A stretch of 64,000 nt of DNA, from assembly GCA_002269645.1 (NCBI GenBank), contig NIVC01002533.1:99474-163473 (forward strand), in the 5' to 3' direction. The DNA is from Macrostomum lignano (Eukaryota). The stretch's first letter is position 1. Each line of letters opens with the position of its first letter. The position numbers were made by a program, and so were the translations under genes. Below the pieces are notes generated by a model. The model saw only the letters and a program-made list of their open reading frames with translations. It ran no database searches and was not told the origin of the DNA. Of this stretch, positions 1-64,000 are shown piece by piece.

Positions 1-3000
1 GAGGCGAAATTGAGCAGCACAAGGCTGAGATTGAGGCTATGCGAGTTAAGCGAGATCAGTTGTTAGCTGATATTAGCGCTAAGCAGGTGCGTAACTGTGT
101 CATTGCCTCTCTGAATGAGCGACTCAAAAGTGAGTCATTTATGAGTCATCTCTTATGACTCATTGAGTCATTTCTTATGATGCCTCTAATTAATCATTAA
201 ATCATCTATTATGAGCCCTCTTAATGAGTGACTTGAAATGTGGTTTAGATCCGTTTTTTTGAATCTGGCTCTGTCCAGCCTCGTATATTTATGAGCAGCT
301 TAAAGTGGGTCATTTATAAGTGGTTCATTATGAGTCATCACCTATGACTCATTTAACAAGTGATCCAGTTTTTTGACTGGAATATATTTTTTATGACCCT
401 CCCTTCCAGGTTGATCTTGAGAAGAAGCGCTCAGCTGTTGAAGCAATCCAGCGTGCTAAAGAGGAACTGTCGCTGAAGCTGCTGCAGAGCGATCCCCTGG
501 AAGAGCATAGGAAAACGCTGGAATCTAATATTTCCACTAAGAAGAAGGACGTTGCTGAGGCTAAAGCCAAGTAATTACAGAGTTGAATTGTATATTGCTA
601 CATATTAGTTATTAGGTTAAAAGTACACACTAAAATTATATAACAGATTACAAAAGATTCAATTACGTATTGCTTCCAGATTACATGGTTATCATATTAG
701 ATTATATTATCTAATTAAACATTACTACAGATTAGATTGCAGATTGCTACACAGATTAGATTGCAGATTACTGCACAGATTAGATTGCAGATTACTGCAC
801 AGATTAGATTACAGATTGCTACACAGATTAGATTGCAGATTGCTACACAGATTAGATTACAGATTACTACACAGATTAGATTGCAGATTACTGCACAGAT
901 TAGATTGCAGATTACTGCACAGATTAGATTACAGATTGCTACACAGATTAGATTGCAGATTGCTACACAGATTAGATTACAGATTACTACACAGATTAGA
1001 TTGCAGATTGCTACACAGATTAGATTGCAGATTACTACACAGATTAGATTGCAGATTGCTACACAGATTAGATTGCAGATTGCTACACAGATTAGATTGC
1101 AGATTGCTACACAGATTAGATTGCAGATTGCTACACAGATTAGATTGCAGATTGCTACACAGATTAGATTGCAGATTGCTACACAGATTAGATTGCAGAT
1201 TGCTACACAGATTAGATTGCAGATTGCTACACAGATTGAATTACTACATATTCAATTTTAAATATTTAAATCCCTTCTGATGCAGATCAACAGAAGCTGA
1301 GCGAGCCCTCACCAAGCGAGGCGAAGAGCTGGCCAACACCAGAAACCGCATAGTCCGCAGTCGAACCGAGGCGGACAAAATTCGTGCAGAAATTTCCAAA
1401 GTGAAATCGCGAATACTACAAGAGCAACAGAAGCAGCAAAAGCAGACGCAGAAGCAGCCAACAGTGGAAAATGCCAAGCCAAAGCAGCCAGATTTCGGAG
1501 CCAATCTGTTCGGCGATAGCGACGACTTCTTTGCGCCTTCATCGACGTCGCCCTGGCCACCGACGGCGACAACTGGAGGAGGCGGCGGCGAAGAGGCCGC
1601 TGCTACAGCCGCTTCTGAGAATGGATTCGGCTGGGCCGACTCAGACTGGACCTCCACTGGCCCGACCGATAGCAACAATCTTGGCGATATGTTCTCGCAG
1701 CAGCAACAGCCGCAGCAAAAGAAGCCGATATCAACAGCTGGCAACGCCGTTTCGGGCCATAGAAGCTTTGAAGATGAAATTGAGGCGGAGAAGTCCAGTC
1801 AGGACAGGAAAAATTGGGAAGCGTTTCAAGCCGCTTTCGGTGGATTGAAACAAGCGCCTGCGGCGGCGGCCTCGGAGCCTGTTTATGACGATATTCGAAC
1901 GAGTTATCGAGCTCTGTACGATTTCACTGGCAGTCGGCACGACGAGATGTCCATTCAAGTTGGCGAGTTGATTATTGCTAGCGCTGCTGAGCAGACTGGG
2001 GTGGAAGCGAGTTGGTTGTTTGCTAGGTAATTTGAGCTAATTGTACTCTATTGTATGTTTAGGTACTCAAATATATACTTGGGTACTCAAATAGAATACT
2101 CAGATAGACACTTAGGTACTCAGATAGACACTTAAGTACTCAAATAGACACTTAGGTACTCGAATAGACACTTAGGTACTCAGATAGACACTTAGGTACT
2201 CAGATAGACACTTAGGTACTCAGATAGACACTTAGGTACTCAGATAGACACTTAGGTACTCATATAGACACGTAGGTACTTAACAGACACTTAGGTACTC
2301 AGATAGACACGTAGGTACTTAACAGACACAAGTACCCAGAATTCGTTAAGCAGACACTATATAGATATAAGACATATAAGATATATCTTAATGAAAATTT
2401 CTCCGTGTCCACAGATGCGGTTCCGACCGCGCCGGCCTGGTGCCTCGCAACTACGTCGCCGAAGAAGGCACGGCCGAGGCGGCCGCCGCCGAAGCAGCAG
2501 CAGCGGCCGAGCCCTACGACAAGCTGCCCAACGACGCTCCCCCAGTTCCAGCGTCGTTTCCACCCGGTGGACACGACGAAACAGCGAGCGCCTTCTCTAA
2601 GGTGACCAAACTGTCGGCGCCATACACGGCGGTTGCCATGGCCGAGCATCAGGCGGCCAGCCCGTCCGAGCTGAGTCTGACCATCGGCTGCGAGGTGAGC
2701 GTCAGCATGCGCAAGGACAACTGGCTGTTTGGCCGTTCAATGACTGACAGCTCGGAGGGTTGGTTCCCGTCTGGTTGCGTCACAACCGAGCAGCAGAGTA
2801 GCGACTATGTCAACGTGCCGGTAGTGGCTCCTCCTGCCTCGGCAACCGCCCAGCAACAGAGAATTGTTGTGTCGCTCTACCAGTTCGACAGCGGCACGCC
2901 TGGCGACTTGAATTTCGGCGTAGCAGAAGAAATTGTTGTGATTAGCGACGGCCTTGGCGGCTGGTGGGAAGGCTACCTGCGAAGGGACCCGGCGCAGAGG

Positions 3001-3203
3001 GGCATTTTCCCCGCTAACTTTGTCACCGAGAGGGCCGGCTCGGCTGCTTCCGGTGCGTGCTAGAGATGCTTGTGGCTTGTTTCGTCTGTGTGCCTGTCTG
3101 TCTGTGTCTGTGTGCCTGTCTGTCTGTCTGTCTGTGTCTGTGTGCCTGTCTGTGTGTCTGTCTGTGTCTGTGTGCCTGTCTGTCTGTGTCTGTGTGCCTG
3201 TCG

Positions 3204-3241
<38 letters not shown>

Positions 3242-3438
3242 GTGCCTGTCTGTCTGTCTGTCTGTCTGTCTGTGTGCCTGTCTGTCTGTCTGTCTGTGTC
3301 TGTGTGCCTGTCTGTCTGTCTGTCTGTCTGTCTGTGTGCCTGTCTGTCTGTCTGTCTGTGTCTGTGTGCCTGTCTGTCTGTCTGTCTGTGTCTGTGTGCC
3401 TGTCTGTCTGTCTGCCTGTCTGTCTGTGTCTGTGTGCC

Positions 3439-3488
<50 letters not shown>

Positions 3489-3516
3489 CCTGCCTGTCTG
3501 TCTGTCTGTCTGTCTA

Positions 3517-3559
<43 letters not shown>

Positions 3560-3614
3560 GCCTGCCTGCCTGTCTGTCTGTCAGTGTGTCTGACTGTCTG
3601 CCTGTCTGCCTGCC

Positions 3615-3657
<43 letters not shown>

Positions 3658-3667
3658 GTGCCTGTCG

Positions 3668-3717
<50 letters not shown>

Positions 3718-3727
3718 GTGCCTGTCG

Positions 3728-3783
<56 letters not shown>

Positions 3784-6700
3784 CTGTGTGTCTGGAAAAA
3801 CCTGGACCTCTCTCCCCTATACTGCTTTTATTTCCTGTCGCACAAAATTCTTTGTATTCAAAATTCAAAATTCTTGAAACGCATAAAATTCTTATATCAT
3901 CAATATTTTAGGCGCCGCGGCCGCCACATCTGACCCGTTCGGCGACGCGTCGGCGACCAGCGCCGCAGCAGATCCGTTCGCCGACGCCGCCTCCGCCTTC
4001 GACTCGGCGCCCAGCTCCGTATTCGATCAGCAGCCTCAGCAACAGCCTCAGCAACAGCCTCAGCAGCAGCCTCAGCAGCAGCAAGAAATCGCCATAGCAA
4101 CCGCCCCATTCGAAGCCGGCGGCGAGGGCCAGCTGTCGCTCCGAGTCGGCATGCGAATCGTAGTTAAAAAGAAGCCGGCCAGCGGCTGGTGGAACGGCGA
4201 AGTGGTTGAGAACGGCGTCAAACGTATCGGCTGGTTCCCAGCTTCCTATACTAAATTGGAACAACCCTCGGTTGCTAACGACCAGCGACCGGCATCCAGA
4301 CAGAGCGTCACCTCCAATCAGTCCATGCCTACCAGCGCCGCGCCCGTGGCCTCAGCTGCTCCCCAGGATCGGTTAAAGAAATCCTCAGTTCATACCGCTG
4401 GAGCCGCCTCCGTGTCCGCCTCCACCCCGGACCTGTTCGCCTCGGCTGGTAAGAAAGCCGCTACGCCTACATTATCAGGCTCCATGTCCGCTCAGCAGCA
4501 GCCCACGGCGGCGTTGTCAATGGCAACCAGCGATGACGCTCTATCGTCTAGTTATAACAAAGCTCCATCGTCTAGCGTTGAACGAGTGGTTGCTAAGTAT
4601 CGCTATCAGGCTCGAAATGACGACGAGTTGACGTTTGAAAAAGGAACAATTATCACGGTGAGTAGTTTGTAAGGCTAATTATTGTTTTGCAAATCCACTG
4701 TTTGTTCACGTGTTGTGTTCTTTATTAATCCCACTTTATTATGCTTCAATCTTATAATCCATTTTTATGTAGATTTTGCCTATGTTGATTGAGTTCATCA
4801 AAAAAATGCTAGGCCATAAAGGTGTGACGTTTTCGGAGTGAGATTTAGACATTTAGAGTGACAATTCATTGCAAGACTAAGATCATTTTCGGAGTGCTGT
4901 ATAATTTTATTTTTTAGAGTGACATTCTGGAATTGACATTTTCAGAGTGACATTATGGGAGTGCCATTTCCAGAGTGACATTATGGGAGTGCCATTTCCA
5001 GAGTGACATTATGGAAGTGCCATTTTTAGAGTGACATTATGGGAGTGTCATTCCTAGAGTGACACTATGGAAGTGCCATTTCTAGAGTGACATTATGGGA
5101 GTGCCATTTCTAGAGTGACATGGGAGTGCCATTTTCAGAGTGACATTATAGGAGTGCTATTTCCAGAGTGACATTATGGGAGTGCCATTTTTAGAGTGAC
5201 ATTATGGGAGTGCCATTTTTAGAGTGACATTATGGGAGTGCCATTTTCAGAGTGACATTTTGGGAGTGAAATTTTTGGAGTTATAGAAGTATACAGAGTG
5301 GAGAATTAATTTGGAGTGACATTTTGGGAGTGAAATTTTTGGAGTTATAGAAGTATACAGAGTGGAGAATTAATTTGGAGTGACATTTTTTTCAAGTTTC
5401 AACATTGGCACCTATTATTGATTTATGGTCGAGCCACAGCCAGTTTAAAATTTCATAATTTCAATTTTATTATCCTAGCTGCTAATATACTGCAGGATGT
5501 ACTTTTTATAGTTGATTTTAGTAAACTGTAAAATTAAATTCAACTGTACCTTGGCAGATGAAATGTGTATATTTTATCCTAGAACTGTATCCCCCACTCA
5601 TTTGCAGGGGAATGATCATGAGAAGGATTAATTAATTCTCTATATATCAAAAGCTACAAATCATATCTTTTGATTGTTAAAACATTCGATTAATTTATAT
5701 TTCAATGACAATTTTGATTGATTTTAATTAATCATTCACTCTCTTAGAATTATAATAATCAAATAGGGTGCTTTTTAAATCATATTCAATTTATATATTC
5801 GACGATAACATTATTTAGTTAAATATATTTATAATATCACTACTTTATGAAAACTGATACTCTAATAGGCACAAAAATACAACGCAGGATAGAGTATCAT
5901 TCTAATAAATGTTTATAGATATTCATATCTTCAAATATGCTTCATTTTATTGACGATTTTCAATTATTTAGCGCCACCCTACCAGACTCTCCAGTGGGGT
6001 TATGCCACCCTCCCAGACTCTCCAGTGGGGTTATGCCACCCTCCCAGACTCTCCAGTGGGGTTATGCCACCCTCCCAGACTCTCCAGTGGGGTTATGCCA
6101 CCCTCCCAGACTCTCCAGTGGGGTTATGCCACCCTCCCAGACTCTCCAGTGGGGTTATGCCACCCTCCCAGACTCTCCAGTGGGGTTATGCCACCCTCCC
6201 AGACTCTCCAATGGGGTTATGCCACCCTCCCAGACTCTCCAGTGGGGTTATGCCACTCTCCCAGACTCTCCAGTGGGGTTATGCCACCCTCCCAGACTCT
6301 CCAGTGGGGTTATGCCACTCTCCTAGACTCTCCAGTGGGGTTATGCCACCCTCCCAGACTCTCCAATGGGGTTATGCCACCCTCCCAGACTCTCCAATGG
6401 GGTTATGCCACCCTCCCAGACTCTCCAGTGGGGTTATGCCACTCTCCCAGAATCTCCAGTGGGGTTATGCCACTCTCCCAGAATCTCCAGTGGGGTTATG
6501 CCACTCTCCCAGACTCTCCAGTGGGGTTATCCCACTCTCCCAGACTCTCCAGTGGGGTTATGCCACCCTCCCAGACTCTCCAGTGGGGTTATGCCACCCT
6601 CCCAGACTCTCCAGTGGGGTTATGCCACTCTCCCAGACTCTCCAGTGGGGTTATGCCACCCTCCCAGACTCTCCAGTGGGGTTATGCCACTCTCCTAGAC

Positions 6701-9700
6701 TCTCCAGTGGGGTTATGCCACCCTCCCAGACTCTCCAATGGGGTTATGCCACCCTCCCAGACTCTCCAATGGGGTTATGCCACCCTCCCAGACTCTCCAG
6801 TGGGGTTATGTCACCCTCCCAGACTCTCCAGTGGGGTTATGGCACCCTTCCTGACCATCCAGTGTGGTTATGCCACCCTCCCAGACTCTACAGTGGGGTT
6901 ACGTCACCCTCCCAGACTCTCCAGTGGGGTTATGCCACCCTCCCAGACTCTCCAGTGGGGTTATGCCACCCTCCCAGACCCTCCAGTGGGGTTATGCCAC
7001 TCTCCCAGACTCTCCAGTGGGGCTATGCCACCCTTCCTGACCCTCCAGTGGGGTTATGCCACTCTCCCAGACTCTCCAGTGGGGTTATGCCACCCTCCCA
7101 GACTCTCTAGTGTGGTTATGCCACCCTCCCAGACTCTCCAGTGGGGTTATGCCACCCTCCCAGACTCTCCAGTGGGGTTATGCCACTCTCCCAGACTCTC
7201 CAGTGGGGTTATGCCACCCTCCTAGACTCTCCAGTGGGGTTATGCCAATATGTAGCACTGACTAATGAGTAATAATATATAAGAGCGGGATTCTAAATGA
7301 ATTTTCTATATTAAGCTGCTAAGCCAAAGCCAATTTTTGCTAAAGTCATTATCAATTTTAGAGTATTTTTATTATTATCTTTCTTGTACATACCATTATT
7401 TTATATGATTCATTTGACTCGCTTAGCAAAATTAATTAAACAGTAGTATGTTAGGTACATCTGATTCTAAACATGATTAAATGGCTGGCTGTGTTAGACT
7501 TTTAATTACTTTTAGTAAAGATTTTTTGATAGTAGTCGCGTAGATTAGGATATTGATCAAAGGATTTTTATAATTTCGACGTTTTTTACTTTCTTCATTA
7601 TGTTTTCACCCTAATGTCAACAATAGTGCAAGTTGTGTGCATGATAGATAGCGTTATGTTTTTAGAATTTCATTTCATAGCATCAAGTTTTTTATATTTA
7701 AAATTTGCTTTCAATTTACGTAAATAAGCAATAACGATTTCTGTTAATCTGCAGAACTTTTTCCTTATCAATACAAAATTTTTCGCAGAAATTTCATTAC
7801 GTCACAATTGTTTTTTCGCTGTCTTCTGATTCTTACCGGCGCGAAAATTCCATGACATCGCATGTCTGATTTTTTTCTTAAGGGGAGAAATTTTGTAGAC
7901 AAAGGAGAGATTGGATAGATAGACAAGGAAGAAATTGGGTAGATAGACAAGGGAGAGATTGGGTAGATACACAAGGGAGAGATTAGGTAGATAGACAAGG
8001 GAGAGATTGGGTAGATAGACAAGTAAGAGATTGGGTAGATAGACAAGGAAGAGATTGGGTAGACAGACAAGTAAAAGATTGGGTAGATAGACAAGTAAGA
8101 GATTGGGTAGACAGACAAGGGAGAGATTGGGTAGATAGACAAGGAAGAGATTGGGTAGACAGACAAGGGAGAGATTGGGTAGATAGACAAGGGAGAGATT
8201 AGGTAGATAGACAAGGGAGAGATTAGGTAGATAGACAAGGAAGAGAATGGGTAGATAGACAAAGAAGAGATTGGGTAGACAGACAAGGGAGAGATTGGGT
8301 AGATAGACAAGGAAGAGATTGGGTAGATAGACAAGGGAGAGATTAGGTAGATAGACAAAGAAGAGATTGGGTAGATAGACAAGGAAGAGATTGGGTAGAT
8401 AGACAAGGGAGAGATTAGGTAGATAGACAAAGAAGAGATTGGGTAGACAGACAAGGAAGAGATTGGGTAGATAGACAAGGAAGAGATTGGGTAGACAGAC
8501 AAGGGAGAGATTAGGTAGATAGACAAGGAGAGATTAGGTAGATAGACAAGGGAGAGATTGGGTAGACAGACAAGGGAGAGATTAGGTAGATAGACAAGGA
8601 GAGATTAGGTAGATAGACAAGGGAGAGATTGGGTAGACAGACAAGGGAGAGATTAGGTAGATAGACAAGGGAGAGATTGGGTAGATAGACAAGGAAGAGA
8701 TTGGGTAGACAGACAAGGGAGAGATTAGGTAGATAGACAAGGAGAGATTAGGTAGATAGACAAGGGAGAGATTGGGTAGACAGACAAGGGAGAGATTAGG
8801 TAGATAGACAAGGGAGACATTGGGTAGATAGACAAGGAAGAGATTGGGTAGACAGACAAGGGAGAGATTAGGTAGATAGACAAGGAGAGATTAGGTAGAT
8901 AGACAAGGGAGAGATTGGGTAGACAGACAAGGGAGAGATTAGGTAGATAGACAAGGGAGACATTGGGTAGATAGACAAGGGAGAGATTGGGTAGATAGAC
9001 AAGGGAGAGATTAGGTAGATAGACAAGGGAGACATTGGGTAGATGACAAGGAAGAGATTGGGAGTTGGAGCTGACAGGAAGTATACTAAAATTAGAGAAA
9101 GTCCCAGAAAAACGGCCGCATTGCCCCTAGCAACCAAGCCTTAGCAACAAGTAAATAAGCTATTCATTTGATCCAATCCTACCTGTCTTGCCCAGGTGAT
9201 CTCCAAAGACGAGCCAGACTGGCACAGGGGCAGGACGGCTAGCCTACGCGAAGGCCTCTTCCCTGTAAATTACGTTGAACCGCTGCCTCAGCAGGAGCCA
9301 AATCGCCAGATGGTGGTCAACGAGTTGACTAACAGCGAGAATACCTATTACAACGATCTGTTGGAGGTTTGGAATAAATTTCACGAGCCAATGCTAGAAT
9401 CTGGACTGCTGACGCAGGACCAGCTGGATGCCATCTTTCTGAATTGGACCGACCTGATGAACTGCTCCTACAGTCTGCTCATGGCTTTGAAGGTGAGCTG
9501 CTTGTTGTTGCGTTGCTTTTTAATGGGGAAATCTTTATGGGTTATCGTGTCTGCATAGATTATCGTGTCTATATAGATTATCGTGTGTCTGTGTGAATTA
9601 TCGTGTGTCTGTATGGATTATCGTGTGTCTGGATGGATTATCGTGTGTCTGTGTGGATTATCCTGTTTTTTATGGATTATCGTATGTCTGTGTGGATTAT

Positions 9701-12700
9701 CCTGTTTTTTATGCATTATCATGTGTTTGTGTGGATTATCGTGTGTCTATATAGATTATCATGTGTCTGTATAGATTATCGTGTGTCTGGATGCATTATT
9801 GTGTGTCTATATGGATTATCGTGTGTCTGTATAGATTATCGTGTGTCTGTATGGATTATCGTGTGTCTGTATGGATTACCGTGTGTCTGTATGGATTATC
9901 GTGTGTCTGTATGGATTATCGTGTGTCTGTATAGATTATCGTGTGTCTATATAGATTATCGTGTGTCTGTATGGATTATCGTGTGTCTGTATAGATTATC
10001 GTGTGTCTGTATAGATTATCGTGTGTCTGTATGGATTATCGTGTGTCTGTATAGATTATCGTGTGTCTATATAGATTATCGTGTGTCTATATGGATTATC
10101 GTGTGTCTGTATAGATTATCGTGTGTCTGTATGGATTATCGTGTGTCTGTATGGATTATCGTGTGTCTATATAGATTATCGTGTGTCTGTATGGATTATC
10201 GTGTGTCTGTATTGATTATCGTGTGTCTGTATGGATTATCGTGTGTCTGTATGGATTATCGTGTGTCTGTATGGATTTTCGTGTGTCTGTATGGATTATC
10301 GTGTGTCTGTATGGATTATCATGTGTCTGTATGGATTATCGTGTGTCTGTATGGATTATCATGTGTCTGTATAGATTTTACCAAACTATACAAACTTGAT
10401 CAGGTACGCAAAGAGGGCGGCACAGACGCCATCGGTGACATCATGCTGCAGCACCTGCCCCAGCTCACCTGCTACGTCAGATTCTGCGGCAGGCAGAGCG
10501 CGGCTACTCAACTGCTCACTCAACGGATTAACTCCGTGCCCGAGCTCGCCCAACTAGTTCGCCACTGCGAGCAGCAGACCTCTAGCGGCAAGCTGATGGG
10601 TTTAATTCAATATTTTGTTAAGCCTATGCAAAGAATCACTCGCTATCCGCTGCTGATTGAGAAGCTGCTCAAAGCTACGCCCGAGTCGCATCCGGACAGG
10701 GGCAGTCTGCAGGAGGCTCTGGATGAGGCTAAGAAGCTGTGCCAGACTGTCAATGAGAGCGTGCGAGAGACTGAGAACTCTGGCCGCTTGGAGTGGTGCC
10801 AGGTGAGTGCGGGGCCTTGCTGGTCTGGTGAGTGAGTGACTGAGTCACTGAGTGAGGGAGCGAGTGAGTGAGTGAGTGAATGAGGGAGCGAGTGAGTGAG
10901 TGAGGGAGCGATTGAGTGAATGAGGGAGCGAGTGAGTGAATGAGGGAGCGAGTGAGTGAATGAGGGAGCGAGTGAGTGAATGAGGGAGCGAGTGAGTGAA
11001 TGAGGGAGGATTGAGTGAGTGAATGAATGAGGGAGCGAGTGAGTGAATGAGGGAGCGAGTGAGTGAATGAGGGAGCGAGTGAGTGAATGAGGGAGCGAGT
11101 TAGTGAGTAAAGCAGGGAGCGAGTGAGTGAGTGAGTGAATGAATGAGGGAGCGAGTGAGTGAGTGAGTGAATGAGGGAGCGAGTGAGTGAGTGAATGAAG
11201 GAGCGAGTAAGTGAGTGAATGAGGGAGGATTGAGTGAGTGAATGAGGGAGCGAGTGAGTGAATGAGGGAGGATTGAGTGAGTGAATGAATGAGGGAGCGA
11301 GTGAGTGAATAAGGGAGCGAGTTAGTGAGTAAAGCAGGGAGCGAGTGAGTGAGTGAATGAATGAGGGAGCGAGTGAGTGAGTGAGTGAATGAGGGAGCGA
11401 GTGAGTGAGTGAATGAGGGAGCGAGTAAGTGAGTGAATGAGGGAGGATTGAGTGAGTGAATGAATGAGGGAGCGAGTGAGTGAGTGAGTGAATGAGGGAG
11501 CGAGTGAGTGAGTGAATGAGGGAGCGAGTAAGTGAGTGAATGAGGGAGGATTGAGTGAGTGAATGAATGAGGGAGCGAGTGAGTGAATGAGGGAGCGAGT
11601 GAGTGAATGAGGGAGGATTGAGTGAGTGAATGAATGAGGTAGCGGAATGAGGGAGCGAGTTAGTGAGTGAATGAAGTAGCGACTAGTAACACTTGCTCAT
11701 AGTTTGACTGACAGATTAAGCAGATCTGCATTCATCTATTCTCGAAAACAAACCAAACTCCCAGGAGCACGTGATCTGCGAAGGCCTGTCGGAGAAGCTG
11801 GTGTTCAACTCGCAGACCAACTGCCTCGGCCAGCGCCGCCTAGTGCACTGGGGCACCCTGTTCAAGCACAAGGGCGGCAAAGAGCTTGTGGTGTTTTTAT
11901 TCAACGATTTCCTACTGCTAACAGTGCCAGTCTTCAACACCCAGGGCCGGCCGTTTGTGTTCCCCTCGCTGGCTCTGGACGGCAATGCCGCGTCAGCTTC
12001 AGAAGACGATCAACTGGCCAACAGTCAGAAGCAGAAATACCGAATGTACAAGAGGCCGATTATACTGAACGATCTGATGACTGTACCAGAGCCAGATCGG
12101 GACAGCGGGACGGAGCCGCCGCTGCTCTGCATTCGGGTGCTGCCTAACGAGGACTGGGTGTTCCGCTGTCAGAGTGCTCAAGATCGGGACAGGTGGAAAG
12201 ATCGACTAACCAAAACTGCTAAGGAATATCACAATGCTACTGGTGAGGAGTGCTATGTGTGTTAAAGTAACAGTGGATAAATTTGCTTTTTTTGTCTTGT
12301 GCAATACATCTTACTTATGTATATTTAGTTTTTCCGTATCACTTGCTTCACTGCTCAGGACCGTGATACCATTTTTTTCATAAATTAAATCGTATCTCCT
12401 TATCATCTGTCTCAGTTCACATTATTTTTCCTTTCCTTTCTTCTCTTCTCTTTTCCCCATCGCTTCACGCCTCTCATCATTGCCTCTTATCCCTTATCCC
12501 CTCTTATCCCTTCTTATCCCTATCATTCCCTCTTATCCCTTCTTATCCCCTCTCATCCCCTCTCATCCCCTCTTATCCCCTCTTATCCCCTCTCATCCCT
12601 TATCATTCCCTCTTATCTCTTCTTATCCCCTCTCATTCCTTCGCATCCTTTTTTATACCCTCATCCCTTCGTATCCCCTTTTGTCCCTTTCATCCCTTTG

Positions 12701-15700
12701 CACCCCCTTTTATCCCCTCTCATCCCTCCGCATGTCCCTTTCATCCCTTTGCACCCCCTTTTGTCCCTCTCATCCCTTTGCATCCCATTTTATCCCCTTT
12801 CATCCCTTCGCATCCCCTCTCATTCACTCATGCCCTTGCATCTCATCCCCTCTTATCCCCTTTCATACCCTCTGTTGTTGTTAAACGAGGCTGGGTAGCC
12901 AGGGGCTCCCGCGGATCAGCCCAGAGAAGGGCTCTGCTTCATCTGCTTCATCTGATAGGGGGCACATCTACCAGTGGGCATATAGCCCGAGCAGCCCAGA
13001 TTGGGACCTGACGTCATGGCCAGGGAGAGAGCACTAATTGGGGCTACTAGCTCAAGCCTATGGACTAAGACACCGCCAACCCATAAGTGGAATCAAGGAC
13101 GGTGCTAAGACCGAGTCCACCCAAGCCACCACCCAGCAGACAAATCCCGGGAGTGCGCAAAAGAAAGATTGGAAAAGCATTGGATACTACTGAAAGCGGT
13201 CCGAGAGCGGGGAAACCCCGAAGTCTACGGAAATGGCTTGCATTAATTGGAGTGAGTCTGGGAGGCTTGTTTCCGAGGGCGAGTCTCCTGTCCAGCTCTA
13301 ATTTGGAGCCCAGGCCAAGGGGTCGGGGAGGGGCACAAGGAGCAAGAGGACCCGGACTCAGCCGGTATCCCAGATTCGGGACGAACATCAACCCCAGGAC
13401 TCCAATCCACTGTCAGAGATGAGAGCCGAGACACAAGGGCAGGGAACTTCCAGAGGAGCCAGCAGGATGGACCGGGCAGGGAGGGCAGAGCTCATAACTC
13501 CAGAATTTTGGCGCGGCATTCAAAGGCCTTACATTAATAAAAACACAAAGATAAAGCACAAGAGGGGATAAAAACAATGGGAGGAGCACCTGAACCCTAA
13601 ACCCGGGGCTAACTAACTAACTAACTAAATAAGTAAATCCGGCGCCTCAGCCTATTGAATAAGGCTCTTACGCCACTAGAAAGATATAGGTTCCAAGTTG
13701 GGAGTGTACGTATGTACACTAGGTTCCTAAGCTAGGGAGAGTACTGTGTAAAGGGCAAGTAACAAATCAAAAACCTCCCCGGGGGACAGTGACAGCGGTA
13801 CGACGCACCAGGGGAAGCCCGTGCCCAAAACACCAGGTTGGATAGACCCCTTGCCTATTAGGGTTGGCCCGAAGGCCGAGAGCCTTGGCTACCATGCTGG
13901 GGCCGACCGCCCACCACCCCCGGGTACTCAAGCCAAACGTACATAAACCTCCCCGGGGCCAGAGGGGGTTGAGTGAACCATTCAGGGAAGCCCGTGCCTT
14001 CTCCTGGGTTAGATAGGCCAAAACACCGGTCATAAGACCGCCCCCACGGCCGTGGCGACCCGAAGGAGCCTCCCCCCCAACTAAACCCCGGGTACTCTTG
14101 CCAGACAGTCTCTTATCTTTGAAGCGGCAGGAGGGCTAATCGCCGGGACTATTTCACCCTTTGCTTCGCCATCCCGCCATTTCTATAGTGACCGTGCCAA
14201 CGGTCTCGTCCTGCTCAGACTCAGTCCTGGTTCTGGCACACTCCAGCTTTAATAGGGTCGCTGGCTGTACGCTCAGAGGGCACTCCGAGGGGGACCGTCA
14301 GAGCACCAACTGGTACAGGTATAAGCCTGCCTTCCTATACAGCTACCCACAGCCCTTCCTGATCCACTATTACCCTCCAACCCAGCCTACTCACTCATTA
14401 CAAGCTTTCAGCCAGGCAGAGACAAGTTTCACAGGGGTACTGCGGTTAGGCGCCTCTATGCGAGACAAAACCAGCACCTGAACCCTAAACCCGGGGCTCA
14501 GCCTCAGGGCTGGCATGCTAACTGGGCTCTACCGTACACCTTTGTGAATGGTCATTTTCTTTCCTGTAGGGCGGGTGCGACCGGGGAGCTCAAGTCCCGT
14601 TCTAAGCCACACTGCAGTCCAGAGTACGCACTCACTCCAGGTACACCCCCACCTAACCAAGGCCCAGGGCCGAAATAATTGGAAAGAAAAAATAGGGTTA
14701 TTTTTAGATGAGTACACATGCTTGGGCGCAACCTTGGGATTCACTCGGCCGTTTCTATTGGCGGCACACACATGTGGGTCGCTATTGGACGGAATAGTAG
14801 TCACGTGACTGCTCTCAGCCAATAGCGACTTACATGTGTGTGTTGCCAGTAGAAGCGGCCGGGTGATTCCCAAAGTTGCGCATGTACAGTCAGTGACTGT
14901 ACATACGTACATACGTACATGCGTACTGTACATCACCTCCGGTGAGGACTCTAATTTGATTGGGCTAGCGAGTGCTAGGCCAATTGGATTGCGCACAACC
15001 CCGAGAAATGCCGCCAGAGAGGCAGCCAGGGTAAAAACAGTCAGAGACCGTCTTTACCGTCATACCCTCTTTCCCTCTCATCCCCTCTTCCCCTCTTCCC
15101 CTCTCACTCCCTCATTCGTTCCCTTTTCTTATATCCTTAAAGTCTTTGTGTGTATCCTGAGCTTCGCATAGCAAGTAGTGCATTGCAGTTTTTTGCATAT
15201 ACAGTATTATTTACGGGATTTTGTTGGAAAAAATTTGCTTCTAAAACAGCGCTTTGCACTGCCTAGTAACAAGTGACCAATCGTATTTATTTTGTTGATT
15301 TGACTTGTTTTCTCTTTTTTTAATTCCAGGAAGATTTGGTAAGACATGTTGGCAGTTTGCTTAGCTCTTTGGCACTAGGAAATTCAAACTTTTCATTTAA
15401 ATTCAAATTTCTATAATTCTACTTGGTTAAGTTGAAGTCATTTTTATTAATTTTTACAGATTTGAACGATTTTAATTTTATAAATTTATAAATCCAAAAG
15501 TTCAGATAAGATTATAAATTATTAGAGACTTGTGATGAATTGTTAATTATGCTCTCCGTGATTTATTTGATGCTTTTGTCCTTTTCCTGTCCGCATCTTT
15601 GTTAGACTTTCTGACACGCTTTTGTCCTATCAGAATCCGTGAAATTTATCTATAAATCTGTAAATTTATGACAAAATCTTCTAGATTTTCTCAACACAGT

Positions 15701-18700
15701 CTTGAGTTTCTTAGCACAAATCCTGGTGCTCACATATGACTGCTTGTGATCCCATTCTTCTCCAAATGGGATTTCAAGTAGCTCCCATATGAATTATAAT
15801 CACATTCTTCCCCAAATGGGATTTCAATCAGTAGCTCCCATCTGACTGCTTGTGATCCCATTCTTCCCCAAATGGGATTTCAATCAGTAGCTCCAATATG
15901 AATGCTTGTGATCCCATTCTTCCCCAAATGGGATTTCAATCAGTAGCTCCAATATGAATGCTTGTGATCCCATTCTTCCCCAAATGGGATTTCAATCAGT
16001 AGCTCCCAAATGACTGCTTGTGATCCCATTCTTCCCCAAATGGGATTTCAATCAGTAGCTCCAATATGAATGCTTGTGATCCCATTCTTCTCCAAATGGG
16101 ATTTCAAGTAGCTCCCATATGAATTATAATCACATTCTTCCCCAAATGGGATTTCAATCAGTAGCTCCCATCTGACTGCTTGTGATCCCATTCTTCCCCA
16201 AATGGGATTTTGATCAGTAGCTCCCATCTGACTGCTTGTGATCCCATTCTTCCCCAAATGGGATTTCAATCAGTAGCTCCCATCTGACTGCTTGTGATCC
16301 CATTCTTCCCCAAATGGGATTTTGATCAGTAGCTCCCATATGAATGCTTGTGATCCCATTCTTCCCCGAATGGGATTTCAATCAGTAGCTCCCATATGAC
16401 TGTTTGTGATCCCATTCTTCCCCAAATGGGATTTCAATCAGTAGCTCCCATATGAATGCTTGTGATCCCATTCTTCCCCAAATGGGATTTCAATCAGTAG
16501 CTCCCATATGAATGCTTGTGATCCCATTCTTCCCCGAATGGGATTTCAATCAGTAGCTCACATCTGACTGCTTGTGATCCCATTCTTCCCCAAATGGGAT
16601 TTCAATCAGTAGCTCCCATATGACTGCTTGTGATCCCATTCTTCCCCGAATGGGATTTCAATCAGTAGCTCCAATATGACTGCTTGTGATCCCATTCTTC
16701 CCCAAATAGGATTTCAATCAGTAGCTCCAATATGACTGCTTGTGATCCCATTCTTCCCCAAATAGGATTTCAATCAGTAGCTCCCATATGACTGCTTGTG
16801 ATCCCATTCTTCCCCAAATAGGATTTCAATCAGTAGCTCCCATATGACTGCTTGTGATCCCATTCTTCCCCGAATGGGATTTCAATCAGTAGTTCCAATA
16901 TGAATGCTTGTGATCCCATTCTTCTCCAAATAGGATTTCAATCAGTAGCTCCCATCTGACTGCTTGTGATCCCATTCTTCCCCGAATGGGATTTCAATCA
17001 GTAGCTCCAATATGAATGCTTGTGATCCCATTCTTCCCCGAATGGGATTTCAATCAGTAGCTCCCATCTGACTGCTTGTGATCCCATTCTTCTCCAAATA
17101 GGATTTCAATCAGTAGCTCCCATATGACTGCTTGTGATCCCATTCTTCCCCGAATGGGATTTCAATCAGTAGCTCCAATATGAATGCTTGTGATCCCATT
17201 CTTCTCCAAATGGGATTTCAATCAGTAGCTCCCATATGACTGCTTGTGATCCCATTCTTCCCCAAATGGGATTTTAATCAGTAGCTCCCATCTGACTGCT
17301 TGTGATCCCATTCTTCCCCAAATGGGATTTCAATCAGTAGCTCCAATATGAATGCTTGTGATTCCATTCTTCTCCAAATGGGATTTCAAGTAGCTCCCAT
17401 ATGAATTATAATCACATTCTTCCCCAAATGGGATTTCAATCAGTAGCTCCCATATGACTGCTTGTGATCCCATTCTTCCCCAAATGGGATTTTGATCAGT
17501 AGCTCCCATCTGACTGCTTGTGATCCCATTCTTCTCCAAATGGGATTTCAATCAGTAGCTCCCATCTGACTGCTTGTGATTCCATTCTTCTCCAAATGGG
17601 ATTTCAATCAGTAGCTCCCATATGACTGCTTGTGATCCCATTCTTCCCCGAATGGGATTTCAATCAGTAGCTCCCATATGACTGCTTGTGATCCCATTCT
17701 TCTCCAAATAGGATTTCAATCAGTAGCTCCCATATGACTGCTTGTGATCCCATTCTTCCCGAATGGGATTTCAATCAGTAGCTCCAATATGAATGCTTGT
17801 GATCCCATTCTTCTCCAAATAGGATTTCAATCAGTAGCTCCCATATGACTGCTTGTGATCCCATTCTTCCCGAATGGGATTTCAATCAGTAGCTCCAATA
17901 TGAATGCTTGTGATCCCATTCTTCCCCAAATAGGATTTCAATCAGTAGCTCCCATATGACTGCTTGTGATCCCATTCTTCTCCAAATAGGATTTCAATCA
18001 GTAGCTCCCATATGACTGCTTGTGATCCCATTCTTCCCCGAATGGGATTTCAATCAGTAGCTCCAATATGAATGCTTGTGATCCCATTCTTCTCCAAATA
18101 GGATTTCAATCAGTAGCTCCCATATGACTGCTTGTGATCCCATTCTTCCCCAAATGGGATTTTAATCAGTAGCTCCCATCTGACTGCTTGTGATCCCATT
18201 CTTCCCCAAATGGGATTTCAATCAGTAGCTCCCATATGAATTATAATCACATTCTTCCCCAAATGGGATTTCAATCAGTAGCTCCCATCTGACTGCTTGT
18301 GATCCCATTCTTCCCCAAATGGGATTTCAATCAGTAGCTCCCATCTGACTGCTTGTGATCCCATTCTTCTCCAAATGGGATTTCAATCAGTAGCTCCCAT
18401 ATGACTGCTTGTGATCCCATTCTTCTCCAAATGGGATTTCAATCAGTAGCTCCCATCTGACTGCTTGTGATTCCATTCTTCTCCAAATGGGATTTCAATC
18501 AGTAGCTCCCATATGACTGCTTGTGATCCCATTCTTCCCCGAATGGGATTTCAATCAGTAGCTCCCATATGACTGCTTGTGATCCCATTCTTCTCCAAAT
18601 AGGATTTCAATCAGTAGCTCCCATATGACTGCTTGTGATCCCATTCTTCCCCGAATGGGATTTCAATCAGTAGCTCCAATATGAATGCTTGTGATCCCAT

Positions 18701-21700
18701 TCTTCTCCAAATAGGATTTCAATCAGTAGCTCCCATATGACTGCTTGTGATCCCATTCTTCCCCGAATGGGATTTCAATCAGTAGCTCCAATATGAATGC
18801 TTGTGATCCCATTCTTCCCCAAATAGGATTTCAATCAGTAGCTCCCATATGACTGCTTGTGATCCCATTCTTCTCCAAATAGGATTTCAATCAGTAGCTC
18901 CCATATGACTGCTTGTGATCCCATTCTTCCCCGAATGGGATTTCAATCAGTAGCTCCAATATGAATGCTTGTGATCCCATTCTTCTCCAAATAGGATTTC
19001 AATCAGTAGCTCCCATATGACTGCTTGTGATCCCATTCTTCCCCAAATGGGATTTTAATCAGTAGCTCCCATCTGACTGCTTGTGATCCCATTCTTCCCC
19101 AAATGGGATTTCAATCAGTAGCTCCCATATGAATTATAATCACATTCTTCCCCAAATGGGATTTCAATCAGTAGCTCCCATCTGACTGCTTGTGATCCCA
19201 TTCTTCCCCAAATGGGATTTCAATCAGTAGCTCCCATCTGACTGCTTGTGATCCCATTCTTCTCCAAATGGGATTTCAATCAGTAGCTCCCATATGACTG
19301 CTTGTGATCCCATTCTTCTCCAAATGGGATTTCAATCAGTAGCTCCCATCTGACTGACTGCTTGTGATGCCCCATTCTTCCCCAAATGGGATTTTAAGCA
19401 ATAGCTCCCATAAGTGATTTATCAAAAAAATCGATAAAATATATCCCTAATAATTAGCCCACTTTATGCTGTTCGTGCATTCTCTGCTTTAATTTTTAAT
19501 TGCACCACAACAGCTATGCAATGCGCACTACGGTGTGGTTATAGCATTTGTTTGTTTTACTTATTTTTACGTGGTGTCGTTATAGATTCCTAAATCAATA
19601 TTTTCTGTCTATTAGTAGTATAATAGTAGTATTATAATCATATTAGTGCTATTATTAAATAGCGACAAGCTTCTATACTGTTGTTTGTTCAACCTGTCTA
19701 CATGTAGAACGCATGGCTAGAAGGCGCCTGCATCGAGTAAGTTGCTATCAGCTGATAATTTTAATGAGATGCTCATTGCAATATCATTATTAACACTTTA
19801 CTTAAAGTTCTTAGCAGCAAATTTAAAATTTGAAGCTATAGTATAGTAATGATAATTGTCAAAGACAATGGCTCTTGTTATTTTGTTTAAAAGTGTACGA
19901 TGTACTTTTAATCTCAAAGTAATCACGTGTGCAATATAGCTTTTTGCCTTTATATAACCGCCTAAAATTTGCTGCTAATATCAGTAAATAAAGTGTTAAT
20001 CAAATTCTAATTTTTATTTTGACTCCTTAAGGACGCTAATATAAAGTAAAATCGTTAACAGTGTCTTTTTCAATTCCATTGCTTGTTCTTTTAAGTCTAC
20101 ATTCGACAATTGGCTGTTCTATCATAACCCTACCCCCCAACCCTACCCAACCCTACCCTAACCCTACACACCTACCCCTAACCTTACCCTAACCCAAACC
20201 AATATTGTCGACAGTGAGTAGTCATCAAGTAGCTATTTCTGTTCAATTCACTTATTTACTGCTTTAAAAGTACCAACAAAAATGGTTTGTATTTCATTTC
20301 ATATTTTTAGAGAAATTGGCTATCGAAGGTAATAAAAGACGCAGTTTATTATAAATTTCAATAATGATTGAATTATTGAGACTGGGCAACTTCATAGTCT
20401 CCACTATATTCATTGTGTCTCAAATAACCAGTTATTACGTTTTCCTTTAATTGCCCTTGATAACATAGGCGTCGGCATAGTGTGACTAATTGGCACTAAA
20501 TTTTATATTATCGTCTTTAACCAATTTTAATCTCTCGCTTTCAACGATAAACTTTTTTGGCTGGCATAGTTTTAATTTATTAATTAGTTCCATTAATCCA
20601 GTGCGGTTCTACTAAAGGTTTAAATTAATGAACACTATAGATATTAAACCAAACTATGGTTTTAGAAGGGGGCCGTAGCCCAGTGGTCCAGCAGGCGCTC
20701 TGATTTGCCAGCGGCCCAGGCTTGATTCCAAGTGCAGTCACATTAATTTGAGGCTAAATTGGAATCTCGGCTTGGCTCAGCTCGTGCAATTAACGGCCTT
20801 GAGGGCCAACCCCAAGGCACAGTGAAGTGTACATGCCTAGGGCCGCTGTACACTCCTGTGTGAGTGTGTGCCTGTGCGTATGACTGCTCAGGAGAGTCGG
20901 TGGAATGGGCAGTAATGGGCAGAAATGGGCGGTTGTGTGACAATGTCATTTGAAGTGCGCCAGGTGCACACAGCCCCTGCCTCTGATGAAAAATGGTTAT
21001 TTATATAAACCGTAGCGCGGTATACGCACTACTTATTATTGGCAGTAGTTTTGCAGTTGGCTTAATTAAAACGCATTATTGTAACTCGTCCGCTGCGTCG
21101 CTGCACTCTAGCCTCTTTCGCTATAGTAAAAAACATTGCGTTCGCTGATTGGCTGGGGTGTTTATCTCTCTCTGTCCCGCCTCCATCATTCTACCCTTCT
21201 CCTCATTCCTATTGGCTGTGCAGCGTCGTAGCCTGCCCCCTCCCCCTAGCCAATATAGTTGATTGGCTACAATTACACTAACGAAAAGTCCATTCATTAG
21301 GCTTGAATATGATTTTAAAACAGAAGATTTTTATTATAAATTCTGGTATTTTAATAAATTTTATTCATATAAAAAACCGATTATAAAATTACTATTAGGG
21401 TGATGGTTTTCTTCAACTGTTAAACCTTGAATTATTTCTTAAATGTATAGCCATTCTGATTGAATCTGATTGCATGTGCTTTAAAGTTTTAATCAGATTG
21501 TTCAGAAAGCAACTTATACGGTATCGTTGATAAAAACATTCGTAATTGTAGTAACTCGTATAAAAGTCGATATTTAGCTTAATAATAAGAGCAACAGACG
21601 CTTGCATCAGCCAAGCAAAGTTATTATAATTAATTATTATTTAATAATATTGTTTATTTCTTTTGTTGGCGTATAAGTATGAACTCAATAATGCTTGTAT

Positions 21701-22788
21701 TCCTAATGAACCAGTGGGTGTCTTAAATTTTAACAATATTACTTGAGCTGTTTGACTTTATAGGCCAACTCAAGAGTTTTTTTAAACAAAACTTTCCACT
21801 TGTACACAGGGCCTCCCATCATAGAGCCCCACCCACTCGCCCTAGACAAAGCCTACCCTACTCCTAAACAAACAACACCTACCCTCAAATATACGCAGGG
21901 CCTTCCCTCAAAAGCCCACTCCACTCCCCCCTAGACAATTCCTGCCCCCAGATGTACGCAAGGCCTCCCGTCATAAACCCCCACCCCACTCCCCCTAGAC
22001 AATTACTACCCCCAGATGTACGCAGGACCTCTCCACATAACCCCCCGCCCCATTTCCCCTATTCAATTACTGCCCCCAGATGTAACGCAGGGCCTCCCTT
22101 CATAAACCCCCGCCCCACTCCCCCTAGTCAATTACTGCCCCCAGATGTACGCAGGGCCTCCCCTCATAAAACCCCCGCCCCACTCCCCCTAGAGTGAGCC
22201 AATCAGCGCCAATTGTTACACAGAGAGCCTCTCGCACAAGCCTCTACTCCCTCTACAGTTATCTTCCTTATCTTCCAACCACAGCAAACACGCCTAAACT
22301 TACTCAGTTTTTATTGTGCTAGAACCCACCCTTTCCCCAATAAAAACTACGCAGAAAACAACCAACGCAGCCGGGCCTTCAGCCGGGAGAGCGTCGGTCG
22401 GCTACTACTAACAGTAGAGCAGGGCTACTCATTGAAGGTTGGCAATCTGGGCGGTGACAACAAAAGCGACCCGTACGCCGAAGTTTCACTAGGCTCGCAA
22501 CGCCAGTGCACCGAAGTGATTAGAGCTACGCTAAATCCGGTGTGGAACAAAGCAATGCAATTTCACATTGCCGACCCCAACGAGGACGTCCTATCCATCA
22601 CTGTGTACGATCGTGATTTCTTTTCGCCGAACACTTTCCTAGGCCGAGCCGAACTGCGCATTGCCGATGTGGCCAAAGACTTGGCTAAAGCGAAGCACGG
22701 GCCAATCACAAAACGATTGCGATTGTCCGAGGTTGACACTGGCGAGGTCCAGATTAAGCTGGACTTGCAGATGCACGGCTCGCATTGA
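1..22788 (+). CDS. ITSN: Intersectin, long (DH-PH-C2) form; 5'-partial. Exons 1-86, 410-570, 1286-2026, 2415-3052, 3912-4657, 9196-9492, 10404-10802, 11765-12242, 22355-22788
   Basis: All exons have GT-AG borders with matching phases. The product has a coiled coil, five SH3 domains (e.g. YRALYDF..., [15 protein letters not shown]...GWWEG...[24 protein letters not shown].../W..G...GLFPVNYV), DPF and WxxF motifs, DH ([18 protein letters not shown]), PH ([18 protein letters not shown]...[10 protein letters not shown], closely like vertebrate ITSN1) and a C-terminal C2 ([10 protein letters not shown]...TLNPVWN...[13 protein letters not shown]). Confidence 0.95.
722..1246. repeat. 24-bp minisatellite (ACACAGATTAGATTGCAGATTGCT)n, intronic
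   Basis: Directly visible tandem unit; explains ORFs 737..1261 and 744..1280. Confidence 0.95.
2060..2335. repeat. 20-bp minisatellite (AGATAGACACTTAGGTACTC)n
   Basis: Visible tandem repeat in an intersectin intron. Confidence 0.9.
3080..3790. repeat. (TCTG)n-type microsatellite with TGTG/GCC variants
   Basis: Visible; produces spurious Cys/Leu/Ser/Val ORFs. Confidence 0.95.
4915..5390. repeat. ~28-bp minisatellite (GAGTGACATTATGGGAGTGCCATTTYYA)n
   Basis: Visible tandem repeat. Confidence 0.85.
5978..7248. repeat. 31-bp minisatellite (GCCACCCTCCCAGACTCTCCAGTGGGGTTAT)n
   Basis: About 40 visible copies; ORFs 5937-7265 are repeat translations. Confidence 0.95.
7899..9060. repeat. 24-bp purine-rich minisatellite (GGGAGAGATTGGGTAGATAGACAA)n
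   Basis: Visible tandem repeat. Confidence 0.95.
9540..10377. repeat. 20-bp minisatellite (GGATTATCGTGTGTCTGTAT)n
   Basis: Visible; fills the intron between the two DH exons. Confidence 0.95.
10826..11675. repeat. (GAGT)-derived minisatellite (GAGGGAGCGAGTGAGTGAAT)n
   Basis: Visible tandem repeat. Confidence 0.9.
12440..15125. repeat. CT-rich low-complexity repeat (ATCCCCTCTY)n, split by the insertion at 12874-15060
   Basis: The same CT-rich texture occurs at 12440-12873 and 15061-15125 and joins seamlessly if the insert and one TSD copy are removed. Confidence 0.8.
12874..15060 (-). mobile_element. Retrotransposed-type insertion with no recognisable ORF (non-autonomous element or retrocopy); TSD, (AAC)n tail, SL-like 5' end
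   Basis: Direct repeat CATACCCTCT at 12864-12873 and 15061-15070 (11 bp if the preceding T is counted). There are no TIRs. The minus-strand 3' end is ...TTTAACAACAAC. Composition shifts abruptly from the flanks. Confidence 0.75.
15735..19410. repeat. 56-bp satellite (TGCTTGTGATCCCATTCTTCCCCAAATGGGATTTCAATCAGTAGCTCCCATATGAC)n, ~65 copies
   Basis: Visible tandem unit; each unit has an internal 8-bp inverted repeat ATCCCATT/AATGGGAT. Confidence 0.95.
20103..20211. mobile_element. Mini foldback/MITE-like element with degenerate CCCTAA-like internal repeats
   Basis: Termini TCGACAATTGG and CCAATATTGTCGA are inverted repeats (2-nt indel) enclosing AACCCTAC/ACCCTAAC repeats. Confidence 0.45.
20668..21000 (+). 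mobile_element. tRNA-derived SINE, family A, copy 1
   Basis: A-box GTAGCCCAGTGG, B-box-like GGCTTGATTCC; long colinear similarity to 59001-59343. Confidence 0.8.
21805..22195. repeat. Degenerate ~60-bp C-rich tandem repeat (…CCCCCAGATGTACGCAGGGCCTCCC…)
   Basis: About six diverged copies visible. Confidence 0.75.
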
Positions 22789-23014
22789 TCTTGTTTGTTT
22801 ATTTCTTTTATTCAATTCAGTCACTGCAAAATTTCTTTTTAATATGTATTAGTACATATTCTGGCTACTTATAGTAGTTCTATATACATGCGTATCTCTG
22901 TCTATCTTGTCACACTTGTTTGTTTATGAATCTGTATGAATATGAGAAAAAAATAAGAGAGCTAAGTATTGCGCCTTGTGTTGACAAGCGGAAAATTTCT
23001 TTACTGTATACTAG

Positions 23015-23330
23015 CCCCCGCCCGACCCCCTTCCCCCTAATGTACACTCGGCCCCCAACCCCTTCCCCCTAATGTACACTCGGCCCCCAACCCCCTTCTC
23101 CCTAATGTACATTCCGCCCCCGACCCCCTTCCCCCTAATGTACACTCGGCCCCCCAACCCCTTCCCCCTAATGTACACTTGGCCCCCAACCCCTTTCCCC
23201 TAATGTACATTCCGCCCCCGACCCCCTTCCCCCTAATGTACACTCGGCCCCCAAACCCCTTGCCCTAATGTACATTCGGCCCCCCCAACCAACCCCTTCC
23301 CCCTAGTGTACACTCGGCCCCGCCCAACCC
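23015..23330. repeat. ~30-bp C-rich minisatellite (CCCCAACCCCTTCCCCCTAATGTACACTCGGC)n
   Basis: Visible tandem repeat. Confidence 0.85.
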
Positions 23331-23964
23331 CCTTAATGACTAATCTTTGTCAGTTGTTTTGCAGGCTCTCAGTTCCAACGAATATTATTTTTATCCTTTC
23401 ATTTTCATTATTTAAGTATTGAAGTGTTGTTATTGTTAGTTATTAAGCTTTCCTATGAGCCCAGCGCTACCAATAATACTATATATAATATTATATGTTA
23501 CCTTAAATTTTTACAGACTTGTAATAGAGGCTATGTCATTTGAAAGTTACCTGATTTCTAGTTGTAGCTTATAATATGCAGTACACACAAACTTAGACCA
23601 GATTTGAACTGAGTCTGAGAAGCTTATGCTGAACTTTCCTGGAATTTCAAATTTCGTTCCCCTCCTCCCTGTCTCGATCGTTTTAATTGATTCTTCTTAA
23701 TCACCTATTTTTCCGCTTAGATTATGCACTTTTTAATTTAAAAAATGAAGTGTTTCGTGATTTCCAGTTTTTTATAAACTCCTTATTTACACCTGTTTAT
23801 TATTATTGTTTGCTTCTGCGGGAATTATTATTGCTTAAATCTGCTGAATTTTTGTTTTAAAAGTAATTTGCTCTGGTATATATATCGTTTTGGATCTTTT
23901 GTTTAGTTAGAGGGGCTTGTCGTAGCTCTTGAATTAATTATCCTATCCAGCTTTTACTACTAGT

Positions 23965-24560
23965 TGTACACTCGTCCCTTAGCCCAACCCCCTACCCCTG
24001 ATGTACACTCGTCCCTTAGCCCAACCCCCTATCTCTTATGTACACTCGTCCCTTAGCCCAACCCCCTACCCCTGATGTACACTCGTCCCTTAGCCCAACC
24101 CCCTACCCCTTATGTACACTCGTCCCTTAGCCCAACCCCCTACCCCTTATGTACACTCGTCCCTTAGCCCAACCCCCTACCCCTTATGTACACTCGTCCC
24201 TTAGCCCAACCCCCTACCTCTTATGTACACTCGTCCCTTAGCCCAACCCCCTACCTCTTATGTACACTCGTCCCTTAGCCCAACCCCCTACCTCTTATGT
24301 ACACTCGTCCCTTAGCCCAACCCCCTACCCCTTATGTACACTCGTCCCTTAGCCCAACCCCCTACCTCTTATGTACACTCGTCCCTTAGCCCAACCCCCT
24401 ACCTCTTATGTACACTCGTCCCTTAGCCCAACCCCCTACCTCTTATGTACACTCGTCCCTTAGCCCAACCCCCTACCCCTTATGTACACTCGTCCCTTAG
24501 CCCAACCCCCTACCCCTGATGTACACTCGTCCCTTAGCCCAACCCCCTACCTCTAATGTG
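23965..24560. repeat. 37-bp minisatellite (TGTACACTCGTCCCTTAGCCCAACCCCCTACCYCTTA)n
   Basis: Visible; shares the TGTACACTCG core with the 23015 array. Confidence 0.95.
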
Positions 24561-25232
24561 CACGTTTGTCCCCGCCCATTCTTGTAATATGCTTAAAATT
24601 CAAGAAACTTGAAAGTAGTCGGTTTGGTTAATGTTAAATAAGTATATCGATGTTGTTTTGTCATTAATAAATTAAGCTAATAATTGATCATTATTATAAA
24701 TACTAATTTAGCTTGCTCCTTGCTCTTTAGGTTTTAAAAACTTATTAATTGTCAGTTTGTCTCTAGGATTTTTTAATTAAAGAACTCAGCTTCCAAGTTA
24801 TAATTATAATTATAATTATAATTATCTTTTTTAATCCTTGGCTACTTTCAAGAATGTTATGTGTACTGCTAGACTAAGTTTTGTTAATCCTTGCAATCAT
24901 CATTATTGAAAATTTACCTGTGCTGACAAAATATTGATATGATTGCAGTCAATTGTTGTTATAATTAAAAATTGCTACTTGCCGCGTATTCAAAGAGCGC
25001 AGCGACTTAGTTCGTCTTGTTGAGCCTATTGAATAAAAGTTGATTGGCTATGACGTCATTATTTTATTACGTCTATTTTTCAGCTTGTATGCTCAATTTT
25101 CAATGAACCGGTGTTGTTTTTGGTATTTAAAATTTAATTTTTTTAGCTCGTGTTTTATAAGTAGCAATATATTTTCCTTCATGACTTGGGATTGCGCTGC
25201 ATCCATACGAGTATCTAGCGCATATCTGTTCG

Positions 25233-25372
25233 GCAGATGTGCAACCGACAGCTCAGCCGCAGCTATTGCGCGGCGCATCTGAAGGCTGCGTACGGCTGTT
25301 CAGTCCAAGGACTGGGGGGTCGCCACGCACACCCTCAATTATCCCAGCTACTGCTGGCACCCATTTTACAGC
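25233..25372 (-). mobile_element. Partial copy (3' portion) of the CORE-type SINE at 33290-33635
   Basis: Near-identical to 33354-33486 (GCAGATGTGCAACCGACAGCTCAGCCGCAG...CTGGCACCCATTT). Confidence 0.8.
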
Positions 25373-26047
25373 CTCGCTGTGACGCTGTCGCTTTCACAAG
25401 ACCGAATATTTTACTGAATATAACTGCCTTCACAATGCTGAAATTTTGTTCCTTTCAAGTAGATAAGAGATATTCGGGTACATATTTTAACTAGGAAGAT
25501 ACATGCATTCTAACTGAATCTATTGTTAATTTATTGAGCACAGCAGCTGGCTCTCACCGAAGTGTTAGCGGTTGCTTGTTGCAGCTCAACAGGCATACCG
25601 GCAGAGTTCAGAGCAGCCGTTGTCAGGGCAACCCTGTAGTAGGTGAATCTGCAGTTTCTTCAATTCCATGGCTAATTATTAATTATTATAATTATAGTTC
25701 TCTTGGGCTATTTTAACATCTTTTTATGATAGTTCCCAAAATCTCGAAAATAGTTTTTCAATGCTCGATCGAAAAGATGAAATTTCTTGTATAGAAGCTG
25801 AAGAAAATTTTCTTCTGTGTCGGCAAAAGAGATAAAGCATCAAAAGGTGACGATTTATATATAAACATGTAATCGCCATGGTTGCGTAAGACTGACGATC
25901 GACGAACTAAAAATAAAAAGCTAATTCGACTGTTTCTTGTTTTTCAAAAAAGGCAGCAGCAGACGGGACTACAATGTTACGAACACTTACGATTGCTGTT
26001 TTTCCTCGCTAGGATTATAAAGTATACACCGCACTGCTGCTGCAGCT

Positions 26048-26795
26048 ATCCCAGCAACTGAGGATCTGGGAGGCTGGCGCAGCGACTGATGAGGATCTGG
26101 GAGGCTGGCGCAGCGACTGATGAGGATCTGGGAGGCTGGCCCAGCGACTGATGAGGATCTGGGAGGCTGGCCAAGTGACTGATGAGGATCTGGGAGGCGG
26201 GCCCAGCGACTGATGAGGATCTGGGAGGCTGGCCCAGCGACTGATGAGGATCTGGGAGGCTGGCCAAGTGACTGATGAGGATCTGGGAGGCTGGCGCAGC
26301 GACTGATGAGGATCTGGGAGGCTGGCCAAGTGACTGATGAGGATCTGGGAGGCGGGCCCAGCGACTGATGAGGATCTGGGAGGCTGGCCAAGTGACTGAT
26401 GAGGATCTGGGAGGCTGGCCAAGTGACTGATGAGGATCTGGGAGGCGGGCCCAGCGACTGATGAGGATCTGGGAGGCTGGCCCAGCGACTGATGAGGATC
26501 TGGGAGGCTGGCCCAGCGACTGATGAGGATCTGGGAGGCTGGCCCAGCGACTGATGAGGATCTGGGAGGCTGGCCCAGCGACTGATGAGGATCTGGGAGG
26601 CTGGCCCAGCAACTGACGCTCATGGGAGGCTGGCCCAGCAACTGAAACTCTGGGAGGCTGGCCCAGCAACTGAAACTCTGAGAGGCTGGCCCAGCGACTG
26701 ATGAGGATCTGGGAGGCTGGCGCAGAAACTGTGGATCTGGGAGGTTGGCCCAGCAAGTGTGGATCTGGGAGGCTGGCCCAGCAACTGGGGACTTT
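26048..26795. repeat. 31-bp minisatellite (GAGGATCTGGGAGGCTGGCCCAGCGACTGAT)n, family X array 1
   Basis: Visible; same family as 34998-36180 and 38505-39570. Confidence 0.95.
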
Positions 26796-28141
26796 TGGCT
26801 GCTGACCAAAGCGGTTTTTCAAGACTGTTGTCAAATCCAAGAAAAAACAATGCTTTTATGCCTTATCATTAGGATCTGTAAAATCTTTAAATATACCAAT
26901 TGCTGTTTTATCTTAGTTTAAGCGACCCGTTTTCAATTGTTTTCCTAGTGTTCAATTTTTAAGGGTCAATAAAATTCCGAAAAATGCATTGCCATCATGA
27001 TTGCTTTTGATATACCAGCTAAAGTAAACAGTAGTGCGCTAATACTTAGTATCCGATAAGGGAAACTTTGTTTCGGAAAATCCATGGAAAAACCGTAGAA
27101 TTTCCATGAGAGTAATGATTGCTTCAGGCTGAAGTTCGTAGCTTGAAGTAAATAAGGACCACTTTAGTAAAACTGGACCTACATGTAAAACTCAAACATC
27201 GTGTAATTTTTTGGAGGCCGACTTTCTGGAAAAAGTACTCTGTGGAGATATTAAAAAAATCATTTTAATCACAAAATAAATGATGATTGCATTTGATTGA
27301 TTGATTCGTTCATTTTTTAATGATAATCATATTTGTTAATAAAATGTTGCATTCAGGTACTGCTCCTGAGCGCCACTATGGTAGGCGTAGTTCCATTCCG
27401 ATGCGCATTGTTTCTACAATACAGCGGGGCAACAATGGTAAATTAAAATAATGGTAATATTCACTGCCCCAGATAAAATGAAATCATTTTAATTTTGTTT
27501 TGATTAAATAGGATTTTTATTATCTCCGCAGTGCATTTCCCAGGAAATTGGTCTCCAAACAATTTCCATATGATCTTTAAAGTGTTACGTCCTGTTTTAC
27601 GAGTACTTCAAGGTAACAAGTGACTGTAATAATCACGCCTTTTATTTATTTACGAGTAATTTAACTTGAGCAGAATTTGCCCAACTTTAGCAACTTTAAT
27701 TGTGTATTTATTAATAAGCAGAAACCATTTTTGTTTTAGCAATTAAAAGGATTTTATTGGCCTTATAAGCGACTAATGTAGGTAGAAAAGAGTAGAAAAC
27801 AAGGTGCTAAAGTACGAATTTTAATCAAACACAAAGATATTTTTTATCATGCTTTTAGACGATTAAATACTTATAAAGAGATTTGTAGCGAGATTGAATT
27901 CAACTGCAACATTATTTGATATTGACTTGTTTAAAAAAAACTGGTTATAGATGGATACCGAGCAGAGAAGTACTGCAGCGAGTATGTATGGTTAGGGTCG
28001 TCAGGGTTATTTCGAAAAGTAGTTCAGCCGGGAGTCAGTGCGATGGTATAGTGTGGCGATCCATTCAAACTTTTATCATTAGTTTAGGTTAAAGTCACAT
28101 AAACCGCCTTCCATGTTTCATCTTAAACAGAATCGCTTGGC

Positions 28142-31100
28142 TCAGTCCTCCAGCAGCATGCGGTTCTGCTTGGCGCTCTGCAGCTCCTTCCGCGACTCGC
28201 GCATCTGACAAGCGGCCTGAGTCAGGTAGCGTCTTCTCCGCTGCCTGCCCTCCTTCTCTCGCAGCAGATCCAGGATGTCCACCTGGTCGCTGCCGCCGGC
28301 AAACAGTCGGGTCATGTCGGCAACCAGCTTGGTGGCAACGCTGTCGAGCATGTGGCACAGCACGGACATTGGCACCGTGTCCGCGATGCGCTGACAGGCC
28401 AGCAGCAGGTAGGCTCTGGTTCCCAGGCGAATTCGCTCCTCGTTTGATGGGTCGCTTGAGGCGGCTAGTGATGTTGATCCCCTGCAAAAAATTGGTCAAG
28501 GACCGTCACGGTTAATTAACATTATGGAAGTTTAAAAGTATTATTAACATCATAGTGACGCTTATTTGTACTAGCATGGATTGAATACCAAGGGGCTTTA
28601 GCACCAAGGGGCTTTAGCATCAAGGGGCTTTAGCACCAAGGGGCTTTAGCACCAAGGGGCGCCAGCATCAAGGGGCTTTAGCACCAAGGGGCTTTAGCAC
28701 CAAGGGGCGCCAGCACCAAGGGGCGCCAGCACCAAGGGGCGCCAGCACCAAGGGGCGCCAGCACCAAGGGGCGCCAGCACCAAGGGGCTTTAGCACCAAG
28801 GGGCGCCAGCACCAAGGGGCGCCAGCACCAAGGGGCGCCAGCACCAAGGGGCGCCAGCACCAAGGGGCGCCAGCACCAAGGGGCGCCAGCACCAAGGGGC
28901 GCCAGCACCAAGGGGCGCCAGCACCAAGGGGCGCCAGCACCAAGGGGCGCCAGCACCAAGGGGCGCCAGCACCAAGGGGCGCCAGCACCAAGGGGCGCCA
29001 GCACCAAGGGGCGCCAGCACCAAGGGGCGCCAGCACCCATACCCTTTATTGAACGCCCAATCAAAGCAATCACTCACTGAAAAACAAAATGTGGAGACTC
29101 TTTTTGCATTGTAAGAACTCGCAGCTTCTCCGAAAACTGGCTGTCCTGAGTGAACAAGCGGCGCTCGTGTGAAATCAGCTTAGCCAGGTCGGCCCGGCAC
29201 TCCGCCTCTTGGGCTTCGATCGCCTTGACAACAGTTTCTTTCACAAGTAGCAGCAGCCTTGGAAACGCTTTGAAACAGTCATCGGCCAGTTTCTCTAGCG
29301 TTTTAGTAACTTGAGACTGCACCTCACCGAGTAGCCACTTCGCCAGCTTTTCTATCTTTGGCAAATACTTTTCGAATACAATCTTCTGAACAATAGGGTA
29401 CACAAATGTGAAAGTTGGAAGCTCGCGTCCTCTTCTTAGCTGCACCTCGGCGGAGACATAGTCGGGTACGCCTTTCGAGTTGTCAACGATCCAGTCTGAA
29501 ATGGGCAGTTTGCCATGGACGTCAGTGGATAGCGCCGAGTAAATGAGCCATGGTACTCGTAATGAAAAAACAACTCACCAGGCTGGCTCCTGCTCACAGA
29601 GTAGCCAAAGCTGGAACATTTAGTCAGACAGCTGCTGTACAGACTGCTGGAGCTGCCCGTCGCGAATGCGTCCTCTGAACTGGCCGTGGCGGCGTGTACT
29701 TTTGAGGCAAACTGCTGCAGCTTGCGCATCAGGTAGGCTCTCTTGTCGCTGTCTGTCTCGCACAGACTGTCCTCCAGGTCTTTCAGCTCCTCTTCGTAGT
29801 CCTTCAGCTTGCTCTGCGTGAAAATTAAAAATGTTAAATTTACTTTTGCAGAATGGCTTTAGGTGAGGAGAGAAAAGGAGAGGGAGGAGAGGAGAGAGGA
29901 GAGAAGAGGGGAGAGAGGAGAGAAGAGGGGAGAAAGGAGAGAAGAGGGGAGAAAGGAGAGAAGAGGGGAGAAAGGAGAGAAGAGGGGAGAAAGGAGAGAG
30001 GAGGGGAGAAAGGAGAGAAGAGGGGAGAAAGGAGAGAGGAGGGGAGAAAGGAGAGAAGAGGGGAGAAAGGAGAGAAGAGGGGAGAGAGGAGAGGAGAGGG
30101 GAGAGAGGAGAGGAGAGAGGAGAAAGGAGAGAAGAGGAGAGAGAGGGAGAAGAGGAGAGAAGAGGGGAGAAGGAGAGAGAGGGAGACACAAAAGAAGAGG
30201 GGCGAGAGGAGAGGAGAGGGGAGAGAGGAGAGGAGAGGGAGACACAAAAGAAGAGGGGCGAGAGGAGAGGAGAGAGCTGAGAAGACAAAAGCACAAACAG
30301 ATCCCCAGATTGTAACTCTGAAGTTTCAAAGGACCCGGGGGCCGGATGGAGAGGCCTCGCGGGCCGGAGTTTTGCTTCATCCGAAATTGGCTTACCTTCA
30401 GACTCTCCTCCAGAGTCTCAATGCCAGCAGCCACAGCCTTGAACAATTCGTTTGTCAGCTTCTCTGCCAGCGTCTTTGTGCCAACGATATCCTTTGGCAG
30501 CTGGCTGAAGTGCGGATCGTTTTTGAAATAATCCTCCTCGATTTTGGCCACCTCGCTCAGACTGATGTTGTTCCTGAGCTCCTTGGGACTGCGGCATTTC
30601 ACCATGACAAAGCCTTTGTGCAGTCGCACTCTGCCTTGGTTGTTGACGATGGCTTTGATGTCCTCCTCGCTGCCAGGATTGGTCAGGTCCGGGCAAGTCA
30701 GGACTCCGATTGTCCTGGTGCCCCTTGGGTCCACCTGTTTGGCTAGAGCGATGGCCTCCACTGTCTCGATGTCCACGCTGCAGGGTACAACAACCAGGAT
30801 GATCACCTGCTCCTGGCTGATGTAAGACAGAATCAGATGCTTGGTGACCTCGTTGATCTTTGGATTCTTCTCAGAGTACCTGGCAATGCCGGGCAGGTCA
30901 ACCAGGGTGAGGTCGGACACATCCGCGCTTTCAATGGTCAGGTCGATCTGCTCCGTAGACACGCCGTTCGAGTCGCCAGTGATTTCGTTTTGTACTTTGC
31001 GCACTATTTCGTCTACTTCACATGTTTTCGATATGCTGCGCTCGATCTGCTCGCCCTGGCGATTTTGGTAGCTGTTGACGGGGGTTTTAAAGGGTGTCTT

Positions 31101-32760
31101 GTCAGTGAATCTTGCACTACGAGCTACTTGTAACGTTGCGGCTTGGAACACAGCACATGAAGAACTTTTGCAGGCTGGCTTTGGGCGAGGAGAGAAAAGG
31201 CCGGAGAGGGGAGAGGAGAGAACAGAGGGAGAGGAGAGAACAGGGGGAGAAGAAAGAACAGAGGAGAGAGGAGAGAACAGGGGGAGACAGGAGAGAAAAG
31301 GGGAGAGAGGAGAGAAGAGGGGAGAGAGGAGAGAAGAGGGGAGAGAGGAGAGAAGAGGAGAGAGAGGAGAAAAGAGCGGAGAGAGGAGAGAAGAGGGGAG
31401 ACCCCAGAGAAGAGGGGAGAAAGGAGAAAAGAGGGGAGAGAGGAGAGAAGAGGGGAGAAAGGAGAAAAGAGGGGAGAGAGGAGAGAAGAGGAGAGAGAGG
31501 AGAGAAGAGGAGAGAGAGGAGAAAAGAGGGGAGAGAGGAGAAAAGAGGGGAGAGAGGAGAAAAGAGGGCAGAGAGGAGAGAAGAGGGGAGAGAGGAGAGA
31601 AGAGGGGAGAGAGGAGAGAAGAGGGGAGAGAGGAGAAAAGAGGGGAGAGAGGTGAGAAGAGGGGAGAGAGGAGAAAAGAGGGGAGAGAGGAGAGAAGAGG
31701 GGAGAGAGGAGAAAAGAGGGGAGAGAGGAGAAAAGAGGGGAGAGAGGAGAGAAGAGGGGAGAGAGGAGAGAAGAGGGGAGAGAGGAGAGAATTGGGGAGA
31801 GAGAAGAGAACAGAGGAGAGAGGAGAGAAGAGGGGAGAGAGGAGAGAAGAGGGGAGAGAGGAGAGAAGAGGGGAGAGAGGAGAGAAGAGGGGAGAGAGGA
31901 GAGAAGAGGGGAGAGAGAAGAGAACAGAGGAGAGAGGAGAGAAGAGGGGAGAGAGGAGAGAAGAGGGGAGAGAGGAGAGAAGAGGGGAGAGAGGAGGGAG
32001 AGAGGAGAGAAGAGGGGAGAGAGGAGAGAACAGGGGAGACAGAGGAGAGAACAGGGAGAGGAGAGAAGAGCAGACAATTTCATCAATTTCAATTTTGAAA
32101 CAATTTTTTTTTGACAATATCAATGAAGCGCTGCGCTCCAGACTGAAACGAAGTTGAATGTAAACGCATCTAATTAAAAAGCCACGACCCCTGGTTCGAT
32201 TCAATGTTACGACCATATTCATTTGGGATTTGTGCGCACAAAGATTGGCCCAGGGGGTGTCGTAGGCCAGCCCCCCCCCAAGCCTGACGATTAGAACGAA
32301 AGTCAGGGCCGCTGTACACACCCTGTGTGAGCGTACACTGTAATAAGTCAAACAGGAGTTCTAAGGACGTGAATTGATAGAATGAAGATGCTCACCTAAT
32401 CCTGCCAGTCCAGTCTCCAGTTGGCTTTGAGCGCATGCTCAGCTGCAGCGGGCAGCGAGTCACAATGCCGCTACCGCGCGGCAAGTCCACGCCCGAGATG
32501 GCCTCCAGCACGCTGGATTTGCCTACCGATTGGTCGCCCACAACGGCTACTGTGGGCAGGCGGAGCTCATTTTGTAGGCCGTGCGACCGGAGACGATCGA
32601 TGCTGTTCAGCACTGGCCGGATTCGCTCGCGATACTGCTGACTGAGCGCTGGAGTGAACGGCTTGGAGGCGTCTGCAGCAGCGTCTGGCGACACAGTCTT
32701 AGTGGCACCAGGGCTCTTGACCTGCTTCGCCGGGGTCGGGCCATCAGAGGACTTGTGCTG
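28142..32760 (-). CDS. Mx: Mx-like dynamin-superfamily GTPase. Exons (5' to 3') 32760-32396, 31071-30396, 29813-29579, 29495-29078, 28481-28142; ~677 aa; start codon not located
   Basis: G1 [36 protein letters not shown]3 [13 protein letters not shown]4 region [18 protein letters not shown], stalk [33 protein letters not shown] borders are phase-consistent and the summed length (2034 nt) is divisible by 3. Confidence 0.92.
28585..29037. repeat. 16-bp minisatellite (GCACCAAGGGGCGCCA / GCACCAAGGGGCTTTA)n in the last Mx intron
   Basis: Visible; its reverse complement resembles the 47930-50340 array. Confidence 0.95.
29866..30285. repeat. GA-rich ~19-bp minisatellite (GAGAGGAGAGAAGAGGGGA)n in an Mx intron
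   Basis: Visible. Confidence 0.9.
31188..32070. repeat. GA-rich ~19-bp minisatellite (GAGAGGAGAGAAGAGGGGA)n in an Mx intron
   Basis: Visible; artificially extends ORFs 29859..32351 and 31075..32157. Confidence 0.9.
32180..32345 (+). mobile_element. Diverged relative of SINE family A
   Basis: B-box GGTTCGATTC at ~32193 and the shared core AGGGCCGCTGTACAC..CTGTGTGAG. Confidence 0.55.
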
Positions 32761-32774
32761 CTGTGGGAGAAAAG

Positions 32775-32823
32775 GTAGTAGTAGTAGTAGTAGTAATAGT
32801 AGTAGTAGTAGTAGTAGTAGTAA

Positions 32824-32855
<32 letters not shown>

Positions 32856-33003
32856 ACAGTAGTAGTAGTAGTAGCAGTAGTAGTAGTATTAGTAGTAGTA
32901 GTAGTATTAGTAGTAGTAGTAGTAGTAATAGTAGTAGTAGTAGTAGTAGCAGTAGTAGTAGTATTAGTAGTAGTAGTAGTATTAGTAGTAGTAGTAGTAG
33001 TAA

Positions 33004-33062
<59 letters not shown>

Positions 33063-33063
33063 A

Positions 33064-33153
<90 letters not shown>

Positions 33154-33157
33154 TAGT
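32775..33157. repeat. (TAG)n trinucleotide microsatellite, ~125 units
   Basis: Visible; lies immediately upstream of the acceptor of the first visible Mx exon. Confidence 0.98.
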
Positions 33158-33289
33158 ACAAAAGTTTACAAGCAAATAGCTTGTAGCTTTCGTTTTGTTC
33201 TATTAGTCTTCCGCTACAGACCTATAACAACGACAGTACGTGGCTGTGGGTAACAAAACCTGGAATTTTCTTAACGACCAAACAAACGG

Positions 33290-33635
33290 ATAATTTTACG
33301 TTAATATAATAAATCTTTATTATTGGTTATACGTGCCCCGATTGGGGCCATGCAGATGTGCAACCGACAGCTCAGCCGCAGTTATTGCGCGGCGCATCTG
33401 AAGACTGCGTACGGCTGTTTAGTCCAAGGACTTAGGGGGTCGCTACACACCCTCAATTATCCCCCAGCTAATGCTGGCACCCATTTCAAAGCTGGGTGAA
33501 CTGAAGCAATGCAGAGTTAAGTGTCTTGCTCAATAAGGACACAGCTTGTTCCAGCAGGATCGGGAATCGTTAACGTTAACACTTACAGATACAGAATTAC
33601 GAGCTACAATGAGCTACACTCCGACTCCTACAGTA
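33290..33635 (-). mobile_element. tRNA-head CORE-type (MIR-like) SINE
   Basis: Minus strand TGTGTCCTTATTGAGCAAGACACTTAACTCTGCATTGCTTCAGTTCACCCAGCTTTGAAATGGG resembles the MIR/CORE consensus as I recall it (TGTGTGACCTTGGGCAAGTCACTTAACCTCTCTGAGCCTCAGTTTCCTCATCTGTAAAATGGG). A degenerate A-box GTAGCTCATTG lies upstream and there is a second partial copy at 25233. Confidence 0.7.
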
Positions 33636-34312
33636 ACTTCTATGGCAAAAGCAAAGCATGCAGTACAAAATGGCTCACCCGCTTGTTTGCTACAGAGCAT
33701 GACGCACTACGTAGCGATGACATTTTAGGTTGATACAGTTTCTCTTCTAAAACTAAAAAAAGCGTTTTTTGAAAACTTAAAATTTAAGTTAAATTAAAAC
33801 TTAAGATTAGGAATAACAACGGTGTATATACTCTTCTTTGCGCACTGGTACATCACTATCCGTTGGCTTTTCTACGAGTAGATATACCTATTTTAACCAG
33901 CTTATAACACTTGCTCTAGCGACACTGTACATTCCTCTCATCAATGTACATTCAGGTCTTAACGTGCACGTAAAGAACTGCTCTCAGCATTTCTAGGAAA
34001 TTCCCGCATATATTGCGGATGAACTATTTACTAGAAATGTTTTGTCTGCATCAATTGATTTTTGCCATTGATCGGTGTAATAAACAAGAAAAAATACCTT
34101 ACGGATATAGGTATTCATTTTTTAGAACAAATACTCTTATTGCTTTGGTAGGAGGCAGACCCAGTGCTCATCTTTTGATATGTTGTGCCTTTCCTACATT
34201 ATAGCTCTATTGATCTTTATAAAGCTCTTCAGTTAGAAAATTAGGGTTCAATGTCATTTTTTCTTCTACGTACAATCTTACATGTCGTCCTGTGCCTAAA
34301 TACTATAAAAAT

Positions 34313-34651
34313 CAACGTCTCTAGTCATTGTCCAGAAGACACAGCCTGGCGTAATGACAAACTCAACTGGCCATTATTTCAGCTACTTCTCGTCAGCTCA
34401 AGCCTATCATCAGCTTATTCATAGTCTATGGCCCAACAGCTTTTTTATTTATAGTCTATGGCCCAACCACCGCCCTCTTTACGCAGTCGCACGCACGCAG
34501 ATTCTTACCCTGAAATAATGACCGCTTCCGGCACGCTGAAATAATGGCCAGGCTGTGTCTTATAGACAATGACGTTGCGTAGTAGGTAAGGGGCTGAAAT
34601 AATGGCGCACTCGTGTTTGGCCATTATTTCAGCCCCTTACCTACTACGCAA
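34313..34651. mobile_element. Foldback/MITE-like nested inverted repeats
   Basis: Inverted pair 34324-34349 / 34548-34573; perfect 32-bp inverted pair 34575-34606 / 34620-34651; the GCTGAAATAATG(G) motif recurs in both orientations. Confidence 0.7.
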
Positions 34652-34997
34652 TCTACCACACTGTGTGCAAGAGATGAAAATAAGGTTGATTTATAAAACT
34701 GAAAAAGGAATTCGTTCGTAAGAAAATGTGCTTTATAATGCAGTTGCACCAATAAATTTAGCTCCTTGCTTACTGCGCACCCCGAATGGGGGCACTAGAT
34801 TGCTAGTCGAATCTTATTTTCTAAGCGAAAAGCTCTATACTGCATTTGTGTCCGATTAAAAGCCAATAGCAATTCTTGTGCCGAAAAATGAAAACCTCCA
34901 TCTTCGCAATGCACTTTACTCGGTAAAATCAGCCTCCTAAATTTCCCAAGAAACGTAATTAATAGTTTCCCGTTTATCTACTTGAAATAGTTGAATA

Positions 34998-36180
34998 CTG
35001 AGGAACTGGGAGGCTGGCCCAGCAACTGAGGATCTGGGAGGCTGGCCCAGCAACTGAGGATCTGGGAGGCTGGCCCAGCAACTGCAGAGGATCTGGGAGG
35101 CTGGCCCAGCAACTGAGGATCTGGGAGGCTGGCCCAGCAACTGCAGAGGATCTGGGAGGCTGGCCCAGCAACTGAGGATCTGGGAGGCTGGCCCAGCAAC
35201 TGCAGAGGATCTGGGAGGCTGGCCCAGCAACTGAGGATCTGGGAGGCTGGCCCAGCAACTGCAGAGGATCTGGGAGGCTGGCCCAGCAACTGAGGATTTG
35301 GGAGGCTGGCCCAGCAACTGAGGATCTGGGAGGCTGGCCCAGCAACTGAGGAACTGGGAGGCTGGCCCAGCAACTGAGGATCTGGGAGGCTGGCCCAGTA
35401 ACTGAGGAACTGGGAAGCTGGCCCAGCAATTGAGGATCTGGGAGGCTGGCCCAGCAACTGCAGAGGATCTGGGAGGCTGGCCTAGCAATTGAGGATCTGG
35501 GAGGCTGGCCCAGCAACTGCAGAGGATCTGGGAGGCTGGCCCAGCAACTGAGGATCTGGGAGGCTGGCCCAGCAACTGCAGAGGATCTGGGAGGCTGGCC
35601 CAGCAACTGAGGATCTGGGAGGCTGGCCCAGCAACTGCAGAGGATCTGGGAGGCTGGCCCAACAACTGAGGATCTGGGAGGCTGGCCCAACAACTGAGGA
35701 ACTGGGAGGCTGGCCCAGCAACTGAGGATCTGGGAGGCTGGCCCAGCAACTGAGGATCTGGGAAGCTGGCCCGGCAACAGAGGATCTGGGAGGCTGGCCC
35801 AGCAACTGAGGATCTGGGAGGCTGGCCCAGCAACTGCAGAGGATCTGGGAGGCTGGCCCAGCAACTGAGGATCTGGGAGGCTGGCCCAGCAACTGCAGAG
35901 GATCTGGGAGGCTGGCCCAGCAACTGAGGATCTGGGAGGCTGGCCCAGCAACTGCAGAGGATCTGGGAGGCTGGCCCAACAACTGAGGATCTGGGAGGCT
36001 GGCCCAGCAACTGAGGATCTGGGAGGCTGGCCCAGCAACTGCAGAGGATCTGGGAGGCTGGCCCAGCAACTGAGGATCTGGGAGGCTGGCCCAGCAACTG
36101 AGGATCTGGGAGGCTGGCCCAGCAACTGAGGATCTGGGAGGCTGGCCCAGCAACTGAGGATCTGGGAGGCTGGCCCAGCT
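34998..36180. repeat. 28/31-bp minisatellite (GAGGATCTGGGAGGCTGGCCCAGCAACT[GCA])n, family X array 2
   Basis: Visible. Confidence 0.95.
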
Positions 36181-36419
36181 AAGACTATAGTTGGAAAAAA
36201 GACACACGCATGAATCACACGCATTAAAGGTTTCCCCCCAAAAGCCAGCTAAACACCTTCAAAGCCACAACGCGATACGTGCCATCATATTTTTTAATTT
36301 TCTAAACGGAAAAGCCTTTGTTTTACATTTTTCACCTTTATAAATGTACTTTTCAAACGATGTATACCTCAATGGACACGCAATCAGAAAGAATCGCCAT
36401 GTCAATCATAATTGATTCC

Positions 36420-36752
36420 TGGGGAATCGCTAAGATGTCAAGACTCATGAGGAGAATTGCTGAGATTTCAAGGCTTATGAGGGGAATCGCTGAGATGTCA
36501 AGGCTCACGATTTGAATTGCTGAGATGTCAAGGCTCACGATTTGAATTGCTGAGATTTCAAGGCTTATGAGGGGAATCGCTGAGATGTCAAGGCTCACGA
36601 TTTGAATTGCTGAGATTTCAAGGCTTATGAGGGGAATCGCTGAGATGTCAAGGCTCACGATTTGAATTGCTGAGATGTCAAGGCTCACGATTTGAATTGC
36701 TGAGATGTCAAGGCTCAGGAAGAGAATTGCTGAGATGTCAAGGCTCACGAGG
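36420..36752. repeat. 30-bp minisatellite (GCTGAGATGTCAAGGCTCACGATTTGAATT)n with alternating variants
   Basis: Visible. Confidence 0.9.
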
Positions 36753-37237
36753 TGAATTTCTAAAATTCTTTGTCTGTCTTTTAAGGCGGATGCTTTTTTG
36801 CATCATTTTCCTTAAGAAATTAACAATAGTGACTCTGCGAGGCCAAAAACCGACATTATTGTGGTTCATTCAAAGTGTTGATTTATTTTTTTGCTGCCTC
36901 CGCAATGAGGGGCCGCAGGTTGACATTTCTTCTGTCTTCAGTTTCTCTACAACCGCAAAGATAAGAAAATATGCAATTTATTCTTTGAGGCTCTTTACTC
37001 AAAACAATAAGACTAAAAAATCTTCTCCCAACAAATTTGAAATTTGCAAAAAGGAACCGAGTAAAACAAACAGCGCTTAATGCAGTCACTGAAGTGAGTT
37101 CAGGTATTCAATTATTCCCTGTATATTTTCCATATTCCGCATAGAGATCTTTCATGATCAGGTGTGTCTGAGAAGCGTCCCGACGGCATCAGTAGCGCAG
37201 AACACCGATTGAAACTTATTGAGCTTCACCACCCCCA

Positions 37238-37438
37238 CTACCACCACCACCACCACCAACTATGCGTAGCGCTGCACGTGTCCCCTACGTTGCAACTGGA
37301 ATCTCCATAGCATATTTCGTTAATACAAAAGCAGATGTCACTTAGACACTGGGGGCTTTTATATCGATCGAAATTAAAAGCTTCAACTGCTACCATAGAA
37401 ACGATGAGAACCAGAACCTGAACAAACAGAACTCGCAT
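37238..37438 (-). CDS. Small secreted cysteine-rich peptide (66 aa) ending in WWWWWW
   Basis: MRVLFVQVLVLIVSMVAVEA reads as a signal peptide with a V-E-A cleavage site. The mature part FNFDRYKSPQCLSDICFCINEICYGDSSCNVGDTCSATHSWWWWWW has six Cys. A CAG acceptor lies 15 nt upstream of the ATG. Confidence 0.6.
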   Translation of the reverse strand: MRVLFVQVLVLIVSMVAVEAFNFDRYKSPQCLSDICFCINEICYGDSSCNVGDTCSATHSWWWWWW

Positions 37439-38012
37439 GCCTGCTTCTTGAAGCTGTTTGGAGTCAATAATCTTGTATTGTATAAGAATTGATTGGGTGT
37501 CCGTGCCGCTGTAACTTTTATTTATAGACTCAAGATTCCATAAAAATCGACAAGCAGCAGTTCTCAAATTCGACTTCCTGTCAAGATTACAATAAAATTT
37601 CTATTTCCCTAGATTTTAATCCAGCAACATAAAAAAATTATTGCAATCTGAGCAGGAAGTCCCATTAAGGATTTTATGATCACGATCTCTGTAAGGAATA
37701 TGAATAGTAAATTTTCTAACTGCTGAGCTCACTTTATTGATTACATTCAGGGCTGTCTGTTTTACTTTCTTATTACTTTTGAGTAATTAATTAAAGAACC
37801 TTCTGTGAGTAAGTTACACGTCAATTCTTATCTTTGGCTGTACAGAAACTGAAAAAGTGCAATCTGCGTAGGAGTGGGGAGGCTGGAACTTTAAAACACT
37901 TAGAAATATCGAAAACAATGATTCCCTTCTAAAGTCTCCTAAAGAAAAAAACCCCCAATATCTCTAACTCAAATCCAGCAGGGGTGTTTGGGATGGCAAT
38001 TTTTTCGGGGTT

Positions 38013-38128
38013 CCGAAACCCGACCCCGAAACCCGACCCCGAAACCCGACCCCGAAACCCGACCCCGAAACCCGACCCCGAAACCCGACCCCGAAACCCG
38101 ACCCCGAAACCCGACCCCGAAACCCGAC
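38013..38128. repeat. 13-bp minisatellite (GACCCCGAAACCC)n
   Basis: Visible. Confidence 0.95.
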
Positions 38129-38504
38129 CACCTTTAAATCTCCGCCCCGTTGGAAAGGCAACAGAGAACGATTTTTTAAGCAACCATGTACAGACTTTGG
38201 CCTTGTACAGTCACTATTGAAAATTTCCCAAGGAAAATGATGTTTGAAGCAAAAAGGCATCCGGCCATGGCTTAACCTCAAGTTTTCTTCTTTAATTTTT
38301 GTCCTACAAACCACTCCCAATTTTGAGACCTATCTCAGCATCTCAGAAATTCTCCCCATAAGCAACAGGATTTTAATGGAATTTTAAAGTTTCTTTAAAA
38401 ACTTTTGATATGAGCGTACTATTTGGTTTTCTCTTCACTCGAGACGATATATTCTGAAGTCTATATAACTATAAATCTAAAAAGTTTGTATGTATGTATG
38501 TATA

Positions 38505-39570
38505 TGCAACTGACACTCTGGGAGGCTGGCCCAGCAACTGATGAGGATCTGGAAGGCTGGCCCAGCAACTGATGAGGATCTGGGAGGCTGGCCCAGCAAC
38601 TGATGAGGATCTGGGAGGCTGGCCCAGCAACTGATGAGGATCTGGGAGGCTGGCCCAGCAACTGATGAGGATCTGGGAGGCTGGCCCAGCAACTGATGAG
38701 GATCTGGGAGGCTGGTCCAGCAACTGATGAGGATCTGGGAGGCTTTCCCAGCGACTGATGAGGATCTGGGAGGCTGGCCCAGCAACTGATGAGGATCTGG
38801 GAGGCTGGTCCAGCAACTGATGAGGATCTGGGAGGCTTTCCCAGCAACTGATGAGGATCTGGAAGGCTGGCCCAGCAACTGATGAGGATCTGGGAGGCTG
38901 GCCCAGCAACTGATGAGGATCTGGGAGGCTGGCCCAGCAACTGATGAGGATCTGGGAGGCTGGTCCAGCAACTGATGAGGATCTGGGAGGCTTTCCCAGC
39001 GACTGATGAGGATCTGGGAGGCTGGCCCAGCAACTGATGAGGATCTGGGAGGCTGGCCCAGCAACTGACACTCTGGGAGGCTGGCCCAGCAACTGACACT
39101 CTGGGAGGCTGGCCCAGCAACTGATGAGGATCTGGGAGGTTGGCCCAGCAACTGATGAGGATCTGGGAGGCTGGCCCAGCAACTGACACTCTGGGAGGCT
39201 GGCCCAGCAACTGGCACTCTGGGAGGCTGGCCCAGCAACTGAGGATCTGGGAGGCTTGCCCAGCAACTGACACTCTGGGAGGCTGGCCTAACAACTGACA
39301 CTCTGGGAGGCTTGCCCAGCAACTGACACTCTGGGAGGCTGTCCCAGCAACTGATGAGGATCTGGGAGGCTGGCCCAGCAACTGACACTCTGGGAGGCTG
39401 GCCCAGCAACTGACACTCTGGGAGGCTGGCCCAGCAACTGACACTCTAGGAGGCTTGATGAGAATCTGAGAGGCTGTCCCAGCAACTGATGAGGATCTGA
39501 GAGGCTGTCCCAGCAACTGATGAGGATCTGAGAGGCTGTCCCAGTAATTGATGATGATCTGGGTGGCTGG
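38505..39570. repeat. 31-bp minisatellite (GAGGATCTGGGAGGCTGGCCCAGCAACTGAT)n, family X array 3
   Basis: Visible. Confidence 0.95.
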
Positions 39571-39752
39571 CGCAGTACGCGCGTGCGCACAGCTGGTGAC
39601 TGTTGGTCTTTGAGCACGAGAATCAGATTTCGTAGTTACATGTACGAGTTATTTATATGCAGTCTATGGTATTGGAAATGAGAATGATGAGGATTGAAAA
39701 TTTGCATCTATTTTGTCTGAGACAAGACAAACAAGAAATTCTTCAATAATAA

Positions 39753-42700
39753 ATGAATCGATCTTATAGAGCCGTCCTGAGCATGAGCAGCTTACCCAAA
39801 GCCATGGAGAGACAAAATCCAAGCTTACTTGCTAGCAGCAATTCAGCAGCAGAGGACAATACATGTACAAGTTCAACCGTCACGTCAACCAGGCGACGGT
39901 TGCACTACATGGATTTTGGTCGATTAGAGCAGTTCCTTCAACGTAGATTGAACGAAGTTCAAGAGCGTCAAAATCATCAGCAGGAGCATCAGGCGTCTCC
40001 TGCAACTATGGAGGTGCCCAATGAAGCTAAATATAACCATCTAGCATCGCCACTGACTACTCAGTCCAGCCGGTCAGCAGCCACCGCCAGGAATTGGTTG
40101 CAGCGGGCCAACGGAGCTCGTCGGCGTGTTGCCCGTCGTTTGTCGTCAGTTCTGGCCGGCTGTCTGCGAGGAGGTGAACGCGTTGAAGGCGAACTGGTTG
40201 ACGCTGGTCCAGAGGTCGCTGGGTTGCCCATGCAGCCGCTGAAGAGAATCGATGAGAGCAACGAACGGCAGCGCTGCAACAACGCCACCGCTGATGAGCT
40301 GACATCGGCCAATGCGAGATCCAGCGTCTTGCCTACAATTGAGGCCGTTGACTTGGTGCCAGGTTGGTTTGCTCCGTCTGTTTTTTCTTGGTGTCTGTCT
40401 CTGTTTTCTGTCTGTCTCTGGAGCTGTCTGTATTTATAAATCAACAAATGTAAATTATCGTAGGAAAGTAGTGGGAACTCTGGCGCTAACACATTCGACG
40501 TCATTTTTCCTGAGGCAATGAGCTGCGAGGCAGCTCTGGGGCAATTCTGTTCACTCCTCTGACTGTATGCAGACACGCACTCATACAAACGCTTCACCGG
40601 GTGGTCCCAAATGATGTCGTGTCACACCTTGCAGCAGCAGCTGAAGTGTCATCCGCAGGCGCTAAGTCGGGCACTCGTCGCTCCGCCAGGAGCAGCGGCA
40701 GGAGGAGCCCTCGCTCTTGCGCCACCACCCTGACGGCTGTGTCAGCCAGTCGGCTGGTCTCGTTACCATCGTCGACAACAGCCCGGACACCGACTCCAAC
40801 TGCTACTCGAACTTCGAAGTCGTCAGCGACATCCCGTCAGAGACGCCATCGTCACGTACAGAGCGACGACACCAACGACAAGACGGCCCTGTTGAGATCT
40901 TCCGGCAGCGAGCAACCGGACGCGAACCTTGACAATGATCACCAGCTGGTGAACTTCAGCGCAGCGACAAATTCGGTTATCGACGCCGTCAGGGTGGACC
41001 GTTTCTTGAAACGCGGCGCCGCCGGCGCTGTGGTCGGCGGGGCTGGCGGCGTCATTGCCAGCGGAGCCGGGAAAACTGCGCCTGTTGCAAAAAAAGACGG
41101 TTTTGCTGGTAAAATCGCGCCCGTCGGCAAAGGCCCCGCTGCAGGCAGAGGTGCCAAAAAGGTTGTTGCTGGGCAAAGTCGCGAGTTGGGCGGCGGCAAT
41201 ATGAAACTAGCGAAAGTGAGTCTGAGTCCTGTTTTTTCTTTGCAGGCACTTATAATGCACTTATTGATACGAGTTGGTCTATTCACGAGCCTACCAAAGT
41301 TTAAAAGATTTTATTAGTAGTATCAGAATGCTAACAAAATCATAATTGAGCTATTTTAATACAAGGGAATAGAGGTGAGATAGAGGGGTATTAGAGAGGT
41401 GAGTTAGAGGGGTATTAGAGAGGTGAGATAGAGGGGTATTAGAGAGGTGAGATAGAGGGGTATTAGAGAGGTGAGATAGAGGGTGTTAGAGAGGTGAGAT
41501 AGAGGGGTATTAGAGAGGTGAGATAGAGGGGTATTAGAGAGGTGAGACAGAGGGGTACTTAGGAGTTTAAGAGTGGCTTAAAAAGAATCAGAAAGAGTCG
41601 GGAGCTCCCAAAACAGGTGCAAAGGAGCAAAGCAATAAAAAAATAGAAATAAATATTGTACTCGTAATAAATTTATGACTGAAAATTATTCATACTTACT
41701 TCTAAATCGTTTTGTATCAACTTTATAATAAAGAAGCGGCCCGTAAAGAAGTCAGGCAAGAAGTCGGCCAGGTCTAAGAATTCCGGCACAACCGCTGGTG
41801 CTTCTAGCCTGAACAAGCTGGTGACCGTCACCTCCGAGGGTGTAGCCTGGAGCGACGAATTAGAATCGTTGGGCAATGCGCCAATTAATGAGCTCTACAG
41901 ACCAGGCGCAGTCGAAAGGCGTCCGGCGCACCGGCTTCCAGAGGATCCTGTGCACGATCCGCCGAAAAGTGTGGCACTACGGCGTACCATCGAGTGTCCG
42001 CTGGTACCGCTGACTACCTATAAGACCGACAAGAAGGGCGAGCTGTTTTATTCAGTGGTAAGATTGTCCCACTGGACGTCTGTGATTGCAGTTGGTCACG
42101 TGATCCGTAAAAGCTCCTAGCTGATCTCGCTTTTTATGGCTGTACATTTGCAGCAACCCCACTCCGCTACACTGGGAGTCTGCGGTTGCAGTTGGTCACG
42201 TGATCTGCAAAAGCTCCTAGCTGATCTCGCTTTTTATGACTTAAAATGTACAGAAACCTCACTCCACTAGGCGTCAATAATTGTGATTGGTCACGTGATC
42301 CATAGAAGCTCCATAGCCGATCTCGCATTTTTTGGCTGTACATTTGCAGCAACCTCACCTCCGGATAGACTGGGGAGTGTCTATCATTGCAATCGGTCAC
42401 GTGATCCATAAAAGTCACGTGATGTTTTCAAACTTCACGATTAATTTTTACATATACATATGTACTCTGTATATAGCTACGAGTACAGTGGTCCTTGCTT
42501 CTACGTTGGCGAAGGGCCTGTTACTTTTAAAACTACATTGTACGCTGCAAAATAAACGTCTTGCACACCGAAAGTCGTGGAAGAGGGCTATGGCTCACTG
42601 ACGAAGGCAAACAAGCCAGAAAGCGGTCTAGGTTTATAGACTAGGTCACATCATGTACTATGCGTACACTTGCAATCAATTAAAACAAAAGCAAACAAAA

Positions 42701-43183
42701 AACAGGGCCATTTATCTACTGCAGGTCCAACTGTGCCAAACGTGCCGTAAAGACGTCTGTCCGAGATGTCGCCGCAGTCTCTGCACATTCTGCACGGCTA
42801 TCGCCTGTTCAGACTGTCGCATGCTGCTGCACCAGATGGTCGAGATTGGCAAAGTCGATGGCGGCGGCGGAGGAGGACGCAGGTCGCTGGTCCGAGCTAG
42901 CCAATCGCAGCAGAGACAGCAGATGCAGCCGTACTGTCACTCTTGCGAGAAACCGGTTTGCCTAGTCTGCATCGACAGCCTGTCGATGTCGCTGCCAACT
43001 AACGAGCGTTGCGTTCAGCACAGCATCTCTGGCAACGTTTACGAAAACATCTGTCCCTGGTGCGGCCGGACAATCTGCCGGGAGTGCCGTCGGAGTTCAT
43101 GCTTTGCCTGCACCAAAGCGTTTCAGTGCGCCTGTCGAAGCAGCTGTCAGTGCGACAGTTACGCTAACCTACAAAATTCATGA
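39753..43183 (+). CDS. Unknown ~657-aa protein: disordered S/T/R/G-rich N-terminus plus C-terminal CxxC-repeat (putative zinc-binding) domain. Model exons 39753-40362, 40635-41215, 41734-42057, 42725-43183
   Basis: Four open segments join through phase-consistent junctions (1974 nt total). The last junction (GTG|gtaaga ... gcag|GTC) is strong; the 41734 acceptor is a weaker AAG. The last exon has nine CxxC pairs. Confidence 0.6.
41375..41560. repeat. 24-bp minisatellite (GAGATAGAGGGGTATTAGAGAGGT)n
   Basis: Visible. Confidence 0.9.
42070..42425. repeat. Degenerate tandem repeat of ~100-120 bp units (3-4 copies) containing GGTCACGTGATC
   Basis: Recurring ATTGCAGTTGGTCACGTGATCC..AAAGCTCCTAGCTGATCTCGCTTTTT blocks. 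Confidence 0.75.
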
Positions 43184-43903
43184 TTTGATGCTATGATCGG
43201 CATACTGAGTCAGAGGAATGGAAGTCGTATGAACGTTCGTTTTCTGCTTGATTCAATGCTTGAGCTGTGTAAGGACGATTTTTCTGCATATTTTGATTGA
43301 AGAAGTTCAATCAAACGTCAAGTCTACCATCGATGGTACAGCATGATTTTGCAGCACACGCTTTAATTTTTAGTGAAACATCTAATGGAATCCTTAATCT
43401 AAAAATACTCTTACTATTGAAGATTTAAACAATTATAACGCCTTGTAAAGTTACAGATGCACAAAGCCAGAGCCTCCTGTTCTGTAAGTTAAACTGTCTA
43501 TGTACATGTTCGGCTACGAAGGACAAACTTAGTCGGAAATGTAGCTTACTCTGAACTGTAAATTTTTTAGTTTTCTGAAACCTAGATTAAATGTATTTAA
43601 GCTATTACAATCCTTTCTTATAGGCTGTTTTTGACAATCGAAATTGTGCTATTTGTTTGAAAGCACTGCCTAAGCGGTTTTAAATCTTAATTATTCTAAG
43701 AAAACTCTATAAATTTCACCAATTTGAGGATAAAAGTGTGACGAAGTCAACAGAAGTATCGGACAGAATTTGACTCCGTCACAAGTGAATCGAGATTTTT
43801 TGGCAATCTTTCACATAAATCATTTAAAGGCCAACTAGCCTCACTTCTATTCTGTATTCGCTGATATTTTGGTGGAGGTGAACAATTTTTAAACCGACTT
43901 AAA

Positions 43904-46900
43904 ATGGCTTTGCGATCCTTTCTTCTCAAGAATTTGAGTTTAAACTACATAAGTTTTATTGCAAATGGCTTGCGACAGAACCCAACCAAATTTATGAACA
44001 TTCTGAGGACAAAGACCCAATACGAAGCGTTATTCAGGCTCAAAAGAGGCAAAGTGAGTGCAAAAGCGTTTTTATTTTTGAATATGTAGATATAGAAATG
44101 CAGAAAAAAACACTACTTACTTCATCAGATTAACTAATGTAAGACATTGTCTATTTTAACCCCAATTAAAAATATATATACTTAACCTTTTTTAGATTCC
44201 AATTCTATCAAAGTCTGGTCATAAGTGGCAGATTCTATTTTGCAATCCAGTTTATCTATTGGCCTTTTCACTTTTTCAATCTAAAGGTAAGAATGATTTG
44301 AATAAAAATTAAAGAAACAAGTATCGTTTTGAATTGAATTTGAAAATAATATTAATGTAACATTTGTAATTTGTTTTTCATGAAGCTTTTTTTGTTTTTT
44401 TTGTGTTGATTAATTATTCTATTTAATTTTAAAGTATCAAAATTTATTTATTTTTATATTTCTATTGTGTTTTGTTTTACCTTTATTTATATTTAATAAT
44501 CTGGATTTTTTACAGATGGAATAGTTTTTTTACCTTATTGAAAATGTCTTAAATCCCAAAAATTGGTGTCTTGACCTTATTTACCTAGTCCTAACAGGAT
44601 TGATCCTATTTAATATCTTTTATTTTAGATTTTTTATTTTTTATCAAAATCCAAAGCCAGATTTTGATAAAAATAAATAATATAACATATCATTTCTATT
44701 GTTTTAGTGTAATTATAGCTTTGTGATAGGGCCTATTATGGCAACTATGGAAATATGGTACCTTGAAGTTTTTTTATAGTTATAGTTTCTCATTATCAAT
44801 TATTATAAAAAATTACTGATAGTGATAATAATAAATGCAAAAACTCTGTTTAAACTGCTTTTATGACTGCAACTACAGAAATGCCCATAACTAAGCTTAT
44901 ACAGTACAATAAACCTCATTATAGGGAAGCACAATTTGTTCCCACCACAGAAAACCAGCATACAACCGGATCTGCTAGCCTGGAGCAGCTTCTAGCCAAT
45001 GTAGACAAGCTGCACACATCTGGTTCCGAAGCTGAGGCTTACAGCCAGCTGTGCAACGCCCTCGCCACTGGCTCTGCTGTCTACCAATGCGCCGAAGTGT
45101 TCTGGCGCGCAGCCCGCGGCGCCCGCGCCATGGCCAACGCCACACACGACGAATCAGCTAGGAAAGCGCTGACCTACGAGGCATTCGAATTCGCCAAGCA
45201 AGGCCTGGCTCTGGAGCCACAGAACTCTGCCTGCCACAAGTGGATGGGGATTCTGCTGGAGCTCACGGGCCGGTTCGAGGGTACAAAGAAACGAATAGAA
45301 AATTCCTATTTAGTTCGGGATCACTTTCAGCGGGCTGTCGAGGCCAAGCCAGATGACGCCGTCGTATTGCACTGCCTCGGAGCCTGGTGCTTTGAAGTGG
45401 CCGACCTGCCCTGGTATCAGCGGAAACTGGCTGCGGCCTTCTTTGCCACGCCGCCATCGTCCAGTTATGATGAGGCGTTGAAATACCTGCTGAGGGCAGA
45501 GGAAGGTGGGCTATACTAACCAGAAGTGCAGGTTGTCTGTATGTACTAACCGGAAGTGTAGGTTGTCTGTATATACTAACCGGAAGTGTAGGTTGTCTGT
45601 ATATACTAACCGGAAGTGTAGGTTTTCTGTATATTCTAACCGGAAGTGTAGGTTTTCTATACTTAGCGGAAGTGTAGGCTTTCTATACTTACCGGAAGTG
45701 AGGGGTGTCTATATACTAACCAGAAGTGTAGGTTGTCTGTATATGCTAACCGGAAGTGCAGGTTGTCTGTATATACTGACCGGAAGTGTAGGTTGTCTGT
45801 ATATACTAACCGGAAGTGTAGGTTGTCTGTATATACTAACCGGAAGTGTAGGTTTTCTATACTTACCGGAAGTGTAGGCTTTCTATACTTACCGGAAGTG
45901 GGGTGTCTATATACTAACCGGAAGTGTAGGTTGTCTGTATATGCTAACCGGAAGTGCAGGTTGTCTGTATATACTGACCGGAAGTGTAGGTTGTCTGTAT
46001 ATACTAACCGGAAGTGTAGGTTGTCTGTATATACTAACCGGAAGTGTAGGTTTTCTGTATATACTAACCAGAAGTGCAGGTTGTCTGTATATACTAACCA
46101 GAAGTGTAGGTTGTCTGTATATACTGACCGGAAGTGTAGGTTGTCTGTATATACTAACCGGAAGTGTAGGTTGTCTGTATATACTAACCGGAAGTGCAGG
46201 TTGTCTGTATGTACTAACCGGAAGTGTAGGCTTTCTATACTTACCGGAAGTGGGGTGTCTATATACTAACCGGAAGTGTAGGTTGTCTGTATATGCTAAC
46301 CGGAAGTGCAGGTTGTCTGTATATACTGACCGGAAGTGTAGGTTGTCTGTATATACTAACCGGAAGTGTAGGTTTTCTGTATATACTAACCAGAAGTGCA
46401 GGTTGTCTGTATATACTAACCAGAAGTGTAGGTTGTCTGTATATACTGACCGGAAGTGTAGGTTGTCTGTATATACTAACCAGAAGTGTAGGTTGTCTGT
46501 ATATACTAACCGGAAGTGTAGGTTGTCTGTATATACTAACCGGAAGTGTAGGTTGTCTGTATATACTAACCGGAAGTGTAGGTTGTCTGTATATACTAAC
46601 CGGAAGTGTAGGTTGTCTGTATATACTAACCGGAAGTGAAGTTTGTCTGTATATACTAACCGGAAGTGCAGGTTGTCTGTATGTACTAACCGGAAGTGTA
46701 GGTTTTCTATACTTACCGGAAGTGAGGGGTGTCTATATACTAACCGGAAGTGTAGGTTGTCTGTATATGCTAACCGGAAGCGTAGTTTGTCTGTATATAC
46801 TAACCGGAAGTGTAGGTTGTCTGTATATTCTAACCGGAAGTATAGGTTCCTGTATATACTAACCGGAAGCGTAGGTTGTCTTCTGAGACTCAGTGACCTA

Positions 46901-47200
46901 AAATCTATAGAATTAGTTTTTAATTTGACCCTAATCAACAGTCACTTTTCAATTTCAGTTGACCCGAATTTCTACAGCAGCAATTTGCTGTACATCGGCA
47001 AAGCCTACCTGCGCAAAGGTGACAGGACCAATGCGCGGACTTATCTGCAGAGAACTGTCAATTATAAGGGCGACACGGTTGACGACAAACAGGTTTGTTT
47101 TAATTTGCTGCTTGATCTTTTTGAAACAAATCATTTTATTCAAATTTTGTTTTTCTTTCAGTCAAGAGATGAAGCGGCGCAGTTGTTGAAGTCCATCTGA
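43904..47200 (+). CDS. RMDN1: Regulator of microtubule dynamics protein 1 (FAM82B-like, TPR). Exons 43904-44053, 44196-44286, 44951-45505, 46959-47092, 47162-47200; ~322 aa
   Basis: AEVFWRAAR, CHKWMGILL, GTKKRIENSYLVRDHFQRAVEAKPDD, LPWYQRKLAAAFFATPPSSSYDEAL and VDPNFYSSNLLYIGK match RMDN1. The Arg/Leu-rich N-terminus resembles a transit peptide. Phases are consistent (969 nt); the first two exons are less certain. Confidence 0.9.
45512..46880. repeat. 30-bp minisatellite (ACTAACCGGAAGTGTAGGTTGTCTGTATAT)n in an RMDN1 intron
   Basis: About 45 visible copies. Confidence 0.95.
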
Positions 47201-47929
47201 GCTGGGTTGAGATTCCCGAACAAAAGGACATTGTGACATTTTTAAATATGAGCGTAATGTCTGTATTTGTTTATTTATATAATTATTTGTGTACAAGTTC
47301 AATTTTAATGTGACTTATAAGTTATTGAATGTAACAATAATTACAAGTAGAGGTGAGTTTATTAGATTTAATTTTCATTGTTTAACAAATATTAATTCGT
47401 TAAATAAAAAATTCCCTTCTGTAACAAGTGGTTTAAATTTGATATTTGCCAATCAAAACGTTAACATTAAAGCAAAATCAATGTTATTACAGCTCATGGT
47501 TAGTTTGCAGGAATACGCTTGCGCGGGATGTACATATTATATTTGGTCAGTTAATTTGCGTAATATATACTGTAGTTTTATTGCTAGTATCAGAACTGCA
47601 AGTAGTTGATTCGCGTTTTGTTAGAGTTTTTATATACTGCAGGAAATTTCTTAGACACTTCATGGATTACTAATTATTACATGTCATTGTCAGACCTGGC
47701 GGCATTTTAAGCTTTCAGTTTTAGCTCTGGCTGGGCAATATGGTTCACCTCACCTCAACTTCCAGATTAAATATTATGCATGCGAAACTGTATTGCGTCT
47801 AACTAAAAAACAGATTAGTACTATGGTAAGCTACTACAGTGTAGTTCGTTTTCAGAGGACAGAGGCCGTATCTGACACGCTCACTCAGGGTTCTGGCGCT
47901 GGGGGCCGTTTAGTGCTGACACTCTTGGT

Positions 47930-50340
47930 GCCAAAGCCCCTGGTGCTAAAGGCACTGGTGCTAAAGCCCCTGGTGCTAAAGCCCATGGTGCTAAAGGCAC
48001 TGGTGCTAAAGCAACTGATGCTAAAGCCCTGGTGCTAAAGCCCCTGGTGCTAAAGCCCATGGTGCTAAAGGCACTGGTGCTAAAGCCACTGATGCTAAAG
48101 CCCTGGTGCTAAAGCCACTGGTGCTAAAGCCCCTGGTGCTAAAGCCACTGGTGCTAAAGCCCCTGATGCTAAAGCCCCTGGTGCTAAAGCCCCTGGTGCT
48201 AAAGCCCCTGGTGCTAAAGCCCCTGGTGCTAAAGCCCTTGATGCTAAAGCCCCTGGTGCTAAAGGCACTGGTGCTAAAGGCACTGGTGTTAAAGGCAATG
48301 GTGCTAAAGGCACTGGTGTTAAAGGCACTGGTGCTAAAGCCCTGGTGCTAAAGCCACTGGTGTTAAAGCCCTTGATGCTAAAGCCCCTGGTGCTAAAGCC
48401 CTGGTGCTAAAGCCACTGGTGCTAAAGCCCTTGATACTAAAGCCCCTGGTGCTAAAGCCCTTGATGCTAAAGCCCAGCCCCTAGTGCTAAAGGCACTGGT
48501 GCTAAAGCCCTGGTGCTAAAGCCACTGGTGTTAAAGCCCTTGATGCTAAAGCCCCTGGTGCTAAAGCCCTTGATGCTAAAGCCCAGCCCCTAGTGCTAAA
48601 GGCACTGGTGCTAAAGCCCTGGTGCTAAAGCCACTGGTGTTAAAGCCCTTGATGCTAAAGCCCCTGGTGCTAAAGCCCTGGTGCTAAAGCCACTGGTACT
48701 AAAGCCCTTGATGCTAAAGCCCCTGGTGCTAAAGCCCTTGATGCTAAAGCCCAGCCCCTAGTGCTAAAGGCACTGGTGATAAAGCCCTGGTGCTAAAGCC
48801 ACTGGTGTTAAAGCCCTTGATGCTAAAGCCCCTGGTGCTAAAGCCCTGGTGCTAAAGCCACTGGTGCTAAAGCCCTTGATGCTAAAGCCCCTGGTGCTAA
48901 AGCCCTTGATGCTAAAGCCCTTGATGCTAAAGCCCAGCCCCTGGTGCTAAAGGCACTGGTGCTAAAGGCACTGGTGCTAAAGCCCCTGGTGCTAAAGCCA
49001 CTGGTGCTAAAGCCACTGGTGCTAAAGCCACTGGTGCTAAAGCCACTGGTGCTAAAGCCCCTGATGCTAAAGCCCTGGTGCTAAAGCCCCTGGTGCTAAA
49101 GCCCATGGTGCTAAAGCCCCTGGTGCTAAAGCCACTGATGCTAAAGCCCTGGTGCTAAAGCCCCTGGTGCTAAAGCCCCTGGTGCTAAAGCCCCTGGTGC
49201 TAAAGCCCCTGGTGCTAAAGCCCCTGGTGCTAAAGCCCCTGGTGCTAAAGCCCCTGGTGCTAAAGCCCCTGGTGCTAAAGCCCCTGGTGCTAAAGCCCCT
49301 GGTGCTAAAGCCCCTGGTGCTAAAGCCCTTGATGCTAAAGCCCCTGGTGCTAAAGGCACTGGTGCTAAAGGCACTGGTGTTAAAGGCACTGGTGCTAAAG
49401 CCCTTGATGCTAAAGCCCCTGGTGCTAAAGGCACTGGTGCTAAAGGCACTGGTGTTAAAGGCACTGGTGCTAAAGCCCTTGATGCTAAAGCCCAGCCCCT
49501 AGTGCTAAAGGCACTGGTGCTAAAGGCACTGGTGCTAAAGCCCCTGGTGCTAAAGCCACTGGTGCTAAAGCCACTGGTGCTAAAGCCACTGGTGCTAAAG
49601 CCCCTGGTGCTAAAGCCACTGGTGCTAAAGCCACTGATGCTAAAGCCCCTGGTGCTAAAGGCCCTGGTGCTAAAGCCCCTGGTGCTAAAGCCCCTGGTGC
49701 TAAAGCCTCTGGTGCTAAAGCCCCTGATGCTAAAGCCCTGGTGCTAAAGCCCCTGGTGCTAAAGCCACTGGTGCTAAAGCCCCTGGTGCTAAAGCCACTG
49801 GTGCTAAAGCCCCTGGTGCTAAAGCCCCTGGTGCTAAAGCCCCTGGTGCTAAAGCCCCTGGTGCTAAAGCCCTTGATGCTAAAGCCCCTGGTGCTAAAGG
49901 CACTGGTGCTAAAGGCACTGGTGTTAAAGGCACTGGTGCTAAAGCCCTTGATGCTAAAGCCCCTGGTGCTAAAGGCACTGGTGCTAAAGGCACTGGTGTT
50001 AAAGGCACTGGTGCTAAAGCCCTTGATGCTAAAGCCCAGCCCCTAGTGCTAAAGGCACTGGTGCTAAAGGCACTGGTGCTAAAGCCCCTGGTGCTAAAGC
50101 CACTGGTGCTAAAGCCACTGGTGCTAAAGCCACTGGTGCTAAAGCCCCTGGTGCTAAAGCCCCTGGTGCTAAAGCCACTGGTGCTAAAGCCACTGATGCT
50201 AAAGCCCCTGGTGCTAAAGGCCCTGGTGCTAAAGCCTCTGGTGCTAAAGCCCCTGGTTGCTAAAGCCCCTGGTTGCTAAAGCCCCTGGTGCTAAAGGCAC
50301 TGGTGCTAAAGACCCTGGTGCTTAAGGCACTGGTGCTTGT
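47930..50340. repeat. 15-bp minisatellite (CTGGTGCTAAAGCCC)n with higher-order block duplications
   Basis: Visible; the LVLKP ORFs are repeat translations. Confidence 0.97.
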
Positions 50341-50497
50341 GAAATTTATTCAAAAATTTCACATTTTTAATATTTTTTTTTTGAAAAAATGTTTGATTTT
50401 CAAACTGGAAGCTCAGCTGATGGTATTTAGATAATTTATGACCTAAAATAACAATTCCTCTGTCCTGTCCATCGAGCTACTTTAGCGATCAAATAAA

Positions 50498-50934
50498 TCA
50501 TATCTGCTGCTGCTGCTGCTGCCGCTGCTCCTTTTTCCAGCGCATCCGCCGGTTCTGGTACCAAATCTTCACGTGCCTCTCCGTCACCTGAAGACTGTCT
50601 GCCAGCTCCCTTCTTCTGGCTCTAGTCAGGTATTTGGTGAAGTGGAATTCTTTTTCAAGTTCCAACAATTGCAGGCGACTGTAGTTAGTTCTTTGTCGTC
50701 TGATTTTCACGACTGCCTGTTGTTGATACTGCAGGTGGCTGCTGGTGCTTGATTGACTCTTGCCTGACCACAGAATCTGCTGCTGATGATGAGGTTGTCC
50801 GGTTTTAGGATCTGCCGCCTCGCTTTTGACCTCTGTGCACCTTCTGGGATCCGACTGTGCTGGAGAGTGGTGATTATTGATGGAATTGTTTTGTTTCGTT
50901 AAAAATCTGACTCGATCTTAAGTACCTGCGCCAT
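50498..50934 (-). CDS. ANTP/HOXL-class homeobox protein, divergent. Model: ATG at 50934, MAQ, 71-nt intron 50925-50855, exon 50854-50498 (121 aa)
   Basis: Homeodomain [59 protein letters not shown] is unambiguous. The frame is open from ~50915 to the stop at 50498. The 5' end is uncertain. Confidence 0.85.
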
Positions 50935-51064
50935 GTACTTACAAGCCTACTGTAAGTAGCAAACCGTGCGATAATTAAAAAAAGTTATTAACATGACGGG
51001 TAGTTTAACTTTTATGAATTTTCGGTTTTACGCATCTCGAGGTGACACCAGTGACATATAACAA

Positions 51065-52585
51065 TGTGACGCTATCCTGTCTAACATGTGACGCTATCCT
51101 GTCTAACATGTGACGCTATCCTGTCTAACATGTGACGCTATCCTGTCTAACATGTGACGCTATCCTGTCTAACATGTGACGCTATCCTGTCTAACAGGTG
51201 ACACTTTTGTCTAACAGGTGACACTCCTGTCTAACCGGTGATATTCCTGTCTAACAGGTGACACTCCTGTCTAACAGGTTACACTCCTGTCTAACCAGTG
51301 ACACACCTGTCTAACAGGTGACACTCCTGTCTAACAGGTGACACTCCTATCTAACAGGTTACACTCCTGTCTAACCAGTGACACACCTGTCTAACAGGTG
51401 ACACTCCTGTCTAACAGGTGACACTCCCGTCTAACACGTGAAATTCCTGTCTAACAGGTGAAATTCCTGTCTAACAGGTGAAATTCCTGTCTAACAGGTG
51501 ACACTCCCGTCTAACAGGTGATATTCCTGTCTAACAGGTGACACTCCTGTCTAACAGGTGACATTCCTGTCTAACAGGTGACACTCCTGTCTAACAGGTG
51601 ATATTCCTGTCTAACAGGTGACACTCCTGTCTAACAGGTGACACTCCTGTCTAACAGGTGATATTCCTGTCTAACAGGTGACACTCCTGTCTAACAGGTG
51701 ACACTCCCGTCTAACAGGTGAAATTCCTGTTTAACAGGTGAAATTCCTGTCTAACAGGTGACACTCCTGTCTAACAGGTGATATTCCTGTCTAACAGGTG
51801 ACACTCCTGTCCAACAGGTGACACTCCTGTCTAACAGGTGACACTCCTGTCTAACAGGTGACACTCCTGTCTAACAGGTGACATTCCTGTCTAACAGGTG
51901 ACACTCCTGTCTAACAGGTGACACTCCTGTCTAACAGGTGATATTCCTGTCTAACAGGTGACACTCCTGTCCAACAGGTGACACTCCTGTCTAACAGGTG
52001 ATATTCCTGTCTAACAGGTGACACTCCTGTCTAACAGGTGACACTCCTGCCTAAAAGGTGAAATTCCTGTCTAACAGGTGACACTCCTGTCTAACAGGTG
52101 ACATTCCTGTCTAACAGGTGACACTCCTGTCTAACAGGTGACACTCCTGTCTAACAGGTGATATTCCTGTCTAACAGGTGACACTCTTGTCCAACAGGTG
52201 ACACTCCTGTCTAACAGGTGATATTCCTGTCTAACAGGTGACACTCTTGTCTAACAGGTGACACTCCTGTCTGACAGATGACACTCTTGTCTAACAGGTG
52301 ACACTCCTGTCTAACAGGTGACATTATCCTGTCTAACAGGTGACACTCCTATCTAACAGGTTACACTCCTGTCTAACAGGTGACACTCCTGTCTAACAGG
52401 TGACACTCCTGTCTAACAGGTGACATTATCCTGTCTAACAGGTGACACACCTGTCTAACAGGTGACACTCCTGTCTAACAGGTGACATTATCCTGTCTAA
52501 CAGGTGACACACCTGTCTAACAGGTGATATTCCTGTCTAACAGGTGACACTCCTGTCTAACAGGTGACACTCCTGTCTTAAGGTG
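51065..52585. repeat. 20-bp minisatellite (CTAACAGGTGACACTCCTGT)n, ~75 copies
   Basis: Visible; each unit contains CAGGTG and the inverted repeat ACAGG/CCTGT. Confidence 0.97.
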
Positions 52586-53689
52586 ACCTATGCAACTTTC
52601 ACCCTAACTATCTCCCTAACTAACTAACTAACAGCCAATTATTTCTATATATGTGCACGATTTTAAGACACCCATATATACCCGTAGCATGCTATAGTAC
52701 AATATTGGATAACAAATTATGGTTTATCAGAGGCCTTCGTCACAAGTTTGCATATCATCGCCGTACTGCAGTTGACTATCAGATCTTAGATAATACGAAC
52801 TGCACATTAAACTGCGCATTTCTATAGACGCTGCACTTTAAGGTACGGACGGTGAAATTAAACAATTTAGTAGTTTATTAAACCTTAGTGAATGCATACT
52901 ATTAGTATTAGTAATCATAGTCCGAGCTATTTGTTTTTTGAATCTGAACAATTGCTTGTACTGTATAGTATCTTATAAAAAATCCTCCATATCTCTCTCT
53001 CCCCCTCTCTCCCTTTTCTTTCTTAGTTCACGTCTAGAAGGCAAAAACGGTTCCAATAGCAGTTGCCGCCCACCCCACCCCAGCCTGCAGCTGATTCGTC
53101 ATCTATCTCTGGCAGACTCTCTCCAGCGCACGGGTTGAGGGTTTTGCCTAAGAGGGTTCGGTCTGACTGCATGGCACCCCTTCTTGCGCTGCTTGTGCCT
53201 GACGAACAGTCCAAGACTAAGAAAGGAGAGAACCGCAGTTGTTATATAAAACGCTTCGCCTAACACTGTTTGTGCCATTCTGTTGTTACAGCAAGCAAGC
53301 AGTCTTGTTCGGTCCTCGAATAACTCGGTCTCAACTTGGAAGTACGGTTGGAGTACAGACGGGGGCTCGGCTGGGACAGTACTTGAAAAGTGAACTGACA
53401 TTTATTTAGGTCTGTCTCTACTACATCTGGACGCTGGTCTGTGTGTTGACAGTTCTTGACAGCTGTTAAGCCAACTAGAATTTTAAGACGACAGATTCTT
53501 GTTACGAAAGGCTTGAAGAAGTAGAAAATTACAGTGCTGCAAGCAACACAACATGAAGCTGTTTGTATTGACTTTGCTGCTACAAAACTGCCTGACAACT
53601 TCTGTCTGGAGCAGAGTGGCTGAAACTCTGCCAGATGGAGTACGGCGTGAGTAACCTGATTGCATAACTCATCTCAGAATTCTTAGATC

Positions 53690-54605
53690 TAATCTAGTCT
53701 CATCGTGAATCTCACATCGAGTCGGATCTCTATCTCTTGTCTCATCTAGAATCTCACATCTAGTGAAATCTCCATCTCTAGTCTCATTAAGAACCTCACC
53801 TCTAGTGCAATCTCCATCTCTAGTCTCAATCTACGAGTAGAATCTCACCTCTAGTTCAATCTCCATCTCTAGTCTCAATCTAGAATCTCACCTCTAGTGA
53901 AGTCTCCATCTCTAGTCTCATCTAGAATCTCACACCGAGTCTAATCTCCATCTCTAGTCTCATTAAGAATCTCACCTCTAGTTAAATCTCCATCTCTAGT
54001 ATCATCTAGAATCTCACACTGAGTCTATTCTCTATCTCTAGTCTCATCTAGGATCTCAACTCTAGTGAAATCTCCATCTCTAGTCTCATCTAGAATCTCA
54101 CCTCTAGTGAAATCTCCATCTCTAGTCTCATCTAGAATCTCACACCGAGTCTAATCTCCATCTCTAGTCTCATTAAGAATCTCACTAAAGTCCAATCTCC
54201 ATCTCTAGTATCATCTAAAATCTCACACTGAGTCTATTCTCTATCTCTAGTCTCATCTAGAATTTCACACTGATTTCAATCTCCATCTCTAGTCTCAACT
54301 AGAATCTCACATCGAGTCGAATCTCAATCTCTAGTCTCATCTTAGAATCTCACATCGAGTCAAATCTCCGTCTTTAGTCTCAATCTAGAATCTCACCTCT
54401 TAGTTGAATCTCTATCTCTAGTCTGATCTAGAATCTCACACCGAGTCTAATCTCCATCTCTAGTCTCATTAAGAATCTCACTAAAGTCCAATCTCCATCT
54501 CTAGTATCATCTAGAATCTCACACTGAGTCTATTCTCTATCTCTAGTCTCATCTAGAATCTCACATCGAGTCGAATCTCCATCTCTAGTCTCATCTAGAA
54601 TCTCA
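53690..54605. repeat. Degenerate ~42-bp tandem repeat (CTAGAATCTCAC...ATCTCCATCTCTAGTCTCAT)n
   Basis: Visible. Confidence 0.85.
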
Positions 54606-54884
54606 CCGTAAAAAATCACTCATTAGCTGAAAATACTCATCCGTTGTCAAGGCAAACAAACCAACACTTAACGCCCGGCAGGCTACCACGACGGCAGAGT
54701 CATATTCGACTTGCTCGCCGCTCTGAAATCGGGACCTACACCAATCAGTGCTCTCGGTTTCTCTGAGTACGCTTCTCCGTTTCAAGGCGACGCCAGGGCT
54801 GTGGTGTTCAGAGGTGAGACGAACTGGGGTGCGGGGTTGACGGCTCATTGATGGAGGAATGAGGCTGTGGATAGTAAGGGTAGA

Positions 54885-55860
54885 GGTTGGAGACAAAAGT
54901 AGAGGTTGGAGAGAGAAGTAGAGACTGGAGAGATAAGTAGAGAGTGGAGAGAGAAGTAGAGACTGGAGAGAGAAGTAGAGGATGGAGAGAGAAGTAGAGG
55001 GTGGAGAGAGAAGTAAAGGGTGGAGAGAGAAGTAGAGGGTGGAGAGAGAAGTAGAGGGTGGAGAGAGAAGTAAAGGGTGGAGAGAGAAGTAGAGGATGGA
55101 GAGAGAAGTAGAGGGTGGAGAGAGAAGTAGAGGGTGGAAAGAGAAGTAGAGGAGGGTGGAAAGAGAAGTAGAGCGTGGAGAGAGAAGTAGAGGAGGGTGG
55201 AAAGAGAAGTAGAGCGTGGAGAGAGAAGTAGAGGAGGGTGGAAAGAGAAGTAGAGCGTGGAGAGAGAAGTAGAGGGTGGAGAGAGAAGTAGAGGGTGGAA
55301 AGAGAAGTAGAGGAGGGTGGAAAGAGAAGTTGAGGGTGGAGAGAGAAGTAGAGGGTGGAGAGAGAAGTAGAGAGTGAAGAGAGAAGTAGAGACTGGCGAG
55401 AGAAGTAGAGGGTGGAGAGATAAGTAGAGAGTGGAGAGAGAAGTAGAGACTGGAGAGAGAAGTAGAGAGTGAAGAGAGAAGTAGAGGGTGGAGAGAGAAG
55501 TAGAGGATGGAGAAAGAAGTAGAGGGTGGAGAGAGAAGTAAAGGGTGGAGAGAGAAGTAGAGGGTGGAGAGAGAAGTAGAGGGTGGAGAGAGAAGTAAAG
55601 GGTGGAGAGAGAAGTAGAGGATGGAGAGAGAAGTAGAGGGTGGAGAGAGAAGTAGAGCGTGGAGAGAGAAGTAGAGGAGGGTGGAAAGAGAAGTAGAGCG
55701 TGGAGAGAGAAGTAGAGGAGGGTGGAAAGAGAAGTAGAGGGAGGAGAGAGAAGTAGAGGGAGGAGAGAGAAGTAGAGGGTGGAGAGAGAAGTAGAGGGTG
55801 GAAAGAGAAGTAGAGGGAGGAGAGAGAAGTAGAGGAGGGTGGAAAGAGAAGTTGAGGATG
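54885..55860. repeat. GA-rich ~19-22-bp minisatellite (GAGAGAAGTAGAGGGTGGA)n
   Basis: Visible. Confidence 0.95.
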
Positions 55861-56773
55861 GAGAATTTTCCGAAGATAGGAGATATCGAAAATTGGGAAT
55901 AATGCTTCGGAAAGACAGCAAAGGGCATATTTTGTGGAAAGGTTTGAAAAGTCAAGCATCACGTTCGTTCTGCTCCGGTGTCTGAATTCGACCTGCTCAC
56001 ACACGACAGCAATGTATCCAATTTTGAGCATTCTATCACCAGCTGCTGTTGTGTCGAAACGCAAACTTTAGTTGCTACATATCATGCGAGTTGACAGCAC
56101 TGAACCCAGCTAAGCATGAGTACGATGCCATTCGTGAGGACTGGCATCGAATCCAATGATTGATTTATTATTAGATTGTAGCACTCCTCTGAGCCCGACT
56201 CGTATATGTGAATTCAACTGTCAATCATGAATTATCTATGCCAAGCTTATTAACGAATAATTATATGAACAGTTTGGTCCTTTTTCTAAGCTAATTATAA
56301 AATATCGCAGTTTTTCGTTATTTTTCGATATGATATGGAAAATGTTAGAGTTGTGAGTGAAGAAGATAGCATAAAGGTAGGGGATGGAAGAGGAGAGAAG
56401 AAAAATGGGGAGATTGAAAAGATAGGGAGTGAGGTAGAGAGGGAGATAGTGAGGGGATAGATAAGAAGATAGAGAGGGGGACAGAGAGGGAGATAGAGAG
56501 GGGATAGAGGGTGATGGAGAATTAGCAATAAAGCATTCGCCCTAGAAGAAACCTAGGCTCATTATTCCCTACAAAATTTCGGCTTGATTTCAAGCACAAG
56601 CGGCAGCATAATTTTTCTCTGAAGTGCTTTGATACCTACAGCAATGTTTTCGCATTTCCTGTGCCATGTTCTGACCGCCTTTGCCTCGTGACTAAACATA
56701 CACTTGGCGCTCCGCCCCACTCCCCCGCGACCTCCCTCTCTCGCTGAACCACCGCAAGAAAAAAATAAACCCC

Positions 56774-59700
56774 ATGTACCATGCTTTTTTCACCGCGACA
56801 GCGCCAAACCGCTACGGTCTGATCGGCGCCTCAGTTACCAGGGCGATTGTTCGAGCGTTGAATGGAGCTCGCGACTTCACCCTGCTGTTCACGCTGAAGC
56901 AGAACAGCACCAATGTTGGCAGTCTGCTATCCTTCACTAGCAGTAATAACAGGCGGTGAGAGTCGTTTAATATTCATTTTAACTCGGGCACAAGCCGGGG
57001 TAGATCGTAGCTAAGGGGTCTAACGTATTGATCTTGCACTCCGAAGGACCGGGGTTCGATTCCACGCGGCAACACAATAATTTCGACTGCTATATAGGGC
57101 AGTATTAGCCAGGGAAAGTATGAAAATTTCTATACATATCAACTAAAGTCCTCTGACATTCATACCCAAGGTCTCAGGTTCGATTCCCCAATCTGCAACT
57201 ATTGCTTTGTCGTTGCTAAAGAGCGAGAAAAGTTTTCGATACATATCGGACAGCATCAGATGCTCCATGTTTAACTGAAAATTCCGGGGTTGGATTTCAC
57301 TTCAATTCAGAATGATTTCGAGAAAACCCTTTATCGATACATATCGGCTAAATTATCCCCGTTAATTATTCCAGACTGCTAGAACTTCAGAGCGCATGGC
57401 GCAAAGAGGAACTCCGATTGCACTACGTGATGAACCAGGCCGCCAATATGATCAACGTTGAGAAGCTGGCCTATCAACTGGCTGACAACCTTTGGCACCA
57501 GGTGGCTCTGACCATCAGCGGTAGTCAAGTGGTGCTACTCGTCGACTGTCAGAAAATCTACGACCGAGTCCTGTACCGGCCTATCAAGGAGGATCTGTTC
57601 CGACACAGCAGCAACCTGTGGCTGGGCCAGCGAGGACGATGGAATTCCTACTTTGAGGTGAGTGCTGAGTTAGAAGTAAACGATGTAATTCTGTCTCATC
57701 TGGCATCATCTTTTCTGACACTCCAGTGGCTTAGTCTTATCAGACATCCCCCTATCTTCATCGACAACCCAGTCTCTTACCAGACTTCCCCTGTCTTCAT
57801 TGACAACCCAAAGTCTTATCAGACACCCCAAGTATCTTATCTGACACCTTGGTGTCTCATCTGACACCCAGGTGTCTCATCTGACATCCCAGAGTCTTAT
57901 CTGACACCCCAGTATCTTATCTAACACCCCTGTGTCTCATCTGACACCCCAGAGTCTTATTTGACACTCCAGTGTCGTTTCTGACACACTAGAGTCTTAT
58001 TTGACACCTTAGTGCCTTATCTGACACCCAAGAGTCTAATCTGACACTCCAGTGTCGTTTCTGACACACTAGAGTCTTATTTGACACTCCAGTGTTGTTT
58101 CTGACACACTAGAGTCTTATTTGACACCCTAGTGCCTTATCTGACACCCCAGTGTCTTATCTGACACCCCAGTGCCTTATCTGACACCCCAGTGTCTTAT
58201 CTGACACCTCAGTGCCTTATCTGACACCCAGTGTCTTATCTGACACCTCAGTGTCTTATCTGACACCTGTGTCTTATCTGACACCCAGAGTCTTATCTGA
58301 CACCTCAGTGCCTTATCTGACACCCCAGAGTCTTATCTGACACCTAGTGTCTCATCCAATGTCTTTTCTGACACTCAGAGTCTCCACTGACACCAATTCC
58401 ATTCTAAAAAAACTTATTCGTGACGCTGATCTTCTATGCTGCCAACTCAACGCCCAGGGCGAGATGCAGGAGGCCATGCTGGTGATCGGTCAGCACGGAT
58501 CTCTGGAGCAGTGCCCGCACACCGAGTCACGTGAGTTGCCAAGCAAAATAATCATATAAATTGTAAAATTCTGTCTGTCTGGTGCTCGCTATGCTGGTAT
58601 CAAGATCATAATGACGGACGGTATTTTTAGTCTTTACTAAACTAGTAGACTTTCTAATCCACATTGCCCACGTGTTTGCATGTCAATCAACACAGTTCGA
58701 GTTTTACTGATGGGTATCACATCAAGCTATATAAGTGCTTCAGCGTCAATTCGAACCCTTAGCAGTGTTCGTGGGAGAAGATTCTTATCTTCGATGCTGG
58801 GTCTCATGCTTTCCTTCCTTCGTTCCGCCTTCCTCCCTGTGTCTATCTGTCTAGTGGGAGCTAAAGCCAACACCGAACTAAAGTTAGGAATAATCCCATA
58901 AAGTTTCCAGTGTGTGTAGCAGCCGTCGCTTCTCTCATCGGATTGCCATCTTATATTTTTATAGCCTCATATAATTTAACAGTTCTCTTAGCCTCTGTCT
59001 GGGGTGCCGTAGCCCAGTGGTCTGGCGCGGCGCTCTGACGCGCCAGCGGCCCAGGCTCGATTCCAAGTGCAGTCGCATTAATTTGGGACTGAATTGGAAT
59101 CTTGGCTTGGCTCTGCTCGTGCGATTAACGGCCTTGAGGGCCAACCCACCAAAGTGTACATGCCTAACGATCAATTAAGTTAGGGTCGCTGTGCACTCCT
59201 GTGTGAGTGTGTGCCTGTGCGTAGGACTGCGTTGGTATCAGCGCGCTTGTGTGCTTGTAATGCCTCTCGCCGGTTGTGTGACAATGTCGCTTAAAGTTCT
59301 TAAAGTACAAACAACGCCAAGCCTCTAATAAAAATAGGTTCTGTCTGTCTGGCTTGGTTTATGACTTTATATAGCCTTAATTAAGTATTAAAGCGCGTTC
59401 CTAAAATCGGGCTACAGGTACAGGACATCAAATAAACAAACTGGTTTTAAATATAATTCTTTTCTCACACGCCTATTCTAGCGCTTTTGAAATAATAACA
59501 CAAATTGGAAATTTCAGTTTGTCCCACGTGTGGTCAGCACAGGCTGTTGGCTCAGGCGGTGCAGCAGCTGCAGACCGAGATGCACCGCGTCAAGATGCAG
59601 GTTAGCGATTGCAAAGCTTCTGATGTTCCGATGGATCCCAATTCTATATTTGCAAATTCCCAAAAGAACTGAAGCCGATACGGGACCAAATTTAATTCTC

Positions 59701-61965
59701 TAAATTTTCGTTTCTTCTCGAGTCGGCTTGTTGGAGTTTGCTCAGGGAGCGGGAATCGGTAGGATTAATTGCGCCAAAATGTTCCCTTATAATCGAATGC
59801 CATCCCAACAATTCCTTCCATTATCCAATATGGAATCCAGTACCAATGGGGGGGGGCTCTCTAACCGCCAGAGCCGGATCGGCAGTCGAGAAAGTCTCCC
59901 CAAGGGAAAATCTGGGGATAAATTGGGATTTCGGACTTTCTCGAACAAAGTTTTCCGCTAAGCAAAGATTAGGGAAGAAGAAGTTGGGAAAACGAAATGA
60001 GAGAGGGCGAGAGAAATACGGTTCGAATTTCAAGCCAGACAGTTCGGGAGGTGTTAGCCATCTGCCTCTGCTGCACCTACCTTATTGGATTGCACTATTT
60101 CCGTGCCTGGCAATGCTGGCAATTTTAATCCGAGAGAAATGTTCTTACAATTCACTAAGTGCCCAGCAAAACGGTGGCATTTTAATTTTTTTACAAGGAT
60201 GGAATTGCAGTTTCCATAATATACAAGGCTTTAGACTTGTATATTATAAGGATTACATGCGGCATATTTATGCTACTGTCTATGAGGGGTGCCCAGCTCA
60301 ATGTTAGCTGCCAAATTTAAAGATATCTAAGCGCCCCATTCAAGACAGAGGCGCCCAATTCAAATATAGAGGCCCAATCCAAAGACAGAAGCGCCCAATT
60401 CAAAGACAGAAGCGCCCAATCCAAAGACAGAAGCGCCCAATCCAAAGACAGAAGCGCCCAATCCAAAGACAGAAGCGCCCAATCAAAGACAGAAGCGCCC
60501 AATCCAAAGATAGAAGCGCCCAATTCAAATATCGAAGCGCCCAATTCAAAGATAGAAGCGCCCAATCCAAAGACAGAAGCGCCCAATCCAAAGACAGAAG
60601 CGCCCAATCCAAAGACAGAAGCGCCCAATTCAAAGACAGAAGCGCCCAATCCAAAGACAGAAGCGCCCAATCCAAAGACAGAAGCGCCAATTCAAAGACA
60701 GAAGCGCCCAATCCAAAGACAAAAGCGCCCAATTCAAAGACAGAAGCGCCCAATCCAAAGACAGAGGCGCCAACTCAAAGACAGAAGCGCCCAATTCAAA
60801 GTTTTGCTAAAGCGCCAGCATAATTGTTTTTCATGAACAAAAGTGCAAACACTTTTTCTTTGAACCATACCCCATATCTCTGCAACTGTACACCAAGCGG
60901 AAACCCGTGCACTTTTATCATCAGCTACAAGCGGCCGAGAGGCGCATACAGCAACTGGCCCAGTGCGACTGCATCGTCCGGTGCTCGCACAATGGCACCT
61001 ACTACGAAGACGGACAGACTTGGGACATTGGTGACTGCCGGGAATGCTCCTGCCAGGTAATTCCGCCACAGGTGTTGCTTTGCTAATTGCTTTTCTTACT
61101 TAGTCGGTTTTCCCTCTGGCCAGGCGAATTTGAAAGACCAATGCAAAATTTTTAAAGCGAGCAGGTGCGTCACATATGAGAGAAATTTGCTTTGCATCTA
61201 CCTTGAATACCTTTAAAATGCATTTTGTAGTTGCTTCTATGCAGAATCTTTAATTGTAATTTCTTGGTAAAAACGGCCCTTTTGGGGCGCTTTCTGAAAG
61301 CTTGTGCAGTTTTTACTGTAAGTTTTTTTCCCTGTAGTTATTTGTTCATAAAATATTGTATGTGCCTCATTGATTTTACGTATTTAAATTTTCCACCCTA
61401 AAGAACATTTTTAAAAGTACAACCCCCTAAAGTACATTGTTCAAAAGTACACACCCTAAAGTACATAACCTAAATTACGCTCGAACATGTATTAAAGTAC
61501 ATAGCCATAATTACATGCCTCAAAGTAGATAATTACTTAATTGTTTCGTACGCCTTCATACACAATTAGGGCATTATGGCTTTATTGGATTGTGTTATAA
61601 TTCTTGCGCTAAAGTACGTACCCTAGAGTACTCTAAGCCAAAATAAATCCCAAAAAGTACATTTTCTAAAGTGCAAATCTCAAACTACACGTTATTGAAA
61701 TCCAATTAAAATCTATTTAAAACCAATTTAGCGAGGCCGAATCAGCTGCGGTCCGAAGCCCTGCCCCCCGGTCACGTGCGCCTTCCCAGTCCGCATGAAG
61801 GGCTCCTGCTGCTCCACCTGCCTTCGCTCCTGCGACCTGCACGGCATCGTTGGCGGGGGTGCTCAAAGCGGCAGTCGAGGGGCATTCGAGCACGGGATGA
61901 ACATCACGAGCTTGTCGGAGATTGACTCGTCTAACAATCGGATTTGCGTCCACTGCCAGTGCAAG
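56774..61965 (+). CDS. NELL: NELL (neural EGF-like, PKC-binding protein) homolog, partial and continuing beyond the window. Exons ~56759/56774-56955, 57375-57657, 58458-58530, 59518-59600, 60925-61056, 61732-61965
   Basis: TSPN/LamG (DFTLLFTLKQ; LADNLWHQVALTISGSQVVLLVDCQKIYDRV; LWLGQRG), CPTC, coiled coil (LQAAERRIQQLAQCDC) and VWC repeats (CSHNGTYYEDGQTW...CRECSC; CPPVTC...GSCCSTC) occur in NELL1/2 order with consistent phases. Confidence 0.9.
57003..57075 (+). other. tRNA-derived (SINE head or pseudo-tRNA) Pol III element
   Basis: A-box TAGCTAAGGGG and B-box GGTTCGATTCC, but the anticodon and acceptor stems do not pair. Confidence 0.5.
57715..58390. repeat. 20-bp minisatellite (CTGACACCCCAGTGTCTTAT)n
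   Basis: Visible; contains a GACAC/GTGTC inverted repeat. Confidence 0.9.
59001..59343 (+). mobile_element. tRNA-derived SINE, family A, copy 2
   Basis: A-box GTAGCCCAGTGG, B-box GGCTCGATTCC, colinear with 20668-21000; possible TSD TCTGTCTGG at 58994-59002 and 59344-59352. Confidence 0.8.
60330..60800. repeat. 21-bp minisatellite (AAGACAGAAGCGCCCAATCCA)n
   Basis: Visible. Confidence 0.9.
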
Positions 61966-61994
61966 GTAGCGGCTTGGCTTTTTTGTGTATACAT

Positions 61995-62715
61995 GACATG
62001 ACATCTCACATACACAATCATGACATCTCATATACACAATCATGACATCTCATACACAATCATGACATGTTATATACACAATCATGACATCTCATATACA
62101 CAATCATGACATCTCATATACACAATCATGACATCTCATATGCACAATCATGACATCTCACATACACAATCATGACATCTCATACACAATCATGACATGT
62201 TATATACACAATCATGACATCTCATATACACAATCATGACATCTCATATACACAATCATGACATCTCACATACACAATCATGACATCTCATATACACAAT
62301 CATGACATCTCATATACACAATCATGACATCTCACATACACAATCATGACATCTCATATAAACAATCATGACATCTCACATACACAATCATGACATCTCA
62401 CATACACAATCATGACATCTCACATACACAATCATGACATCTCATATACACAATCATGACATCTCACATACACAATCATGACATCTCATATACACAATCA
62501 TGACATCTCATATACACAATCATGACATCTCACATACACAATCATGACATCTCACATACACAATCATGACATCTCATATACACAATCATGGCGCCCTTAC
62601 ACAAGCATGGCGCCCCTTACACAAACATGGCGCCCCTTACACAAGCATGGCGCCCCTTTCACAAGCATGGCGCCCTTTCACAAGCATGGCGCCCCTTACA
62701 CAAGCATGGCGCCCT
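61995..62715. repeat. 22-bp minisatellite (CATGACATCTCATATACACAAT)n switching at ~62586 to (CACAAGCATGGCGCCCCTTA)n
   Basis: Visible; starts just after the NELL donor at 61966. Confidence 0.95.
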
Positions 62716-63034
62716 AAAAAAGCAATTGTTTATTCTATCGATTGGCTAAAGCTGCAATGTGGAAAAACCCTGCAGCTCGTACTTGAGTTTCAACCGGATG
62801 TGTTTATCCAATTTTTCCCTGCATTATGAAACGAATGGGCAGGTCAAAGTTTTAATATAAACGAATGAAGCTCTCTCTGATTTGGCTCTCTAACAGTTCA
62901 CTGTTGACCCTTTTCCCTTCTTTTCCTTTCTTTTGCTTCTTGAATTTCTTTATTTAGCGAGCGAAAAAAAGAAAATTAAATTTTGGTTACACTGAGACTG
63001 AGAACCTTCTAGCACTAATTTCGCTTCTCATCCC

Positions 63035-64000
63035 ATCTACTTTCTGTGTCTCTAATCTCACCCTACCTACTTTCAGTGTCTCTAATCTCACTCCATCTAC
63101 TTTCTGTGTCTCTAATTCACCCCATCTACTACCGGTGTCTAATCTCACACCATCTACTTTCTGTGTCCCTTATCTCACCCTATCTGCTTTCTATATTTCT
63201 AATCTCACCCCATCTACTACCTGTGTCTCTAATCTCACCCAATCTACTTTCAGTGTCTCTAATCTCACCCTACCTACTTTCTGTGTCTCTAATCTCACCC
63301 TACCAACTTTCTGTGTCTCTAATCTCACCCCATCTACTTTCTGTGTCTACAATTTCGACTCATCTACTTTCTGTGTCTCTAATCTCACCCTACCTACTAT
63401 CTGCGTCTCTAATCTCACCCTATTTACTTTCTGTGTTATGTGTCTACAATCTCACCCCATCTCATCCGTGTATCGCTAATCTCACCCATCTCATCCGTGT
63501 ATCTCTAATCTCACCCCATCTCATCCGTGTATCTCTAATCTCACCCCATCTCATCCGTGTATCTCTAATCTCACCCCATCTCATCCGTGTATCTCTAATC
63601 TCACCCTCATCATCCGTGTATCTCTAATCTCACCCATCTCATTCGTGTATCTCTAATCTCATCCCCATCTCATCCGTGTATCTCTAATCTCACCCCATCT
63701 CATCCGTGTATCTCTAATCTCACCCCATCTCATCCGTGTATCTCTAATCTCACCCCATCTCATCCGTGATCTCTAATCTCACCCCATCTCATCCGTGTAT
63801 CTCTAAATCTCACCCCATCTACTTTCTATGTCTCTAATCTCACCCCACCTACTACCGGTGTGTCTAATCTCACCCCATCTACTACTGTGTCTCTAATCTC
63901 ACCCAATCTGCTACTGTGTCTAATAATCTCACCCCATCTATTTTCTGCGTCTCTAATCTCACCTACCTACTTTCTGTGTCTCTAATCTCACCATCTACTT
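63035..64000. repeat. 30-bp minisatellite (CTAATCTCACCCCATCTACTTTCTGTGTCT / ...CTCATCCGTGTATCT)n
   Basis: Visible; runs to the window end. Confidence 0.92.

What the first reader, a model, noticed from the sequence alone, without database searches (positions are those of the whole stretch)
15038..15060. The insertion's 5' end matches the start of the flatworm spliced leader
Seen: the first 23 nt on the minus strand, right at the TSD border, are ACGGTAAAGACGGTCTCTGACTG. From memory (needs verification), the Macrostomum lignano SL begins (G)CCGTAAAGACGGTCTCTTACTGCG. That gives 19/20 identity over GTAAAGACGGTCTCTnACTG, with both 5' ends in register. The match stops at ~nt 23 and the terminal SL AUG is absent, so this is not an ordinary trans-spliced retrocopy. 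Known: NeSL (nematode) and CRE/SLACS (trypanosome) retroelements insert into SL RNA genes. Inferred options: (a) an element resident in SL genes, co-transcribed from the SL promoter and carrying the SL 5' piece when it jumps; (b) an SL-RNA-headed SINE-like family; (c) an undescribed AUG-less SL variant. Any of these could be a new system in flatworms.
Basis: partly seen in the sequence, partly recalled or inferred. Interest (0 to 1): 0.85.

Follow-up and report, generated by a model that had tools for sequence, protein, structure and literature searches.

The report
Spliced-leader hairpin heading a flatworm retroposon
A 2.2-kb non-coding retroposed insertion in a Macrostomum gene intron really does begin with the first 18-23 bases of the worm's spliced leader, folded with their own inverted copy into a 33-base hairpin, but with only one copy in reach it is a curiosity of a partly known kind, not yet a new system.

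Summary
Minus strand 15060-15038 reads ACGGTAAAGACGGTCTCTGACTG. That is 20/23 identical to the start of the published Macrostomum spliced leader (SL), (G)CCGTAAAGACGGTCTCTTACTGCG..., and in register with it. No shuffle of the window gave such a match. The window is M. lignano or a very close relative.

The insertion spans 15060-12874 on the minus strand (2187 bp). It has a 10-11 bp target-site duplication that occurs nowhere else in the window, and an (AAC)3 tail. It has no coding capacity and lies antisense in an intron of an intersectin-like gene.

The 5' terminus is therefore a 13-15 bp hairpin (z about -5.6), which explains why the SL match stops near nt 23. Both 5'-arm differences from the canonical SL (A1, G3) are mirrored in the other arm.

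Beyond nt 23 nothing resembles SL RNA. There is no AUG, splice donor or Sm site, and no reverse transcriptase gene. The insertion is composite: it holds a MITE-like palindrome and a probable nested retroposon.

My best reading is that reverse transcriptase captured an SL 5' fragment by template switching and snap-back copying. A family-wide SL-derived head is the main rival. No other copy could be reached, so this stays open. Partial leaders on flatworm retroelements are already reported.

The parts
15061..15070 (-). Upstream copy of the target-site duplication AGAGGGTATG (11 bp if the next base, A at 15060, is included).
   Evidence: This 10-mer occurs only here and at 12864-12873 in the 64-kb window.
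15038..15060 (-). SL-derived 23-mer ACGGTAAAGACGGTCTCTGACTG. It corresponds to SL nt 1-23 (20/23 identical, core 15/15).
15028..15060 (-). 33-nt terminal hairpin. Nt 3-15 (GGTAAAGACGGTC) pair with nt 19-31 (GACTGTTTTTACC) around the loop TCT. There are 11 Watson-Crick and 2 G.U pairs, plus A1-T33 and a C2xC32 mismatch.
   Evidence: dG -16.5 kcal/mol, z -5.6, 0 of 200 shuffles fold as well. The canonical SL alone gives only -8.8 kcal/mol, z -1.25.
12874..15060 (-). The whole insertion, 2187 bp. It is non-coding and composite.
   Evidence: sequence; no ORF above 155 aa; no Pfam hit; no protein homologue; no Rfam family or tRNA.
14715..14886 (.). MITE/foldback-like palindrome of about 170 bp nested in the insertion. 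It is an independent repeat family.
   Evidence: inverted arms 63 nt, 86% complementary; a 92% identical copy stands alone in M. lignano NIVC01000464.1 (L003 3470-3641), flanked there by GCCGCAAC on both sides.
13611..14472 (-). Probable nested retroposon, 862 bp, ending in an (AGTT)n tail.
   Evidence: (repeat D3). It is flanked by an exact 26-bp direct repeat, AGCCCCGGGTTTAGGGTTCAGGTGCT, at 14498-14473 and 13610-13585.
12874..12882 (-). 3' end of the insertion, the (AAC)3 simple-repeat tail (...GTTTAACAACAAC). There is no poly(A).
12864..12873 (-). Downstream copy of the target-site duplication AGAGGGTATG.
12493..12873 (.). Target satellite with a 10/20/30-bp period (GGGGATAAGA / GGGGATGAGA). 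It continues at 15061-15104 on the other side of the insertion.
11771..12265 (+). PH-domain exon of the host intersectin-like gene. The insertion lies antisense in the intron between this exon and the C2 exon at 22213-22788.
   Evidence: SH3 domains, RhoGEF at 10299-10835, PH_13 (E 2.6e-38) and C2 (E 2.4e-22), all on the + strand.

Best explanation
The 2187-bp insert is a copy of a non-coding RNA that a LINE-type reverse transcriptase (RT) inserted. It sits antisense in an intron of an intersectin-like gene of Macrostomum lignano.

Its first 18-23 nt were copied from the extreme 5' end of the spliced leader, taken either from SL RNA or from the leader on a trans-spliced RNA. Nt 19-33 are a fold-back (snap-back) copy of nt 1-15. 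The element therefore starts with a 33-nt hairpin and lacks the 3' half of the leader, including the AUG.

Proposed origin (inferred, not shown): at the end of reverse transcription, RT used a short cap-proximal SL fragment as extra template or primer. The canonical SL can already pair C11-G23, G12.U22, G13-C21 and U14-A20. A fragment ending near nt 23 can therefore fold back and be extended to its own 5' end. Synthesis then continued on the element. This gives a chimera comparable to U6-L1 chimeric retrocopies.

Whether this happened at this insertion event or earlier in a source copy is not known.

Shown: the SL identity, register, hairpin, target-site duplication, tail, non-coding nature and composite structure. 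Inferred: RT template switching and snap-back, and the LINE partner.
For: - SL identity and register. Genomic SL RNA genes with the same exon start.
- A unique 10-bp target-site duplication and a simple-repeat tail indicate target-primed reverse transcription.
- No similarity to SL RNA beyond nt 23 (29% of shuffles score as well). No SL RNA gene in the window by covariance model.
- The terminal hairpin is highly non-random. My estimate from base composition is about 2e-6 for 13 consecutive pairs.
- The two 5'-arm deviations from the canonical SL (A1, G3) are matched by T33 and C31. This is expected if one arm was templated on the other (read directly).
- The outer end of the palindrome coincides with SL nt 1. 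This fits run-off at the end of a transcript-derived template.
- The insertion holds other mobile sequences: the palindrome with its own copy elsewhere and an (AGTT)n-tailed segment between 26-bp repeats. Retroposon activity with simple-repeat tails is therefore ordinary in this genome.
- Precedents, from established knowledge and not tested here: U6/U3/5S-L1 chimeras made by RT template switching, snap-back second-strand priming by RTs, and capped 5' RNA oligomers left by RNase H as plus-strand primers in hepadnaviruses.
Against: - Only one copy was seen, so a one-off event cannot be separated from a feature of the family.
- Known snRNA-LINE chimeras usually carry the whole small RNA, not 18-23 nt.
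- The model needs an SL source with A/G at nt 1 and G at nt 3, which is not documented. Otherwise it needs two compensatory double changes.
- The arms differ at 3 of 15 positions while the 10-bp target-site duplication is perfect (roughly p 0.1-0.3 if both date from the same event). This mildly suggests the hairpin is older than this insertion.
- Two of the three arm differences are G.U-compatible. This would also fit selection on an RNA hairpin.
- No LINE partner with an (AAC)n tail was identified.
Confidence: 0.4

Rival explanations
1. Family-level head. A family of non-autonomous, LINE-dependent retroposons has as its standard 5' end an SL-derived hairpin (SL nt 1-18/23 plus its complement). 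The hairpin would be kept because it works at the RNA or cDNA level. Possible roles are a cap-proximal or promoter-like module, protection of the 5' end, or a cDNA 3' hairpin that self-primes second-strand synthesis.
For: - The hairpin tolerates only G.U-type changes in 2 of 3 differences.
- The A1-T33 and G3-C31 pairs look like compensatory pairs.
- The target-site duplication is perfect while the arms have diverged. This hints that the hairpin predates this insertion.
- Heads derived from small RNAs are the rule in SINEs. All trypanosomatid retroposons share a 5' signature, Pr77, with promoter activity (PMC8190864 and PMC1874656, listed).
Against: - No second copy was found in the window, in 23 kb of M. 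lignano scaffold, or among 5.8 billion proteins via the element's ORFs.
- The head contains none of the SL RNA parts known to matter (donor, Sm site, stem-loops II and III).
- With three differences, the statistics on G.U pairs are negligible.
Confidence: 0.3
2. Ordinary trans-splicing followed by rearrangement. The element's transcript received the full SL by trans-splicing, as is known for transposon transcripts, and was retroposed. The 3' half of the leader was then lost and the inverted arm was created by a later local rearrangement or replication fold-back.
For: - PMC12582326 interprets 597 loci with partial leaders on LTR/LINE elements in parasitic flatworms in this way.
- About 30% of Hydra transposon Iso-Seq reads carry an SL (PMC12220107).
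- About 30% of M. lignano genes are trans-spliced (PMC8629364).
Against: - 5' truncation during retroposition removes the 5' part of a leader, not the 3' part. Here the 5' part is kept and nt 24-45 are absent, with no residual similarity.
- The mirrored A1/T33 and G3/C31 pairs, and a palindrome ending at nt 1, are not expected from a genomic deletion.
Confidence: 0.12
3. SL-gene resident. The source copy sits inside an SL RNA gene at about nt 18-23, as NeSL-1, SLACS, CRE1 and CZAR do. It is transcribed from the SL promoter starting at SL +1. This copy would be an off-target insertion that took the SL piece with it.
For: - The 5' end is in register with the SL transcription start.
- SLACS transcription from the interrupted SL gene's promoter is a known precedent (established knowledge, not tested here).
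Against: - No RT or restriction-like endonuclease ORF or remnant.
- The window holds no SL gene, and the copy lies in a GA-rich satellite with its own target-site duplication.
- Under this model the complementarity of nt 24-33 to nt 1-10 would be an unexplained coincidence.
Confidence: 0.08
4. Retro-copied viral mRNA with a cap-snatched host leader. In a host where many mRNAs start with the SL, a snatched 10-23 nt primer would be the SL 5' end.
For: Only the length of the SL piece (18-23 nt) and its register at the cap end.
Against: - No long ORF and no protein-family hit in the 2.2 kb.
- The tail and the nested repeats look like cellular retroposons.
- The hairpin is not explained.
Confidence: 0.03
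5. Chance resemblance to the SL.
For: A pattern with 19 specified bases does hit unrelated bacterial DNA by chance in very large collections: L001, L004 and L006.
Against: - In 64 kb the expectation is essentially zero: 0 of 100 shuffles.
- The match lies exactly at an insertion border, in register with SL nt 1, and in a genome that uses this SL.
Confidence: 0.02

Closest known systems
Partial spliced-leader sequences associated with LTR/LINE elements in parasitic flatworms (PMC12582326), and relict SLs in retroposed genes of dinoflagellates (Slamovits & Keeling 2008, cited in that paper)
   Same: An SL-derived stretch on the 5' side of a retroposed sequence in an SL trans-splicing organism. 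No SL RNA gene features are present.
   Different: Those loci are explained by retroposition of trans-spliced RNAs, so the 3' part of the leader abuts the body. Here only the cap-proximal 18-23 nt are present, the AUG half is missing, and the piece is duplicated in inverted orientation as a terminal hairpin.
U6-L1 and other snRNA/5S/7SL-LINE chimeric retrocopies made by RT template switching (Buzdin et al. 2002-2003; Garcia-Perez et al. 2007; from my own knowledge)
   Same: A small nuclear RNA sequence with an intact 5' end is fused in sense to the 5' end of a retroposed sequence, inside one pair of target-site duplications.
   Different: The chimeras usually hold the complete small RNA. Here there are 18-23 nt plus a snap-back copy. 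The LINE partner and its tail type, (AAC)n rather than poly(A), differ and are unidentified.
SL-gene-specific non-LTR retrotransposons: SLACS, CRE1/CRE2 and CZAR (trypanosomatids) and NeSL-1 (C. elegans)
   Same: A link between a non-LTR-type insertion and the SL. Their transcripts can start at SL +1 and carry the first SL bases.
   Different: Those are autonomous elements of 6-9 kb with RT and a restriction-like endonuclease, and they sit inside SL genes. This is a 2.2-kb non-coding insert in an intronic satellite with no SL gene nearby.
SINEs with small-RNA heads (tRNA, 7SL, 5S, U1/U2 'SINEU'), and the Pr77 5' signature shared by trypanosomatid retroposons
   Same: It is a non-autonomous retroposon with a target-site duplication and a simple-repeat tail, and its 5' end derives from a small RNA. 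Any 5' function is conjectural.
   Different: SINE heads contain most of the small RNA, including its internal promoter, and exist in many copies. Here only 18-23 nt are derived, the body is over 1 kb, and the copy number is unknown.
5' inversions and fold-backs of LINE insertions (twin priming; snap-back second-strand priming)
   Same: An inverted duplication at the 5' end of a retroposed copy.
   Different: Twin-priming inversions are usually tens to thousands of bases of the element itself. Here the inverted unit is 15 nt of host SL sequence.

Membership tests
SL RNA gene or pseudogene | Complete leader exon (about 45 nt) ending in AUG, followed by a GU(AAG) splice donor | tested here: not met
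   The match ends at nt 23. The 35-nt SL has no hit at up to 3 mismatches anywhere in the window. After nt 23 the sequence reads TTTTTACCC.
SL RNA gene or pseudogene | Intron part with stem-loop II, an Sm-like site and stem-loop III | tested here: not met
   Local alignment to the L002 SL RNA beyond nt 23 is no better than shuffles. A covariance model built from L002 and L005 finds nothing at the site.
Retrocopy of an SL trans-spliced RNA | The leader, or at least its 3' part, is contiguous with the body at the trans-splice junction | tested here: not met
   SL nt 24-45 are absent.
Retrocopy of an SL trans-spliced RNA | Target-site duplication and a 3' poly(A) | tested here: inconclusive
   The target-site duplication is present. 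The tail is (AAC)3, not poly(A).
NeSL / SLACS / CRE clade (SL-specific non-LTR elements) | ORF with reverse transcriptase and a restriction-like endonuclease | tested here: not met
   The longest ORF is 155 aa. Ten element ORFs gave no Pfam hit at E<=1, and there was no protein homologue.
NeSL / SLACS / CRE clade (SL-specific non-LTR elements) | Insertion at a fixed position inside SL RNA genes | tested here: not met
   This copy lies in a satellite within an intron. There is no SL gene in the window.
NeSL / SLACS / CRE clade (SL-specific non-LTR elements) | Source copies with the same termini inside the SL arrays of the genome | not testable with these tools
   No DNA search of the M. lignano assembly was available.
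SINE-like / non-autonomous LINE-dependent retroposon | Flanking target-site duplication, a 3' simple-repeat or A-rich tail, and no coding capacity | tested here: met
SINE-like / non-autonomous LINE-dependent retroposon | Dispersed multi-copy family sharing the same 5' head | tested here: inconclusive
   No other copy was found in the window or in L003 (about 87 kb in all). Protein-based routes were negative. The genome itself was not searchable.
SINE-like / non-autonomous LINE-dependent retroposon | Head derived from a small RNA and carrying its promoter | tested here: inconclusive
   The head is SL-derived for only 18-23 nt. Promoter function is not testable here.
snRNA-LINE chimeric retrocopy (template switching) | Small-RNA part with an intact 5' end, in sense, directly fused to the retroposed body inside one pair of target-site duplications | tested here: met
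snRNA-LINE chimeric retrocopy (template switching) | Other copies of the body exist without the small-RNA part | not testable with these tools
   This needs a search of the whole assembly.

The most novel reading that the evidence does not exclude
Macrostomum harbours a family of LINE-dependent retroposons whose RNA begins with a hairpin built from the cap-proximal 18-23 nt of the spliced leader and their complement. This would be the first SL-RNA-headed, SINE-like family. The hairpin would be functional, for example by mimicking the SL 5' end for capping, transcription or translation, or by letting the cDNA 3' end self-prime second-strand synthesis.
Probability: 0.3. Interest if true: 0.7.

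Novelty: new variant of a known kind. Interest (0 to 1): 0.45.

Why it matters
If the SL hairpin turns out to be the standard head of a family, it would add SL RNA to the short list of small RNAs that retroposons have recruited as heads (tRNA, 7SL, 5S, U1/U2). It would also give a handle on how the cap-proximal part of the leader works in flatworms.

If it is a one-off, it still records reverse transcriptase switching onto, and snapping back on, the 5' end of an SL-bearing RNA in a flatworm. That complements the recently reported partial-leader loci on flatworm retroelements.

There is also a practical point. Genome-wide SL mapping, and annotation of SL genes and trans-splice sites in Macrostomum, should mask such SL-like hairpins.

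Tried and rejected
**Looking for other copies**
- blastn and nhmmer of the element against the window and fetched loci found only the palindrome elsewhere.
- The 155-aa sense ORF searched against 5.8 billion proteins gave nothing.
- The antisense ORF that crosses the 5' junction, searched against 1.84 billion representatives, gave one low-complexity hit and nothing real.
- Exact look-up of element ORFs and of the RMD exon was not on record.
- A full-text search for the variant 15-mer found 0 papers.
- A viral-contig scan found 0.

**The SL head as a diverged or internally deleted SL RNA**
- Rejected. The shared 8-mer ATCCAATT and a U-run plus hairpin after nt 23 are not colinear with SL RNA and are not significant.

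**Rfam and tRNA scans**
- There were no gathering-level hits. A sub-threshold mir-249 hit is just the nested palindrome.

**Other transposon classes**
- Helitron or DNA-transposon readings were considered and rejected. There are no terminal inverted repeats and no TC...CTRR ends, and a target-site duplication is present. Both the outer element and the nested segment have their simple-repeat tails at the same (minus-strand 3') end.

**Assembly artefact**
- A SMRTbell-adapter artefact was rejected, because only 9 nt (GTTGTTGTT) are shared with the adapter sequence as I recall it.

**Empty-site test**
- This could not be done. The PH exon has no M. lignano protein in the database, so the homologous or duplicated locus could not be fetched.
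Full report
**1. The observation**

On the minus strand, 15060..15038 reads ACGGTAAAGACGGTCTCTGACTG.
- M. lignano: CCGTAAAGACGGTCTCTTACTGCGAAGACTCAATTTATTGCATG (PMC5173321).
- M. cliftonense: a 45-nt form starting GCCG.
- M. hystrix: a 43-nt form starting CG (PMC10468722 supplement).

PMC8629364 uses a shorter 35-nt form and describes a 109-bp SL RNA gene.

Collection scans for GTAAAGACGGTCTCTNACTG recovered two complete SL RNA genes on environmental contigs. One is L002, a JGI metagenome contig. The other is L005, a 3.7-kb contig filed under a Flavobacteriaceae MAG. Both read GCCGTAAAGACGGTCTCTTACTGCGAAGACTCAATTTATTGCATG|GTAAGACACCG..., followed by two stem-loops and an AUUUUUAG Sm-like site. 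The 5' extension GCCGTAAAGA is therefore genomic and contiguous with the rest of the leader.

The window 23-mer is 20/23 identical to SL nt 1-23 and in register. The core GTAAAGACGGTCTCT is 15/15. The canonical 23-mer at up to 3 mismatches hits only this site, and none of 100 shuffles produced a hit. The same pattern with 19 specified bases does hit bacterial DNA by chance in 0.6-Tb collections (L001, L004, L006). This shows the scale at which chance would operate, and 64 kb is far below it.

**2. Organism**

A dynamin-like exon (Pfam Dynamin_N/M) matches M. lignano A0A1I8F431. The overall identity is 67%. The aligned blocks are almost perfect, with one mismatch in a 62-aa block and identical blocks of 36 aa and 35 aa. 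They are separated by stretches that look like frameshifts in the older gene model. An internal repeat of the insertion is 92% identical to a stretch of M. lignano scaffold NIVC01000464.1. The window is M. lignano or something very close to it, so the published SL applies.

**3. The insertion**

- The 10-mer AGAGGGTATG flanks the insert at 15070-15061 and 12873-12864 and occurs nowhere else in the window. The next base is A on both sides, so the duplication may be 11 bp.
- The insert (15060-12874, 2187 bp) ends in GTTTAACAACAAC.
- It interrupts a satellite with a 10/20/30-bp period.
- The satellite lies in the intron between the PH exon (11771-12265) and the C2 exon (22213-22788) of a + strand gene. 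That gene has SH3, RhoGEF, PH and C2 domains, the intersectin architecture. The insert is antisense to it.
- It has no ORF longer than 155 aa, no Pfam match in ten ORFs and no protein homologue.
- It has no Rfam family or tRNA.
- It has no terminal inverted repeats.

The target-site duplication, the simple-repeat tail and the lack of coding capacity fit a non-autonomous sequence inserted by target-primed reverse transcription.

**4. The insertion is composite**

- Element nt 190-361 (window 14886-14715) is a palindrome of about 170 bp. It exists on its own at 92% identity in L003 (3470-3641). There it is flanked by GCCGCAAC on both sides, like a hAT-type MITE with an 8-bp target-site duplication.
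- Element nt 589-1450 (window 14472-13611) ends in (AGTT)n and lies between two exact 26-bp direct repeats. It is most simply a nested retroposon.

What remains of the outer element is about 1.1 kb.

**5.

The first 33 nt form a hairpin. Nt 3-15 (GGTAAAGACGGTC) pair with nt 19-31 (GACTGTTTTTACC) around the loop TCT. There are 11 Watson-Crick and 2 G.U pairs, plus A1-T33 and a C2xC32 mismatch.
- dG is -16.5 kcal/mol, z is -5.6, and none of 200 shuffles fold as well. The first 61 nt and the first 110 nt behave the same way.
- The canonical 45-nt SL alone folds weakly (-8.8 kcal/mol, z -1.25).
- From base composition I estimate about 2e-6 for 13 consecutive pairs by chance.

Three consequences follow.

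(a) The SL match stops at about nt 23 because nt 19-33 are the inverted complement of nt 1-15. The canonical SL is itself partly self-complementary there (C11-G23, G12.U22, G13-C21, U14-A20). Nt 20-23 therefore fit both the SL and the complement. The SL-derived stretch may be nt 1-18 or nt 1-23.

(b) The two deviations of the 5' arm from the canonical SL (A1, G3) are mirrored by T33 and C31. An arm templated on the canonical GCCG would read CGGC. The observed CCCT agrees with ACGG in 3 of 4 positions. So either one arm was copied from the other after, or from, an SL variant, or the pairs co-evolved.

(c) Any explanation must account for the hairpin as well as for the SL piece.

**6. What it is not**

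- It is not an SL RNA gene or pseudogene. There is no AUG, no GU donor and no Sm site. There is no significant similarity beyond nt 23, and the SL RNA covariance model finds nothing.
- It is not an ordinary retrocopy of a trans-spliced RNA. In that case the 3' part of the leader should abut the body.
- There is no evidence for a NeSL/SLACS-type element. It has no RT or endonuclease, it is not in an SL gene, and no SL gene is in the window.

**7. Most likely mechanism (inference)**

A reverse transcriptase finishing a copy of the element used the cap-proximal end of an SL-bearing RNA as additional template or primer. A fragment ending near nt 23 can fold back on its own nt 11-14 and be extended to its 5' end. 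This gives exactly SL(1-23) followed by the complement of nt 10-1. Synthesis then continued on the element. The model explains four things:
- the register at nt 1;
- the stop at about nt 23;
- the end of the palindrome at nt 1;
- the loss of the AUG half of the leader.

Each step has precedents: snRNA-LINE chimeras, snap-back priming, and capped RNA oligomers left by RNase H as primers. None was tested here.

One point argues against a fold-back at this particular insertion event. The arms differ at 3 of 15 positions while the target-site duplication is perfect, and two of those differences are G.U-compatible. This mildly favours a hairpin that already existed in the source RNA. It leads to the main rival, a family-level and possibly functional SL-derived head.

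I put the chimera/snap-back reading at about 0.4 and the family head at about 0.3. The rest is spread over a rearranged trans-spliced retrocopy, an SL-gene resident read from the SL promoter, a cap-snatched viral mRNA copy, and chance.

**8. Limits**

No tool gave DNA access to the Macrostomum assemblies. Every route to a second copy failed: self-comparison, 23 kb of M. lignano scaffold, protein searches with sense and junction-spanning antisense ORFs, exact ORF look-ups, collection scans, and a literature k-mer search. The decisive question is whether other full-length copies carry this 5' segment. It is unanswered.

**9. Comparison and novelty**

- Partial leaders associated with LTR and LINE elements are already reported for parasitic flatworms: 597 loci, interpreted as integration of trans-spliced retrotransposon RNAs (PMC12582326).
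- About 30% of Hydra transposon transcripts carry an SL (PMC12220107).
- The general link between SLs and retroelements is therefore known.

What is unusual here is the architecture: only the cap-proximal 18-23 nt, exactly at the 5' border, duplicated in inverted orientation into a terminal hairpin. I rate it a new variant of a known kind, with interest 0.45. It would rise to about 0.7 if a family with this head exists.

Noticed in passing
L005 1589-1697 (JAGQZA010000190.1): A 3.7-kb, low-coverage contig filed under 'MAG: Flavobacteriaceae bacterium HKST-UBA79' carries a complete Macrostomum-type SL RNA gene (45-nt leader, GTAAG donor, two stem-loops, AUUUUUAG site). It is flatworm DNA contaminating a bacterial genome bin.
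   Followed up: partly
L002 615-724 and 1774-2922 (Ga0302322_100095745): A JGI metagenome contig carries a second complete SL RNA gene next to a 382-aa ORF that I judged by eye to resemble a Na/K-ATPase beta subunit (not searched). Compared with L005, the leader and the stems of stem-loops II and III are identical, and only the loops and a few unpaired bases differ.
   Followed up: partly
window 14715-14886; L003 3470-3641: A palindromic repeat of about 170 bp (63-nt arms) lies inside the insertion. A 92% identical solo copy sits in M. lignano scaffold NIVC01000464.1, flanked there by GCCGCAAC on both sides. It is probably a hAT-like MITE. It also accounts for a sub-threshold Rfam mir-249 hit.
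   Followed up: partly
window 13585-14498: An 862-bp segment ends in (AGTT)n and lies between two exact 26-bp direct repeats (AGCCCCGGGTTTAGGGTTCAGGTGCT). It is probably a second, nested retroposon with an unusually long target-site duplication.
   Followed up: no
window 1401-22788 (+ strand): The host gene has SH3 domains, RhoGEF, PH and C2, the intersectin architecture. No M. lignano protein containing its PH exon is in the protein collection (best hit 54%, from another species). The exon may be missing from current gene models.
   Followed up: partly
window 30249-31049 (- strand): A dynamin/Mx-like exon is embedded between GA-rich satellites. The M. lignano UniRef model A0A1I8F431 matches it in near-perfect blocks separated by frameshift-like stretches. 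This suggests errors in the older gene model.
   Followed up: partly
window-wide, e.g. 737-1280, 2954-3933, 5950-7225, 26015-26840, 34937-36224, 38461-39516, 45733-47200, 54603-56064: Introns and intergenic DNA are packed with short-period satellites. These produce many long spurious ORFs of 150-450 aa on both strands.
   Followed up: no
window 20668-20960 and 59006-59297; L003 130-442: Two window segments share 70-73% identity with a stretch inside the XRN-like gene region of the M. lignano scaffold. This is another dispersed repeat and was not characterised.
   Followed up: no
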